Source: Anaeramoeba ignava BMAN (taxonomy: Eukaryota > Protista > Anaeramoebae). Taken from it: 64,000 nt of DNA. Of this stretch, positions 1 to 64,000 are shown one piece after another. The translations under genes and the position numbers were made by a program. Within the stretch, counting starts at the first letter, position 1. Each line of letters starts with the position of its first letter. Under the pieces are notes generated by a model. That model was not told where the DNA came from, did no database searches, and saw only the letters and a list, made by a program, of their open reading frames with translations. The DNA lies in NCBI GenBank assembly GCA_028826165.1, contig JAPDFW010000080.1:310001-374000 (forward strand). Reading direction: 5' to 3'.

Positions 1-258
1 ATTTAATTATAAAATTATTTAATTATTTAATTATAAAATTATTTATTTATAAAATTATAAAATTATTTATAAAATTAATTATAAAATTATTTAATTATAA
101 AATTATTTAATTATAAAATTATTTATAAAATTAATTATAAAATTATTTATTAAATTATTTAATTATTTATTTATAAAATTATTTATAAAATTAATTATAA
201 AATTATTTATTAAATTATTTATTTATTTATTTATAAATTTGTTTATTAATTAAAATAG

Positions 259-3200
259 ACAAAAGAAAAAATCTCCAGATTTCGAAACCCAAGATTTAGA
301 ACAACATCAAAAATATAAATTCTATAGAACAAAATCAGAAAACAATCGAACTAAAAATTCAAGACATTTCAGAGATACATTTATCAATAAAAACCAAATA
401 AAAATTAAAGAAAATTCTCCAGACGAAAATCAAATTAGCATTCGCAATTCTTCACCACATTCTCTTGAAAATTCACACGATCGAAATCATAGTTATTCTC
501 GAGACAAAGAACAATTTTTCGAAAACGGAAAATACAATTCATACCCAAGAAATATTAAAAAGAGTCGGATAAAAAAATATGAAAGTAAACCATTCCACAA
601 TAAAAATCGAAGTTATCGAAGAGAAAGCAAACAAGAGACAATTACATCGAAACGTTATAATTCGTATCATTCGCGCAGTTCATACAAATTATATGATTCG
701 TATAGACCTCAAATAATATCACATTCAAATCATCAATCAAAACAGGTTATTGATTACGATGTTATTCAAGGATCACCGCGTTTCAAGAGAAACTCGAAAT
801 CTCCACCAAATCCTCGATCAGGAAATAACCTGAACAATCGAGAAATGATAAAATATGATGAAGAACTAACTTCAAGATCTTATAAAGAAGGGGATTTTTT
901 TATTGACACCAAAGACGGATTGCAATATTATTCAATGGATTATTCCGTTCCTGAACAACGCTTTAACTCATCAGAAATTTCTCCGACAGACACTAATCGT
1001 CAGGATGATCTCCATAAATTTTCTCCTGAAGCCAATGGACATACACAACATGCTAACAATAATACCCAATCCTTGTTGAGTCCTCACACTCCTGAGCCTG
1101 ATAACCAAATCGAAAAGAAATCTAATTCTGCTAAGCAAGTCCAAATTCAAGAAAGCCAAAAATCATCTGATTTAGAATGTAAATTCCCTCAATTACCAAC
1201 TTCTCATCAAGTTTTGGAGTCAATGAATAAAATGGATTCCCAAATTTCAGAAACTGAAAATTTGGTTTGCTTTCTTCGTAAATATTCGGAAGAATGTCAA
1301 AAACGGAATTTCTTTTCTATAATTGATCAAACTCAGCAAATATTGAATCAAAGTTTAGAAATTTCCAAAAATATTCATAATTCTGTTGAGCAATTTCTTG
1401 AGCCAATTGATGTAATTTTATTTTATTTTATTTTATTTTATTTTATTTTTAATTTTTAATTTTAATTATTTTATTTTTAATTATTTCAGGATAAAGAAAA
1501 AGAAAATATTCTTGATCCTTTCCAGAACAAACTTGATTCACAAATGGTTTCGAAAATTGAAAAGAAAATTAAAACAAAAATGTTATTTGAACAATTACTT
1601 GAAAGAAATCTTGAAACAAACTTTATACAATGTGAATGTAGATGGAAAAAGAAGATGGAGAAATCGCAACCAAGAAAATCTTCTCGAGTAAGAAATGAAA
1701 ATAAATTAAAATAATTAAACAAATTAAAATAATTAAACAAATTAAAATAATTAAACAAATTAAAATAAATTAACAAATTAAAATAAATTAAAATAATTAA
1801 ATAAATTAAACTAATTAAAATAATTAAATAAATTAAAATAATTAAATAAATTAAAATAATTAAACAAATTAAAATAAATAAACAAATTAAAATAAATAAA
1901 CAAATTAAAATAATTAAACAAATTAAAATAATTAAATAAATTAAAATAATTAAATAAATTAAAATAAATAAATAAATTAAAATAAATAAACAAATTAAAA
2001 TAAATAAATAAATTAAAATAAATAAAATAATTAAAATAATTAAACAAATTAAAATAATAAAATAAATTAAAATAATTAAACAAATTAAAATAAATAAACA
2101 AATTAAAATAAATAAACAAATTAAAATAATTAAATAAATTAAAATAATTAAACAAATTAAAATAAATAAACAAATTAAAATAAATAAATAAATTAAAATA
2201 ATTAAATAAATTAAAATAATTAAACAAATTAAAATAATTAAACAAATTAAAATAATTAAACAAATTAAATAATTAAACAAATTAAAATAAATAAAATAAT
2301 TAAAATAAATAAACAAATTAAAATAAATAAACAAATTAAAATAAATAAACAAATTAAAATAATTAAATAAATTAAAATAAATAAACAAATTAAAAAAATT
2401 AAAATAATTAAAATAATTAAACAAATTAAAATAAATTTTTTTTTGAATTTTATTTAGATTTGCAAAATATCAACTCGTTCCAAAATAAGAAATTCTGTTG
2501 AACCAACAGAATTTGGATTTGTTTCACAACAAATTATTCATAATAATAATTATGACGAAGAACAAAAATTGCAATATTTTACTTCTGTTAGTGCTGAAGT
2601 TCCACCGATGATTTTAAGTTTAAAAGATCGACGAGCAAGAAGATTTTTAAATACTAATGGGAAAGTAAGTTCTGAAGAATGTAAGAAGTTACTTGAAGAA
2701 CAAAGTAAAATCTGGACTGATGAAGAGAAGGAAATATTCTTTGATAAGTAAATAATTTTAATTTTAATTTTAATTTTAATTTTAATTTTAAATTTAAATT
2801 TAAATTTAAATATTAATTTTTAATTTTAATTTAAATTTTAATATTAATTTTAATTTTTAATTTTAATATTAATTTTAATTTTTAATTTTAATTTTAATAA
2901 TTTTAATTTTAATTTTAATATTAATTTTAATATTAAATTTTTTATTAAATTTTTTAGATATAAACAATTCCCAAAAGATTTCCCAAAAATTGCACAATTT
3001 ATAAACAAAAAAAATACAAGACAAGTAATACAATTCTATTATCTTAATCGATTCAAACTAAGCAAAAGTGAAACAGCCGAACAATTACAACGAACACCAC
3101 GAAAAAAAGTGATTCAAGAAGGAGCACCAACAACACCAAGAAAAACACCAGTTCTTGAAAAACGACCACAAGAAATAAAAGAAAACAAAGAAAAAACCAA

Positions 3201-3669
3201 CGAAGAAACAAGTAGTTTTGCTGCTCTTTGTGGAAAACCAAAAGTCAAAAGAAAACAAAAAGAAAAAACCGAAATTTCTAATCAAAGAACTCGATGGAAA
3301 GCTAAAGAAAAACAAGAATTCCAAAGTTTATTCCAAAAACACGGTCCAAATTTTGATTTAATTTCCACTTTTTTACCTTCCAAAAGTTCAAAACAATGCC
3401 AGGAATTTTTCCTTAAAAACCAAAAAAGAAAAACTGGTAAAAATTTTTGGAGTGAAAATGAAAAGAAAATTTTTATCGACCAATTAAAAGAAAAAGGTCG
3501 TGATTGGAACGCTATTTCTATTGCTATTATTTCAAAAACTCCAGACCAAGTTAAAAATTTTTTCCAAAATAATAAGACTAAACTTGATTTATTAAGTATT
3601 TTACTTGCTGGTGGTCATTCTAATCCTCTTAGTTCTCGAAATCGAAAAAAACGGAAAAATGATGATTAA
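259..3669 (+). CDS. NCoR/SMRT-like (Snt1/POWERDRESS-like) SANT-domain corepressor; 5' end lies outside the window
   Basis: Exons 259-1411, 1490-1687, 2458-2747 and 2958-3669 join in frame with GT-AG ends. The spliced protein has VPPMIL..RRFLNTNG followed by WTDEEKEIFFDKYKQFPKDFPKIAQFINKKNTRQVIQFYYL, resembling the NCoR DAD/SANT1, plus two further SANT repeats (RWKAKEKQEF.., FWSENEKKIF..). Confidence 0.8.
1700..2435. repeat. Intronic minisatellite with an ~18-nt unit (AAATTAAAATAATTAAAC and variants)
   Basis: Tandem array filling intron 1688-2457; it produces the spurious minus-strand ORFs. Confidence 0.9.
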
Positions 3670-4032
3670 AAAAAATTTACTTGTTTTTCTTTTGGATTTT
3701 TTAGTTGGAAATTTTTTCAATTCTATTTCTATTTCTATTTTGAAAATAATTCATTTTTTTTTTGTTGTTGTTTCTTCTTTCAATCATTTATTGAATTTGT
3801 ATTGAAGGAAATTTTATTTCAAAATAACCAAAAAACAAAAACTAAAAACAAAAACTAATTATTAAATAAAAAACAGAAATGTAAAAAAATTTCTTTATAT
3901 TTTTTAGTTTTTTTTTTGGTTCATTTTTTGATTATATTTTTTTTTAAAACAACAAAAAACTATCCAAAAAAAAAGCAAAAAAAAAAAAACTTTCCTCAAA
4001 AGAAAAAAAATTTTTTTTTGGCATTTTTTGGT

Positions 4033-7000
4033 TCATTTTTTTAAATGTTCTCTTAAATACGGATGATTTGCAAGAGTTTGAGGATCAGGTCTTTCATCAG
4101 GATTTACATTCAAACACAAAGAAATAAACTCTTTTGCAGATTGACTTATTTGAGGTTCATCAGGAAAATCAATTGAATTATTTTGAGGATTTCTTGAGTT
4201 TTCAGAATTATGAAAATCAGAAGGAAGTGAACCAAAGAGCATTTCATAAAAAATAAGACCTACCGACCAAGAGTCAATTTTAGAGAAATTAGAATCAGAT
4301 TGAGAATTAAAGTCTCTTGGGAGATATTGGGAATATGAATCAGAACTGGAGTTTTTTAAGATGAAATCAAAAAGTCCAAAATCGGAAATTTTTGCTCCAT
4401 CATCTCGAAATAAAATATTTGTTGGTTTTAAGTCTCCATGGAAGACTGGCGGCGAAAGAGCGGCAAGTGCTTGAACACCGCTTAATATCTGGGATACAAT
4501 ACATTTACTTTCTGATTCAATTAACGATCCCTTTGCTTGAATTAAGTTGGAAAGATCGCCTCTCTCAATAAGCTCAGTAACAACACAAAAAGAGGCTTCA
4601 TCAAGTCGAAAGCAATCATAATGTTGAACGACGCGAATGTGTTGAACCTGTTTTAATGAGACAACTGCTATTAGTGCCTTCTTGATCATCCGAGATTTTG
4701 TTTTTGGATCAAGTGTCGATGAAAGTCGATATAATTTGCAAGCAACAAATCGGAAATTTTTAAAATCATAGGCTTTAAAAACAATCGAATTAGGGCCTTG
4801 ACCCAAAACAGACAGAATGAAATATCGCTTTTCCCAGAGCGGTTGTGTGTTTAGCATTTGCTGATTTTCGAATAATTGTAAATGTTTGATGTGATTTTGC
4901 TTTTTGTACTCAAGTCTTTCTCGTTGTTTTTCTAAATCTAGTCGGTTTTTTCTTAATGTTGATAATTGGATCCGAAATATCTCTTCTTGTTGTTGATATT
5001 CTAAAAGGTTCTTGAGTGAATCTGGGTTTTTTTCGCTTGTGTTGCTTATATTTGGTTTATGTTTTTGTATATGTCTTCTTTTTTTGGTTTTGACTTTTTC
5101 TTCTTCATCTTTGATTTTTTTCTTTAATTTTAATTATAATTTTAATTTTGAATTTAAAATGAATTTTAATTTTGAATTTAAAATGAATTTTAATTTTAAA
5201 TTTTAATTTTAAATTTAATTATAATTTTGAATTTAAAATGAATTTTAATTTTAATTTTAATTTTAATTTTGAATTTTAATTTTGAATTGAATTTTGATTT
5301 GAATTTGAATTTTAATTTTGAATTTAAAATGAATTTTAATTTAAATTTTAATTTTAATTTTAATTATAATTTTGAATTTAATTTGAATTTTAATTTTAAT
5401 TTTAATTTTGATTTTAATTTTAATTTTAATTTTAATTTTGAATTTTAATTTTGATTTTAATTTTAATTTTAATTTTAATATTAATTTTGATTTTAATTTT
5501 AATTTTAATTTTAATTTTAATATTGATTTTAATTTTAATTTTAATTTTGATTTTAATTTTAATTTTAATTTTAATTTTAATTTTAATTTTAATTTTGAAT
5601 TTTAATTTTGAATTTAATTTTAATTTTAATTTAAATTTAAATTTAAATTTTAATTTTGATTTTAATTTTAATTTGAGAATAAACTACTTCATCTTGTTCT
5701 AATTTTTTAAATAATTCTCCATCTTCCCAATCATTTATTGATACTCCTCTTCTTGTAATTTTCCAACAACCTAAATCAATATTATCTCTTAAAACTCTTT
5801 CTCTTAAAATCTTTTTTTCCCATTGAACTTGTTGAATTAAAAGTTTTGAAATTTCATTTCTTGCTTTATTTGTTAAAGATCTTTCTTTTTCAAGTTTTTC
5901 TTCATTTGACTATAAATTTAAATAATAAATCATTGATATTTTTGTTTTATTTGTTGATTTATTTTTGTTTAATTACTTTTTGAGTTTCTTCAAGAATATT
6001 TTGTAATTCGGATATTTGTTGTTCTAACTCAATAATTTTTGATGATTTCGAACTCTATTTATTAAATATTAAACATTAAATATTAAATAAATATTAAATA
6101 AATATTAAATAAATATTAAATTAAATATTAAATATTAAATATTAAATATTAAATATTAAATATTAAATATTAAATATTAAATATTAAATATTAAATATTA
6201 AATATTAAATATTAAATATTAAATATTAAATATTAAATATTAAATATTAAATATTAAATATTAAATATTAAATATTAAATATTAAATATTAATTATTAAA
6301 TATTAAATATTAAATATTAAATATTAAATATTAAACATTAATTCAAATATTAAATATTAATATTAAATATTAAATATTAAATTAAATTAAATATTAAATA
6401 TTAAATATTAAATATTAATTATTAATTATTAAATATTAATTAAATATTAAATATTTGTTTTCAATTCATTTTTTTTTGTTTCATCATTAAAACCTTTTTA
6501 TGTTGATGAGAATCATGAGTTGAACGTTGTTTGTGATTCTTCTTCTTTTTGTGCTCTTTCTTTTTAGTTTTCTTATTCTTTTTTGGAGTTAAATAATTCT
6601 CAATAACATTTGTTTTTTTTCTTTTTTTATTTTGATTGGATTTTTTTGATTTCCATTCTTTATTTTTCTTATTAAATTCCTTTTCTTCTTTTTTATTTTG
6701 CTCATTATTCTTTTTTTCATTTTTTTCCTTCTCTTCATTTTCTTGTTCACTTTTGTTTTCTTTATTCTCATTTTCATTTTTTTCTTCTTCAATTAAATCT
6801 ATTTTTGGTTCTTCAATTTTCATTTCATTTTTTTCTTTATTTTTTTCTTGATTCTCTTCTTCTTTTTCTACTTTTACTTTCTATTTTGAAACCAAAAAAT
6901 GATTTATAATTGAAAAATTCAGGATTTATTTAATTAATTTTTTAAAATTTTAAAAAATAATTTAAATTAAATTAAGATCTTGTAAAAAAAAGATATTATT

Positions 7001-7150
7001 TTTTTTTTGTTTTTTTACTTTTAAATTTATATCAAAACTTATTTTTGAATTTGTATTTAAATTTGAATTTGATTTGGATTGTAAATTTTTTGTAAAATCG
7101 TTGGGATTTTTAATTAATTTTTCATCTAAATTTTGAATATTGTTTTCCAT
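4033..7150 (-). CDS. TLK: Tousled-like kinase, divergent
   Basis: Exons 7150-7019, 6880-6494, 6054-5977, 5909-5688 and 5121-4033, all phase 0. TLK-type coiled-coil motifs (KLLIQQ..RDNIDLG..WEDGELFKKL; EYQQQEEIFRIQL) precede a kinase domain with VACK, HGDLKPTN, DFG and DSWSVG. Confidence 0.8.
6065..6452. repeat. Intronic AAATATT heptamer array
   Basis: Near-perfect tandem (AAATATT)n within TLK intron 2. Confidence 0.9.
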
Positions 7151-7344
7151 TTAGGAAAATTGGAGAAAATTTTATTTAAAAAAAAAATAAAAAAAAAAAA
7201 ATAAAAATAAAGAAAAAAAGAAAGAAAAAATGAGAAGAGAAGATTTATCAAAAAAAAAAAAATAACGAAATTTTTCAAAACAAAAAAAAAAATAATAAAA
7301 AGTGGAATTCAAAAAAAAAAAGAAGAAAACCACTTTTTAAAAAA

Positions 7345-7782
7345 AACAATAACAAATCAATATCAAATCAAAATCAATATCAAATCAATATCAAATCAAT
7401 ATCAATATCAATATCAAATCAAATCAAATCAAATCAAAATCAATATCAAATCAAATCAAATCAAATCAATATCAATATCAAATCAATATCAAATCAATAA
7501 CAAATCAATAACAAATCAATAACAAATCAATATCAAATTAAATTAAATCAATATCAAATCAAATCAAATCAATATCAAATCAAATTAAATCAAATCAAAT
7601 CAATATCAAATCAATATCAAATCAATATCAAATCAATATCAAATCAATATCAATATCAAATCAATATCAAATTAATATCAAATCAAATCAAATCAAATCA
7701 AATCAAATCAAATCAATATCAAATCAAATCAATATCAAATTAATATCAAATCAAATCAATATCAAATCAAATCAATAACAAA
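7345..7782. repeat. Intergenic AAATC/AATATC microsatellite
   Basis: Tandem pentamer/hexamer repeat directly downstream of the Sec11 stop. Confidence 0.85.
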
Positions 7783-9124
7783 TCAATAAGAGAAATATGT
7801 GAAAATTATTGCAAGAAAAGAAAGTATAATTTTAAATAAAGGAATTTCATTAATCCAAACAGAAATTAATCCGATTTTTGGTATTATAACCCAAGCTACT
7901 CCTATAATATCTTCTTTTTGAATCCATGATTGTCCTTTTTCATAATTATATAATGCTCTATCATGTGTTGTTTTTTGATCTCCTTTTGTTAAAATGTGTT
8001 CAATTCCCTTTTTACTTTTTCGATAAATAAATAAATCAATAAATCAATAAATCAATCCAAATCAATAAATAAATCCAAATCAATAAATAAATCCAAATCA
8101 ATAAATAAATCAATTTAAATCAATAAATAAATCAATAAATAAATTTAAATCAATCCAAAAAATCAAAATAAATAAATCCAAATCAATAAATATATTTAAA
8201 TCAATTTAAATCAATAAATATATTTAAATCAATTTAAATCAATAAATAAATAAATAAATATTATTTAAATCAATCCAAAAAATCAAAAAATCAAAATAAA
8301 TAAATCCAAATAAATCAATAAATAAATAAATAAATAAATAAATATATTTAAATCAATCCAAAAAATCAAAATAAATAAATAAATCAATAAATAAATCAAT
8401 AAATAAATCAATAAATAAATCAATTTAAATCAATTTAAATCAATCCAAATAAATAAATTTAAATCAATTTAAATCAATAAATAAATCCAAATCAATATAT
8501 TTAAATCAATCCAAAAAATCAAAATAAATCAATAAATATATTTAAATCAATTTAAATCAATAAATATATTTAAATCAATTTAAATCAATAAATATATTTA
8601 AATCAATTTAAATCAATAAATCAATAAATAAATCCAAATCAATTTAAATCAATAAATATATTTAAATCAATAAATCAATTTAAATCAATTTAAATCAATA
8701 AATAAATAAATAAATAAATAAATCAATCCAAATAAAATCAAAATAAATAAATAAATATATTGAAATCAATATATTTAAATATTATTTGTATAGTAAATAG
8801 AAAAGTAGAAAAGAGAAAGATAAATTACTCGATATGAATTGAAATGATTCGATTTACAACAGGTAAACTACGATGAGTAACATGAAACACTATAATTTCA
8901 CCGACATGAAAAGAATGTGAATCATTATGTGAAATCAATAAAACATCACCACGACAAAGTGTGGGATACATACTTGAACTTAAAACTACAACTAATGGTG
9001 CTTCTAAATCAGAAAAAAGTCTTATTACATTCCATAAAAATAAAACAAATCCAAATATTGAAAAAGAATTTATTAAATTTCGGATTTTTTTGGAATTGCT
9101 TATTGTGTTTTTTTCATTTTTCAT
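7783..9124 (-). CDS. SEC11: Signal peptidase complex catalytic subunit Sec11-like; catalytic His position is Asn
   Basis: Exons 9124-8829 and 8014-7783. Motifs PLVVVLSSSMYPTLCRGD, GEIIVF, PVVNR, LTKGD..HDRALY, WI.KEDIIG and a C-terminal hydrophobic segment. Confidence 0.85.
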
Positions 9125-9360
9125 TATTTTTTTTTAAACTAATTTTGTGCAAAAAAAAAAGAAAAAAAAATGATTTTTAAAAAATAAAAAAATTTTTTCC
9201 TTTTTTTTTAATGAATTTTTTATGTAAGAAAAAGGTGTTTATTTATTTAAAAAAAAACCTTTTTTTTTTTCTTTAAAATGATTTGAAAATTTAATTTCTC
9301 AAAAAAAGAATAAAATTCCCAAATTTTTTTGGAATAAATTTTTCAATTCACTTTTTTAAA

Positions 9361-10100
9361 ATTAAAATTGAATTTGTATTTGAATTTGTATTTGAATTTG
9401 AAATTGAATTTGAATTGAAATTATATTTGAATTTGATAATTGAATTTGAATTAAAATTGAATTTGAAATTGAATTTGAATTTGAATTTGAATTTGAATTT
9501 GTATTTGAATTGATAAATGAAATTGAAATTAAATTTGAATTAGAATTTGATAAATGAATTTGAAATTAAAATTGAATTTGAATTTGAATTTGAATTTGAA
9601 AATGAATTGATAAATGAATTTGAATTTGTATTTGAATTTGAATTTGAATTTGAATTTGAATTTGAATTGATAAATGAATTGATAAATGAATTTGAATTTG
9701 TATTTGAAAATGAATTGATAAATGAATTTGAATTTGAATTTGAATTTGAATTTGAATTTGAATTTGAATTTATATTTGAAAATGAAATTAAATTTGAATT
9801 GAATTTATATTTGAAAATGAAATTAAATTTGAATTTGAATTTGAATTTGAATTTGAATTTGAATTTGAATTTGAATTTGAATTTGAATTTGAATTTGAAA
9901 TTGAATTTGAATTTGAAATTGAATTTGAAATTGAATTTGAATTTGAATTTGAATTGAATTTATATTTGAATTTGAATTAAAATTAAAATTTAAATTTGAA
10001 TTTGAATTTGAAATTGAATTTGAAATTAAATTTGAATTTGAATTTGAAATTGAATTTGAAATTAAATTTGATAATTGAATTTGATAAATGAATTGATAAA
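9361..10100. repeat. Intergenic (GAATTT)n-type hexamer microsatellite
   Basis: Degenerate tandem TTTGAA repeat; source of the FEFE/LNLN ORF. Confidence 0.85.
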
Positions 10101-10125
10101 TGAATTCATGAATGAATCTAAATTT

Positions 10126-12631
10126 TCAATTTTTATTCTTCTGATCATTTTGAACCTCATTTCCTTGATCAGGATTCAAAAGAGAACTTTTCTGTTTATC
10201 ATCATCATTATTAACAAAATGATCAGAAATCTGTTCAATTTGTGAAAGATCACTAATCTCAGCTTGATCATCAGAAAAAGAGAATGAAATTTCATCTTGA
10301 AAATGAAAATGAGTATGAATTCTTTTTTTTCGACGATAAATAAAAAAACCAACAAAAAGAGCAACAATAACAACAAAGAAGGAAACTGAAGTACCAACAA
10401 TAAGAGGTACTTTAGAATTTTCAGGCTTAGAAGATTGGGGTGATGGTGTTGGCTTTGGTGTTGGTGTTGGCATATATTGAAGAACTTGAGAAAATATTTC
10501 CAAATCATTTGAATTTGAAAAATCCCAAATCAAAATTCTATGATCTGATGGATTGAAAATAAATTCCAACGGAATATCTTGTTGGGATCCAAAAAAAGGA
10601 TAAATTTCTCGATAAGTGAATGAAACAGATTGATCTGAAGTGAATAATAAAGGCATGTTATTAATAGTGATTCCAAAATCAGGGAAAAAAAAATAAATCA
10701 AATAATCAATTTCATCTGAATCATAAATTTCTCCGCCTGGAAATGAATAAAAACCCATATCCATCCCAGGCAATCCTCCCACAGAAAATGTTTGTGCTAA
10801 ATTTGCTGAGTGGATTTTTTCTGCAAAAACTGCGCAAGTGCTTCCACATAATCCATCTGAAAGTATAGAAGTGTGATTTTTATCAAAAAATTTGAAATTA
10901 TTAATCCATGAAAGATCCGCAATATCGTGAATAAAATTTGAGTAATTTGAGAATACATTTCCCCGTTCAAGAACAACACCTGGAGAATACCATGAGATGT
11001 CTTGGTATTGTTGCTCTTGAGGATTCCACCACGATTTTGGAGAATATGTATTATCTTGAGAATTTACACAATCTTGATTTTTTGAACATTTTTCAAACAT
11101 TTCGTCATTTAAATAAGAATGAATAAAATCATAATTTCCATATAAAGGTGGTTTTGAATCATTAAATAAAAAGTGGAATGTCTCGTATCCAAGCGGAATA
11201 TATCCTCCGCTGTTGGATCGAAGATCAATAATCAAATTACCAATTTCATTTGATTCTAAATATTCAATACTTTTCTCAATATTTGCTTTAAATGCATTTT
11301 CATTTTGTGGCGCAAATGATATGATATGCAAAATTCCTGCTTGCACTTGATTATTCAAAATAAGTGTTGATAATCCTACTTCATTGTTTACTGAAAATAT
11401 TGTTTGAATTTCTGCTCCATTTGTTTTTTGTTTTTGATCTTGTTTTTCTTTTGGAAATTGTTTTTTGAGTTGTTCAATTTTTTGTTTTTTCTTAAGAATT
11501 GGGTTTTTAAGTTTTGGATTTTGATTTTTTTGTTGTTGTTTTTGGAAAATGGAATATTTTTTGTGATTTTCGTTTAAATCTTGAGTATTTGTTAAGGATC
11601 CATCTTTTATTTTTTTTTAATATTAAATATTAAATTTTGAATTAAATATTTTATATATAAATATTTTATATATTTATATTTTATTCTTTTATTCTTTACT
11701 TATACAAGCACTAATAAATTCATCAGTTGATGAAAAATCTAAATAATTATAACCAACAAAAGGAATATCAATTAAATTGCCATCAATTCTTAAAGTTCTA
11801 TTTGATTTTTCAGGAACAGGTAAAGTTTGCAAAAAATGCATTGAAAAATCAAAAGATAAATATTCATTTAATCTTGCACTTGGATCTTTTGAAGAATAAA
11901 CACTGTCACTATTTTGCACTAAATATTCCCACGCATCCTAATAGAAAAAAACAGAAAATAAAACATAGTAAACAAAGAGCACAAAAAACACAAAAAGAAC
12001 CAATTACCGTTCCTTCAATTTCTTGCACTTGTTTTCCGATAAAATTGATCGGATTAATTCCAGTGACAGAATTATAATCTGTCGCAAATTGTGTTGAATT
12101 AGAAAACACAGAATTGATAAAGACAAGCGGGTTTTCTTGTGCGTTTTCTTTTGATGATGAATTAACGACCGCCATTAATTCAAAAGGAAACAAAAAAGTG
12201 ATTTCTGAATAACAATATGGCTTGTAATATTGCGTATGCGCATCATAAAGTCTTGTCATAAAATCGTTAATTTTTTGATGAAGATCAAAATCAAACGTAA
12301 TATTTTCTTGTTTGATCTTTTCAATCTCATCCGTAATATTAACCTCAATTGTTGTTAAACTTGTTGTTGAATTTAAAACAATATCTTGAAAAACATATAA
12401 TTGAAGGTATTCTGAAAGTGATTCAAGTATTTCTTTTTGTGTGACTGGATTGTTCATAACGCTGTAGATACATTCCTTGAACTGATCAAATGGATACAAA
12501 ACAGTTGATGTTATTATGCAAGGATCTCTCGCTGTTGTCTTTGTTTTTTCGGTTGCTTCTTCTTTTGTTTTTATTTTAAATATTGAAATTATTATTAAAA
12601 TTATTATCAAAATTAATTGACGGTTTTTCAT
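10126..12631 (-). CDS. Membrane-anchored S41-family (CPAF/tail-specific protease-like) serine peptidase
   Basis: Exons 12631-12008, 11937-11700 and 11603-10126 join in frame. N-terminal signal peptide, LYDAHT, KDPSARLN, LIIDLRSNSGGY, ILSDGLCGSTCAVF (catalytic Ser motif), VGGLP, a Pro/Thr linker, a TM helix and RRKKR. Confidence 0.8.
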
Positions 12632-12712
12632 TTATTTTGTTTAAAAAAGAAAAAAAATGAAAAAAATAAAATTCAAAAAAAAATTTTTTAATTTTAATTT
12701 TAATTTAAATTT

Positions 12713-14476
12713 TTAATTATTAAATTTGTTAATTAATAAATCCAATAAATTTGGATATGTTTGATTTAATTGAAAATAATCAATTGCTCTTACAATTTCA
12801 GGTATTATTTCACCTATAATTTCAATATCTTCTTTAAGTTGATTTGAATAAATCCAATATTCAAATATTTGAAATGATTTATTACTTAATTCACTATAAT
12901 CTGTAACTTTATTAGATTTATCTTCTGTTACAGATAAAAACATTCCTCGATATAATTCACTTCTCATTATTAATATTAATTTAGGAAATTTATATTGTTT
13001 TTCTTTTCTTTCAATAATAAAATCTTTTTCATTTTCATTTAAATAAATTCTTTTCATTGTTTCTTCTATTTTTTCATTGGAATTTATAATTTCTTTAATT
13101 TCAGAATATAATTTTGGATTTATTTTGGAATTATTTGAATAAATCATTTCAAATATTTGATTTGATTCTTTAATTGATTTTTTTGAAATAATTTCTTGAA
13201 GTTTTTCAATTTGATTTTGATTTTGATTTAATCTATATTTCAATATTAATTTATGAGCTTCAATTATTTCTCCATTTTCTGTTTTAAATGAAATATTACA
13301 AAATTCTTTTCTTCCAAATAATTTTATCAAATCTTCTTCAAGATTGGAAAAAGAAGGAGGAGAATAATAAATAAATGAATTGTTAAATCCACAAGAAATA
13401 TGATAATTAGAAATATCTTCATTAAATCTTAATTTAGGAAGTTCAATTTTATTTGGATTTTTATGTAACATTAGATTATCAGTTCCTAATTGACCTGAAG
13501 AATTGATTCCAAATCCAATCATTTTATTGTTTGTTGTTAAAATCAAAGTATGATTGAATCCAACAGAAATTTCAAGAATATCATTATCATTTTCAAATAA
13601 AGGTAAATTCAACTCAGTAAATTTATTTATTTGTTTTTGATGTCCATTATATAAAAAAAACCCACTTGAATAAAGTTTTCTTTTTGGATTTTCATTTTGA
13701 TTTTGATTTTCAATCAACATTATTGAATGGAAATTTCCACATTGAATATCAATTATTTTACCTTTTGGAATATTTTGGATTTTGGTTAATGTTTGGATTT
13801 TTGTTTCATCTTTTGTTGTTTCTCCTAATCCAAGTTGAGCATGTTTATTAAAACCACATCCAAATAATTCTTGATTTGAATTTAAAAGAAAAACAAACTT
13901 GGAGGCATTTCCTGAAAATATTTTAGAAACATTTTTCATCATTAAAATTGGTTTTTTTGCTTTTTTAAGTGTTTTAGAATCAAAACCAAGTTGATTAGAA
14001 AGATTTGAACCAATTCCATAAACATTTTGATTTGAAGTTAATAAATAAATTGAACTATCTCCAGAAACAATATCTTGAATTATTCTATCATTTGAATCTT
14101 CAATTAATGATGAAATATTAATAAATTCTTTTTTATTTTTTGGATTAATATCTTCTCCTTTGGCAAATACATTTCCTTCTATTGTTAAAATAGCTTCATT
14201 TTCCCAACCAACAGTTACTTTTTGAATATTTTCTTCAATTTGGATTTTTTCAGGATTTTGATTTGAATCATTTTCATTTAAATATTCTATTGCTTTTCCA
14301 TTTTTAAAAAGAAAAATTGTTCCAAAATCACTTGTTGAAATTTGTTTAATTTGTTTTTCATTTTCATTTTCATTTTCATTTTCAAATTTAAATTGAATTG
14401 GTTTTATTATTTTATCTGGTTCATTTTTGATAAGTTTTGGTAATTCATTTGAACCAAAAAATAAACAATCATTCAT
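12713..14476 (-). CDS. RCC1-repeat + tandem BTB protein (copy A)
   Basis: Intronless 587-aa ORF with RCC1 repeats (GxNxxxQLG, CGxxHS) and C-terminal BTB-like units (FCNISF..AHKLIL; [16 protein letters not shown]). Confidence 0.9.
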   Translation of the reverse strand: MNDCLFFGSNELPKLIKNEPDKIIKPIQFKFENENENENEKQIKQISTSDFGTIFLFKNGKAIEYLNENDSNQNPEKIQIEENIQKVTVGWENEAILTIEGNVFAKGEDINPKNKKEFINISSLIEDSNDRIIQDIVSGDSSIYLLTSNQNVYGIGSNLSNQLGFDSKTLKKAKKPILMMKNVSKIFSGNASKFVFLLNSNQELFGCGFNKHAQLGLGETTKDETKIQTLTKIQNIPKGKIIDIQCGNFHSIMLIENQNQNENPKRKLYSSGFFLYNGHQKQINKFTELNLPLFENDNDILEISVGFNHTLILTTNNKMIGFGINSSGQLGTDNLMLHKNPNKIELPKLRFNEDISNYHISCGFNNSFIYYSPPSFSNLEEDLIKLFGRKEFCNISFKTENGEIIEAHKLILKYRLNQNQNQIEKLQEIISKKSIKESNQIFEMIYSNNSKINPKLYSEIKEIINSNEKIEETMKRIYLNENEKDFIIERKEKQYKFPKLILIMRSELYRGMFLSVTEDKSNKVTDYSELSNKSFQIFEYWIYSNQLKEDIEIIGEIIPEIVRAIDYFQLNQTYPNLLDLLINKFNN

Positions 14477-14557
14477 TTTTGAAAAGAAAAAAATGAAAAA
14501 AATAATTTTGAAATTTTAAATTTTGATTTTGATTTTAATTTCAATTTAATTTTAATT

Positions 14558-16336
14558 TTAATTTTGATTTTGATTATTAAATTTATTAATTAATAAATCA
14601 AATAAATTTGGATTTGTTTGATTTAATTGAAAATAATCAATTCCAATTTGAATTTCATTAATGATTTCTTGTGTAATTTGAATTTCATCTTTAATTTGAT
14701 TTGAATAAATCCAATATTCAAATATTTGAAATGATTTATTACTTAATTCACTATAATCTGTAACTTTATTTGATTTATCTTCTGTTACAGATAAAAACAT
14801 TCCTCGATATAATTCACTTCTCATTATTAATATTAATTTTGGAAATTTATATTGTTTTTCTTTTCTTTCAATTATAAAATCATTTTCATTTTCATTTAAA
14901 TAAATTCTTTTCATTGTTTCTTCAATTTTTTCATTTGAATTTATAATTTCTTTAATTTCAGAATATAATTTTGGATTTATTATTCTATTTGAATAAATCA
15001 TTTCAAATATTTGATTTGATTCTTTAATTGATTTTTTTGAAATAATTTGTTGAAGTTTTTCAATTTGATTTTGATTTTGATTTAATCTATATTTCAATAT
15101 TAATTTATGAGCTTTAATTATTTCTCCATTTTTGGTTTTAAATGAAATATCACAAAATTCTTTTCTTCTAAATAATTTTATCAAATCTTCTTCAAGATTG
15201 GAAAAAGAAGGAGAATAATAATAAAGAAATGAATTTTGATATCCACAAGAAACATGATAATTGGAAATATTTTCATTAAATCTTAATTTGGGAAGTTCAA
15301 TTTGAATAGGGATTGATTGATTTTTTGTATCTCCAGTTCCTAATTGACCATAAGAATTACTTCCAAATGCTATTAGTTTTGAATTAGATGTTAAAATCAA
15401 ATTATGCTTATATCCACAAGAAAATTCAAGAATATTATCATCATTTTCAAATAAAGGTGATTTGATTTCAGTAAATTCATAAGTATTTTCATATTTGCCA
15501 AGTCCATTTAAAGTATAGGCACCACATGAATAAAGTTTTCTTTTTGGATTTTCATTTTCATTTTCATTTTCAATCAACATTATTGAATGAAATATTCCAC
15601 ATTGAATATTAATTATTTTACCTTTTGGAATATTTTGGATTTTGGTTAATTTTTGGATATATGTTTCTTTTCTTCTTGTTTCTCCTAATCCAAGTTGACC
15701 ATATTGATTATTTCCGCATCCAAATAATTCTTGATTTGAATTTAAAAGAAAAACATGAGTTGAAGAATTTCCTGAAAATATTCTAGAAACATTTTTCATC
15801 ATTAAAATTGGTTTTTCTGTTTTTTTAAGTGTTTCAAAATCATAACCAAGTTGGCCATTAACATTTAAGCCAATTCCATAAGCATTTTGATTTGAAGTTA
15901 ATAAATAAATTGAACTGAATCCAGAAACAATATCTTCGATTATTCTATCATTTGTATCTTCAATTAATGATGAAATATTGATAAATTCTTTTGGATTTTT
16001 TGGATTAATATCTCTTCCTTTTGCAAATACATTTCCTTCTATTGTTAAAATAGCTTCATTTCCCCAACCAACAGATACTTTTTGAATATTTTCTTCAATT
16101 TGGATTTTTTCAGGATTTTGATTTGAATCATTTTCATTTAAATATTCTATTGCTTTTCCATTTTTAAAAAGGAAAATTGTTCCAAAATCTCCTGTTGGAA
16201 TTTGTTTAATTTGTTTTTCATTTTCATTTTCATTTTCATTTTCAAATTTAAATTTAATTGGTTTTCTTATTTCAAATAATTCATTTTTTAAAAGCTTTGG
16301 TGCATAATTTAAACCAAAAAATAAACAATCATTCAT
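14558..16336 (-). CDS. RCC1-repeat + tandem BTB protein (copy B)
   Basis: 592-aa ORF; tandem paralog of 12713-14476. Confidence 0.9.
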   Translation of the reverse strand: MNDCLFFGLNYAPKLLKNELFEIRKPIKFKFENENENENEKQIKQIPTGDFGTIFLFKNGKAIEYLNENDSNQNPEKIQIEENIQKVSVGWGNEAILTIEGNVFAKGRDINPKNPKEFINISSLIEDTNDRIIEDIVSGFSSIYLLTSNQNAYGIGLNVNGQLGYDFETLKKTEKPILMMKNVSRIFSGNSSTHVFLLNSNQELFGCGNNQYGQLGLGETRRKETYIQKLTKIQNIPKGKIINIQCGIFHSIMLIENENENENPKRKLYSCGAYTLNGLGKYENTYEFTEIKSPLFENDDNILEFSCGYKHNLILTSNSKLIAFGSNSYGQLGTGDTKNQSIPIQIELPKLRFNENISNYHVSCGYQNSFLYYYSPSFSNLEEDLIKLFRRKEFCDISFKTKNGEIIKAHKLILKYRLNQNQNQIEKLQQIISKKSIKESNQIFEMIYSNRIINPKLYSEIKEIINSNEKIEETMKRIYLNENENDFIIERKEKQYKFPKLILIMRSELYRGMFLSVTEDKSNKVTDYSELSNKSFQIFEYWIYSNQIKDEIQITQEIINEIQIGIDYFQLNQTNPNLFDLLINKFNNQNQN

Positions 16337-16371
16337 TTTTAAAAAGAAAAAAAATGAAAAAATAAATAATT

Positions 16372-17393
16372 TTAATTTTCTTTTTTTTTTTGAAGATGTT
16401 TGGGAGAAAGTAATTCTTTTGAAGAAGAATAAGAAGTTGATGAAGAATAAAGATCTTCTTTTTCTTCTGGAAGAACATATAGTTTTGCCAGATCTGGATT
16501 TAAAATAGTTGACAAAACTTGATTTGAAATTTGAATAATTTCCAATTTAGAATAACCAGATAATTTTGATAATATTTTGACCAATTTTGGATTAAAAATA
16601 TTTAAAATCAATGATGCAGCTGTAATGATTGAAGCACCAATTAGAGAATATTTTGTTTGACATAACATTACCAACAATGTTTTGTGACAGAATATCAGGT
16701 TGTTAATATCAACACAAAGTTGAAAAAAATCATTTTCTTTTACAAAATCAAATTTCAAACAATAAAGAAATATTTCAATAAAATCTAATGGAATTAAAAT
16801 ATTCACTTTAAAAGAAAGAGTAGTTAATATTTTAAGCTCGGAATCTTCAATTTGTTTTTTTGTAAAAGAGAATACTGAAGCATTTTGAATTTCTTCAATT
16901 TTCAAAAAATCAACATCATTCCTCTTTTTAATATTTTTTTTTTTGATCCACAAAAAAAGAAATGGAAAAAAATTTTGATTTGTTTTTACTTTTTTGGATT
17001 TGGATAAAATTTTTTTGGTTTTTTTCATACTTTGCTTGCTATTTGAAGACAAGATAAACTTCTTAAGCAAATCCAAACTGGACTTATATTTTCAACTTCA
17101 ACAATTTCTCCTTGAAAATATTTCCTCAAGTAATAAATTAATAAAATTAAAGCAATATGTGTTGTTTTTGTTTCTAGATTTTTTTTTCTTGAAAATATTT
17201 GAATAAATTCAATAATTTTTTTTGTTGGAAGAATAATTGGTTGTTCAGCTAAATAATCTTCAACAATTTTATTAAATTCTACAAAAAATAATTCTTCTTG
17301 ATTTTTTAAATTTTCAAGTAATTGATTCATTTCTAATCCATTGAAACTTGTGTTAAATTTTATTTTTTTTCTAAAATCACTTTCACTTTCCAT
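16372..17393 (-). CDS. Cyclin-fold protein, CNTD1/COSA-1-like
   Basis: Exons 17393-17031 and 16923-16372 (GTATGA..AAG). Spliced cyclin box LRSLSCLQIASKRNDVD..FTKKQIEDSELKILTTLSFKVNILIPLDFIE; no MRAIL motif. Confidence 0.65.
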
Positions 17394-17690
17394 TTAGATT
17401 CCAAAAAAAAAGAAATGATTTGAATAAAAAGAAAAAAATGAAAAAAAAAATTTTTTTTTGATCTTTTTTTTAAATTGATCCAAAAACAATTTTTTATTTG
17501 AAATTTTCCTGAAAACAAAAAAAAAATTGAAGATTGGGAATTTAAAAGAAAAATTTTGATCAAATAAACAAAATCTTTTTTTGATCTTGTTTTGTTTTGT
17601 TTTCAAAATTGTTAATGTCAAAAAAAAAAATAAAAAAAATATTGTTTCAAAATTCATTTTTTTTCTTTTCAAACTAACAAAAATTTAAAC

Positions 17691-20201
17691 ATGATAATAA
17701 TTCATTTACAAAAAATTAAAGGAATTGAACAATTAATCAACTCAAAAGAAACTAATTTTTTTCTTCAAATCGAAGCACTTTTTCAATCTCAAATTTTTTA
17801 TTCACAAGAAATTGAAATTGAAAACAATAAAAAAGAGCAATTATTAGATATTCTTTTTCAATTTAAGGAGAAAAATCAAAAATTAAATTCAAAAGAAAAA
17901 ATAAAATTATCTTTTTTCTTCAAAAATGAATCAAAAAATGAAGAAAATTCAAATTATCAAAAATTTGGAAAAATTAAAATTCCATTTAAAAAATTTATTC
18001 AAACAAAACAAAATCAACAATTTTATTCAATTAATATTTCTAATAAATTGAAAGAATTTCTAAATTCAATTGAAGTACAAATTTTAACAAGAATTCAATT
18101 TGGAAATCAAAATCAAAATCAAAATCAATTTGAAAATGAAAATCAATTTGAAAATCAATTTGAAAATCAAAATGAAAATGGAAATCAATTTGAAAATCAA
18201 AATCAAAATCAATTTGAAAATCAATTTGAAAATCAATTTGAAAATCAATTTGAAAATCAATTTGAAAATCAATTTGAAAATCAATTTGAAAATCAATTTG
18301 AAAATCAATTTGAAAATCAATTTGGAAATCAATTTGGAAATAAATTTGAAAATCAAAATCAAAATCAAAATCAAAATCAAAATCAATTTGAAAATGAAAA
18401 TCAAAATCAAAATCAATTTGGAAATAAATTTGAAAATCAAAATAAAAATCAATTTGAAAATCAAAATCAAAATCAAAATCAAAATCAAAATCAAAATCAA
18501 AATCAAAATCAAAATCAAAATCAATTTGAAAATGAAAATCAATTTGGAAATGAAAATCAAAATCAAAATCAAAATCAAAATCAAAATCAAAATCAAAATC
18601 AATTTGAAAATCAAAATCAAAATCAAAATCAATTTGGAAATGAAAATCAAAATCAAAATCAAAATCAAAATCAAAATCAAAATCAAAATCAAAATCAAAA
18701 TCAAAATCAAAATCAAAATGAAAATCAATTTGAAAATCAAAATCAAAATCAATTTGGAAATGAAAATCAAAATCAAAATCAAAATCAAAATCAAAATCAA
18801 AATCAAAATCAAAATCAAAATCAAAATCAAAATCAAAATCAAAATCAAAATCAAAATCAAAATCAAAATCAAAATCAAAATCAATTTGGAAATCAATTTG
18901 AAAATCTAGATAAAATGGAAATAATTCTTCACTTCAAAAATATTCAAAAATTTATATCAAATGATTATAAAAAATTCAAATTAAAATATGAACTCAAAAT
19001 TCTTGATACAATCAAATCTGTGAAAATTGGAAAAATTCATTTATTAAATCCTCACAAAACAGAAATCTCAAATGAAAACTCAAGAAGAAAATTTGAATTT
19101 TTAATTCCAAAAAATGAATTGATGATAAACATTTTTAAAAAATCTCAATTACTTATTTTTCTTTCAGATTCTCAAAATCAAAATTTTGCCATTTCAACTG
19201 TTGTTCTCAAAGATTTTTTTTTCCAAAAAAATCAAAAATCAATTTATTCAAATCAAAAAATGATTCAATGTTTTAGTTTCAATTATGAAAATGAAGAATT
19301 AAAAAGAATTTGTTGGATTGAAATCGAAATTATTGTTAAAAGAAATAATCAATTTATAAATAATCTTCAAAATGCAAATAAAGAAAAAAGGTTCTTTTTG
19401 CAAAATAATTTTTCCAAATTGAAAAAACTTCAAAACAATGAAGAAAAACGAAATGAGATTCATTTTAAAAATATTTGGGAATTAGAAATTTGGAAAATCA
19501 ATCAAAAAATTCATTTTTATAAAGATTTCAAACAAAAAGAACAATTCTTTCTCAAAAAAATCCAAAATGAATGGAATTTTCTTCAAAATCAAGAACTTGA
19601 AGAAATTCAATCAAATTATAATCATTTAATTATTTCAAGAGATTTAATCAAACAAAAATTAAAAGAAATTAATCAACAAATTATTACATTTAAAAAAATC
19701 CATCAAAATATTCAAACCAAAAAAGAAATTAAAATCAAAAAATGCCAAGAAATCATTCAAAAAAAGTTAGATAATTTCCAAAAAGAAATTAATGAATTGA
19801 AAATCAATTCAATAGATTATCAAAAAAAAGAAAAAATCTCTTCCAAAAATTTACAAATTTTAGAAAATCAAGAAAAAGATTTGATTGAAAAAATTAATCA
19901 ATTCCAAAAAGAAAATCAATTCCAAAAAGATTCACTTGAAAATTTAAGAACAGAAAACGATTCATTAATAGAAAATTTAGAAGAAATTGAAAAAGAAAAA
20001 AAGGAAATTCAATCAAAAATTGAAATGAAAAAATTGAGAATTCAAGAAATCAAATTGAAAACAAAAAAGGAACAAGAAAAAGAACAAGTTGAATTTGAAA
20101 TTAAAAAAGAAATTGGCAAATTAAATCAAATTAGAAAAGAAAATAATTTTGAATCCAATTTTTCAATATTGAAAGAAATGTTTAATGATTTAAAAAAATA
20201 A
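17691..20201 (+). CDS. CEP120-like protein: C2-like domains, long Asn/Gln repeat, coiled coil
   Basis: 836-aa ORF. WELEIWK..FKQKEQFFLKKIQNEW resembles the CEP120 LELEMWK..LKQKE..EEW segment; beta-rich C2-like regions flank ~270 aa of NQ/NQFE repeat. Confidence 0.55.
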   Translation: MIIIHLQKIKGIEQLINSKETNFFLQIEALFQSQIFYSQEIEIENNKKEQLLDILFQFKEKNQKLNSKEKIKLSFFFKNESKNEENSNYQKFGKIKIPFKKFIQTKQNQQFYSINISNKLKEFLNSIEVQILTRIQFGNQNQNQNQFENENQFENQFENQNENGNQFENQNQNQFENQFENQFENQFENQFENQFENQFENQFENQFENQFGNQFGNKFENQNQNQNQNQNQFENENQNQNQFGNKFENQNKNQFENQNQNQNQNQNQNQNQNQNQNQFENENQFGNENQNQNQNQNQNQNQNQFENQNQNQNQFGNENQNQNQNQNQNQNQNQNQNQNQNQNENQFENQNQNQFGNENQNQNQNQNQNQNQNQNQNQNQNQNQNQNQNQNQNQNQNQFGNQFENLDKMEIILHFKNIQKFISNDYKKFKLKYELKILDTIKSVKIGKIHLLNPHKTEISNENSRRKFEFLIPKNELMINIFKKSQLLIFLSDSQNQNFAISTVVLKDFFFQKNQKSIYSNQKMIQCFSFNYENEELKRICWIEIEIIVKRNNQFINNLQNANKEKRFFLQNNFSKLKKLQNNEEKRNEIHFKNIWELEIWKINQKIHFYKDFKQKEQFFLKKIQNEWNFLQNQELEEIQSNYNHLIISRDLIKQKLKEINQQIITFKKIHQNIQTKKEIKIKKCQEIIQKKLDNFQKEINELKINSIDYQKKEKISSKNLQILENQEKDLIEKINQFQKENQFQKDSLENLRTENDSLIENLEEIEKEKKEIQSKIEMKKLRIQEIKLKTKKEQEKEQVEFEIKKEIGKLNQIRKENNFESNFSILKEMFNDLKK

Positions 20202-20251
20202 TTTTTCATTTTTAATTTTTCATTTTTTTCTTTTTAAAACTTTTATATAAA

Positions 20252-21738
20252 ATGAAAAATTATTTAAATTTAGAAAAACTTTCAAATGATTTAAAAAATT
20301 TATTTCAAAATCAAAATCAAAATCAAAATCAAAATGAAAGTTATTTTGATTTTGAAATAATTTGTGAGCAAAATGAAATTTCATTTAAAACTCATAAATC
20401 AATTCTTTCTTCGAGAAGTCATTATTTTAAATCTCTTTTTAAATCTAAAATGAAAGAATATCAAGAAAATAAATTAATTCTAAAAGATGTTTCAAGTTCA
20501 ATTCTATTTCCAATTTTGAATTATTTTTATTCAGGAAAGATTGAAATTAATTTAGAAAATGCAATTCAAATTTTAATTTTTTCATCAAAATATTTAATTG
20601 ATGAATTAATTGAAACTTGCTCAAAATTTATTAAAAAGAATTTTAAATTTGAAATTGCTGTTGATATTCTTAAATTATCTGAATCAATGAACTTAAATAA
20701 ATTATTAGATTATTCTTATCAATTTATTTTTGAAAATTTTAAAGAATTTATTAAAACTCCATTTTTTCTTGAACTTGAAGAAAATCATTTAAAATCAATA
20801 TTATTAAATGATGAAATTCCAACAAATGAATTTGAAACGTTTCAATCAATAATAAAATGGGGAAAACATAAATCAAATATTAATCAAGAAAAACTTGAAA
20901 AAGAAGAAAAAGAAAAATTACAAAATCAAATTTCAAATCTTATTGATAAAATAAGATTTATTGATTTTTCAAAACAAGAACTTAAAGATATTTTACAAGA
21001 AGAATTAATTCCAAATCAAATTTCACAAAAATTAATTCAATTCAAAAAACTTCAAAATGAACAAGAAAATGAAAAAAATTAAAAGAATTTATTGAAAAAG
21101 AAAATCAAAATTCATTCATTTTCAAACCAAGAATAAGATTAGGTTCAGAAATTGTTAAAGATCGAGAACATATCAAGAAATTAAAAGAATGGATAAATGA
21201 TAATGAATTCTTTTCCAAAATGAAAAAAGGATTTTCAGCAAAAAGAGATGGATTTGATTCTCAAAATTGGCATTCAATTTGTGATAATAAAGGAAAAACA
21301 TTAGTTATTATCAAAACAAAACAAAATTTTATTTTTGGAGGATTTACTTCAGTTGGATGGACAAATGATAAATCAAAGTGGAGAGAAGATGATAGAATCA
21401 TATTCAGAAGTGTTGGATTTATTTCAGATTCAAATGCATTTATTTTTTCATTAAGAAATGATAAAAATGATAGAAAATCAGAAAAATTTACAATTAAAAA
21501 AGGAAAAGAAGAATTTGCAATTTATTATGGTTTAGAAGAAGGTCCAACTTTTGGTAAATATGGAGATGGAGATGCTGAATTTTGTTTTTATGATAGTTTA
21601 CAAGGATATTATTCTAATTTTGGATATTGTTACAATCTTCCTAAAGGAATTAAATGGAATACAAATGAATCTAAAGATTATTTAGCTGGTTCTTATGATG
21701 ACTGGATTGTTGATGAACTTGAGACTTATTTCATTTAA
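20252..21738 (+). pseudogene. BTB-BACK-TLDc protein copy 1 with a 1-nt frameshift (pseudogene or sequencing error)
   Basis: Near-identical to 24556-26037 but has A7 instead of A8 at ~21072-21078, splitting it into ORFs 20252-21082 and 21220-21738. Confidence 0.7.
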
Positions 21739-21835
21739 TAACAAAATCAAAATAAATCAAAATTAAATTAATTATTTAAATAATGTAGTTTTAAAATTTA
21801 AAAATTAAATAAAATAAAATAATTAAATAATTAAA

Positions 21836-21915
21836 GCTCAGGTAGCTCAGTAGAGGGAAAAGAGCGAGTCAAATCAAAAACGACTTTGTCGCAGGTTCAA
21901 GTCCTGCCCTGAGCA
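21836..21915 (+). tRNA. tRNA-like gene with an aberrant anticodon arm (UCA at positions 34-36, 9-nt loop)
   Basis: Acceptor stem GCTCAGG/CCTGAGC plus A73, D stem GCTC/GAGC, T arm GCAGG-TTCAAGT-CCTGC, variable loop TTGTC, anticodon stem AGTC(A)/(C)GACT. It is a GC-rich island in otherwise ~90% AT DNA. Confidence 0.75.
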
Positions 21916-22023
21916 ATTTATTAATTTGATTATTAATTTGATTATTATTTTTATTCAAAAAGAAAAGAAAATTCGGACATTTTTGTTTTTGGATCAATTT
22001 TCTTTTTAATTTTGAATTTAATT

Positions 22024-22254
22024 TTAAAAAATCAGACATTTTTGTTTTTGTTTCTTATTTTCTTTTAATTCTTTTTCTTTCAATTCTTGTTCTTTTGATT
22101 CTTTTTCTTTTGATTTTTTTTCTTTTTGTTCTTGTTCTTTTGATTCTTGTTCTTTTAATTCTTTTTCTTTCAATTCTTTTTCTTTTAATTCTTTTTCTTT
22201 TAATTCTTTTTCTTTTAATTCTTTTTCTTTCAATTCTTTTTCTTTTAATTTTTT

Positions 22255-22286
<32 letters not shown>

Positions 22287-24084
22287 TTTCTTTCAATTCT
22301 TGTTCTTGTTGTTTCATTTGATTATTAAATTTGTTAATTAATAAATCCAATAAATTTGGATATGTTTGATTTAATTGAAAATAATCAATTGCTCTTACAA
22401 TTTCAGGTATTATTTCACCTATAATTTCAATATCTTCTTTAATTTGATTTGAATAAATCCAATATTCAAATATTTGAAATGATTTATTACTTAATTCACT
22501 ATAATCTGTAACTTTATTAGATTTATCTTCTGTTACAGATAAAAACATTCCTCGATATAATTCACTTCTCATTATTAATATTAATTTTGGAAATTTATAT
22601 TTCTTTTCTTTTCTTTCAATAATAAAATCTTTTTCATTTTCATTTAAATAAATTCTTTTCATTGTTTCTTCTATTTTTTCATTGGAATTTATAATTTCTT
22701 TAATTTCAGAATATAATTTTGGATTTATTTTAGAATTATTTGAATAAATCATTTCAAATATTTGATTTGATTCTTTAATTGATTTATTTGAAATAATTTG
22801 TTGAAGTTTTTCAATTTGATTTTGATTTTGATTTAATCTATATTTTAATATTAATTTATGAGCTGAAATTATTGAACCATTTTCTGTTTTAAATGAAATA
22901 TCACAAAATTCTTTTCTTCTAAATAATTTTATCAAATCTTCTTCAAGATTGGAAAAAGAAGGAGGAGAATAATAAATAAATGAATTGTTAAATCCACAAG
23001 AAATATGATAATTAGAAATATTTTCATTAAATCTTAATTTAGGAAGTTCAATTTTATTTGGATTTTTATGTAACATTAGATTATCAGTTCCTAATTGACC
23101 TGAAGAATTGATTCCAAATCCAATCATTTTATTGTTTGTTGTTAAAATTAAAGTATGATTGAATCCAACAGAAATTTCAAGAATATCATCATTATTTTCA
23201 AATAAAGGTAAATTCAACTCAGTAAATTTATTTATTTGTTTTTGATGTCCATTGTATAAAAAAAACCCACTTGAATAAAGTTTTCTTTTTAGATTTTCAT
23301 CTTCATTTTCAATCAACATTATTGAATGGAAATTTCCACATTGAATATCAATTATTTTACCTTTTGGAACATTTTGGATTTGGGTTAATGTTTGGATTTT
23401 TGTTTCATCTTTTGTTGTTTCTCCTAATCCAAGTTGACCATGTTTATTAAAACCACATCCAAATAATTCTTGATTTGAATTTAAAAGAAAAACAAACTTG
23501 GAGGCATTTCCTGAAAATATTTTAGAAACATTTTTCATCATTAAAATTGGTTTTTTTGCTTTTTTAAGTGTTTTAGAATCAAAACCAAGTTGAGAATCAT
23601 AATTTAAACCAATTCCATAAGCATTTTGATTTGAAGTTAATAAATAAATTGAACTATCTCCAGAAACAATATCTTGAATTATTCTATCATTTGAATCTTC
23701 AATTAATGATGAAATATTGATAAATTCATTTGGATTTTTTGGATTAATATCTTCTCCTTTGGCAAATACACTTCCTTCTATTGTTAAAATAGCTTCATTT
23801 CGAAAACCAGCAGTTACTTTTTGAATATTTTCAATTTGGATTTTTTGAGGATTTTGTTTTGAATCATTTTCATTTAAATATTCTATTGCTTTTCCATTTT
23901 TAAAAAGGAAAATTGTTCCAAAATCACTTGTTGAAATTTGTTTAATTTGTTTTTCATTTTCATTTTCATTTTCATTTTCATTTTCATTTTCAAATTTAAA
24001 TTGAATTGGTTTTATTATTTTATTTGGCTTATTTTTTAAAAGTTTTGGTTCTTCATTTGAACCAAAAAATATAATTTCATTCAT
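22024..24084 (-). CDS. RCC1-repeat + tandem BTB protein (copy A') with a Lys/Glu extension and CaaX (CLIF)
   Basis: 686-aa ORF nearly identical to copy A up to INKFNN, then ~95 aa of KEKEL repeats ending KQKCLIF. Confidence 0.9.
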
Positions 24085-24178
24085 TTTCGAAAAGAAAAAA
24101 ATGAAAAATAATTTTTGAAATTTTAATTTTGATTTTAATTTTAATTTTATTTTTAATTTTAATTTTAATTTTGAAATT

Positions 24179-24465
24179 TTAATTTTGATTATTAAATTTA
24201 TTAATTAATAAATCAAATAAATTTGGATTTGTTTGATTTAATTGAAAATAATCAATTCCAATTTCAATTTCATTAATGATTTGTTGTGTAATTTGAATTT
24301 CTTCTTTAATTTGATTTGAATAAATCCAATATTCAAATATTTGAAATGATTTATTACTTAATTCACTATAATCTGTAACTTTATTTGATTTATCTTCAGT
24401 TACAGATAAAAACATTCCTCGATATAATTCACTTCTCATTATTAATATTAATTTTGGAAATTTAT
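24179..24465 (-). pseudogene. 3' fragment of RCC1-BTB copy B
   Basis: Matches the last ~95 codons of 14558-16336; homology stops abruptly near 24465. Confidence 0.8.
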
Positions 24466-24555
24466 TTTAAATTAATTTATAAATTAAATATTAAATTAAA
24501 AATAATTTTTCATTTTTAATTTTTCATTTTTTTCTTTTTAAAACTTTTAAATAAA

Positions 24556-26037
24556 ATGAAAAATTATTTAAATTTAGAAAAACTTTCAAATGATTTAAAA
24601 AATTTATTTCAAAATCAAAATCAAAATCAAAATCAAAATGAAAGTTATTTTGATTTTGAAATAATTTGTGAGCAAAATGAAATTTCATTTAAAACTCATA
24701 AATCAATTCTTTCTTCGAGAAGTCATTATTTTAAATCTCTTTTTAAATCTAAAATGAAAGAATATCAAGAAAATAAATTAATTCTAAAAGATGTTTCAAG
24801 TTCAATTCTATTTCCAATTTTGAATTATTTTTATTCAGGAAAGATTGAAATTAATTTAGAAAATGCAATTCAAATTTTAATTTTTTCATCAAAATATTTA
24901 ATTGATGAATTAATTGAAACTTGCTCAAAATTTATTAAAAAGAATTTTAAATTTGAAATTGCTGTTGATATTCTTAAATTATCTGAATCAATGAACTTAA
25001 ATAAATTATTAGATTATTCTTATCAATTTATTTCTAAAAATTTTAAAGAATTTATTAAAACTCCATTTTTTCTTGAACTTGAAGAAAATCATTTAAAATC
25101 AATATTATTAAATGATGAAATTCCAACAAATGAATTTGAAACGTTTCAATCAATAATAAAATGGGGAAAACATAAATCAAATATTAATCAAGAAAAACTT
25201 AAAAAAGAAGAAAAAGAAAAATTACAAAATCAAATTTCAAATCTTATTGATAAAATAAGATTTATTGATTTTTCAAAACAAGAACTTAAAGATACTTTAC
25301 AAGAAGAATTAATTCCAAATCAAATTTCACAAAAATTAATTCAATTCAAAAAACTTCAAAAAAATAAAAAAAATGAAAAAAAATTAAAAGAATTTATTGA
25401 AAAAGAAAATCAAAATTCATTCATTTTCAAATCAAGATTTAAATTTGATTCAGAAATTGTTAAAGATCGAGAACATATCAAGAAATTAAAAGAATGGATA
25501 AATGATAATGAATTCTTTTCCAAAATGAAAAAAGGATTTTCAGCAAAACGAGATGGGTTTAATTGCAAAAATTGGCATTCAATTTGTGATAATAAAGGAA
25601 AAACATTATTTATTATCAAAACAAAACAAAATTTTATTTTTGGAGGATTTACTTCAGTTGGATGGGCAAATGATAAATCAAAGTGGAGAGAAGATGATAG
25701 AAACGGAAGTGTTGGATTTATTTCAGATTCAAATGCATTTATTTTTTCATTAAGAAATGATAAAAATGATAGAAAACCAGAAAAATTTACAATTAAAAAA
25801 GGAAAAGAAGAATTTGCAATTTATTATGATTTAGGTGATGGTCCAACTTTTGGAAAATATGGGAATGGAAATGCTGAATTTTGTTTTCATTATGGTTTAC
25901 AAGGATATTATTCTAATTTTGGATATTGTTACAATCTTCCTAAAGGAATTAAATGGAATACAGGCAAATCTAGAAGTTATTTAGCTGGTTATGGATATGA
26001 TTGGGTTGTTGATGAACTTGAGACTTTTTTTATTTAA
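24556..26037 (+). CDS. BTB-BACK-TLDc protein copy 2 (intact)
   Basis: 493 aa: DFEIIC..THKSILSSRSHYFKSLF (BTB), BACK-like helices, then RDGF..CDNKGKT..IFGGFT..GPTFG..ELETF (TLDc). Confidence 0.9.
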   Translation: MKNYLNLEKLSNDLKNLFQNQNQNQNQNESYFDFEIICEQNEISFKTHKSILSSRSHYFKSLFKSKMKEYQENKLILKDVSSSILFPILNYFYSGKIEINLENAIQILIFSSKYLIDELIETCSKFIKKNFKFEIAVDILKLSESMNLNKLLDYSYQFISKNFKEFIKTPFFLELEENHLKSILLNDEIPTNEFETFQSIIKWGKHKSNINQEKLKKEEKEKLQNQISNLIDKIRFIDFSKQELKDTLQEELIPNQISQKLIQFKKLQKNKKNEKKLKEFIEKENQNSFIFKSRFKFDSEIVKDREHIKKLKEWINDNEFFSKMKKGFSAKRDGFNCKNWHSICDNKGKTLFIIKTKQNFIFGGFTSVGWANDKSKWREDDRNGSVGFISDSNAFIFSLRNDKNDRKPEKFTIKKGKEEFAIYYDLGDGPTFGKYGNGNAEFCFHYGLQGYYSNFGYCYNLPKGIKWNTGKSRSYLAGYGYDWVVDELETFFI

Positions 26038-26171
26038 TAACAAAATCAAAATATCTTTTTTTCTTTTGATAACAAATTCTTCATTTTCCGAAAAATTCCA
26101 ATTAAAAAAAAAGCAAAAAAAATTTTTTTTGATTTGAAAATTTTTGGTTGAAATAATTTCAACAAACAATT

Positions 26172-27733
26172 TTATTTTCTTGTAAAAGATTGTGGAGGAT
26201 TTGGTAAATTTTTTGGAATTTCTGGAATTTCATTAAAAGTTTTCAAAGTATCAATTTCATTAAATAGTGTTGTTAATTCTTCTATTTCTTTCAAAGTTTC
26301 AGGTTCTTTAACATTTCCATCAAGCAAAAATCTTAAAGAATCAACCCATCTTACAAAATTCTATTTTAAAACACAATTCAAAAAGAATTTTAATTTTAAT
26401 TTTAATTCAATTTTAATTTTAATTTTAATTTTAATTTTAATTTTAATTTTAATTTTAATTTTAATTTTAATTTTAATTTTAATTTTAATTTTAATTTTAA
26501 TTTTAATTTTAATTTTAATTTTAATTTAAATTTTAATTTTAATTTTAATTTTAATTTTAATTTTAATTTTAATTTTAATTTTAATTTTAATTTTAATTTT
26601 AATTTTAATTTTAATTTTAATTTTAATTTTAATTTTAATTTTAATTTTAATTTTAATTTTAATTTTTAATTTTAATTTTAATTTTAATTTTTGAATTTAC
26701 TTCTCTTGTTGTAGTTGAAAATATTTGAGCATTTTTTTCGTTTACTAAAGCAAAAGCAGAATCTGGATCAATTTTTTTAGAAATTTTCAAAGTTGCTAAA
26801 TGTTTACCAGTTAATACTTGATTAAAATCCTTAATTCTAACTAAATTTTAAAATTAAATTTTAAATTTAAATTTAATTTTGAATTTAATTTTGAATTTAA
26901 TTTTGAATTTAATTTTGAATTTGATTTTGAATTAAATATTGAATTTAATTTTGAATTTAATTTTGAATTAAATATTGAATTTAATATTGAATTTAATATT
27001 GAATTTAATTTTGAATTTAATATTGAATTAAATTTTGAATTTAATTTTGAATTAAATTTTGAATTTAATATTGAATTTAATTTTGAATTTTGAATTTTAA
27101 TTTTGAATTAAATATTGAATTTAATTTGAATTTTGAATTTATAAATTTTATTGAATTTAATTTTGAATTTAATATTGAATTAAATTTTGAATTTAATTTT
27201 GAATTAAATTTTGAATTTAATATTGAATTAAATTTTGAATTTAATATTGAATTTAATTTTGAATTTAATTTTGAATTTAATATTGAATTTAATATTGAAT
27301 TTAATTTTGAATTAAATATTGAATTTAATATTGAATTTAATTTTGAATTTAATTTTGAATTTAATTTTGAATTTAATTTTGAATTTAAATTGTAATGAAA
27401 ATTTGATGAAAAAATTAATTAAGAGTAAAAATTATTGTGTCTTTGATTTGTTTCTTTTTATTCAAAAAAAAAAAAATAAAAATAATAATAAATATAAATT
27501 CGAAATTTACGTTCAGATTGAAAATTTCCTTTTGTTGAAGTATTTCCACTTTTTAAGATATCAGCGCCAACAATTTCACTTTTAGAATCGTTAAGTTTAA
27601 AAAATCTTGTTTGAGCTTTTCCAGACTTTACTTTATCTAACATTGTTCCTTGTAATAAAATTTGAACATATTTTTCAATTACTAGTTCTTTTGCTTCTGG
27701 TTTTATTTGATCTTGAAATCTTAAACCGTGCAT
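26172..27733 (-). CDS. Stand-alone ELMO C-terminal (atypical PH + Pro-rich) protein, 183 aa
   Basis: Exons 27733-27511, 26840-26701 and 26360-26172 join in frame. IKPEAKELV..ILLQGT..FFKLN; WVDSLRFLLDG..IPEIPKNLPNPP parallels ELMO IQPEILELIK..LVEGT..WTDGLNALLG..IPDAPPPIP. Confidence 0.65.
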
Positions 27734-27934
27734 TTAATTTTTGAAAATTTAAATCAAGTAAAAATGATTTGAAAAAAAAAAATGATTTTTTAAAAAATTT
27801 AAAAAAAAAATTCTTTTGTTAAAAAAATTTTTTCTTTTTTTTATTTTAAGGAAAAATTCTCTTCTTTTTTTAATCTTTTTTTAATCTTTTTATTTAATCT
27901 TTTTATTTAATCTTTTTTTAATCTTTTTTTAATT

Positions 27935-29446
27935 TTATTTCTTTTTTAATTCAGATTTAAAAACTGAAATTCTTTTTGGTTTTTTTTGATTTTTAATTTT
28001 TTTTCTTTTTCTTTTTCTTTTAAATTTATTGTTTCATTTTTTTCAATAACAACAGGAACAAAAGCAGATTTATAATATTTAAAAAGATCTCCAGGATTTT
28101 GTATTTTAGATAAATTTTGTTTTAATTCTTGACTTTTTTCTATTTTATTTGATTTTGATTTTGATTTTGATTTTGATTTTGATTTTGATTTTGATTTTGA
28201 TTTTGATTTTCATTTTCATTTTCATTTTCATTTTTCATTTTGATTTTCATTTTCATTTTCATTTTGAATTTGAATTTGATTTTGATTTTGATTTTGATTT
28301 TCATTTTTATTATTATTTTCATATTTTTGATTTTCATTTTCATTTTTATTAAAATTTTCAAATCTTTCTTGTTCTTGTTGCTCTAAAAGTTTTAATTTTT
28401 CAAAAATTTCATCATCAGTTAAATCTTCAATTTCTTGTTCAACTTGTTTTTGAATTTTATTTTTGAATGAATTTGAATAATTTTCATTATTATTTTCATT
28501 ATTATTTTCATTATTATTTTGATTTTCAATTTGAATTTGATTTTCATTTTGAATTTGAATTTGATTTTTATTTTGATTTTCATTATTTTCATTTTATTTT
28601 ATTTTTTGATTTTTATTTTGATTTTCATTATTTTCATTATTATTTTCATTTTGATTTTCATTTTTTTTATTTTTTCATTTTTATTTTCATTTTTATTTAT
28701 CATTTTTATTTTTCAAATTTTGATTTTGATTTTCATTATTTTCATTATTATTTTCATTTTCAATTTGAAATTTTCATTTTCAATTTCATTATTATTTTCA
28801 TTTTCATTTCATTTCCATTTTCATTTTCATTTTCATTTTCATTATTATTTTTATTTTCATTTTCAAATTGAATTTGATTTTCATTTTGAATTTGAATTTC
28901 ATTTTCATTTTCATTTTCATTTTAATTTTCATTATATTTTTTTCATTTTCGATTTTCATTTTCATTTTCATTTTCATTTTGATTATTTTCATTTTCATTT
29001 TCATTTTCTTCAAATTCTAAAATTTCAAAATTTCCATAATCATTTTTTAATTGAATCATTTCATTAATAAAAGAAAGTTTTTTTTGCAAATCTTGAATTA
29101 AAGCTTCAAAATTATTTTTTTTTTCCATCATTTTTTGAATTTGTCTTTGAAGAATTTCAATAGTTTGAGTATGAGATCTTTCAACAAAATAATTATCACC
29201 CAAAAGAACCAAAAATTCATTTGTATGAATTATTTTTCCTTCAAAAAATGCAAGTGATCCAAATTTAACGTGTGTTTTATGTGTTGTTTTATTTGGTAAA
29301 ATTTCAATTTGATCTTGAATATATTTATATTTATTTATAAGATTTTCTAATTCTTCTATTTTTTTATTTGATAAATTAATTTGTGCTTCTGTATGCAGTT
29401 TAAGTCTTTCATAATTTAAAGGTTGAGAATTTTGTTGTTGATTCAT
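27935..29446 (-). CDS. URI1: Unconventional prefoldin RPB5 interactor URI1/Bud27; low-complexity middle has apparent frameshifts
   Basis: Prefoldin-alpha GKIIHTNEFLVLLGDNYF, then DEIFEKLKLLEQQEQE, NPGDLFK, AFVPVVIEK and a C-terminal URI box KRISVFKS. The N/E microsatellite at 28470-29000 breaks the frame. Confidence 0.8.
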
Positions 29447-29667
29447 TATTAAAATTTATTAATTTAAAAAAGAAAAAAATGAAAAACAAAAAACAAAAAA
29501 AATTTTTAAATTTTAAAAATAAATTGTTTTCTGGCTAAAAAAAAAAACATAAACAAAAATTTTTTTTTAAATTCTTTTTTTTTTTTTTTCATTTTTTTCT
29601 TTTCTCTTTTTTTCTTATTTCTTGTTATTATTATTATTTGGGTATAAAAAAAAATCCAATTAATGAG

Positions 29668-32600
29668 ATGAATCTTAACCGACCCGAAACAGCTTTAACA
29701 TCAGATGAAGTGAATTTTTTAATATTTAAATATTTACAAGAAAGTGGGATGGATCATTCTGCATTTGTTTTTGCTCAAGAAAGCCAAGTTTTGAATTCTC
29801 CAATTGTTTTACAAGGTGATTCTGGTCTTCCTAAGGCTGCTTTAGTTACATTAATTCAAAAAGGTCTTCAATATACAGAAATTGAACAATCTTTATCAAA
29901 AGTAATTTTATAAATAATTTAATAAATAATTTTATAATTAATTTTATAAATAATTTTATATTTAATTTTATATTTAATTTTATAAGTAATTTTATAAATA
30001 ATTTTATAAATAATTTTATAAATAATTTTATAAATAATTTTATAAATAATTTTATAAATAATTTTATAAATAATTTTATAAATAATTTTATAAATAATTT
30101 TATAAATAATTTTATAAATAATTTTATATTTAATTTTATAAATAATTTTATAAATAATTTTATAAATAATTTTATAAATAAATTTTATAAAATTTTTTAT
30201 AAATAATTTTTATAAATAATTTTATAAATAATTTTGTAAAACAATTTTATATTTAATTTTAATTAATAATTTTTAAATAAATAATTTTATAAATAATTTT
30301 TATAAATAATTTTTATAAATAATTTTATAAATAATTTTATAATTAATTTAATAAATAATTTTTTATTTTATAAATAATTTTATAAATAATTTTATAAATA
30401 ATTTTATAAATAAATTTATATTTAATTTTATAAATAATTTTATTAATAATTTTATATTTAATTTTATAAATAATTTTATATTTAATTTTATAAATAATTT
30501 TATAAATAATTTTATAAATAATTTAATAAATAATTTAATAAATAATTTAATAAATAATTTTATAAATAATTTTATAAATAATTTTATAAATAATTAGGTT
30601 GATTTAGAACAAGAATTTTTTGAAAAAAAAAGAAAGAAAAAAGAAAGAAAAGATAAAGTATCAAAAGAAGAAAAAGCAAAAACAACAAGTAATACAAAAC
30701 AAGAGCCAAATACAAATGATGGAGAATCACAACAAGAAAAAGAAAATACAACAAAAAATTCATTAACAAAAAATACAGACAATCCAGATTTTGGAATTTC
30801 AAAAACATCAAATGATTCACAAAAACAAGATACTAATAACTTATCAGATCCCAAAAAAAATAGCAATATTCAAACTAATCAATCCCAGACTTTTTCAAAT
30901 CCTAATTCTAATTTTCCTGCTAAAATTAAATTCCTTGAAAATGATGTTAAAATTTTAAAAGGACATACTTCAGAAGTATTAAAAAATAATATTGACTATT
31001 TTAGATTTTTGAAAAATGAAAAAAGACAATTTATTTATTGTTTATTTCTTCTTTTTCTTCTTTTTTATTTAGGTTTTTGTTTGTCAATGGTCACCAAATG
31101 GTCGTTTTTTAGCTTCTGGGTAAATCTATTCAATTAAGCAAATTACAAATTACAAATTAAAAATTAAAAATTAAACAAATTAAAAATTAAAAATTAAAAA
31201 TTAAACAAATTAAAAATTAAAAATTAAAAATTAAAAATTAAAAATTAAAAACCATAATTAAATTGGAATATTTTTTTAGTTCTGGTGATACTACTGCTCG
31301 TATTTGGGATATTTCTTATTTAGAAACAAATAATATTAAATTAGATCAAATTCCATCTAAAGTTCTTAAACATCATAATTTAAATACAACTGTTTCAAGC
31401 AAAGATGTTACAACTTTAGATTGGCATGTAAATTGATTTTTTTTAAAAGAGAATTATTTAATTTAATTTCATTATTTTATTTAATTTTATTATTTTATTT
31501 TAGCCTCAAGGAGCATTTCTTGCAACAGGTTCTTATGATGGAATTGCAAGAATATGGAGAGAAGATGGTAAATTATTTTTTTAATTAAAATTAAAATGAA
31601 AATTAAAATGAAAATGAAAATGAAAATGAAAATGAAAATGAAAATGAAAATGAAAATGAAAATTAAAATCAAAATGAAAATGAAAATGAAAATTAAAATT
31701 AAAATTAAAATGAAAATTAAATTGAAAATGAAAATGAAAATGAAAATGAAAATGAAAATGAAAATGAAAATTAAAATTAAATTTGAATTTAATTTTATAA
31801 TTAATTTGAATGGAAAAAACAGGAGAAATTGTTAGTTCACTTGTAGGACATAAAAGTGCAATTTTTAGTTTGAAATGGAACAAAACAGGAGATTTTTTAC
31901 TGAGTGGATCATTAGATTCATCAGTGATAGTATGGGATACAAAAACAAACAGTCAAAAACAAATATTTCGAAAGCATACAGCGCCAACACTAGATGTTGA
32001 TTGGAGAACTCCAATTTGAATGGAAAAAACAGGAGAAATTGTTAGGTCATACTGATGAAGTTAATAATATTAAATGGGATCCTTCTGGTTTACTTCTTGC
32101 CTCTTGTTCTGATGATTTCACAGCAAAAGTAAAATATTTTAAATTTTAATTTTAATTTTAATTTTAATTTTAATTTTAATTTCATTTTGATTTTAATTGG
32201 GATTTTAAAAAACAAACAGTCAAAAACAAATTTATTTCGAATTTTTATTTTAATTTTAACATTTAGATGTTGATTGGAGAACTCCAATTTTAATTTTAAT
32301 TTTAATTGTAGTGTCGATTTTAAAAATTTTAATTTTTTAATTTTAATTGGTTTAAAGATATTTTAATTTTTTTTAATTATTAGATTTTTTAATGAAAAGG
32401 TCATACTGATGAACATTAATAATATTATAAAATGGGATCCTTCTGGTTTAATTTTATCAACAGCATCTTTTGATTGTTTTAATTAAAATATGGGATTTCA
32501 CAGCTTTTAAAAAGTATTTTAATTTTAATTTTAAAATTTTAATTTTAATTTTAATTTTAATTTTAATTTTAATTTAATTTTAATTTTAATTTTAATTTTA

Positions 32601-33969
32601 ATTTTAATTTTAATTTTAATTTTAATTTTAATTTTAATTTTAATTTTAAATTTTAATTTTAATTTTAATTTTAATTTTAATTTTAATTTTTAATTTTAAT
32701 TTTAATTTTAATTTTAATTTTAATTTTAATTTTAAATTTTAATTTTAATTTTAATTTTTAATTTTAATTTTAATTTAATTTTAATTTTAATTTTAATTTT
32801 AATTTTAATTTTTAATTTTAATTGAATTTTAATTTTAATTTTAATTTTAATTTTAATTTTAATTTTAATTTTAATTTTAATTTTAATTTTAATTTTGGAA
32901 ATTTTTAATGAAAATTTTGTTTTAATTTGATAATTTTAATTTTAATTTTAATTTTAATTTTAATTTAAAATTTAATTTTAAATTTTAATTTTAACACAGG
33001 ATTTTAAAAGGAACAAAATATTTAAATAAAGATTTTAATTTTTTTTAATTTTAATTTTTAATTTTCTTTTGATTTTGTTTATTTTAAAATTTATGGGATA
33101 TTTTAAAATTTCTAAATGGGCAAATTTTAATTTTAATTTTATTTTTAATTTTAATTTTAATTTCTAAATGAATTTCATTTTAATTTCTAAATAATTTTAA
33201 TTTTAATTTTAATTTTAATTTCTAAATGAATTTTAAATTTTAATTTTAATTTTAATTTTAATTTTTAATTTTGAATTTTAATTTTAATTTTAATTTTAAT
33301 TTTAATTTTAATTTTAATTTTAATTTTAATTTTTAATTTTAATTTTAATTTTAATTTTAATTTTTTTTAAAATTTTAATTTTAATTTTGATTTTAATTTT
33401 AATTTTTAATTTTAATTTTAATTTTTAATTTTAATTTTAATTTTAATTTTAATTTTAAAATTTTAATTTTAATTTTAATTTTAATTTAATTTTAATTTTA
33501 ATTTCTAAATGAATTTTGATTTGAATTTTAATTTTAATTTTAATTTTAATTTTAATTTCTAAATGAATTTCAATTTTAATTTTGATTTGAATTTTAATTT
33601 TAATTTCTAAATGAATTTTAATTTTAATTTTAATTTCTAAATGAATTTTAATTTTAATTTCTAAATGAATTTTAATATTAATTTCTAAATGAATTTTAAT
33701 ATTAATTTCTAAATGAATTTTAATTTTAATTTCAATTTCTAATAAAAAGATCACCAGTTTATTCAATTGCTTTTAGTCCAGATGGTGAATATTTAGCAAG
33801 TGGTTCATTTGATAAATCAATTTATATTTGGTCAGTAAAAACAGGAAATGTTGTTCGTTCTTATCAAGATACTGCTGGAATTTTTGAAGTAAGTTGGAGT
33901 CCAAATGGAGATAAAATTGCTGGAGCTTTTGCTGATCATAAAATTGCAATTCTTGATTTTAGGATGTGA
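29668..33969 (+). CDS. TBL1: TBL1/TBLR1 (Sif2/HOS15-like) LisH-WD40 protein, multi-exon; middle is garbled
   Basis: [22 protein letters not shown] (LisH), [82 protein letters not shown]. Confidence 0.85.
29910..30595. repeat. Intronic ~13-nt repeat (ATAAATAATTTT[A])
   Basis: Tandem array filling TBL1 intron 1. Confidence 0.85.
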
Positions 33970-34173
33970 TTCAATTAACTCCTTTTCCACTTTTTTTTTT
34001 GATTTTCCACTTTTTTTTTTGCTTTTTGCTTTTTTTTTTGGTTTAACAAACAAATTTTTTACTTTACTTTAATAATAAATCAATAAAACAAATTTAATTT
34101 TTAAAAAGTATTTTTTTCATTTTTTTCATTTTTTTCATTTTTTTCATTTTTCATTTTTTTTTAATTAATTATA

Positions 34174-35640
34174 ATGCAAAATAAAAAAGAAAAAGAAGAA
34201 GAAAAATATGATTTTATGTTGAACATATTATTAATTGGAGATTATGGAGTTGGAAAAACAAATATTGTAATGAGATATTCTGATAATGAATTTGGTAATT
34301 TTCCTGATACAATTTCTCAAGTCGAATTTAAAACAAAGAAAATAGAAATTGGAGGAAAAATAATTAAATTGGAACTTCGAGATTCATCTGGTCAAGGTTT
34401 TTATAATTAAAAATATTTTAATTTTTATTTTAATTTAAATTTTTATTTATTATTTTTCAAATTTAAAGAACGTGTTACACAAATTGGGCAATGTATCTTT
34501 TCTTAAAAAAAAAAGCAAATTTATTTCAAAAAATTAATATTAATCCAAAATCAATCCAAAATTATTTCATTATTATTTAAGCGTATTATAAAGGAGTTCA
34601 TGGAATTTTTTTAGTTTATGATATTACTAATAAAGATTCTTTTAGAAATATTAAAACAAGATGGTTTTATGATATCAGAAAATATGCAAATGAAAATGTT
34701 CAAATTATTTTAATTGGAAATAAAAATGATTTAGAAGAAAAAAGAATAATTTCAAAAGAAGAAGGAAAAGAATTTGCTGATAAATTAGAAATTCCTTTTT
34801 ATGAAATTTCTGCTAAAAATAATATTAATATTGATGATATTTTTTATCATTTAACAACAAATATTCTTGAAAATATTGATGAAAATAATCAATTACAACC
34901 AAGAATTAAAGATACAATTCAAAATGATTTTAAACAATTATTTGAAAGAAAAGAATTATGTGATTTTGAAATTGAATGTAAAGATGATCAAAATTCCATT
35001 TAATAAAATCAAAATTCCAATTCATAAATTAATTATTCAAAACAGATTAAAAATTAATGAAAATCAAATTAAAAATGAATTATATTCAATTTTATTACAA
35101 AATTCAGAAAAAGAAGTTAATATTTTATTAGAATGGATTTATTTTGGAAAAGTTTTATATTCAAATTTATCAATTTTAAAAGAATGGAAAAATAAACTTT
35201 CAAATATTTGTGAAATTGAATTTAAAAGAGGAACAAAATCATTTTTAAAAGATTTAGAAATATTAATGAATTCAGAAGAAACTAAAGATTTTCAAATTAT
35301 TTCAAATAATCAAATAATCAAAGTTCATAAAATAATATTATTAACCAGAAGTGAATTATATCGAGGAATGTTTATTAATGTAACTGAAGATAAAACCAAT
35401 CAAGTTCATGAATACAGTAATAAACAACTCGAAACTATTCAATCATTAATCCATTTTTTTTATACTGATGAACTTCCAAAAATTGAAAAATCAATAATTT
35501 ATGAAGAATTAAAAGAATGTGTTGATTATTTTCAATTAAATTCAAAAAGATTAATTCAAATTATTCAAAAAATTGAAAAAGAAATTGAAAATCAAAATCA
35601 AATTCAAATTCAAAATCAAAAGAAATGTTTAATTTTTTGA
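34174..35640 (+). CDS. Rab GTPase-BTB-BTB-CaaX fusion, copy 1 (1-nt insertion near 34994)
   Basis: Three exons including micro-exon 34469-34492. [20 protein letters not shown]; BTB tail; ends KKCLIF. An extra T relative to the paralogs breaks the frame. Confidence 0.75.
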
Positions 35641-35707
35641 AATTTTAAAAATATTTTTTTTCATTTTTTCATTTTTCATTTTTCATTTTTTCAATTAATG
35701 AATTATA
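35641..35707 (+). promoter_or_regulatory. 67-bp intergenic region with tandem TCATTTT(T) putative initiator motifs (representative example)
   Basis: The same motif lies within ~10-80 nt upstream of almost every ATG in the window, on the coding strand. Confidence 0.55.
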
Positions 35708-37160
35708 ATGCAAAATAAAAAAGAAAAATATGATTTTTTATTTAAAATTTTAATAGCTGGAGATTATAAAGTTGGAAAAACACAAATGCTATCAAGATTT
35801 TGTGATAATCAATTTACAGATGAATATAAAGAAACTATTGGAGTTGATTTAAAAATGGAAATAATAGAAATTGAAGGAAAAACAATTCAATTACAAATTT
35901 GGGATGTAGCTGGTCAAGGTTTTTATAATTAAAAATAATTAAAATATTAAAATATTCATATTTAAATTTAATTTTTATTTTCCAAATTTTAAAGATGACT
36001 TTAGATCGATTATTCCAAGTATCTTTTCTTAAAAAAAAAAGCAAATTTATTTCAAAAAATTAATATTAATCCAAAATTATTTCATTATTATTTAAGTGTA
36101 TTTTAGAGGAGCAAAAGGAGTTCTTTTAGTTTATGATATTACTAATCAAAATTCTTTTAATAATATTAAAACAAGATGGATTGAAGATATCAAAAAAAAT
36201 TTAAATAAAACTCTCCAAATGATTTTAATTGGAAATAAAAATGATTTAGAAGAAAAAAGAATAATTTCAAAAGAAAAAGGAAAAGAATTTGCTGATAAAT
36301 TACAAATTCCTTTTTATGAAGTTTCTGCTAAAAATAATATTAATATTGATGATGCTTTTTTTCATTTAGCAACAAATATTCTTGAAAATATTGATGAAAA
36401 TAATCAATTAAAACCAAAAAATAAATATACAATTCAAGAAGATTTTAAACAATTATTTGAAAGAAAAGAATTATGTGATTTTGAAATTGAATGTAAAGAT
36501 GATCAAAATCCTCTTAATAAAATCAAAATTCCAATTCATAAATTAATTATTCAAAACAGATTAAAAATTAATGAAAATCAAATTAAAAATGAGTTATATT
36601 CAATTTTATCACAAAATTCAGAAAAAGAAGTTAATATTTTATTAGAATGGATTTATTTTGGAAAAGTTTTATATTCAAATTTATCAATTTTAAAAGAATG
36701 GAAAAATAAATTTTCAAATATTATTTGTGAAATTGAATTTAAAAGAGGAACAACATCATTTTTAAAAGATTTAGAAATATTAATGAATTCAGAAGAAACT
36801 AAAGATTTTCAAATTATTTCAAATAAAAAAAAAATCAAAGTTCATAAAATAATATTATTAGCCAGAAGTGAATTATATCGAGGAATGTTTATTAATGTAA
36901 CTGAAGATAAAACCAATCAAGTTCATGAATACAGTAATAAACAACTTAAAACTATTCAATCATTAATTCATTTTTTTTATACTGATGAACTTCCAAAAAT
37001 TGAAAAATCAATAATTTATGAAGAATTAAAAGAATGTGTTGATTATTTTCAATTAAATTCAACAAGATTAATTCAAATTATTCAAAAAATTGAAAATGAA
37101 AAAGAAAAAGAAAAGGAAAAAAATGTGAATCCTTTCGAAACAAGATGTTTAATTTTTTGA
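35708..37160 (+). CDS. Rab GTPase-BTB-BTB-CaaX fusion, copy 2
   Basis: Micro-exon 35995-36018. GDYKVGKT, TIGVDL, WDVAGQDDFRSIIPMYFRGAKG, NKND, SAK; ends TRCLIF. Confidence 0.9.
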
Positions 37161-37226
37161 AATTTAAAAATATTTTTCATTTTTCATTTTTTCATTTTTC
37201 ATTTTTCATTTTTAATTATTTATAAA

Positions 37227-38664
37227 ATGAATAAAAAATCTTTAGGTTATGATTATGATTTTTTATTTAAATTTTTATTTATTGGAGATTATGGAGTTGG
37301 AAAAACAAAAATTTTAATAAGATTTTCTGATAATGAATTTGGTGATTTTCCTCTTTCAACTATTGGAGTTCAATTTAAAATAAAAACAATAGAAATTGAA
37401 GGAAAAATAATTAAATTACAACTTTGGGATACATCTGGTCAAGGTTTTTATAATTAAAATAATTTAAAATAATTCAATTTTTAATTTAATTTTAATTTAA
37501 CTTAATTATTATTTTCCAAATTTTAAAGAACGTTTTAGAGCACTTACTCCATGTATCTTTTCTTAAAAAAAAGAAAATTTATTTCAAAAAATTAATATTA
37601 ATCCAAAATCAATCCAAAATTATTTCATTATTATTTAAGCTTATTATAGAGGAGTTCATGGAATTTTTTTAGTTTATGATATTACTAATCAAGATTCTTT
37701 TAATAATATTAAAACAAGATGGATTGAAGATATCAATAAATATGCAAATGAAAATATTCAAATTATTTTAATTGGAAATAAAAATGATTTAGAAGAAAAA
37801 AGAATAATTTCAAAAGAAGAAGGAAAAGAACTTGCTGATAAATTACAAATTCCTTTTTATGAAGTTTCTGCTAAAAATAATATTAATATTGATGATGCTT
37901 TTTATCATTTAACAACAAATATTCTTGAAAATATTGATGAAGATGAAAATATAATTAAATATTCAATTCAAAATGATTTTAAACAATTATTTGAAAGAAA
38001 AGAATTATGTGATTTTGAAATTGAATGTAAAGATGCTCAAAATTCTCTTAATAAAATCAAAATTCCAATTCATAAATTAATTATTCAAAATAGATTAAAA
38101 ATTAATGAAAATCAAATTAAAAATGAGTTATATTCAATTTTATCACAAAATTCAGAAAAAGAAGTTAATATTTTATTAGAATGGATTTATTTTGGAAAAG
38201 TTTTATATTCAAATTTATCAATTTTAAAAGAATGGAAAAATAAACTTTCAAATATTTGTGAAATTGAATTTAAAAGAGGAACAAAATCATTTTTAAAAGA
38301 TTTAGAAATATTAATGAATTCAGAAGAAACTAAAGATTTTCAAATTATTTCAAATAAAAAAAAAATCAAAGTTCATAAAATAATATTATTAGCCAGAAGT
38401 GAATTATATCGAGGAATGTTTATTAATGTAACTGAAGATAAAACCAATCAAGTTCATGAATACAGTAATAAACAACTTAAAACTATTCAATCATTAATTC
38501 ATTTTTTTTATACTGATAAACTTCCAAAAATTGAAAAATCAATAATTTATGAAGAATTAAAAGAATGTGTTGATTATTTTCAATTAAATTCAACAAGATT
38601 AATTCAAATTATTCAAAAAATTGAAAATGAAAAAGAAAAAGAAAAGAAATGTTTAATTTTTTGA
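37227..38664 (+). CDS. Rab GTPase-BTB-BTB-CaaX fusion, copy 3
   Basis: Exons 37227-37443, 37529-37552 and 37640-38664. [37 protein letters not shown]; ends KKCLIF. Confidence 0.9.
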
Positions 38665-38724
38665 AATTTAAAAAATATTTTTTTTCATTTTTTCATTTTT
38701 CATTTTTTCAATTAATGAATTATA

Positions 38725-40295
38725 ATGCAAAATAAAAAAGAAAAATATGATTTTTTATTCAGAATTCTTATGCTTGGAGATTCTGGAGTTGGAAAAACAA
38801 GTTTATGGAAAAGATATTGTGATAATTTTTTTACAGATAAATATACCTTCAATGTTGGAGCTGATTTCAAAACAAAAAAAATAGAAATTGAAGGAAAAAT
38901 AATTCAATTACAAATTTGGGATGTAGCTGGTCAAGGTTTTTATAATTTAAAAACAATTTAAATTATTCAATTAATTTAAATTAATTTTTCAATTTATTTT
39001 TAGCTCGTTATAGAACAATTACTTCATGTATCTTTTTTAAAAAAAAGCAAATTTATTCTAAAAATCAATAATTGAAAATCAATCCAAAATTAATCCAAAA
39101 TTATTTCATTATTATTTAAGCTTATTTTAGAGCAGCAAAAGGAGTTCTTTTAGTTTATGATATTACTAATCAAAATTCTTTGAGAAATATTAATGGTTAT
39201 TGGATGGAAGAAATCAAAGAATTTACAGATGAAAATCTTCAAATTATTTTAATTGGAAATAAAAATGATTTAGAAGAAAAAAGAATAATTTCAAAAGAAA
39301 AAGGAAAAGAATTTGCTGATAAATTACAAATTCCTTTTTATGAAGTTTCTGTTAAAAATAATATTAATATTGATGATGCTTTTTATCATTTAACAACAAA
39401 TATTCTTGAAAATATTGATGAAGATGAAAATATAATTAAATATTCAATTCAAAATGATTTTAAACAATTATTTGAAAGAAAAGAATTATGTGATTTTGAA
39501 ATTGAATGTAAAGATGCTCAAAATCCATTTAATAAAATCAAAATTCCAATTCATAAATTAATTATTCAAAACAGATTAAAAATTAATGAAAATCAAATCA
39601 AAAATGAATTATATTCAATTTTATTACAAAATTCAGAAAAAGAAGTTAATATTTTATTAGAATGGATTTATTTTGGAAAAGTTTTATATTCAAATTTATC
39701 AATTTTAAAAGAATGGAAAAATAAACTTTCAAATATTTGTGAAATTGAATTTAAAAGAGGAACAAAATCATTTTTAAAAGATTTAGAAATATTAATGAAT
39801 TCAGAAGAAACTAAAGATTTCCAAATTATTTCAAATAAAAAAAAAATCAAAGTTCATAAAATAATATTATTAGCCAGAAGTGAATTATATCGAGGAATGT
39901 TTATTAATGTAACTGAAGATAAAACCAATCAAGTTCATGAATACAGTAATAAACAACTTAAAACTATTCAATCATTAATTCATTTTTTTTATACTGATAA
40001 ACTTCCAAAAATTGAAAAATCAAAAATTTATGAAGAATTAAAAGAATGTGTTGATTATTTTCAATTAAATTCAACAAGATTAATTCAAATTATTCAAAAA
40101 ATTGAAAATGAAAAAGAAATTCAAAATCAAAATCAAAATCAAAATCAAAATCAAAATCAAAATCAAAATCAAAATCAAAATCAAAATCAAAATCAAAATC
40201 AAAATCAAAATCAAAATCAAAATCAAAATCAAAATCAAATTCAAAATCAAAATCAAAATCAAAATCAAAATCAAAAGAAATGTTTAATTTTTTGA
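38725..40295 (+). CDS. Rab GTPase-BTB-BTB-CaaX fusion, copy 4 (long NQ linker)
   Basis: Micro-exon 39004-39027. GDSGVGKT, NVGADF, WDVAGQARYRTITSSYFRAAKG, SVK; (NQ)n then KKCLIF. Confidence 0.9.
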
Positions 40296-40366
40296 AATTT
40301 TAAAAATATTTTTTTTCATTTTTCATTTTTCATTTTTCATTTTTCAATTAATTAATTATTTATAAA

Positions 40367-41842
40367 ATGAATAAAAAATCTTTAGGTTATGATTATGATT
40401 TTTTATTTAAAATTTTATTTATTGGAGATTATAGAGTTGGAAAAACAAGTTTATGGAAAAGATATTGTGATAATAAGTTTGGTGATTATGATTTAAGTGT
40501 TGATTTCAAAATAAAAATGATAGAAATTGAAGGAAAAATAATTAAATTACAAATTTGGGATACATCTGGTCAAGGTTTTTATAATTAAAAATAATTTAAA
40601 ATATTCAAATTTAAATTCAAAATTAATTTTTAATTTAATTTTTATTTTCCAAATTTTAAAGAACGTTTTAGACCAATTCCATCAGGTTTTTTTTAAAAAA
40701 AAACAAATTTATTTCAAAAAATTAATATTAATCCAAAATCAATCCAAAATTATTTCATTATTATTTAAGCTTATTATAGAGCAGTTCATGGAATTATTTT
40801 AGTTTATGATATTACTAATAAAGATTCTTTTAATAATATTAATAATTTTTGGATTGAAGAAATCAAAAAATATGCAAATGAAAATCTTCAAATTATTTTA
40901 ATTGGAAATAAAAATGATTTAGAAGAAAAAAGAATAATTTCAAAAGAAGAAGGAGAAGATTTTACTGATGAATTACAAATTCCTTTTTATGAAGTTTCTG
41001 CTAAAAATAATATTAATATTGATGATGCTTTTTTTCATTTAGCAACAAATATTCTTGAAAATCTTGGTAAAGATAGTCAATTAAAAACAAGAATCAATGA
41101 AAGAAATAAATATACAATTCAAGAAGATTTTAAACAATTATTTGAAAGAAAAGAATTATGTGATTTTGAAATTGAATGTAAAGATGATCAAAATCCATTT
41201 AATAAAATCAAAATTCCAATTCATAAATTAATTATTCAAAACAGATTAAAAATTAATGAAAATCAAATCAAAAATGAGTTATATTCAATTTTATTACAAA
41301 ATTCAGAAAAAGAAGTTAATATTTTATTAGAATGGATTTATTTTGGAAAAGTTTTATATTCAAATTTATCAATTTTAAAAGAATGGAAAAATAAACTTTC
41401 AAATATTATTTGTGAAATTGAATTTAAAACAGGAACAAAATCATTTTTAAAAGATTTAGAAATATTAATGAATTCAGAAGAAACTAAAGATTTTCAAATT
41501 ATTTCAAATAATCAAATAATCAAAGTTCATAAAATAATATTATTAACCAGAAGTGAATTATATCGAGGAATGTTTATTAATGTAACTGAAGATAAAACCA
41601 ATCAAGTTCATGAATACAGTAATAAAGAACTTAAAACTATTCAATCATTAATCCATTTTTTTTATACTGATGAACTTCCAAAAATTGAAAAATCAAAAAT
41701 TTATGAAGAATTAAAAGAATGTGTTGATTATTTTCAATTAAATTCAACAAGATTAATTCAAATTATTCAAAAAATTGAAAAAGAAATTCAAAATCAAAAT
41801 CAAAATCAAAATCAAAATCAAAAGAAATGTTTAATTTTTTGA
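40367..41842 (+). CDS. Rab GTPase-BTB-BTB-CaaX fusion, copy 5
   Basis: Micro-exon 40662-40685. GDYRVGKT, shortened switch I (DYDLSVDF), WDTSGQERFRPIPSAYYRAVHG; ends KKCLIF. Confidence 0.9.
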
Positions 41843-41915
41843 AATTTAAAAAATATTTTTTTTCATTTTTTCATTTTTCATTTTTCATTTTTCATTTTTC
41901 AATTAATTAATTATA

Positions 41916-43334
41916 ATGCAAAATAAAAAAGAAAAATATGATTTTATGTTTAAAATTGTATTAGTTGGTTTTTTTGAAGTTGGAAAAACACAAATTTTAT
42001 CAAGATTTTGTGATAATCAATTTACAGATGAATATGAACAAACTATTGGAGCTGCTTTCAAAACAAAAACAATAGAAATTGAAGGAAAAATAATTAAATT
42101 ACAACTTTGGGATATATCTGGTCCAGGTTTTTATAATTAAAAATAATTTAATTTAATTTAATTTCAATTTTAAATTATTTTCCAAAATTTAAAGAACGTT
42201 TTAGAACAATTACTCCAAGTATCTTTTCTTAAAAAAAAAGCAAATTTATCTCAAAATATTAATATTAATCCAATATTAATCCAAAATTATTTCATTATTA
42301 TTTAAGTGTATTTTAGAGGAGCAAAAAGGTTTTTAGTTTATGATATTACTAATCAAGATTCTTTGAGAAATATTAATGGTTATTGGATGGAAAAAATCAA
42401 AGAAGTTACAAATGAAAATCTTCAAATGATTTTAATTGGAAATAAAAATGATTTAGAAGAAAAAAGAATAATTTCAAAAGAAAAAGGAAAAGAATTTGCT
42501 GATAAATTACAAATTCCTTTTTATGAAATTTCTGTTAAAAATAATATTAATATTGATGATGCTTTTTATCATTTAACAACAAATATTCTTGAAAATATTG
42601 ATTATAATGAAGATGAAAATATAATTAAATATACAATTCAAAATGATTTTAAACAATTATTTGAAAGAAAAGAATTATGTGATTTTGAAATTGAATGTAA
42701 AGATGACCAAAATCCTCTTAATAAAATCAAAATTCCAATTCATAAATTAATTATTCAAAATAGATTAAAAATTAATGAAAATCAAATCAAAAATGAGTTA
42801 TATTCAATTTTATTACAAAATTCAGAAAAAGAAGTTAATATTTTATTAGAATGGATTTATTTTGGAAAAGTTTTATATTCAAATTTATCAATTTTAAAAG
42901 AATGGAAAAATAAACTTTCAAATATTTGTAAAATTGAATTTAAAACAGGAACAACATCATTTTTAAAAGATTTAGAAATATTAATGAATTCAGAAGAAAC
43001 TAAAGATTTCCAAATTATTTCAAATAATCAAAAAATCAAAGTTCATAAAATAATATTATTAGCCAGAAGTGAATTATATCGAGGAATGTTTATTAATGTA
43101 ACTGAAGATAAAACTAATCAAGTTCATGAATACAGTAATAAACAATTCAAAACTATTCAATCATTAATCCATTTTTTTTATACTGATGAACTTCCAAAAA
43201 TTGAAAAATCAAAAATTTATGAAGAATTAAAAGAATGTGTTGATTATTTTCAATTAAATTCAACAAGATTAATTCAAATTATTCAAAAAATTGAAAATGA
43301 AAAAGAAAAAGAAAAGAAATGTTTAATTTTTTGA
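41916..43334 (+). CDS. Rab GTPase-BTB-BTB-CaaX fusion, copy 6
   Basis: Micro-exon 42195-42218. GFFEVGKT, QTIGAAF, WDISGPERFRTITPMYFRGAK, SVK; ends KKCLIF. Confidence 0.9.
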
Positions 43335-43396
43335 AAATAAAAATTTGAATGATTTACAATAAAAGAAAAAAACCATTTTCTAAATAAAAAATATTT

Positions 43397-44520
43397 TTAA
43401 ATATCTTCAGTATCATAATAAAGCTGTTCCTTTTTTAAATTGTTTAATTTAGTTTGAGCAACAAACCATTTCTCTTCAAAATTATTTGAACGATCAATAC
43501 CATCCCACCAAGGACCAGGAGGGATATTAAATCTATTTTTAGAATGAGGACCATTATAAATTTTTTTTGGTTTAGGAATTATTGTTGATCCATCAAGATG
43601 ATAATATTTTTTATTTGAATTTTCATTTGAATTTTTTAAATTTTCATTTGAATTTCCATTTGAATTTTTTAAATTTTCATTTTTTGAATTTTCATTGAAA
43701 TTTTCATTTTTTGAATTTTCATTGAAATTTTCATTTAAATTTTCATTTGAATTTGAATTTTCATTCAATTTATCCTTGTGTTTCTTTCTATGTTTTCTTT
43801 TTTTTTCCTTCTTTTTTTCCTTCTTTTTTTGTTTCTTCTTTTTTTTCTTCATTTCCTTTTTATCCTTTTCATTTTCATCAACAATATCAATATAATTTTG
43901 CAAAGGATCACCCCATCTTTGTTTAGATTTATAATAATCATTAAGTTCTTCATCATCAGAATATTGAGTAAATTTAGTATCATTTTTTGCCAGTTCAAGT
44001 TCTTGTTTTTTCTTGTCATTTTTCCCAATTCCCCATTCCATTTCAGCTTCATCTGTTTGAATATATTCACCTCTTTGTTGGTTTAAAAATTCATTTAACA
44101 TTTCTAATTTTCTTCCATGTCGATCAACTGGAAATTCTTCTTCTTTTTGTTTTCTTTGTTTAATTTTATATTGATTTTGTTTTTGAAAATTTCTAGTATT
44201 TTCTGTTGAATTTGAAACTGTTTTCCAACTTCCTGTTGGTTTATTTTCCTTTAAATCTTTTAAATTAAATATAAATTAAATTTTTAAATTAAATTTTTAA
44301 ATTAAATTTTTCAATTAAATTTTTAAATTAAATTTTTCAATTAAATTTTTAAATTAAATTTTTATTTACTTTTTATATTGGAAAGATCAATAAATTGTGT
44401 ATTTGTGTTATTTTTTAAAAAGTCCTCATCTTCATCTATAATTTTTATTCCTTTTTGTTTAGATTTTCTTTTTTTAATTTTTTTTTTTGTTTTATCAATA
44501 TATTTTTGTTTATCAGACAT
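43397..44520 (-). CDS. BUD13: RES complex splicing factor BUD13/CWC26
   Basis: Exons 44520-44370 and 44256-43397. RWGDPL, NRFNIPPGPWWDGIDRSNNFEEKWF. Confidence 0.9.
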
Positions 44521-44741
44521 TTTAAATGAAAAAAAAAAATGAAAAAAATAAATTATAATTTATAAAAATTTTTAGTAATTTTTATTTGGTTTTTTTTTGT
44601 TTGGTTTTTTTAATAAAAAAAAATTTTTTTTCTTTTTTTTTTTATCTTGAAAGAAATCATTTTTTTTTGTTTCTTTTTTTATTTTCTTTTCCAATTTTTT
44701 CTTTTTAAAACAAAAAAAAACACAAAAAACAACACTTTTCA

Positions 44742-47700
44742 ATGTCAACCACAAATAAATCACTTTCTTCTTGGATTTTGAAATTAAAAGGAAGTAGTAT
44801 TAATTTTATAAATAATGATAAAAAGCTTTCTTATCAATTATGCGAATTAATAAATGCAATTATTCCAAATAAAATACCAAAAATTTCAATGTAAATTAAA
44901 ATTCATTTTAAAATTAATATCAATATTAAAATTAATATCAATATTAAAAATAAAATCTAAATTAAAATTAAAATTAATATCAATATTAAAATTAAAATCT
45001 AAATTAATATTAAAATCTAAATTAAAATAAAATTCCAATTAAAATCTAAATTAAAATCAAAATCTAAATTAAAATTAAAATTAAAATTAAAATTAAAATT
45101 CATTTATAAAATTAAAATTAAAATTAAAATCTAAATCTAAATTAATATTAAATTAAAATTAAAATCTAAATTAAAATCAAATCAAAATTAAAATTCAAAT
45201 TAAAATTCAAATTATAAATTAAAATTAAAATTAAAATTAAAATTAAAATTAAAATCAAAATTAATATTAAAATTAAAATTAAAATTAAAATTAAAATCTA
45301 AATTAAAATTAAAATTAAAATTAAAATCTAAATTAAAATCAAAATTCCAATCACCATCATAAATTAAAATTAAAATTAAAAATAAAATTCCAATTAAAAT
45401 CTAAATTAAAATTAAAATCTAAATCAAAATTAAAAATCTAAATTAAAATTAAAATCTAAATCAAAATTCAAATTATAAATTAAAATTCATTTTGAAATTA
45501 AAATTAAAATTAAAATTAAAAATAAATAGGTTTGATTCAATATACAATTACAAGCAATTCCTCTTATTCTGCCAAGAATATGGTGTCTCCAAGGAATTCT
45601 TATGTACACCATTAGACATAATCAAAGACCCAAACAAAGATTATCTTTATCCAATTTTAATTGAACTCAAAAAAATACATGAAAAAAAACAAAACAAAAA
45701 CATCAAAAAATATTTATTCGTTCAACACACAGAAGAAATTTATCAACAAAAAAACTGGAAAGCACCCCAAGAAATTCCACTAACACAACAAGAAACAATT
45801 CAAAATTTAACATTAAGTAACAAAGCACTTGAAAAAACACGAAAAAAGGCAAAAGCGTATTTTATTGAAGGAAAAGTAGAATTTCCAGTCAAACTTGTTA
45901 ACCTAGCAAACACAAAAAGTGATGAAATTGAAGATGATTTTGAAGTGAATTTGTATATGGATTCAGAAAGAATTAAAATATTGATTTTCAATGAAATTTA
46001 CATTGAACATAAATCGCTTGAAAAAACAGAAATTAAATTATTATATGATAGTAAAGAATCAGATCTAATGATGTTGCAGATGAAGAATTTGCCACCGGTT
46101 TATATGAGATGCTCAAGTTCAACAGATCGACATATAATTGGACTTACCTTTTATTTATTCCAAACTTACTCACACCCACAACATTATCTGGAGATTTTTT
46201 CTCGCAACAAAGCAAAATTTCTCGGCGAAGAACTCGAGAAATCCATGGTTGTGGAAAAACTAGCAAAAAAAGGAAACGTTATTTTTGAGGAACTTCGGAT
46301 TCTCAACAATGATTCAAATCTTGAAAATTGTTCGCTTCAACTGGAGGCTGATCGAATGTATATAATTTTTGAAACGCTTTCGACACCGCCAATTCTGATC
46401 ACTTTTAGCGAGTTTTTCCGCGCAAAGTTTGACCAGAATAGCGACCATAACATTTCTTTTGAATATGGGGAATATGTTGCAGAAAAAATAATCTTCATAT
46501 TTTGCAAGAATAAATTGATTCGCGATTTAATTTGCAGTTGTGTTAATGAATTCCATTCGAATTACAAAAGAATAGTTAAAGAAGACGAGAAGGTTTTTGA
46601 AGGACAAAGAAAGCGAATTGAGGAAAAAAATCCTGTTGTTCATCAGCCGATCAATTATCATGAATTCGAGTGCAAGGTTCATGTTAATAACCAAATTATT
46701 GAAAAGGCACAAATTTTTGTGGAATATAATGGTCTCAAAATCGTCTGCAATAATTGTACTTATACAAGTTTATATAATAAATTTTCAGGGATTATGCATC
46801 ATGAACAAGCAAAGAATTTGCTGTGTATTTCTTTTGATTTGCTTCCAAATTCATCTCTTGTGATTGAATTTCCAACACAAAAAAAGGCAGAAGAATTTTC
46901 AATTTATTTCAGTATTTTCCAGAACTTAAATGATGTAAAAAAAACGCAATCAATAACACCTCAATCAACTAATAGCAAAGAGGAAACGTTCCAAGCATTT
47001 TTCCACACGATGAACACGGAAGGAGTCGAGGAGGGTGCTATTACGATCAAGGAGCAAACAATGGTGCTCATTTTTTCAGGAATGCATTTTGCTCGTTTGA
47101 TTGAAAACTCGAATATTTTTTGGCAGCCTTGCTCTTCTTATTGCACAGCAATTCTCGACAAAAAAAAGCAAGTCATATTCCACTTCAGCGGCCAAAATGT
47201 GCGATGCAAGTTTATTGAGGATTATAATCGCCAGAGGACGCTGAACAATCTTTTCAAGGCGCAAGTTAACGCGTTCGAGAAAAAAACACTGGAAAACAAA
47301 AACAAACCCTTTTCTATATTTAAAGTTGATTATGGGAAGACCTTTTTCCAATTTACAGACAAAATCAAGATCAAAATTGATCATCAAGAAATCCAGTTTT
47401 TTGTAAAAGACCAGATTTTGCATGCATTTTTTAACGATCCTAATTTGGGATTTAGTACTTTGGAAACTCACCCAAAAATCTTGAAAATTAAATTCTCGGG
47501 CGATTCTGAAATTGTTATTCGGTTTGCAAATATAAATGATGCAGAAAAAGCAACGAAAATCATCAAGAAAAATCTGGTGAAAAACCGAATGGAAAAAGAC
47601 TCGAAAAATTTTTCGCGAACAGCAATTGAAGAGGAGATTCGGAATTTGGAAGAAATACGAAGAATCAAAGACCAGGAATATATGGTGAGAATGGCAGTAG

Positions 47701-49469
47701 GGCATCACCAATCAGAAGAACTAGAACAATCCATTCATAAGCCAGCATTTTATCCTTATTTAGTGACGACGAAGGATGATGTTGAGGGGAATATGCAGCG
47801 CTCGATAGATTTTGCGTGGCATGCGATTGCAAGATTTACTCGGCATTATTCAATGGATCGTTCAGGCGTCGATAAAGTAATCCTCAACTTTGCAAATGGG
47901 GAAGCAATGTTCAAAATTTTGCTGATGAAAAATGGAGTTGTTGACCAGGAAGCACACATGCATATCGATAAACACGGATTCTTGATCAAGTTCAGTCATC
48001 AATCAGAGAATTTAATATATTATACTTTTGGAGAGAATAATCCAGCAAGAATTCGCAGGGGAAAGAAATTTGTTGACTTTGTTCTGAACGCGGCGGATCA
48101 AGAAATAATGTTCGAAGTAGATTCGCTTGCGAACAATTATATTTTATGGAAAAGTTTTTTGATGATTCAGTACTACACACCCAAGAAAATCCGCGCGCTC
48201 GAATTACCCGCATATATTCTCGATGAAGAAGACGAAATTAACGCTCTTCTTCTTCGGTTCTTCTCAGAATCGCCGACTTTCGGTGTTGAAGTTTTCTTTT
48301 CTTCTTCCAAAATTTCTGCGAGTGTAAAAGTGGATTGGGTGCAAATCTCAATTTTTCTTCAAAACGGCCAGCAATTCTATTTTCCTTGGTCGGAGCACAC
48401 AACCATGTTTTATCTTGATTCGTATTCCCGTCGAGTCATTAAACTTAGCGGCATTTCTCAAGATAGTTATATTGCTCTTTATCTCGTTCTTAATAATCAT
48501 GTTTCTGCTCGTGCTCTTTATCTTTGCTTCCTTATCTTCAGGTTCTTTTCTCTTGATGAACCTCTTAAAAAACCCGCTTTTATTAATGATACTCTTATGA
48601 ACCGTTTCCATTCTATTTTGAACTCAAAGAATTCTCTTCTTTCTTTCTTAAAAAACTTCAGTAATTTTGATGAATTTGCTGATTTTTTTTCGATTGATTT
48701 AGAATTTGATCAAAAAGATTTGGATAATTTTTTACCAGTTCAAAAAAAAGAAAATCAAAATCAAAATGAAATTGAAATTGAAATTGAAAATAAAATTGAA
48801 AATGAAAATAAAATTGAAAATGAAAATAAAATTGAAAATCAAAATCAAATTGAAAATCAAAATCAAAATCAAAATCAAAATCAAAATCAAAATCAAAATC
48901 AAAATCAAAATCAAAATCAAAATCAAAATCAAAATCAAATTGAAAATCAAATTGAAAATCAAAATCAAAATCAAAATCAAAATCGCAGTTTTTCTCAAAT
49001 TCCAAGAACTAAACGAGTTGTAAGACTTGAAAAAGATCTCCAAAAAAAAGACAGAAAAAAACAAAATATTCTTCATAGTTATACTAAGTCTTCTTTTGAA
49101 CAAACTGATATTGATCAAATTAAACAGAAAAAACAAGAAGAACTTGAGTTAAGAGTTTTTCAAGAAATACAAAATATTTGGTCCAAAGTTCCTGTTAATT
49201 TGAATGTTTTGATTCAATTAAATACTAAATTTATTCCTGCAATTCTTAAAATAAATAAGAAATTTCTACAAATTAGAAGTCAAAATTTGAAAAAAAATTG
49301 GAAAAGTAAATGGAAAAGTTTATCAATTCAAAATTTGGATAAAAATTCTCTTTTTGTTGTTTTTCGATTTGCTAAAAATCAAGTTTTATCTTTATATTTT
49401 GATTCTTTATATGAACTTTTATTGTGTGTTTCTGCAGTTAATTATAAGCAAAATTTAAAAAGAAAATGA
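44742..49469 (+). CDS. Large protein (~1360 aa) with an N-terminal calponin-homology domain and repeated PH-like segments
   Basis: Exons 44742-44890 and 45530-49469. The spliced N-terminus LSSWI..LCELINAIIPNKIPKI..NYKQFLLFCQEYGV..CTPLDI is CH-like; the remainder alternates beta-rich blocks with amphipathic helices. Confidence 0.65.
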
Positions 49470-49894
49470 AATGATTTTAAAATAAAAAATTTAATTTAAA
49501 ATTGAATTAAAATTTTTTTATTTTTCTTTTTGAAACTTTTTTTATTTTTCTTTTTGAAACTTTTTTTATTTTTCTTTTTGAAAATTTTTTATTTTTCTTT
49601 TTGAAAATTTTTTATTAAATTGTTCCAAAAAAAAATCAAATCAAATCAAACCAAACCAAATCAAAAAAGAAAGAATAATGAAAAGAATAAAAAAAAAATA
49701 AAATGGAAAAAGGAAAAAAATCTCAACAAGATCCATTTTGAAATCAAATAAAATGAAATCAAGTAAAATAAATTGAAATAAAATAAATTGAAGTAAAATA
49801 AAGTAAAATAAATTGAAGTAAATTGAAGTAAATTGAAATAAATTGAAATAAATTGAAATAAATTGAAATAAAGCAAATTCAAAATTTGGAAAGA

Positions 49895-55006
<5,112 letters not shown>

Positions 55007-55323
55007 TTGTTTTTGTTTTTGTTTTTGTTTTTGTTTTTGTTTTTGTTTTAATAAAAATTTAAAAATAATAAAAAAATGAAAAAAATTAATTAAAAAAAAT
55101 GATCAAAATAAAATAAAAAAAAATTTATTATTAAGTTTATTCAATTGTTGACTAATTTTTTAAAAAAATTATTTTTTTAATCTTTTTTTTTTTTAATTTT
55201 TTTTTAAAATAAAAAATAATAAAAAAATCTAATAAAGAAATTCTAAAAAATTTATCTATTCTTTTTAAAATCAAAAGAAGAAAAAAAAAATTCAATTCAA
55301 ATCAAATCAATTCAATTCTTGTT

Positions 55324-57805
55324 TTAGAAATTTTCAAATTGTTTTTCAAATTGTTTTTCTGAAATTTTTCCTTTTTTTAATTTCTTTAAAGCATTTGTTT
55401 CTTTTTCTAATTCTTTCCATTCTTTTTCTCTTTCTTTCATTTTTTGAATAGCTTCTTCTTCTTGTTGTTTTTTTAAATTTTCTATTAATTTCTTTCTTTT
55501 TTTCTTATTAATTTTTTGTTTAATTTTTTTTTCAACAAAAGAGTTGTATTTTTTTTCAAATTTTGGAACATGTTTTGAATTGGAATTTGAAATTTCTTGT
55601 AGTTTTTTAAGTCTTGCTTGTTCTTTTTTAGGATTTTTATATTTAATATCATTAATATTAATATCTAAAGGTTTAAAATCATCAACAGATTTAAATTTAA
55701 ATTCTTTCATAATTGGAAGCTATAAAAATTTAATAATAAATATTTAAATAAATTTAATAATAAAATTTAATAATAATTTTTCATTTTGATTACTTGAATT
55801 AATAGAAATAAATTCGCTAAATTTCCAATATTTAAATTTTTGAATTGAAACACATATTTTAATTTATGTTCTTTATATCCTCTTATAAAAGAAACAAATG
55901 CTATTTTTCCTTTATCAAATAAATCACGATCTTCAAGAACATTTTGTTTTCCAATTTTCATAATATCACCAGGTGATTGATCAAGAATTTCTTTGCAAGA
56001 TAAATTTTCGAAATTTGGATATTCTTTAAATTTTCTATATTTATATTTATATTTTAAATATTTATATTTATTTAAATATTATTTTAATATTTATATTTAT
56101 ATTTATAATTATTTATGTTTATATTTATATTTTAAATATTTATATTTATATTTTAATGTTTATATTTTAAATATTTATATTTATATTTATTTAAATATTT
56201 ATATTTATATTTATTTATATTTTAAATATTTATATTTATATTTTAAATATTTATATTTTAAATATTTATATTTTAATATTTATATTTTAAATATTTATAT
56301 TTTTAAATATTTATATTTATATTTATATTTATATTTTAATATTTATATTTATATTTTAAATATTTATATTTATTTAAATATTTATATTTTAAATATTTAT
56401 ATTTATATTTTAAATATTTATATTTATGTTTATATTTATATTTTAAATATTTATATTTATATATTTTAAATATTTATATTTATATATTTTAAATATTTAT
56501 ATTAGTTTGATACTTTTCGGGATTGAAATCTTCTAACTTCATTTCTTTAATAGGAACATCACTCATTTCTAAAAAATCAATATAACTATCTTCTTGTTGA
56601 CTAAGAAATAAAATAGCACTTCCAAAATTACCAATTCTAGCAGTCCTTCCAACTCGATGAATAAAAGAATTTGGATCTTGAGGAGGATCAAGTTGGATAA
56701 TCCAATCAACATTAGGAATATCAACACCACGACTGGATAAATCTGTTGTTAATAAAGCACCATTCTTACAATCCAGAAAACTTTGATAAGTTTGATTTCT
56801 TTTGTTTTGATTTAATCTTCCATGCAAATTATACAGAAAAAAATCATTTGATTTGGAAAGTGACTGAAAAAAAGGAAATGATTTTAAAATTGCGGCAAAA
56901 AAATCAACTTGAGCACAAGTTAGAAAAAATATAATGAATTTTTTGTTGATATTTTGAAGAAGAAAATGAACTAATTGATTGAGTTTTTGATGATAATCAC
57001 AAATATAATAAAAATTGGATAACGAAGTAGGAATTGATTGATTCTTAGAAATATTATCTGAATTCTCATTCTCTAAGTCTTGATTATTATCATTTTGATT
57101 ATCATTTTGATTATCATTTTGATTATGAACATTTTCCACTTTCACTTTAACATAAACAGGATTTCTCAACCCAGCTTTAATAAGATCATCCAAATCATCA
57201 GTCATAGTCGCCGAAAACAAACCAGTTCGTCTTTGTTTAGGAAGATAGGAGAGGATGTTTGATATTGAGAGTTGGAAACCAAGATCTAAAAGACGATCAG
57301 CTTCATCTAAAATAAGAATATCTAACGAAGACAATAGAAATTTTTGTTTTTGCGGCGGATTTCTTAAATATTCAAGTAATCTTCCCGGAGTTGCAATGAT
57401 GATATTTGCTTCCATTGTTTCCTTCTCTTGATTTCTTTTCTTCTTGCTTTTTCCTCCAGTTATAAGAGACACAGAAAATTGAGTGAAAAAATTAGTGAAA
57501 ATTTTGGTGATTTTAAAAACTTGTCTTGCTAATTCACGAGTGGGAACTATAACAATAGCACCAATTTCATTATTTTGAAACGGTTTTTGTCGACGGTTCA
57601 AAATTTCAAATAGAGGTATTAAATATGCTAATGTCTTTCCTGATCCAGTGCAAGCACCAACTGCTGTATCTTTGTTTTTGATTAAAAGTGGAATTGTTGC
57701 TCTTTGAACTGGTGTCATTTTAGTAAAGCCAAAATGTGCAAGAACTTGTTTAGTTTTTTGATTTAATTGAATTGGAAGAAGATCCCATTCACCAGCTGTT
57801 GCCAT
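55324..57805 (-). CDS. DDX55: DEAD-box RNA helicase DDX55/Spb4
   Basis: Exons 57805-56514, 56034-55794 and 55719-55324. MTPVQ, TGSGKT, DEAD, LPKQRRTGLFSAT, DPPQDPNSFIHRVGRTAR, AFVSFIRGYKEH, LKKLKKGKIS. Confidence 0.92.
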
Positions 57806-58184
57806 TATAAAAAACAAAAGAAAAAAATGAAAAAAATGAAAAAAATAAAAATTAAAAAAATGAAAAAAATAAAATTGTTTTTATTTTTGTTTTTGTTTTT
57901 TTTGTTTGGTTTTTAATGTTTGGCTTTGTAAAAAGAAAAATTAAAAAAAAAAATTTTTTAAAAATCAAAAAAAAGAAAAAAAAATAAACTTTGATAAAAA
58001 AAAAACCATTTCTGAATTTTGTTCCAAAAAAAACAGTTAAACAATCCGTGAAAATTAAACATTTCAGAACTGTTTTCTAGCCAAACTGAATCATTCTTGA
58101 ATTAAAAATTATGAAAAAGAAAAAAAAAATGAGTAAAATTGAAATTGGTTTTTTTTTTGTTTGTTGTTTTTTTTTTAAATCAAA

Positions 58185-59000
58185 TTAATCGCTTGAAGTA
58201 TCGCTTTTTGACTTTGATTCTTGTTCTGTTTCAGATTTTGACTTTGATTCTTGTTCTGTTTCAGATTTTGATTTTGATTCAGATTCAGATTTTGACTTTG
58301 ATTCAGATTCACTTTCTGACTTTGATTCAGATTCACTTTCTGATTTGGCTTTCTTCTTTGATTTTGATTTTGATCTTTTTTTAGTTGATCTTGATCTTGG
58401 TTTTGATTTTGATCTTTTTTTAGTTGATCTTGATCTTCTAACCTTTTTTCTTTTTTTAAGTTTGATTCCTAAAACTTTCAAAACACTTTCAGTAGGAATA
58501 ATAAAATGTTGTTTAACTTGAAGTAAATCTTCATTTTCAACCATTCTTCTAAGTGCCAACTTTTTTTATTTTAAAATTATTTTTAAAAATTAAAATTAAT
58601 AAAAAACGTTAAAAAAAAAATTAATTAAAAAAAAAAATAAATAAAAAACGTTAAAAAAAAAATTTTTTAAAATAAAAAAAAAAAAGCAAAAATTTTTTAA
58701 TAAAAAAAATAAAAAATTAAAATTAAAATTAATAAGTCTTACTCTAAGATATGACTTATGATTTTTTCCAACTTTATAGTTATCAGTAATATAAACACCA
58801 ATTGCTTGTCTTGAAGCTCCCTTTCTCCAAGTCCCAACTTTTTTAATTGCTTCCAAAATCATTTTTTTATAAGGAGGATTCTTTGGTGTACTTTTTGATC
58901 TTTTTCTTGTTGATTTTTTATCGGTTTTTTTTTTCGAACTTGAACGATGTGAATGCTTTTTTGAATGCTTTTTTGAATCTTTTTTTGAACTTCTTGGCAT
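58185..59000 (-). CDS. Linker histone H1 with a winged-helix globular domain
   Basis: Exons 59000-58743 and 58559-58185. Basic N-tail, PPYKKMILEAI..KGASRQAIGVYITDNYKV..LRLALRRMV..LLQVKQHF, basic then SE/SK-repeat tail. Confidence 0.85.
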
Positions 59001-59443
59001 TGTGTTTTTGTGTTAAAGATAAATTCAATAACAAAAAAAAAAAAAAATAAAAGTTGATAAAAAAAAAAGACAAAGAAATGAAAAATGAAAAAAAAAATTT
59101 TGTAACGTTTTTTATTTATTCTTTTTGTTTTTAAAAAAAAAAATAAAATTTAATTTAATTTAAATAGAAAAAGAAAAGAAAAGGAAAGTTTTATTTTAAT
59201 TTAATTTAAATTTTTTTTTATTTTATTTTTTAACGTTTTTTAACGAATTTTTAATTAAAAAAAATAAATAAAATAAAAATAATTTTTTCAAATTATTAAT
59301 CATTTTTATTTAAAATTATTTTTTTTTTCAATTTAAAATAAAATCAATTTCTGTTTAATAAAATTATCTTTCTAATCAAATAAATCAATTTAAAAAAAAT
59401 TAATAAATTAAAAATCCATTATTAAAAATTATTAAAAATCATT

Positions 59444-60019
59444 TTAAAAAATTAAACATTTCTTTGATTGATTTTTTTTATCAGGATCAATAACAGCTTT
59501 TATAGCTTCATAAACAACTTCTTTCAAATTCTTTTGAGTCAAAGAAGAGCATTCCAAATATTCATAAGCATTAATTTCCTTTGCAAGTTTTTGTGCTGAA
59601 TCAAAATCAATAGGAGATAAACCCTTTTGATCCAATTTTTGGATCGTTTGTTCATCTTCTTTTAAATCTAATTTAGTTCCAACAAGAATAAAAGGAACAT
59701 TTTGAGAAAATTGAATAATTTCAGGAATCCATTTAGTTTTCACACTTTCGAATGAGGAAAGTGAAACCAGTGAAAAAAACACTAAGAAAACATCTGTTTG
59801 TGGATATGCTAATGGGCGGAGTTTATCATATTCTTCTTTTCCAGTTGTGTCCCAAAATCCTATTTGGATTTCTTGATCTTCATAATGAACTATATTTACA
59901 TTTGGTTCATAAACAGTTGGTATATATTCTCCTGGAAATGCATTTGTTTCATATGAAAATATAAATGATGTCTTTCCTACTTGTGAATCTCCAATTACAA
60001 CACATTTAATTGTTTTCAT
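59444..60019 (-). CDS. Rac/Rho-family GTPase, atypical
   Basis: IKCVVIGDSQVGKT, FPGEYIPTVY, WDTTGKEEYDKLRPLAYPQTDVF, GTKLDL, Rho insert, ECSSLTQ, CLIF. Confidence 0.92.
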   Translation of the reverse strand: MKTIKCVVIGDSQVGKTSFIFSYETNAFPGEYIPTVYEPNVNIVHYEDQEIQIGFWDTTGKEEYDKLRPLAYPQTDVFLVFFSLVSLSSFESVKTKWIPEIIQFSQNVPFILVGTKLDLKEDEQTIQKLDQKGLSPIDFDSAQKLAKEINAYEYLECSSLTQKNLKEVVYEAIKAVIDPDKKNQSKKCLIF

Positions 60020-60117
60020 TTTGAATATTTTTATTTTTTTTTTAATTAGAAAAAAAATGATTTTTTCATTTTTTTCATTTTTTCATTTTTTTCATTTTTT
60101 TCTTTTCTAATTTAAAA

Positions 60118-63100
60118 ATGCAAACAAGGTCTCAAACAAAAAAAAGAAAAGCAGCACAAAAAAAAAGAAAAAAAAAAAAAGAAAAAAGAAAAAGAAAAAG
60201 AAATTGAAATTGAAAATGAAAATGATAGTGAAAATGATAGTGAAAATGAAAGTGAAAATGATATGGATATTGAACAAAAAAATGAAAAGGGTTTTCCATT
60301 TACAATACCAAATAGACCACTAAGTTTAAAAGAAAGAGCTTTTTTTGGATATTTTTTATTCAAAGGTTTTTATTATGAAGAAAATAACAAAAAATTTAAT
60401 TGAAAAATTTATTTGAAGAATTTAAAATTAAAAAATTTAAAATTAAAAAATTTAAAATTAAAAAATTTAAAATTAAAAAATTTAAAATTAAAAAATTTAT
60501 TTGAAAAATTTATAATTAAAAAATTTATAATTGGAAAATTTAAAATTAAAAGCAAAAAGAGAGGAATATGAAGATGAATATGGAGATGATTATGAAGATT
60601 CAGATTCAGATGAATATGAAGATGGTTATGAAGATAAAAACAAAATGCTAAATAAATCCAAAATTCTGGATCAAGGAGGAATTCTAAAAGCAATTCAAGA
60701 TCGACTTGAAAAACAAAATTTAAATCAAGAAGATAAATTTGTTGAAGAAACTATTAAATCAATGATGAAATATCCAAATGATGAACAAATTCAACAAAAT
60801 GCTTGTTTTGATCTTGAAAAATTTTTAAGAAATAATCGAAGTATTTTTGTCTTCTTTTTTCTTTCAAAAATTTCAGTTCAATTTTCATTTAATTTTTTTA
60901 AAAAAAAAATCTAAAAAGCTAATCAAATAGAAATTTACGAATTAAACGGATTGGAATTAATGGTAAAAGCAATGGTGAATTTTCCAAAAAATGAGGTTAT
61001 TCAAAATGAAGTTTGTGCAACTTTATGGGGTTATGCAGGATTTAACCAAGGTTAATAAAATATTCAAATAAATATTTAAAATATTAAAAATATTCAAAAT
61101 ATTCATAATATTCAAATTATTCAAAATATTCAAAATATTTAAATTATTCAAAATATTTAAATTATTCAAAATATTCAAAATATTCAAAATATTCAAAATA
61201 TTCAAAATATTAAAATTATTATTAATATTTAAATTATTCAAAATATTCATAATATTCAAAATATTCAAAATATTATTAATATTTAAATTATTCAAAATAT
61301 TATTAATATTCAAAATATTCAAATTATTCAAAATATTCAAAATATTATTCAAAATATTATTCAAAATATTGTTCAAAATATTATTCTAAATTATTCAAAA
61401 TATTATTCAAATTATTCAAAATATTCAAAATATTCAAATTATTCAAATTATTATTAATATTTTGATTTTGATTTTGATTTTGATTTTGGATTGGAAAAAA
61501 AAACAAAGAAATGAAAACAAAGATTTTCAAATTTGGAGGAATTGAATTAATTTTTAAAGCAATGAAAAATTATCCAACTAATAGTAAAATTCAAAAAAAT
61601 GTATTAGGAGCTTTAGTAAATCTTGCTGAAGATAAAAGTAAAATAAATTTAAAAAATTCATAAATTAAAAAATATTAAATTTCAAAATAAAAAAGATAGC
61701 AACCTTCGTATAAAAAAATTATCAGGAATTGAATTAACTATTAAAACAATGAATAATTTCCCAAATAACCGACAAATACAAGAACTTGGAGTTTCACTTT
61801 TATCTTTTCTTGTAAATGAATTAGGTAAAAATTTCTCAAAAAGAAAAATTTTCGATTTTTAAAAAATTGATTTTTTTTCAAATCCACAAAAATAAAAAAA
61901 AAGAGAGTCAAAATAAAATAAGAGAATTAAAAGGAGTTGAAGTGGTTCTTAAAGCAATGAATAATTATCCAAATTACGAAATACTTCATGAACATGCTCT
62001 TCCACTTTTAGTTAATACAATAATTATTGAAAGTAAATCAAAATGAATCAATCAAATTTCTTTCTAAAAAAATACCACTTTTTTCATAAATTAATTTTTT
62101 TTCATCAAATTTTATATAAAAGAAAATAAAATTGCAGTAGCAAAATTAGGTTCAATTGAGACAGTTGTCCAAACAATGAATAGATACCCCAAAAATGCTG
62201 TTATTCAATGGAAAGCATCTTGGTTTTTAGGAAGTCTTTCAATTTCTGATAGTAAAAAATCAAAAATTAAATCAAAATTAAATCAAAATCAAAAATCAAA
62301 ATCAAAATCAAAATTAAAATCAAAATCAAAATCAAAATCAAAATCAAAATCAAAAATTAAAATAAAAATAAAAATAAAAATAAAAATCAAAAATCAAAAT
62401 CAAAATAAAAATAAAAATCAAAAATCAAAATCAAAATCAAAATTAAAATCAAAATCAAAATCAAAATCAAAATCAAAATCAAAATCAAAATCAAAATCAA
62501 AATTAAAATCAAAATCAAAATCAAAATTAAAATCAAAATCAAAATCAAAATCAAAATCAAAATCAAAATCAAAATCAAAATCAAAATCAAAATTAAAATT
62601 AAAATCAAAATCAAAATTAAAATCAAAATTAAAAATAAAATAAAAATCAAAAATCAAAATCAAAATCAAAATCAAAATCAAAAATCAAAATCAAAATCAA
62701 AATTAAAATCAAAATCAAAATCAAAATAAAAATCAAAATTAAAATCAAAATCAAAATTAAAATCAAATTCAAATTCAAAATCTAAATAAAAATAAAAATA
62801 AAAATCAAAATCAAAATCAAAATCAAAAATAAAAATAAAAATTAAAAGAAAGTAAAGAAGCAAAATCAAAATCAAAATCAAAATCAAAATCAAAATCAAA
62901 ATCAAAAATAAATCATAAATCTTATTGAATTTTTATTGAATTTTTATTGAATTTTTCAATCAGTCGGAATAACAGATGATATACGCAATTCAAATGGAAT
63001 CAAAGCAATCATTGATGCAATGATGAATTTCCCAAAAGACGAAAATATTCAAGAAATTGGATCACGAGCTTTAGTGACAATGTGCTTAGTAATTACTGGT

Positions 63101-63818
63101 AAATAAATCTAATAAAAATCCAAAATAATTTAAAATTCGGAAAAAAATTAAAGAACTTTTTTGATTTAAAAAAAAAGAAAATAACAAAATTGAAATTGGA
63201 AAACAAAACGGAATCAAAGTATTAATTCAGTTATTAAATAATTTCCCAAATCATAAAAAATTACTCTCAAATGGATGTTGGGTTTTACAAATTCTCAGTG
63301 AGATGAATAAAAGTAAATCAATTAGGAAATAATTTATGAATGAAAAAAAAAAGAATTTAAAATTTATCCATTTTTTTGTATTTTGAATTAAATAGAAAAC
63401 AAAAATGAAATTAGAGAATTAAATGGAATTGAACCAATTATTGAAGCAATGAAAAATTTCTCAGATGACATTCATATTCAAAATAAATGTTGTTGTTGTT
63501 TATCAAATCTCTCTTCTGAAGAACGTAAATTATTTCCAAATCAATCAAAAAATATTTTTTCAATTTTTAAATTATTTTCCAAAAAAAAAAAAAATAATTT
63601 CTTCTTGAAAAATTTCTTGTTTTTTTCTTTTTTTTTTTTTTTGTTATTTAGCAAATCAAAAACAAATCAAAAAATTAAAAGGAGTTCAATTGATTAAAAA
63701 AGCAATGGATAAATTCCCATATCATCCAATAATTCAAAAAAGTGGAAAAGCTGCATTAAAAAAACTTAATTCAACACAAAATAATCAAAATCAAAAAAAA
63801 TCATCCAAAAAAAAATAA
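60118..63818 (+). CDS. Armadillo-repeat protein, 11 exons
   Basis: Exons ~60118-60366, 60553-60840, 60919-61050, 61509-61637, 61696-61824, 61904-62032, 62123-62251, 62964-63098, 63178-63312, 63396-63524 and 63652-63818. Repeat consensus GIELxxKAMxNFPxNxxIQ. Probable poly-A frameshift in exon 1. Confidence 0.8.
62255..62910. repeat. Intronic (AAAATC)n microsatellite
   Basis: Fills the intron 62252-62963. Confidence 0.9.
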
Positions 63819-63886
63819 ATCAAAGAGAAATTCAATTTTAATTTTAATTTTGATTTTAATTTTAATTTTTAAATTTTGATTTAAAT

Positions 63887-64000
63887 TTTCTTCGAAATAG
63901 ATTAATCAAATGTTCTTAAAAATTAGAAAAAGAAGAAAGAGAATAATAAAGAAAGAAATTTTGATTTCCGGAAGAAACATGATAATTAGAAATATCATTA
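63887..64000 (-). pseudogene. 3' end of another RCC1-BTB paralog, truncated before the BTB cassette
   Basis: Reads NDISNYHVSSGNQNFFLYYSLSSFSNF*EHLINLFRRK versus paralog NISNYHVSCGYQNSFLYYYSPSFSNLEEDLIKLFRRK. TAA at 63918-63916; homology is lost after FRRK. Confidence 0.7.

Follow-up and report, generated by a model that had tools for sequence, protein, structure and literature searches.

Gene models of the array

The window, a 64,000-nt stretch of A. ignava contig JAPDFW010000080.1, contains at positions 34174-43334 a head-to-tail set of six three-exon genes, all on the + strand, which are separated by intergenic gaps of 67, 66, 60, 71 and 73 bp (copies 1 to 6 in order). All six copies follow the same exon plan, with exon 1 extending up to the G3 motif, an exon 2 of only 24 nt and a long exon 3, and both introns are of the GT-AG type, lie in phase 1 and occupy identical codon positions in every copy, as expected from the original prediction of six head-to-tail genes with two short introns and gaps of 60-75 bp. 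That each gene encodes a Rab-like G domain, two BTB domains and a terminal CLIF holds in frame for copies 2-6, but not for copy 1, which is frameshifted in BTB1. The features are as follows, with copy 3 given in full.

34174..35640, +, copy 1; exons 34174-34396, 34469-34492, 34582-35640
35708..37160, +, copy 2; intact, 432 aa; exons 35708-35918, 35995-36018, 36097-37160
37227..38664, +, copy 3; intact, 421 aa (P0001, KAJ5072770.1); exons 37227-37443, 37529-37552, 37640-38664
38725..40295, +, copy 4; intact, 469 aa; exons 38725-38935, 39004-39027, 39121-40295
40367..41842, +, copy 5; intact, 434 aa; exons 40367-40574, 40662-40685, 40770-41842
41916..43334, +, copy 6; intact, 420 aa (P0002, KAJ5072772.1); exons 41916-42126, 42195-42218, 42307-43334
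37227..37938, +, copy 3 G domain; Rab1/Rab8-like, both introns inside, no Rho insert
37957..38268, +, copy 3 BTB1; degenerate BTB without the Cul3-contact segment alpha3/beta4; pseudo-dimer partner of BTB2 by prediction
38284..38613, +, copy 3 BTB2; canonical BTB closest to SPOP/KBTBD; V-T-E (phi-x-E-like) after the RGMF helix, then one C-terminal helix
38650..38664, +, copy 3 CLIF CaaX box and stop
35626, 37146, 40281, 41828, 43320, starts of the CLIF-stop DNA in the other copies
37161..37226, no strand, spacer typical of the 60-73 bp set; TTTTTCA repeats ahead of each ATG
35641-35707, 38665-38724, 40296-40366, 41843-41915, and upstream of copy 1, further TTTTTCA spacers

In copy 1, a single surplus base at about 34994 (+1 frameshift) is followed by a stop at 35001-35003, and the as-assembled product is therefore Rab plus about 30 BTB1 residues; the remainder of the cassette stays open to CLIF in another frame, and the frameshift is possibly an assembly error. 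Copy 4 carries a long QN repeat before CLIF. The CaaX end itself had been correctly anticipated, as identical CLIF-stop DNA is found at the 3′ end of all six copies.

The NCBI models for copies 3 and 6 match our exon models, and exon breakpoints in P0001 could be mapped directly. The annotation, however, fuses copies 1 and 2 (800 aa) and copies 4 and 5 (893 aa) into single models, which we reject as erroneous merges because each copy has its own ATG, its own stop and its own upstream TTTTTCA-repeat spacer. Duplication created by the assembly was rejected as well, since exon 1 differs at 26-55% of residues between copies and a similar gradient is seen across separate contigs. Pfam matches in the array genes, which are far above chance level, comprise only Ras-type and BTB families, with no SOCS box. 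Searches used single exons or the database proteins P0001 and P0002, not joined spliced models, and copies 1, 2, 4 and 5 were studied as individual exons only; a search for transcript-derived sequence from the array genes found none.

A Rab-like G domain with degenerate switches

The assignment of the G domain to the Rab1/Rab8 type, rather than to Rho, proved correct. It is 55% identical to Rab1 versus 30% to the Rac encoded in the window (54-60% to Rab1/Rab8); its NKxD-to-G5 spacing of 24 is Rab-like, as opposed to 37 in the window's own Rac, indicating that there is no Rho insert; and its best folds are Rab1a/Rab8a, with structures superposing at about 1 Å. Rab1 and Rab8 scores are nearly equal, and in a tree with a Rac outgroup and no RhoBTB sequences the G domains group with Rab1/Rab8 (SH-aLRT 92, with long-branch artefacts present), beside the Rab1+Rab8 group, on long branches and assignable to neither subfamily. 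RabF1-F5 are recognizable in all six copies, F5 being exact throughout and F1-F4 carrying substitutions. The G-domain motifs quoted in the original prediction are a composite consensus apart from LVYDIT, which is exact in 6/6 copies; IGVxF is exact in copy 3 only, RFRxIT in copy 6 only, and YYRGA in none.

Because G1 GKT, G4 and G5 are kept in all six copies, the G domain is likely to bind guanine nucleotide. Copies 2 and 3 additionally retain the G2 Thr and the G3 Gln. Copy 1 has a degenerate G3 (DSSGQ) and switch II, copy 4 combines a canonical P-loop with Asn in place of the switch I Thr, copy 5 has a three-codon switch I deletion that takes out the G2 Thr, and copy 6 has the P-loop GFFEVGKT and a G3 of DISGP, in which the catalytic Gln is replaced by Pro. 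Paralogues only about 45% identical overall still retain G4, G5 and the fold core. The proposal that these proteins are nucleotide-switchable is open to doubt for a large part of the family because of the loss of the switch I Thr (copies 4 and 5), of the catalytic Gln (copy 6) and of G1/G3 in several paralogues. The linker to BTB1 (about 10-20 residues) is not proline-rich, there is no CC/CxC tail near the G domain, and the CLIF cysteine lies about 240 residues downstream.

The BTB pair and its putative cullin-contact features

As had been proposed, the C-terminal half adopts two BTB folds, of which BTB1 is degenerate: it scores 17 bits in Pfam, below the cut-off, and direct BLASTP against BTB2 gives no match, but a profile-profile comparison matches the two with a probability of 96.9%, in agreement with the predicted fold. 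AlphaFold2 yielded a mean pLDDT of 92.5 for the whole protein, and a pLDDT of 91.9 and pTM of 0.88 for the BTB pair, which is predicted to form a single-chain pseudo-dimer. Its best Foldseek matches are the single-chain Miz1/BCL6 and Miz1/Nac1 POZ heterodimers (about 240 columns, TM about 0.6), followed by KBTBD2-Cul3 and SPOP-Cul3. The top two are transcription-factor POZ domains, not cullin adaptors.

The view of these proteins as Cul3 adaptors is plausible from sequence comparison, although for BTB2 only. BTB2 best matches SPOP, KBTBD2 and KBTBD4, its alignment with SPOP runs across the Cul3-contact helix and loop, and this loop is retained in BTB2 but not in BTB1, which also has no large insert. 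The V-T-E that follows RGMF in BTB2 lies one residue ahead of M-E-E in SPOP, the preceding loop being one to two residues shorter, and BTB1 has no phi-x-E-like motif. The phi-x-E motif is the main Cul3 contact, and tight Cul3 binding by SPOP requires the BACK/3-box region (PMC3616122). A phi-x-E/D-like motif is present in 62 of 78 relatives, some cassette members being without it. After BTB2 there is a single long helix (residues 400-420) and no clear helical pair, so that there is no obvious complete 3-box. Throughout the cassette family, the RSE-x-x-R-x-MF helix, through which known adaptors contact cullin, belongs to the columns that do not vary. The A. ignava genome encodes eight cullins (PMC11550330 Suppl. 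Data 4).

Divergence, recombination and selection

The two halves of the genes differ greatly in divergence. Across the six copies, the BTBs are 96% identical, with omega of 0.25-0.44, below 1 in most fits, whereas identity is 61% in exon 1, 42% in exon 2 and 66% in the first 45 codons of exon 3, with omega of 0.6-2.3 in these three parts. The switch-bearing half of the Rab domain is mosaic and the switch regions vary most. Recombination among the six copies is indicated by clustering in two segments of the G domain that was not reached in any of 2000 permutations. Tandem duplication and inter-copy recombination keep the cassette uniform and reshuffle the Rab part.

In codon models (our own MG94 code), BTB2 rejects neutrality (2dL 19 and 11), as does exon 1 in the 11-copy set, while omega in the G domain is often indistinguishable from 1. 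M2a beats M1a (p 0.003-0.03), but does so in BTB2 too, and recombination inflates this test. Positive selection is not established, the raw pN/pS above 1 having failed as proof of it under AT-bias codon models. In a second array of ten copies, three go out of frame before BTB2 is complete, as copy 1 does, and five more lose CLIF; the frameshifts that we inspected lie in or beside homopolymer runs, and the assembly is Nanopore-based.

A modular BTB-BTB-CaaX cassette

The family is expanded, as predicted, with about 22 Rab-BTB-BTB copies on six A. ignava contigs. It is not a stand-alone analogue of RhoBTB, as originally suggested: BTB-BTB-CaaX is an intronless Anaeramoeba cassette also found behind RCC1, ankyrin and Ras-like heads, and 17 of 70 cassette proteins with RCC1, ankyrin or Ras heads end in CLIF. 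Since the CaaX box and both BTBs are common to these proteins, Rab-BTB-BTB forms a single branch within a modular set of adaptors. In RCC1-BTB and ankyrin-BTB adaptors (RCBTB1/2, IBTK, ABTB1), a repeat-domain head precedes the BTB domains; they resemble the Anaeramoeba cassette proteins in architecture, through the RCC1 and ankyrin head types, and differ from the array proteins, which have a GTPase as the head and a CaaX box in the tail. Three RCC1/ankyrin-headed cassette genes lie within the window.

In A. flamelloides, P0300 carries a Rab with nearly canonical motifs on the cassette, but has six different introns. We rejected the idea that all Rab-BTB-BTB genes go back to one origin, as a single clade is not compatible with the cassette tree (p-AU 0.0013) and the introns of P0300 differ; judging by sequence, Rab was joined to the cassette separately in this species. 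It should be kept in mind that within-species homogenization of the cassette could also explain the tree, though not the intron difference. Viral and metagenome contigs that we searched contained no cassette relatives.

Relation to known systems

RhoBTB1/2/3 and Dictyostelium RacA likewise have a small GTPase followed by two tandem BTBs and are Cul3 adaptors, and RhoBTB3 also ends in CaaX (PMC4931677, PMC8305917). However, the G domain here is Rab1/8-like; RhoBTB has a proline-rich region between the GTPase and BTB1 (PMC4931677), which the array proteins lack; the RhoBTB BTB1 is bipartite and binds Cul3, while that of the array is shortened and has no Cul3 loop; and RhoBTB proteins measure 600-730 aa, in contrast to about 420 aa, with no clear BACK/3-box, in a multi-copy diversifying array. 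Membership in RhoBTB was rejected on the grounds of the missing Rho insert and proline-rich linker and the non-bipartite BTB1.

Rab40, a Cul5 adaptor, similarly joins a Rab domain to a C-terminal cullin-recruiting module and ubiquitinates Rab-bound proteins (PMC10509765), cullin recruitment being a prediction in our case. It differs in having a SOCS box instead of BTB-BTB and in being Rab18-derived rather than Rab1/8-like; the array family, with its many copies and often degenerate switch residues, is of independent origin in a metamonad. The Rab-BTB-BACK-Arf and BTB-Arf fusions of Malawimonas californiana, read as recruitment into ubiquitin circuits, are also lineage-specific Ras-superfamily/BTB fusions, but are single proteins with BTB-BACK and Arf, for which no tandem BTB-CaaX cassette or array is reported (PMC8358228). 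Rab1/Rab8 themselves share G-domain identity, RabF motifs and structure with the array proteins, which differ in having 240 extra residues in place of a CC/CxC tail after a short hypervariable region, and in their degenerate switches. Overall, functional precedents (RhoBTB, Rab40-SOCS) are known, but a literature search found no published description of a Rab-BTB-BTB family, in line with the original suggestion of an undescribed system.

Proposed function and alternatives

We lean towards the view that the genes encode membrane-anchored substrate adaptors of cullin-RING ligases, most likely of the Cul3 type, in which the Rab would not act as a switch but as a bait that varies. CaaL/F endings suit geranylgeranyl transferase I, and prenylation of CLIF would hold the protein on a membrane; normal GDI cycling would be unlikely because the CLIF cysteine is so distant from the G domain. 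BTB1 and BTB2 are predicted to pair within one chain in the manner of a BTB dimer, with cullin probably bound by BTB2 only, making the adaptor monovalent. The Rab fold occupies the slot filled by RCC1, ankyrin and Ras heads in sister proteins and may act as an exchangeable substrate-binding head. Because the switch face varies between copies, each paralogue may draw in its own set of Rab-binding proteins (effectors, GEFs, GAPs or foreign Rab-targeting proteins) and have them ubiquitinated.

A Rab40-like ligase, cycling between GDP and GTP under its own GEF and GAP, marking an endosome, phagosome or symbiosome and ubiquitinating effectors only when GTP-bound, would come close to the original prediction, but we regard it as unlikely. 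Its precedent is Rab40 (PMC10509765), Rab families are expanded in A. ignava (PMC11550330), and the complete motifs of copies 2 and 3 and the nearly canonical ones of P0300 agree with it; however, switch or catalytic residues are gone in copies 4, 5 and 6 and in several paralogues, and fixed regulators should conserve the very regions that vary most. We give rather less credence to a cullin-independent scaffold or sponge, in which the BTB pair would be a stable spacer or oligomerization module and Rab-like surfaces on membranes would titrate Rab regulators without ubiquitination: the incomplete 3-box, shortened Cul3 loop, non-ligase POZ dimers as top structural matches and patchy phi-x-E-like motif are all compatible with it, but the invariant RSE-x-x-R-x-MF helix is not expected. 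Mostly neutral birth-and-death, with a mobile cassette landing on random genes, tandem copies accumulating and the Rab part decaying, is the least probable alternative, since the G-domain omega near 1 and the disrupted copies that favour it are offset by the rejection of neutrality in BTB2 and exon 1, the retention of G4, G5 and the fold core in divergent paralogues, and the homopolymer context of the inspected frameshifts in a Nanopore-based assembly.

The variable-bait adaptor might, more speculatively, be part of a protist immune repertoire, in which decoy Rab1/Rab8 domains diversified by recombination and selection would bait bacterial Rab-targeting effectors of the Legionella type for a cullin ligase, as one arm of a large, modular set of BTB-BTB-CaaX receptors whose heads are RCC1, ankyrin, Ras or Rab. 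The relative A. pumila reportedly carries a Legionellales symbiont with Dot/Icm (bioRxiv 10.64898/2026.04.11.717937), so that pressure from such effectors exists, at the level of the genus only.

Implications

Small GTPase domains, as Rab and Ras heads, have been recruited repeatedly and independently onto one BTB-BTB-CaaX cassette in two Anaeramoeba species. Part of the 187 “unassigned Rab” genes counted in A. ignava (PMC11550330 Suppl. Data 6) belong to the Rab-BTB-BTB family and are not trafficking Rabs. The array proteins are predicted to be monovalent BTB adaptors, each a pseudo-dimer within one chain, and cullin would be bound by the second BTB and not the first. If the variable Rab face is indeed a decoy for bacterial effectors, the array would be an instance of integrated-decoy immunity, open to experimental test, in a free-living protist.

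Structure and surroundings of the array

The array at 34174-43334 (+) was borne out as six head-to-tail genes with two short introns each, the spacers measuring 60-73 bp in the window sequence. Every copy has three exons separated by GT-AG introns in phase 1, the first following the G3 motif and the second eight codons further on. The Rab-BTB-BTB-CLIF organization expected of all six genes stands for copies 2-6, which are open through to the CLIF stop (432, 421, 469, 434 and 420 aa, respectively), but not for copy 1, in which one surplus base near 34994 leads to a stop at 35001. Because an additional A occurs at the matching place in one copy of a second array, and many copies there are frame-shifted near A runs, an assembly error in copy 1 is likely; the genome is ~81% A+T, and the assembly is Nanopore-based and Illumina-polished (PMC11550330). 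The NCBI models of copies 3 and 6 (KAJ5072770.1, or P0001, and KAJ5072772.1, or P0002) match our exon models, and the NCBI annotation fuses copies 1 and 2 as well as 4 and 5; single exons or P0001 and P0002 served as queries in database searches. Exon 3 of copy 3 was 100% identical to an A. ignava protein from contig JAPDFW010000080.1 (GCA_028826165.1). Other genes of the window, several of which carry the same BTB1-BTB2 cassette, are as follows.

Genes of the window outside the array
10126-12631 (-): S41-family peptidase bearing a membrane-spanning stretch at its C-terminal end
12713-14476, 14558-16336 and 22024-24084 (-): RCC1-BTB-BTB genes without introns that share the array's cassette; fragment near 24230-24463 (-)
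16372-17393 (-): two ORFs, cyclin-like by eye, without Pfam match
24556-26037 and 20252-21738 (+): two copies of a BTB-BACK-TLDc gene, the latter broken into two ORFs
30800-33970 (+): WD40 gene, one intron very long and filled with repeats; array neighbour
43397-44101 (-): Bud13, array neighbour
45492-49469 (+): 1325-codon ORF without Pfam match, array neighbour
56489-57817 (-): DEAD-box helicase
58596-59000 (-): linker histone H1
59444-60019 (-): GTPase of Rac/Rho type, intronless, Rho insert present, CLIF at the end; the Rho reference in the G-domain comparison

Since each BTB-BACK-TLDc gene adjoins an RCC1-BTB-BTB gene or fragment, this neighbourhood suggests a local segmental duplication. 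The RCC1-BTB-BTB gene at 22024-24084 has a KE-rich tail before its CLIF end, and genes of this type number dozens in A. ignava, an expansion that seems to be undescribed.

Domain composition

The G domain is a Rab, and its proposed likeness to Rab1/Rab8 was confirmed. Its best solved-structure relatives are Rab8A, Rab10 and Rab1, its best database relatives are Rab1/Ypt1/RabD and Rab10 (52-62%), and in the AlphaFold2 model of an array protein (mean pLDDT 92.5) the predicted G domain overlays both Rab1a and Rab8a to about 1 Å. Identity is 55% with a Rab1 versus 30% with the Rac gene of the same window, and the Rho insert is absent. Phylogeny places it beside Rab1 and Rab8, favouring neither subfamily, in a tree with long-branch artefacts.

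The two BTB-like domains of the original prediction were likewise recovered: the Pfam score is clear for BTB2 and weak for BTB1, and the two align as profiles with a probability of 96.9%. A structure predicted for the pair (pLDDT 91.9, pTM 0.88) has as its best matches, across about 240 columns, two single-chain POZ heterodimers, Miz1/BCL6 and Miz1/Nac1, followed by KBTBD2-Cul3 and SPOP-Cul3, so that BTB1 and BTB2 probably pack as an internal dimer.

The cassette across Anaeramoeba

A second array and six further full copies plus one partial copy on four other contigs bring the Rab-BTB-BTB family of A. ignava to about 22 genes. The two intron positions are common to the models mapped, where both are annotated, and the cassettes form one clade (98/99).

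Cassette genes with GTPase heads on other genomic stretches
L002 (JAPDFW010000058.1), 2586-17846: second array, ten Rab-BTB-BTB genes; one-base shifts in many remove CLIF or split NCBI models
L009, 6001-7242, and L011, 4001-5182 (A. ignava and A. flamelloides): intronless Ras-like-BTB-BTB-CaaX genes with strongly degenerate GTPase motifs
L006, 8001-16455, and L010, 8001-20353: Rab-BTB-BTB genes of A. flamelloides that have long introns, lack CaaX and carry an acidic insert in BTB2; the fusions are apparently independent

A profile search covered 1.84 billion representatives; among its best 150 matches (down to 188 bits), all proteins combining a GTPase with the cassette come from Anaeramoeba, a level at which fusions elsewhere with divergent domains would escape. 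The same 150 matches include proteins with Ras-like heads from both Anaeramoeba species (ending in CLIF, CSIM or CQIM) and two A. flamelloides proteins that have Rab heads but no CaaX. P0300, one of the Rab fusions of A. flamelloides, carries six introns, all at positions different from those of A. ignava, its cassette clusters with that of an RCC1 protein from the same species (97/92), and monophyly of the Rab-bearing cassettes as a whole is rejected (p-AU 0.0013), indicating that Rab and cassette were joined more than once. RCC1 and ankyrin heads precede the same cassette, often CLIF-ending, in dozens of Anaeramoeba proteins, three of them within the window. The cassette is intronless in the genes mapped, and the CaaX accompanies it rather than the Rab.

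Evolution of the array

Divergence among the six copies is concentrated in the G domain. Nucleotide distances are 0.23 and 0.34 in exons 1 and 2 and 0.15 at the start of exon 3, with 0.07 in the intron between those exons and 0.02 in each BTB; protein identities are 61%, 42% and 66% for the three exon segments, 90% for the remaining G domain and 96% for the BTBs. A polishing artefact can be ruled out, as the same gradient recurs between arrays. The copies are mosaics: the nearest-neighbour copy switches along the gene, a permutation test detects recombination in two G-domain segments (0/2000), and exon 1 of copy 6 clusters with a copy from the other array, whereas the BTBs cluster by array.

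Possible function and relation to known systems

We lean towards a reading in which the array proteins are membrane-anchored, monovalent cullin adaptors with the Rab domain as an exchangeable substrate-binding head. It draws on the architecture, the common cassette, the conserved BTBs and a variable, recombining switch face, together with the predicted fold and internal BTB dimer; prenylation would provide the membrane anchor, a cullin would be engaged, and Rab-binding proteins would be caught and ubiquitinated. A true switchable ligase resembling Rab40 is unlikely, a sponge acting independently of cullins less probable still, and neutral decay the least probable. GKT of G1, as well as G4 and G5, is retained in all six copies. 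Copies 4 and 5 lack the switch I Thr, copy 6 lacks the catalytic Gln, and switch II of copy 1 is degenerate; G1 or G3 is entirely gone in more distant paralogues.

The alignment of BTB2 with SPOP spans the Cul3-contact helix, with V-T-E one residue earlier than M-E-E of SPOP (motif as defined in PMC3616122), and this segment is missing from BTB1, making cullin binding plausible via BTB2 only; a full 3-box is not evident in the model, as a single helix follows BTB2. Eight cullin genes are recorded for A. ignava, versus >30 in each A. flamelloides strain (PMC11550330 Suppl. Data 4, cullin row), an excess that the main text of that paper does not discuss.

Codon models place omega at 0.25-0.44 in the BTBs, most fits being below 1, and at 0.56-1.0 in the G domain; one G-domain segment reaches about 2 among the six copies, not significantly above 1. 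Positive selection is only suggested, because site models are nominally significant in BTB2 as well. For the adaptor reading, the Rab heads might also serve as immune decoys baiting bacterial rather than host proteins, a role that we consider doubtful.

In line with the proposed Rab-based analogue of RhoBTB, the array proteins would operate as RhoBTB and Rab40 do, but are members of neither family. RhoBTB membership was rejected, that family requiring a Rho domain and a proline-rich linker as well as a first BTB that is bipartite and binds Cul3 (PMC4931677); Rab40 combines a SOCS box with Cul5 (PMC10509765), as opposed to BTB-BTB. A Rab-BTB-BACK-Arf protein is on record from Malawimonas (PMC8358228). 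The genome paper (PMC11550330), with no mention of BTB in its main text, enters under Rabs, without further distinction, genes whose neighbouring locus tags mark them as apparent family members, and the literature searched, which takes in few subscription papers, yielded nothing relevant on Rab-BTB-type architectures. The system anticipated as undescribed has precedents in RhoBTB, Rab40 and the Malawimonas fusion. The Rab-BTB-BTB family is real and lineage-specific, apparently undescribed, and may be viewed as a variation on the known GTPase-headed cullin adaptors.
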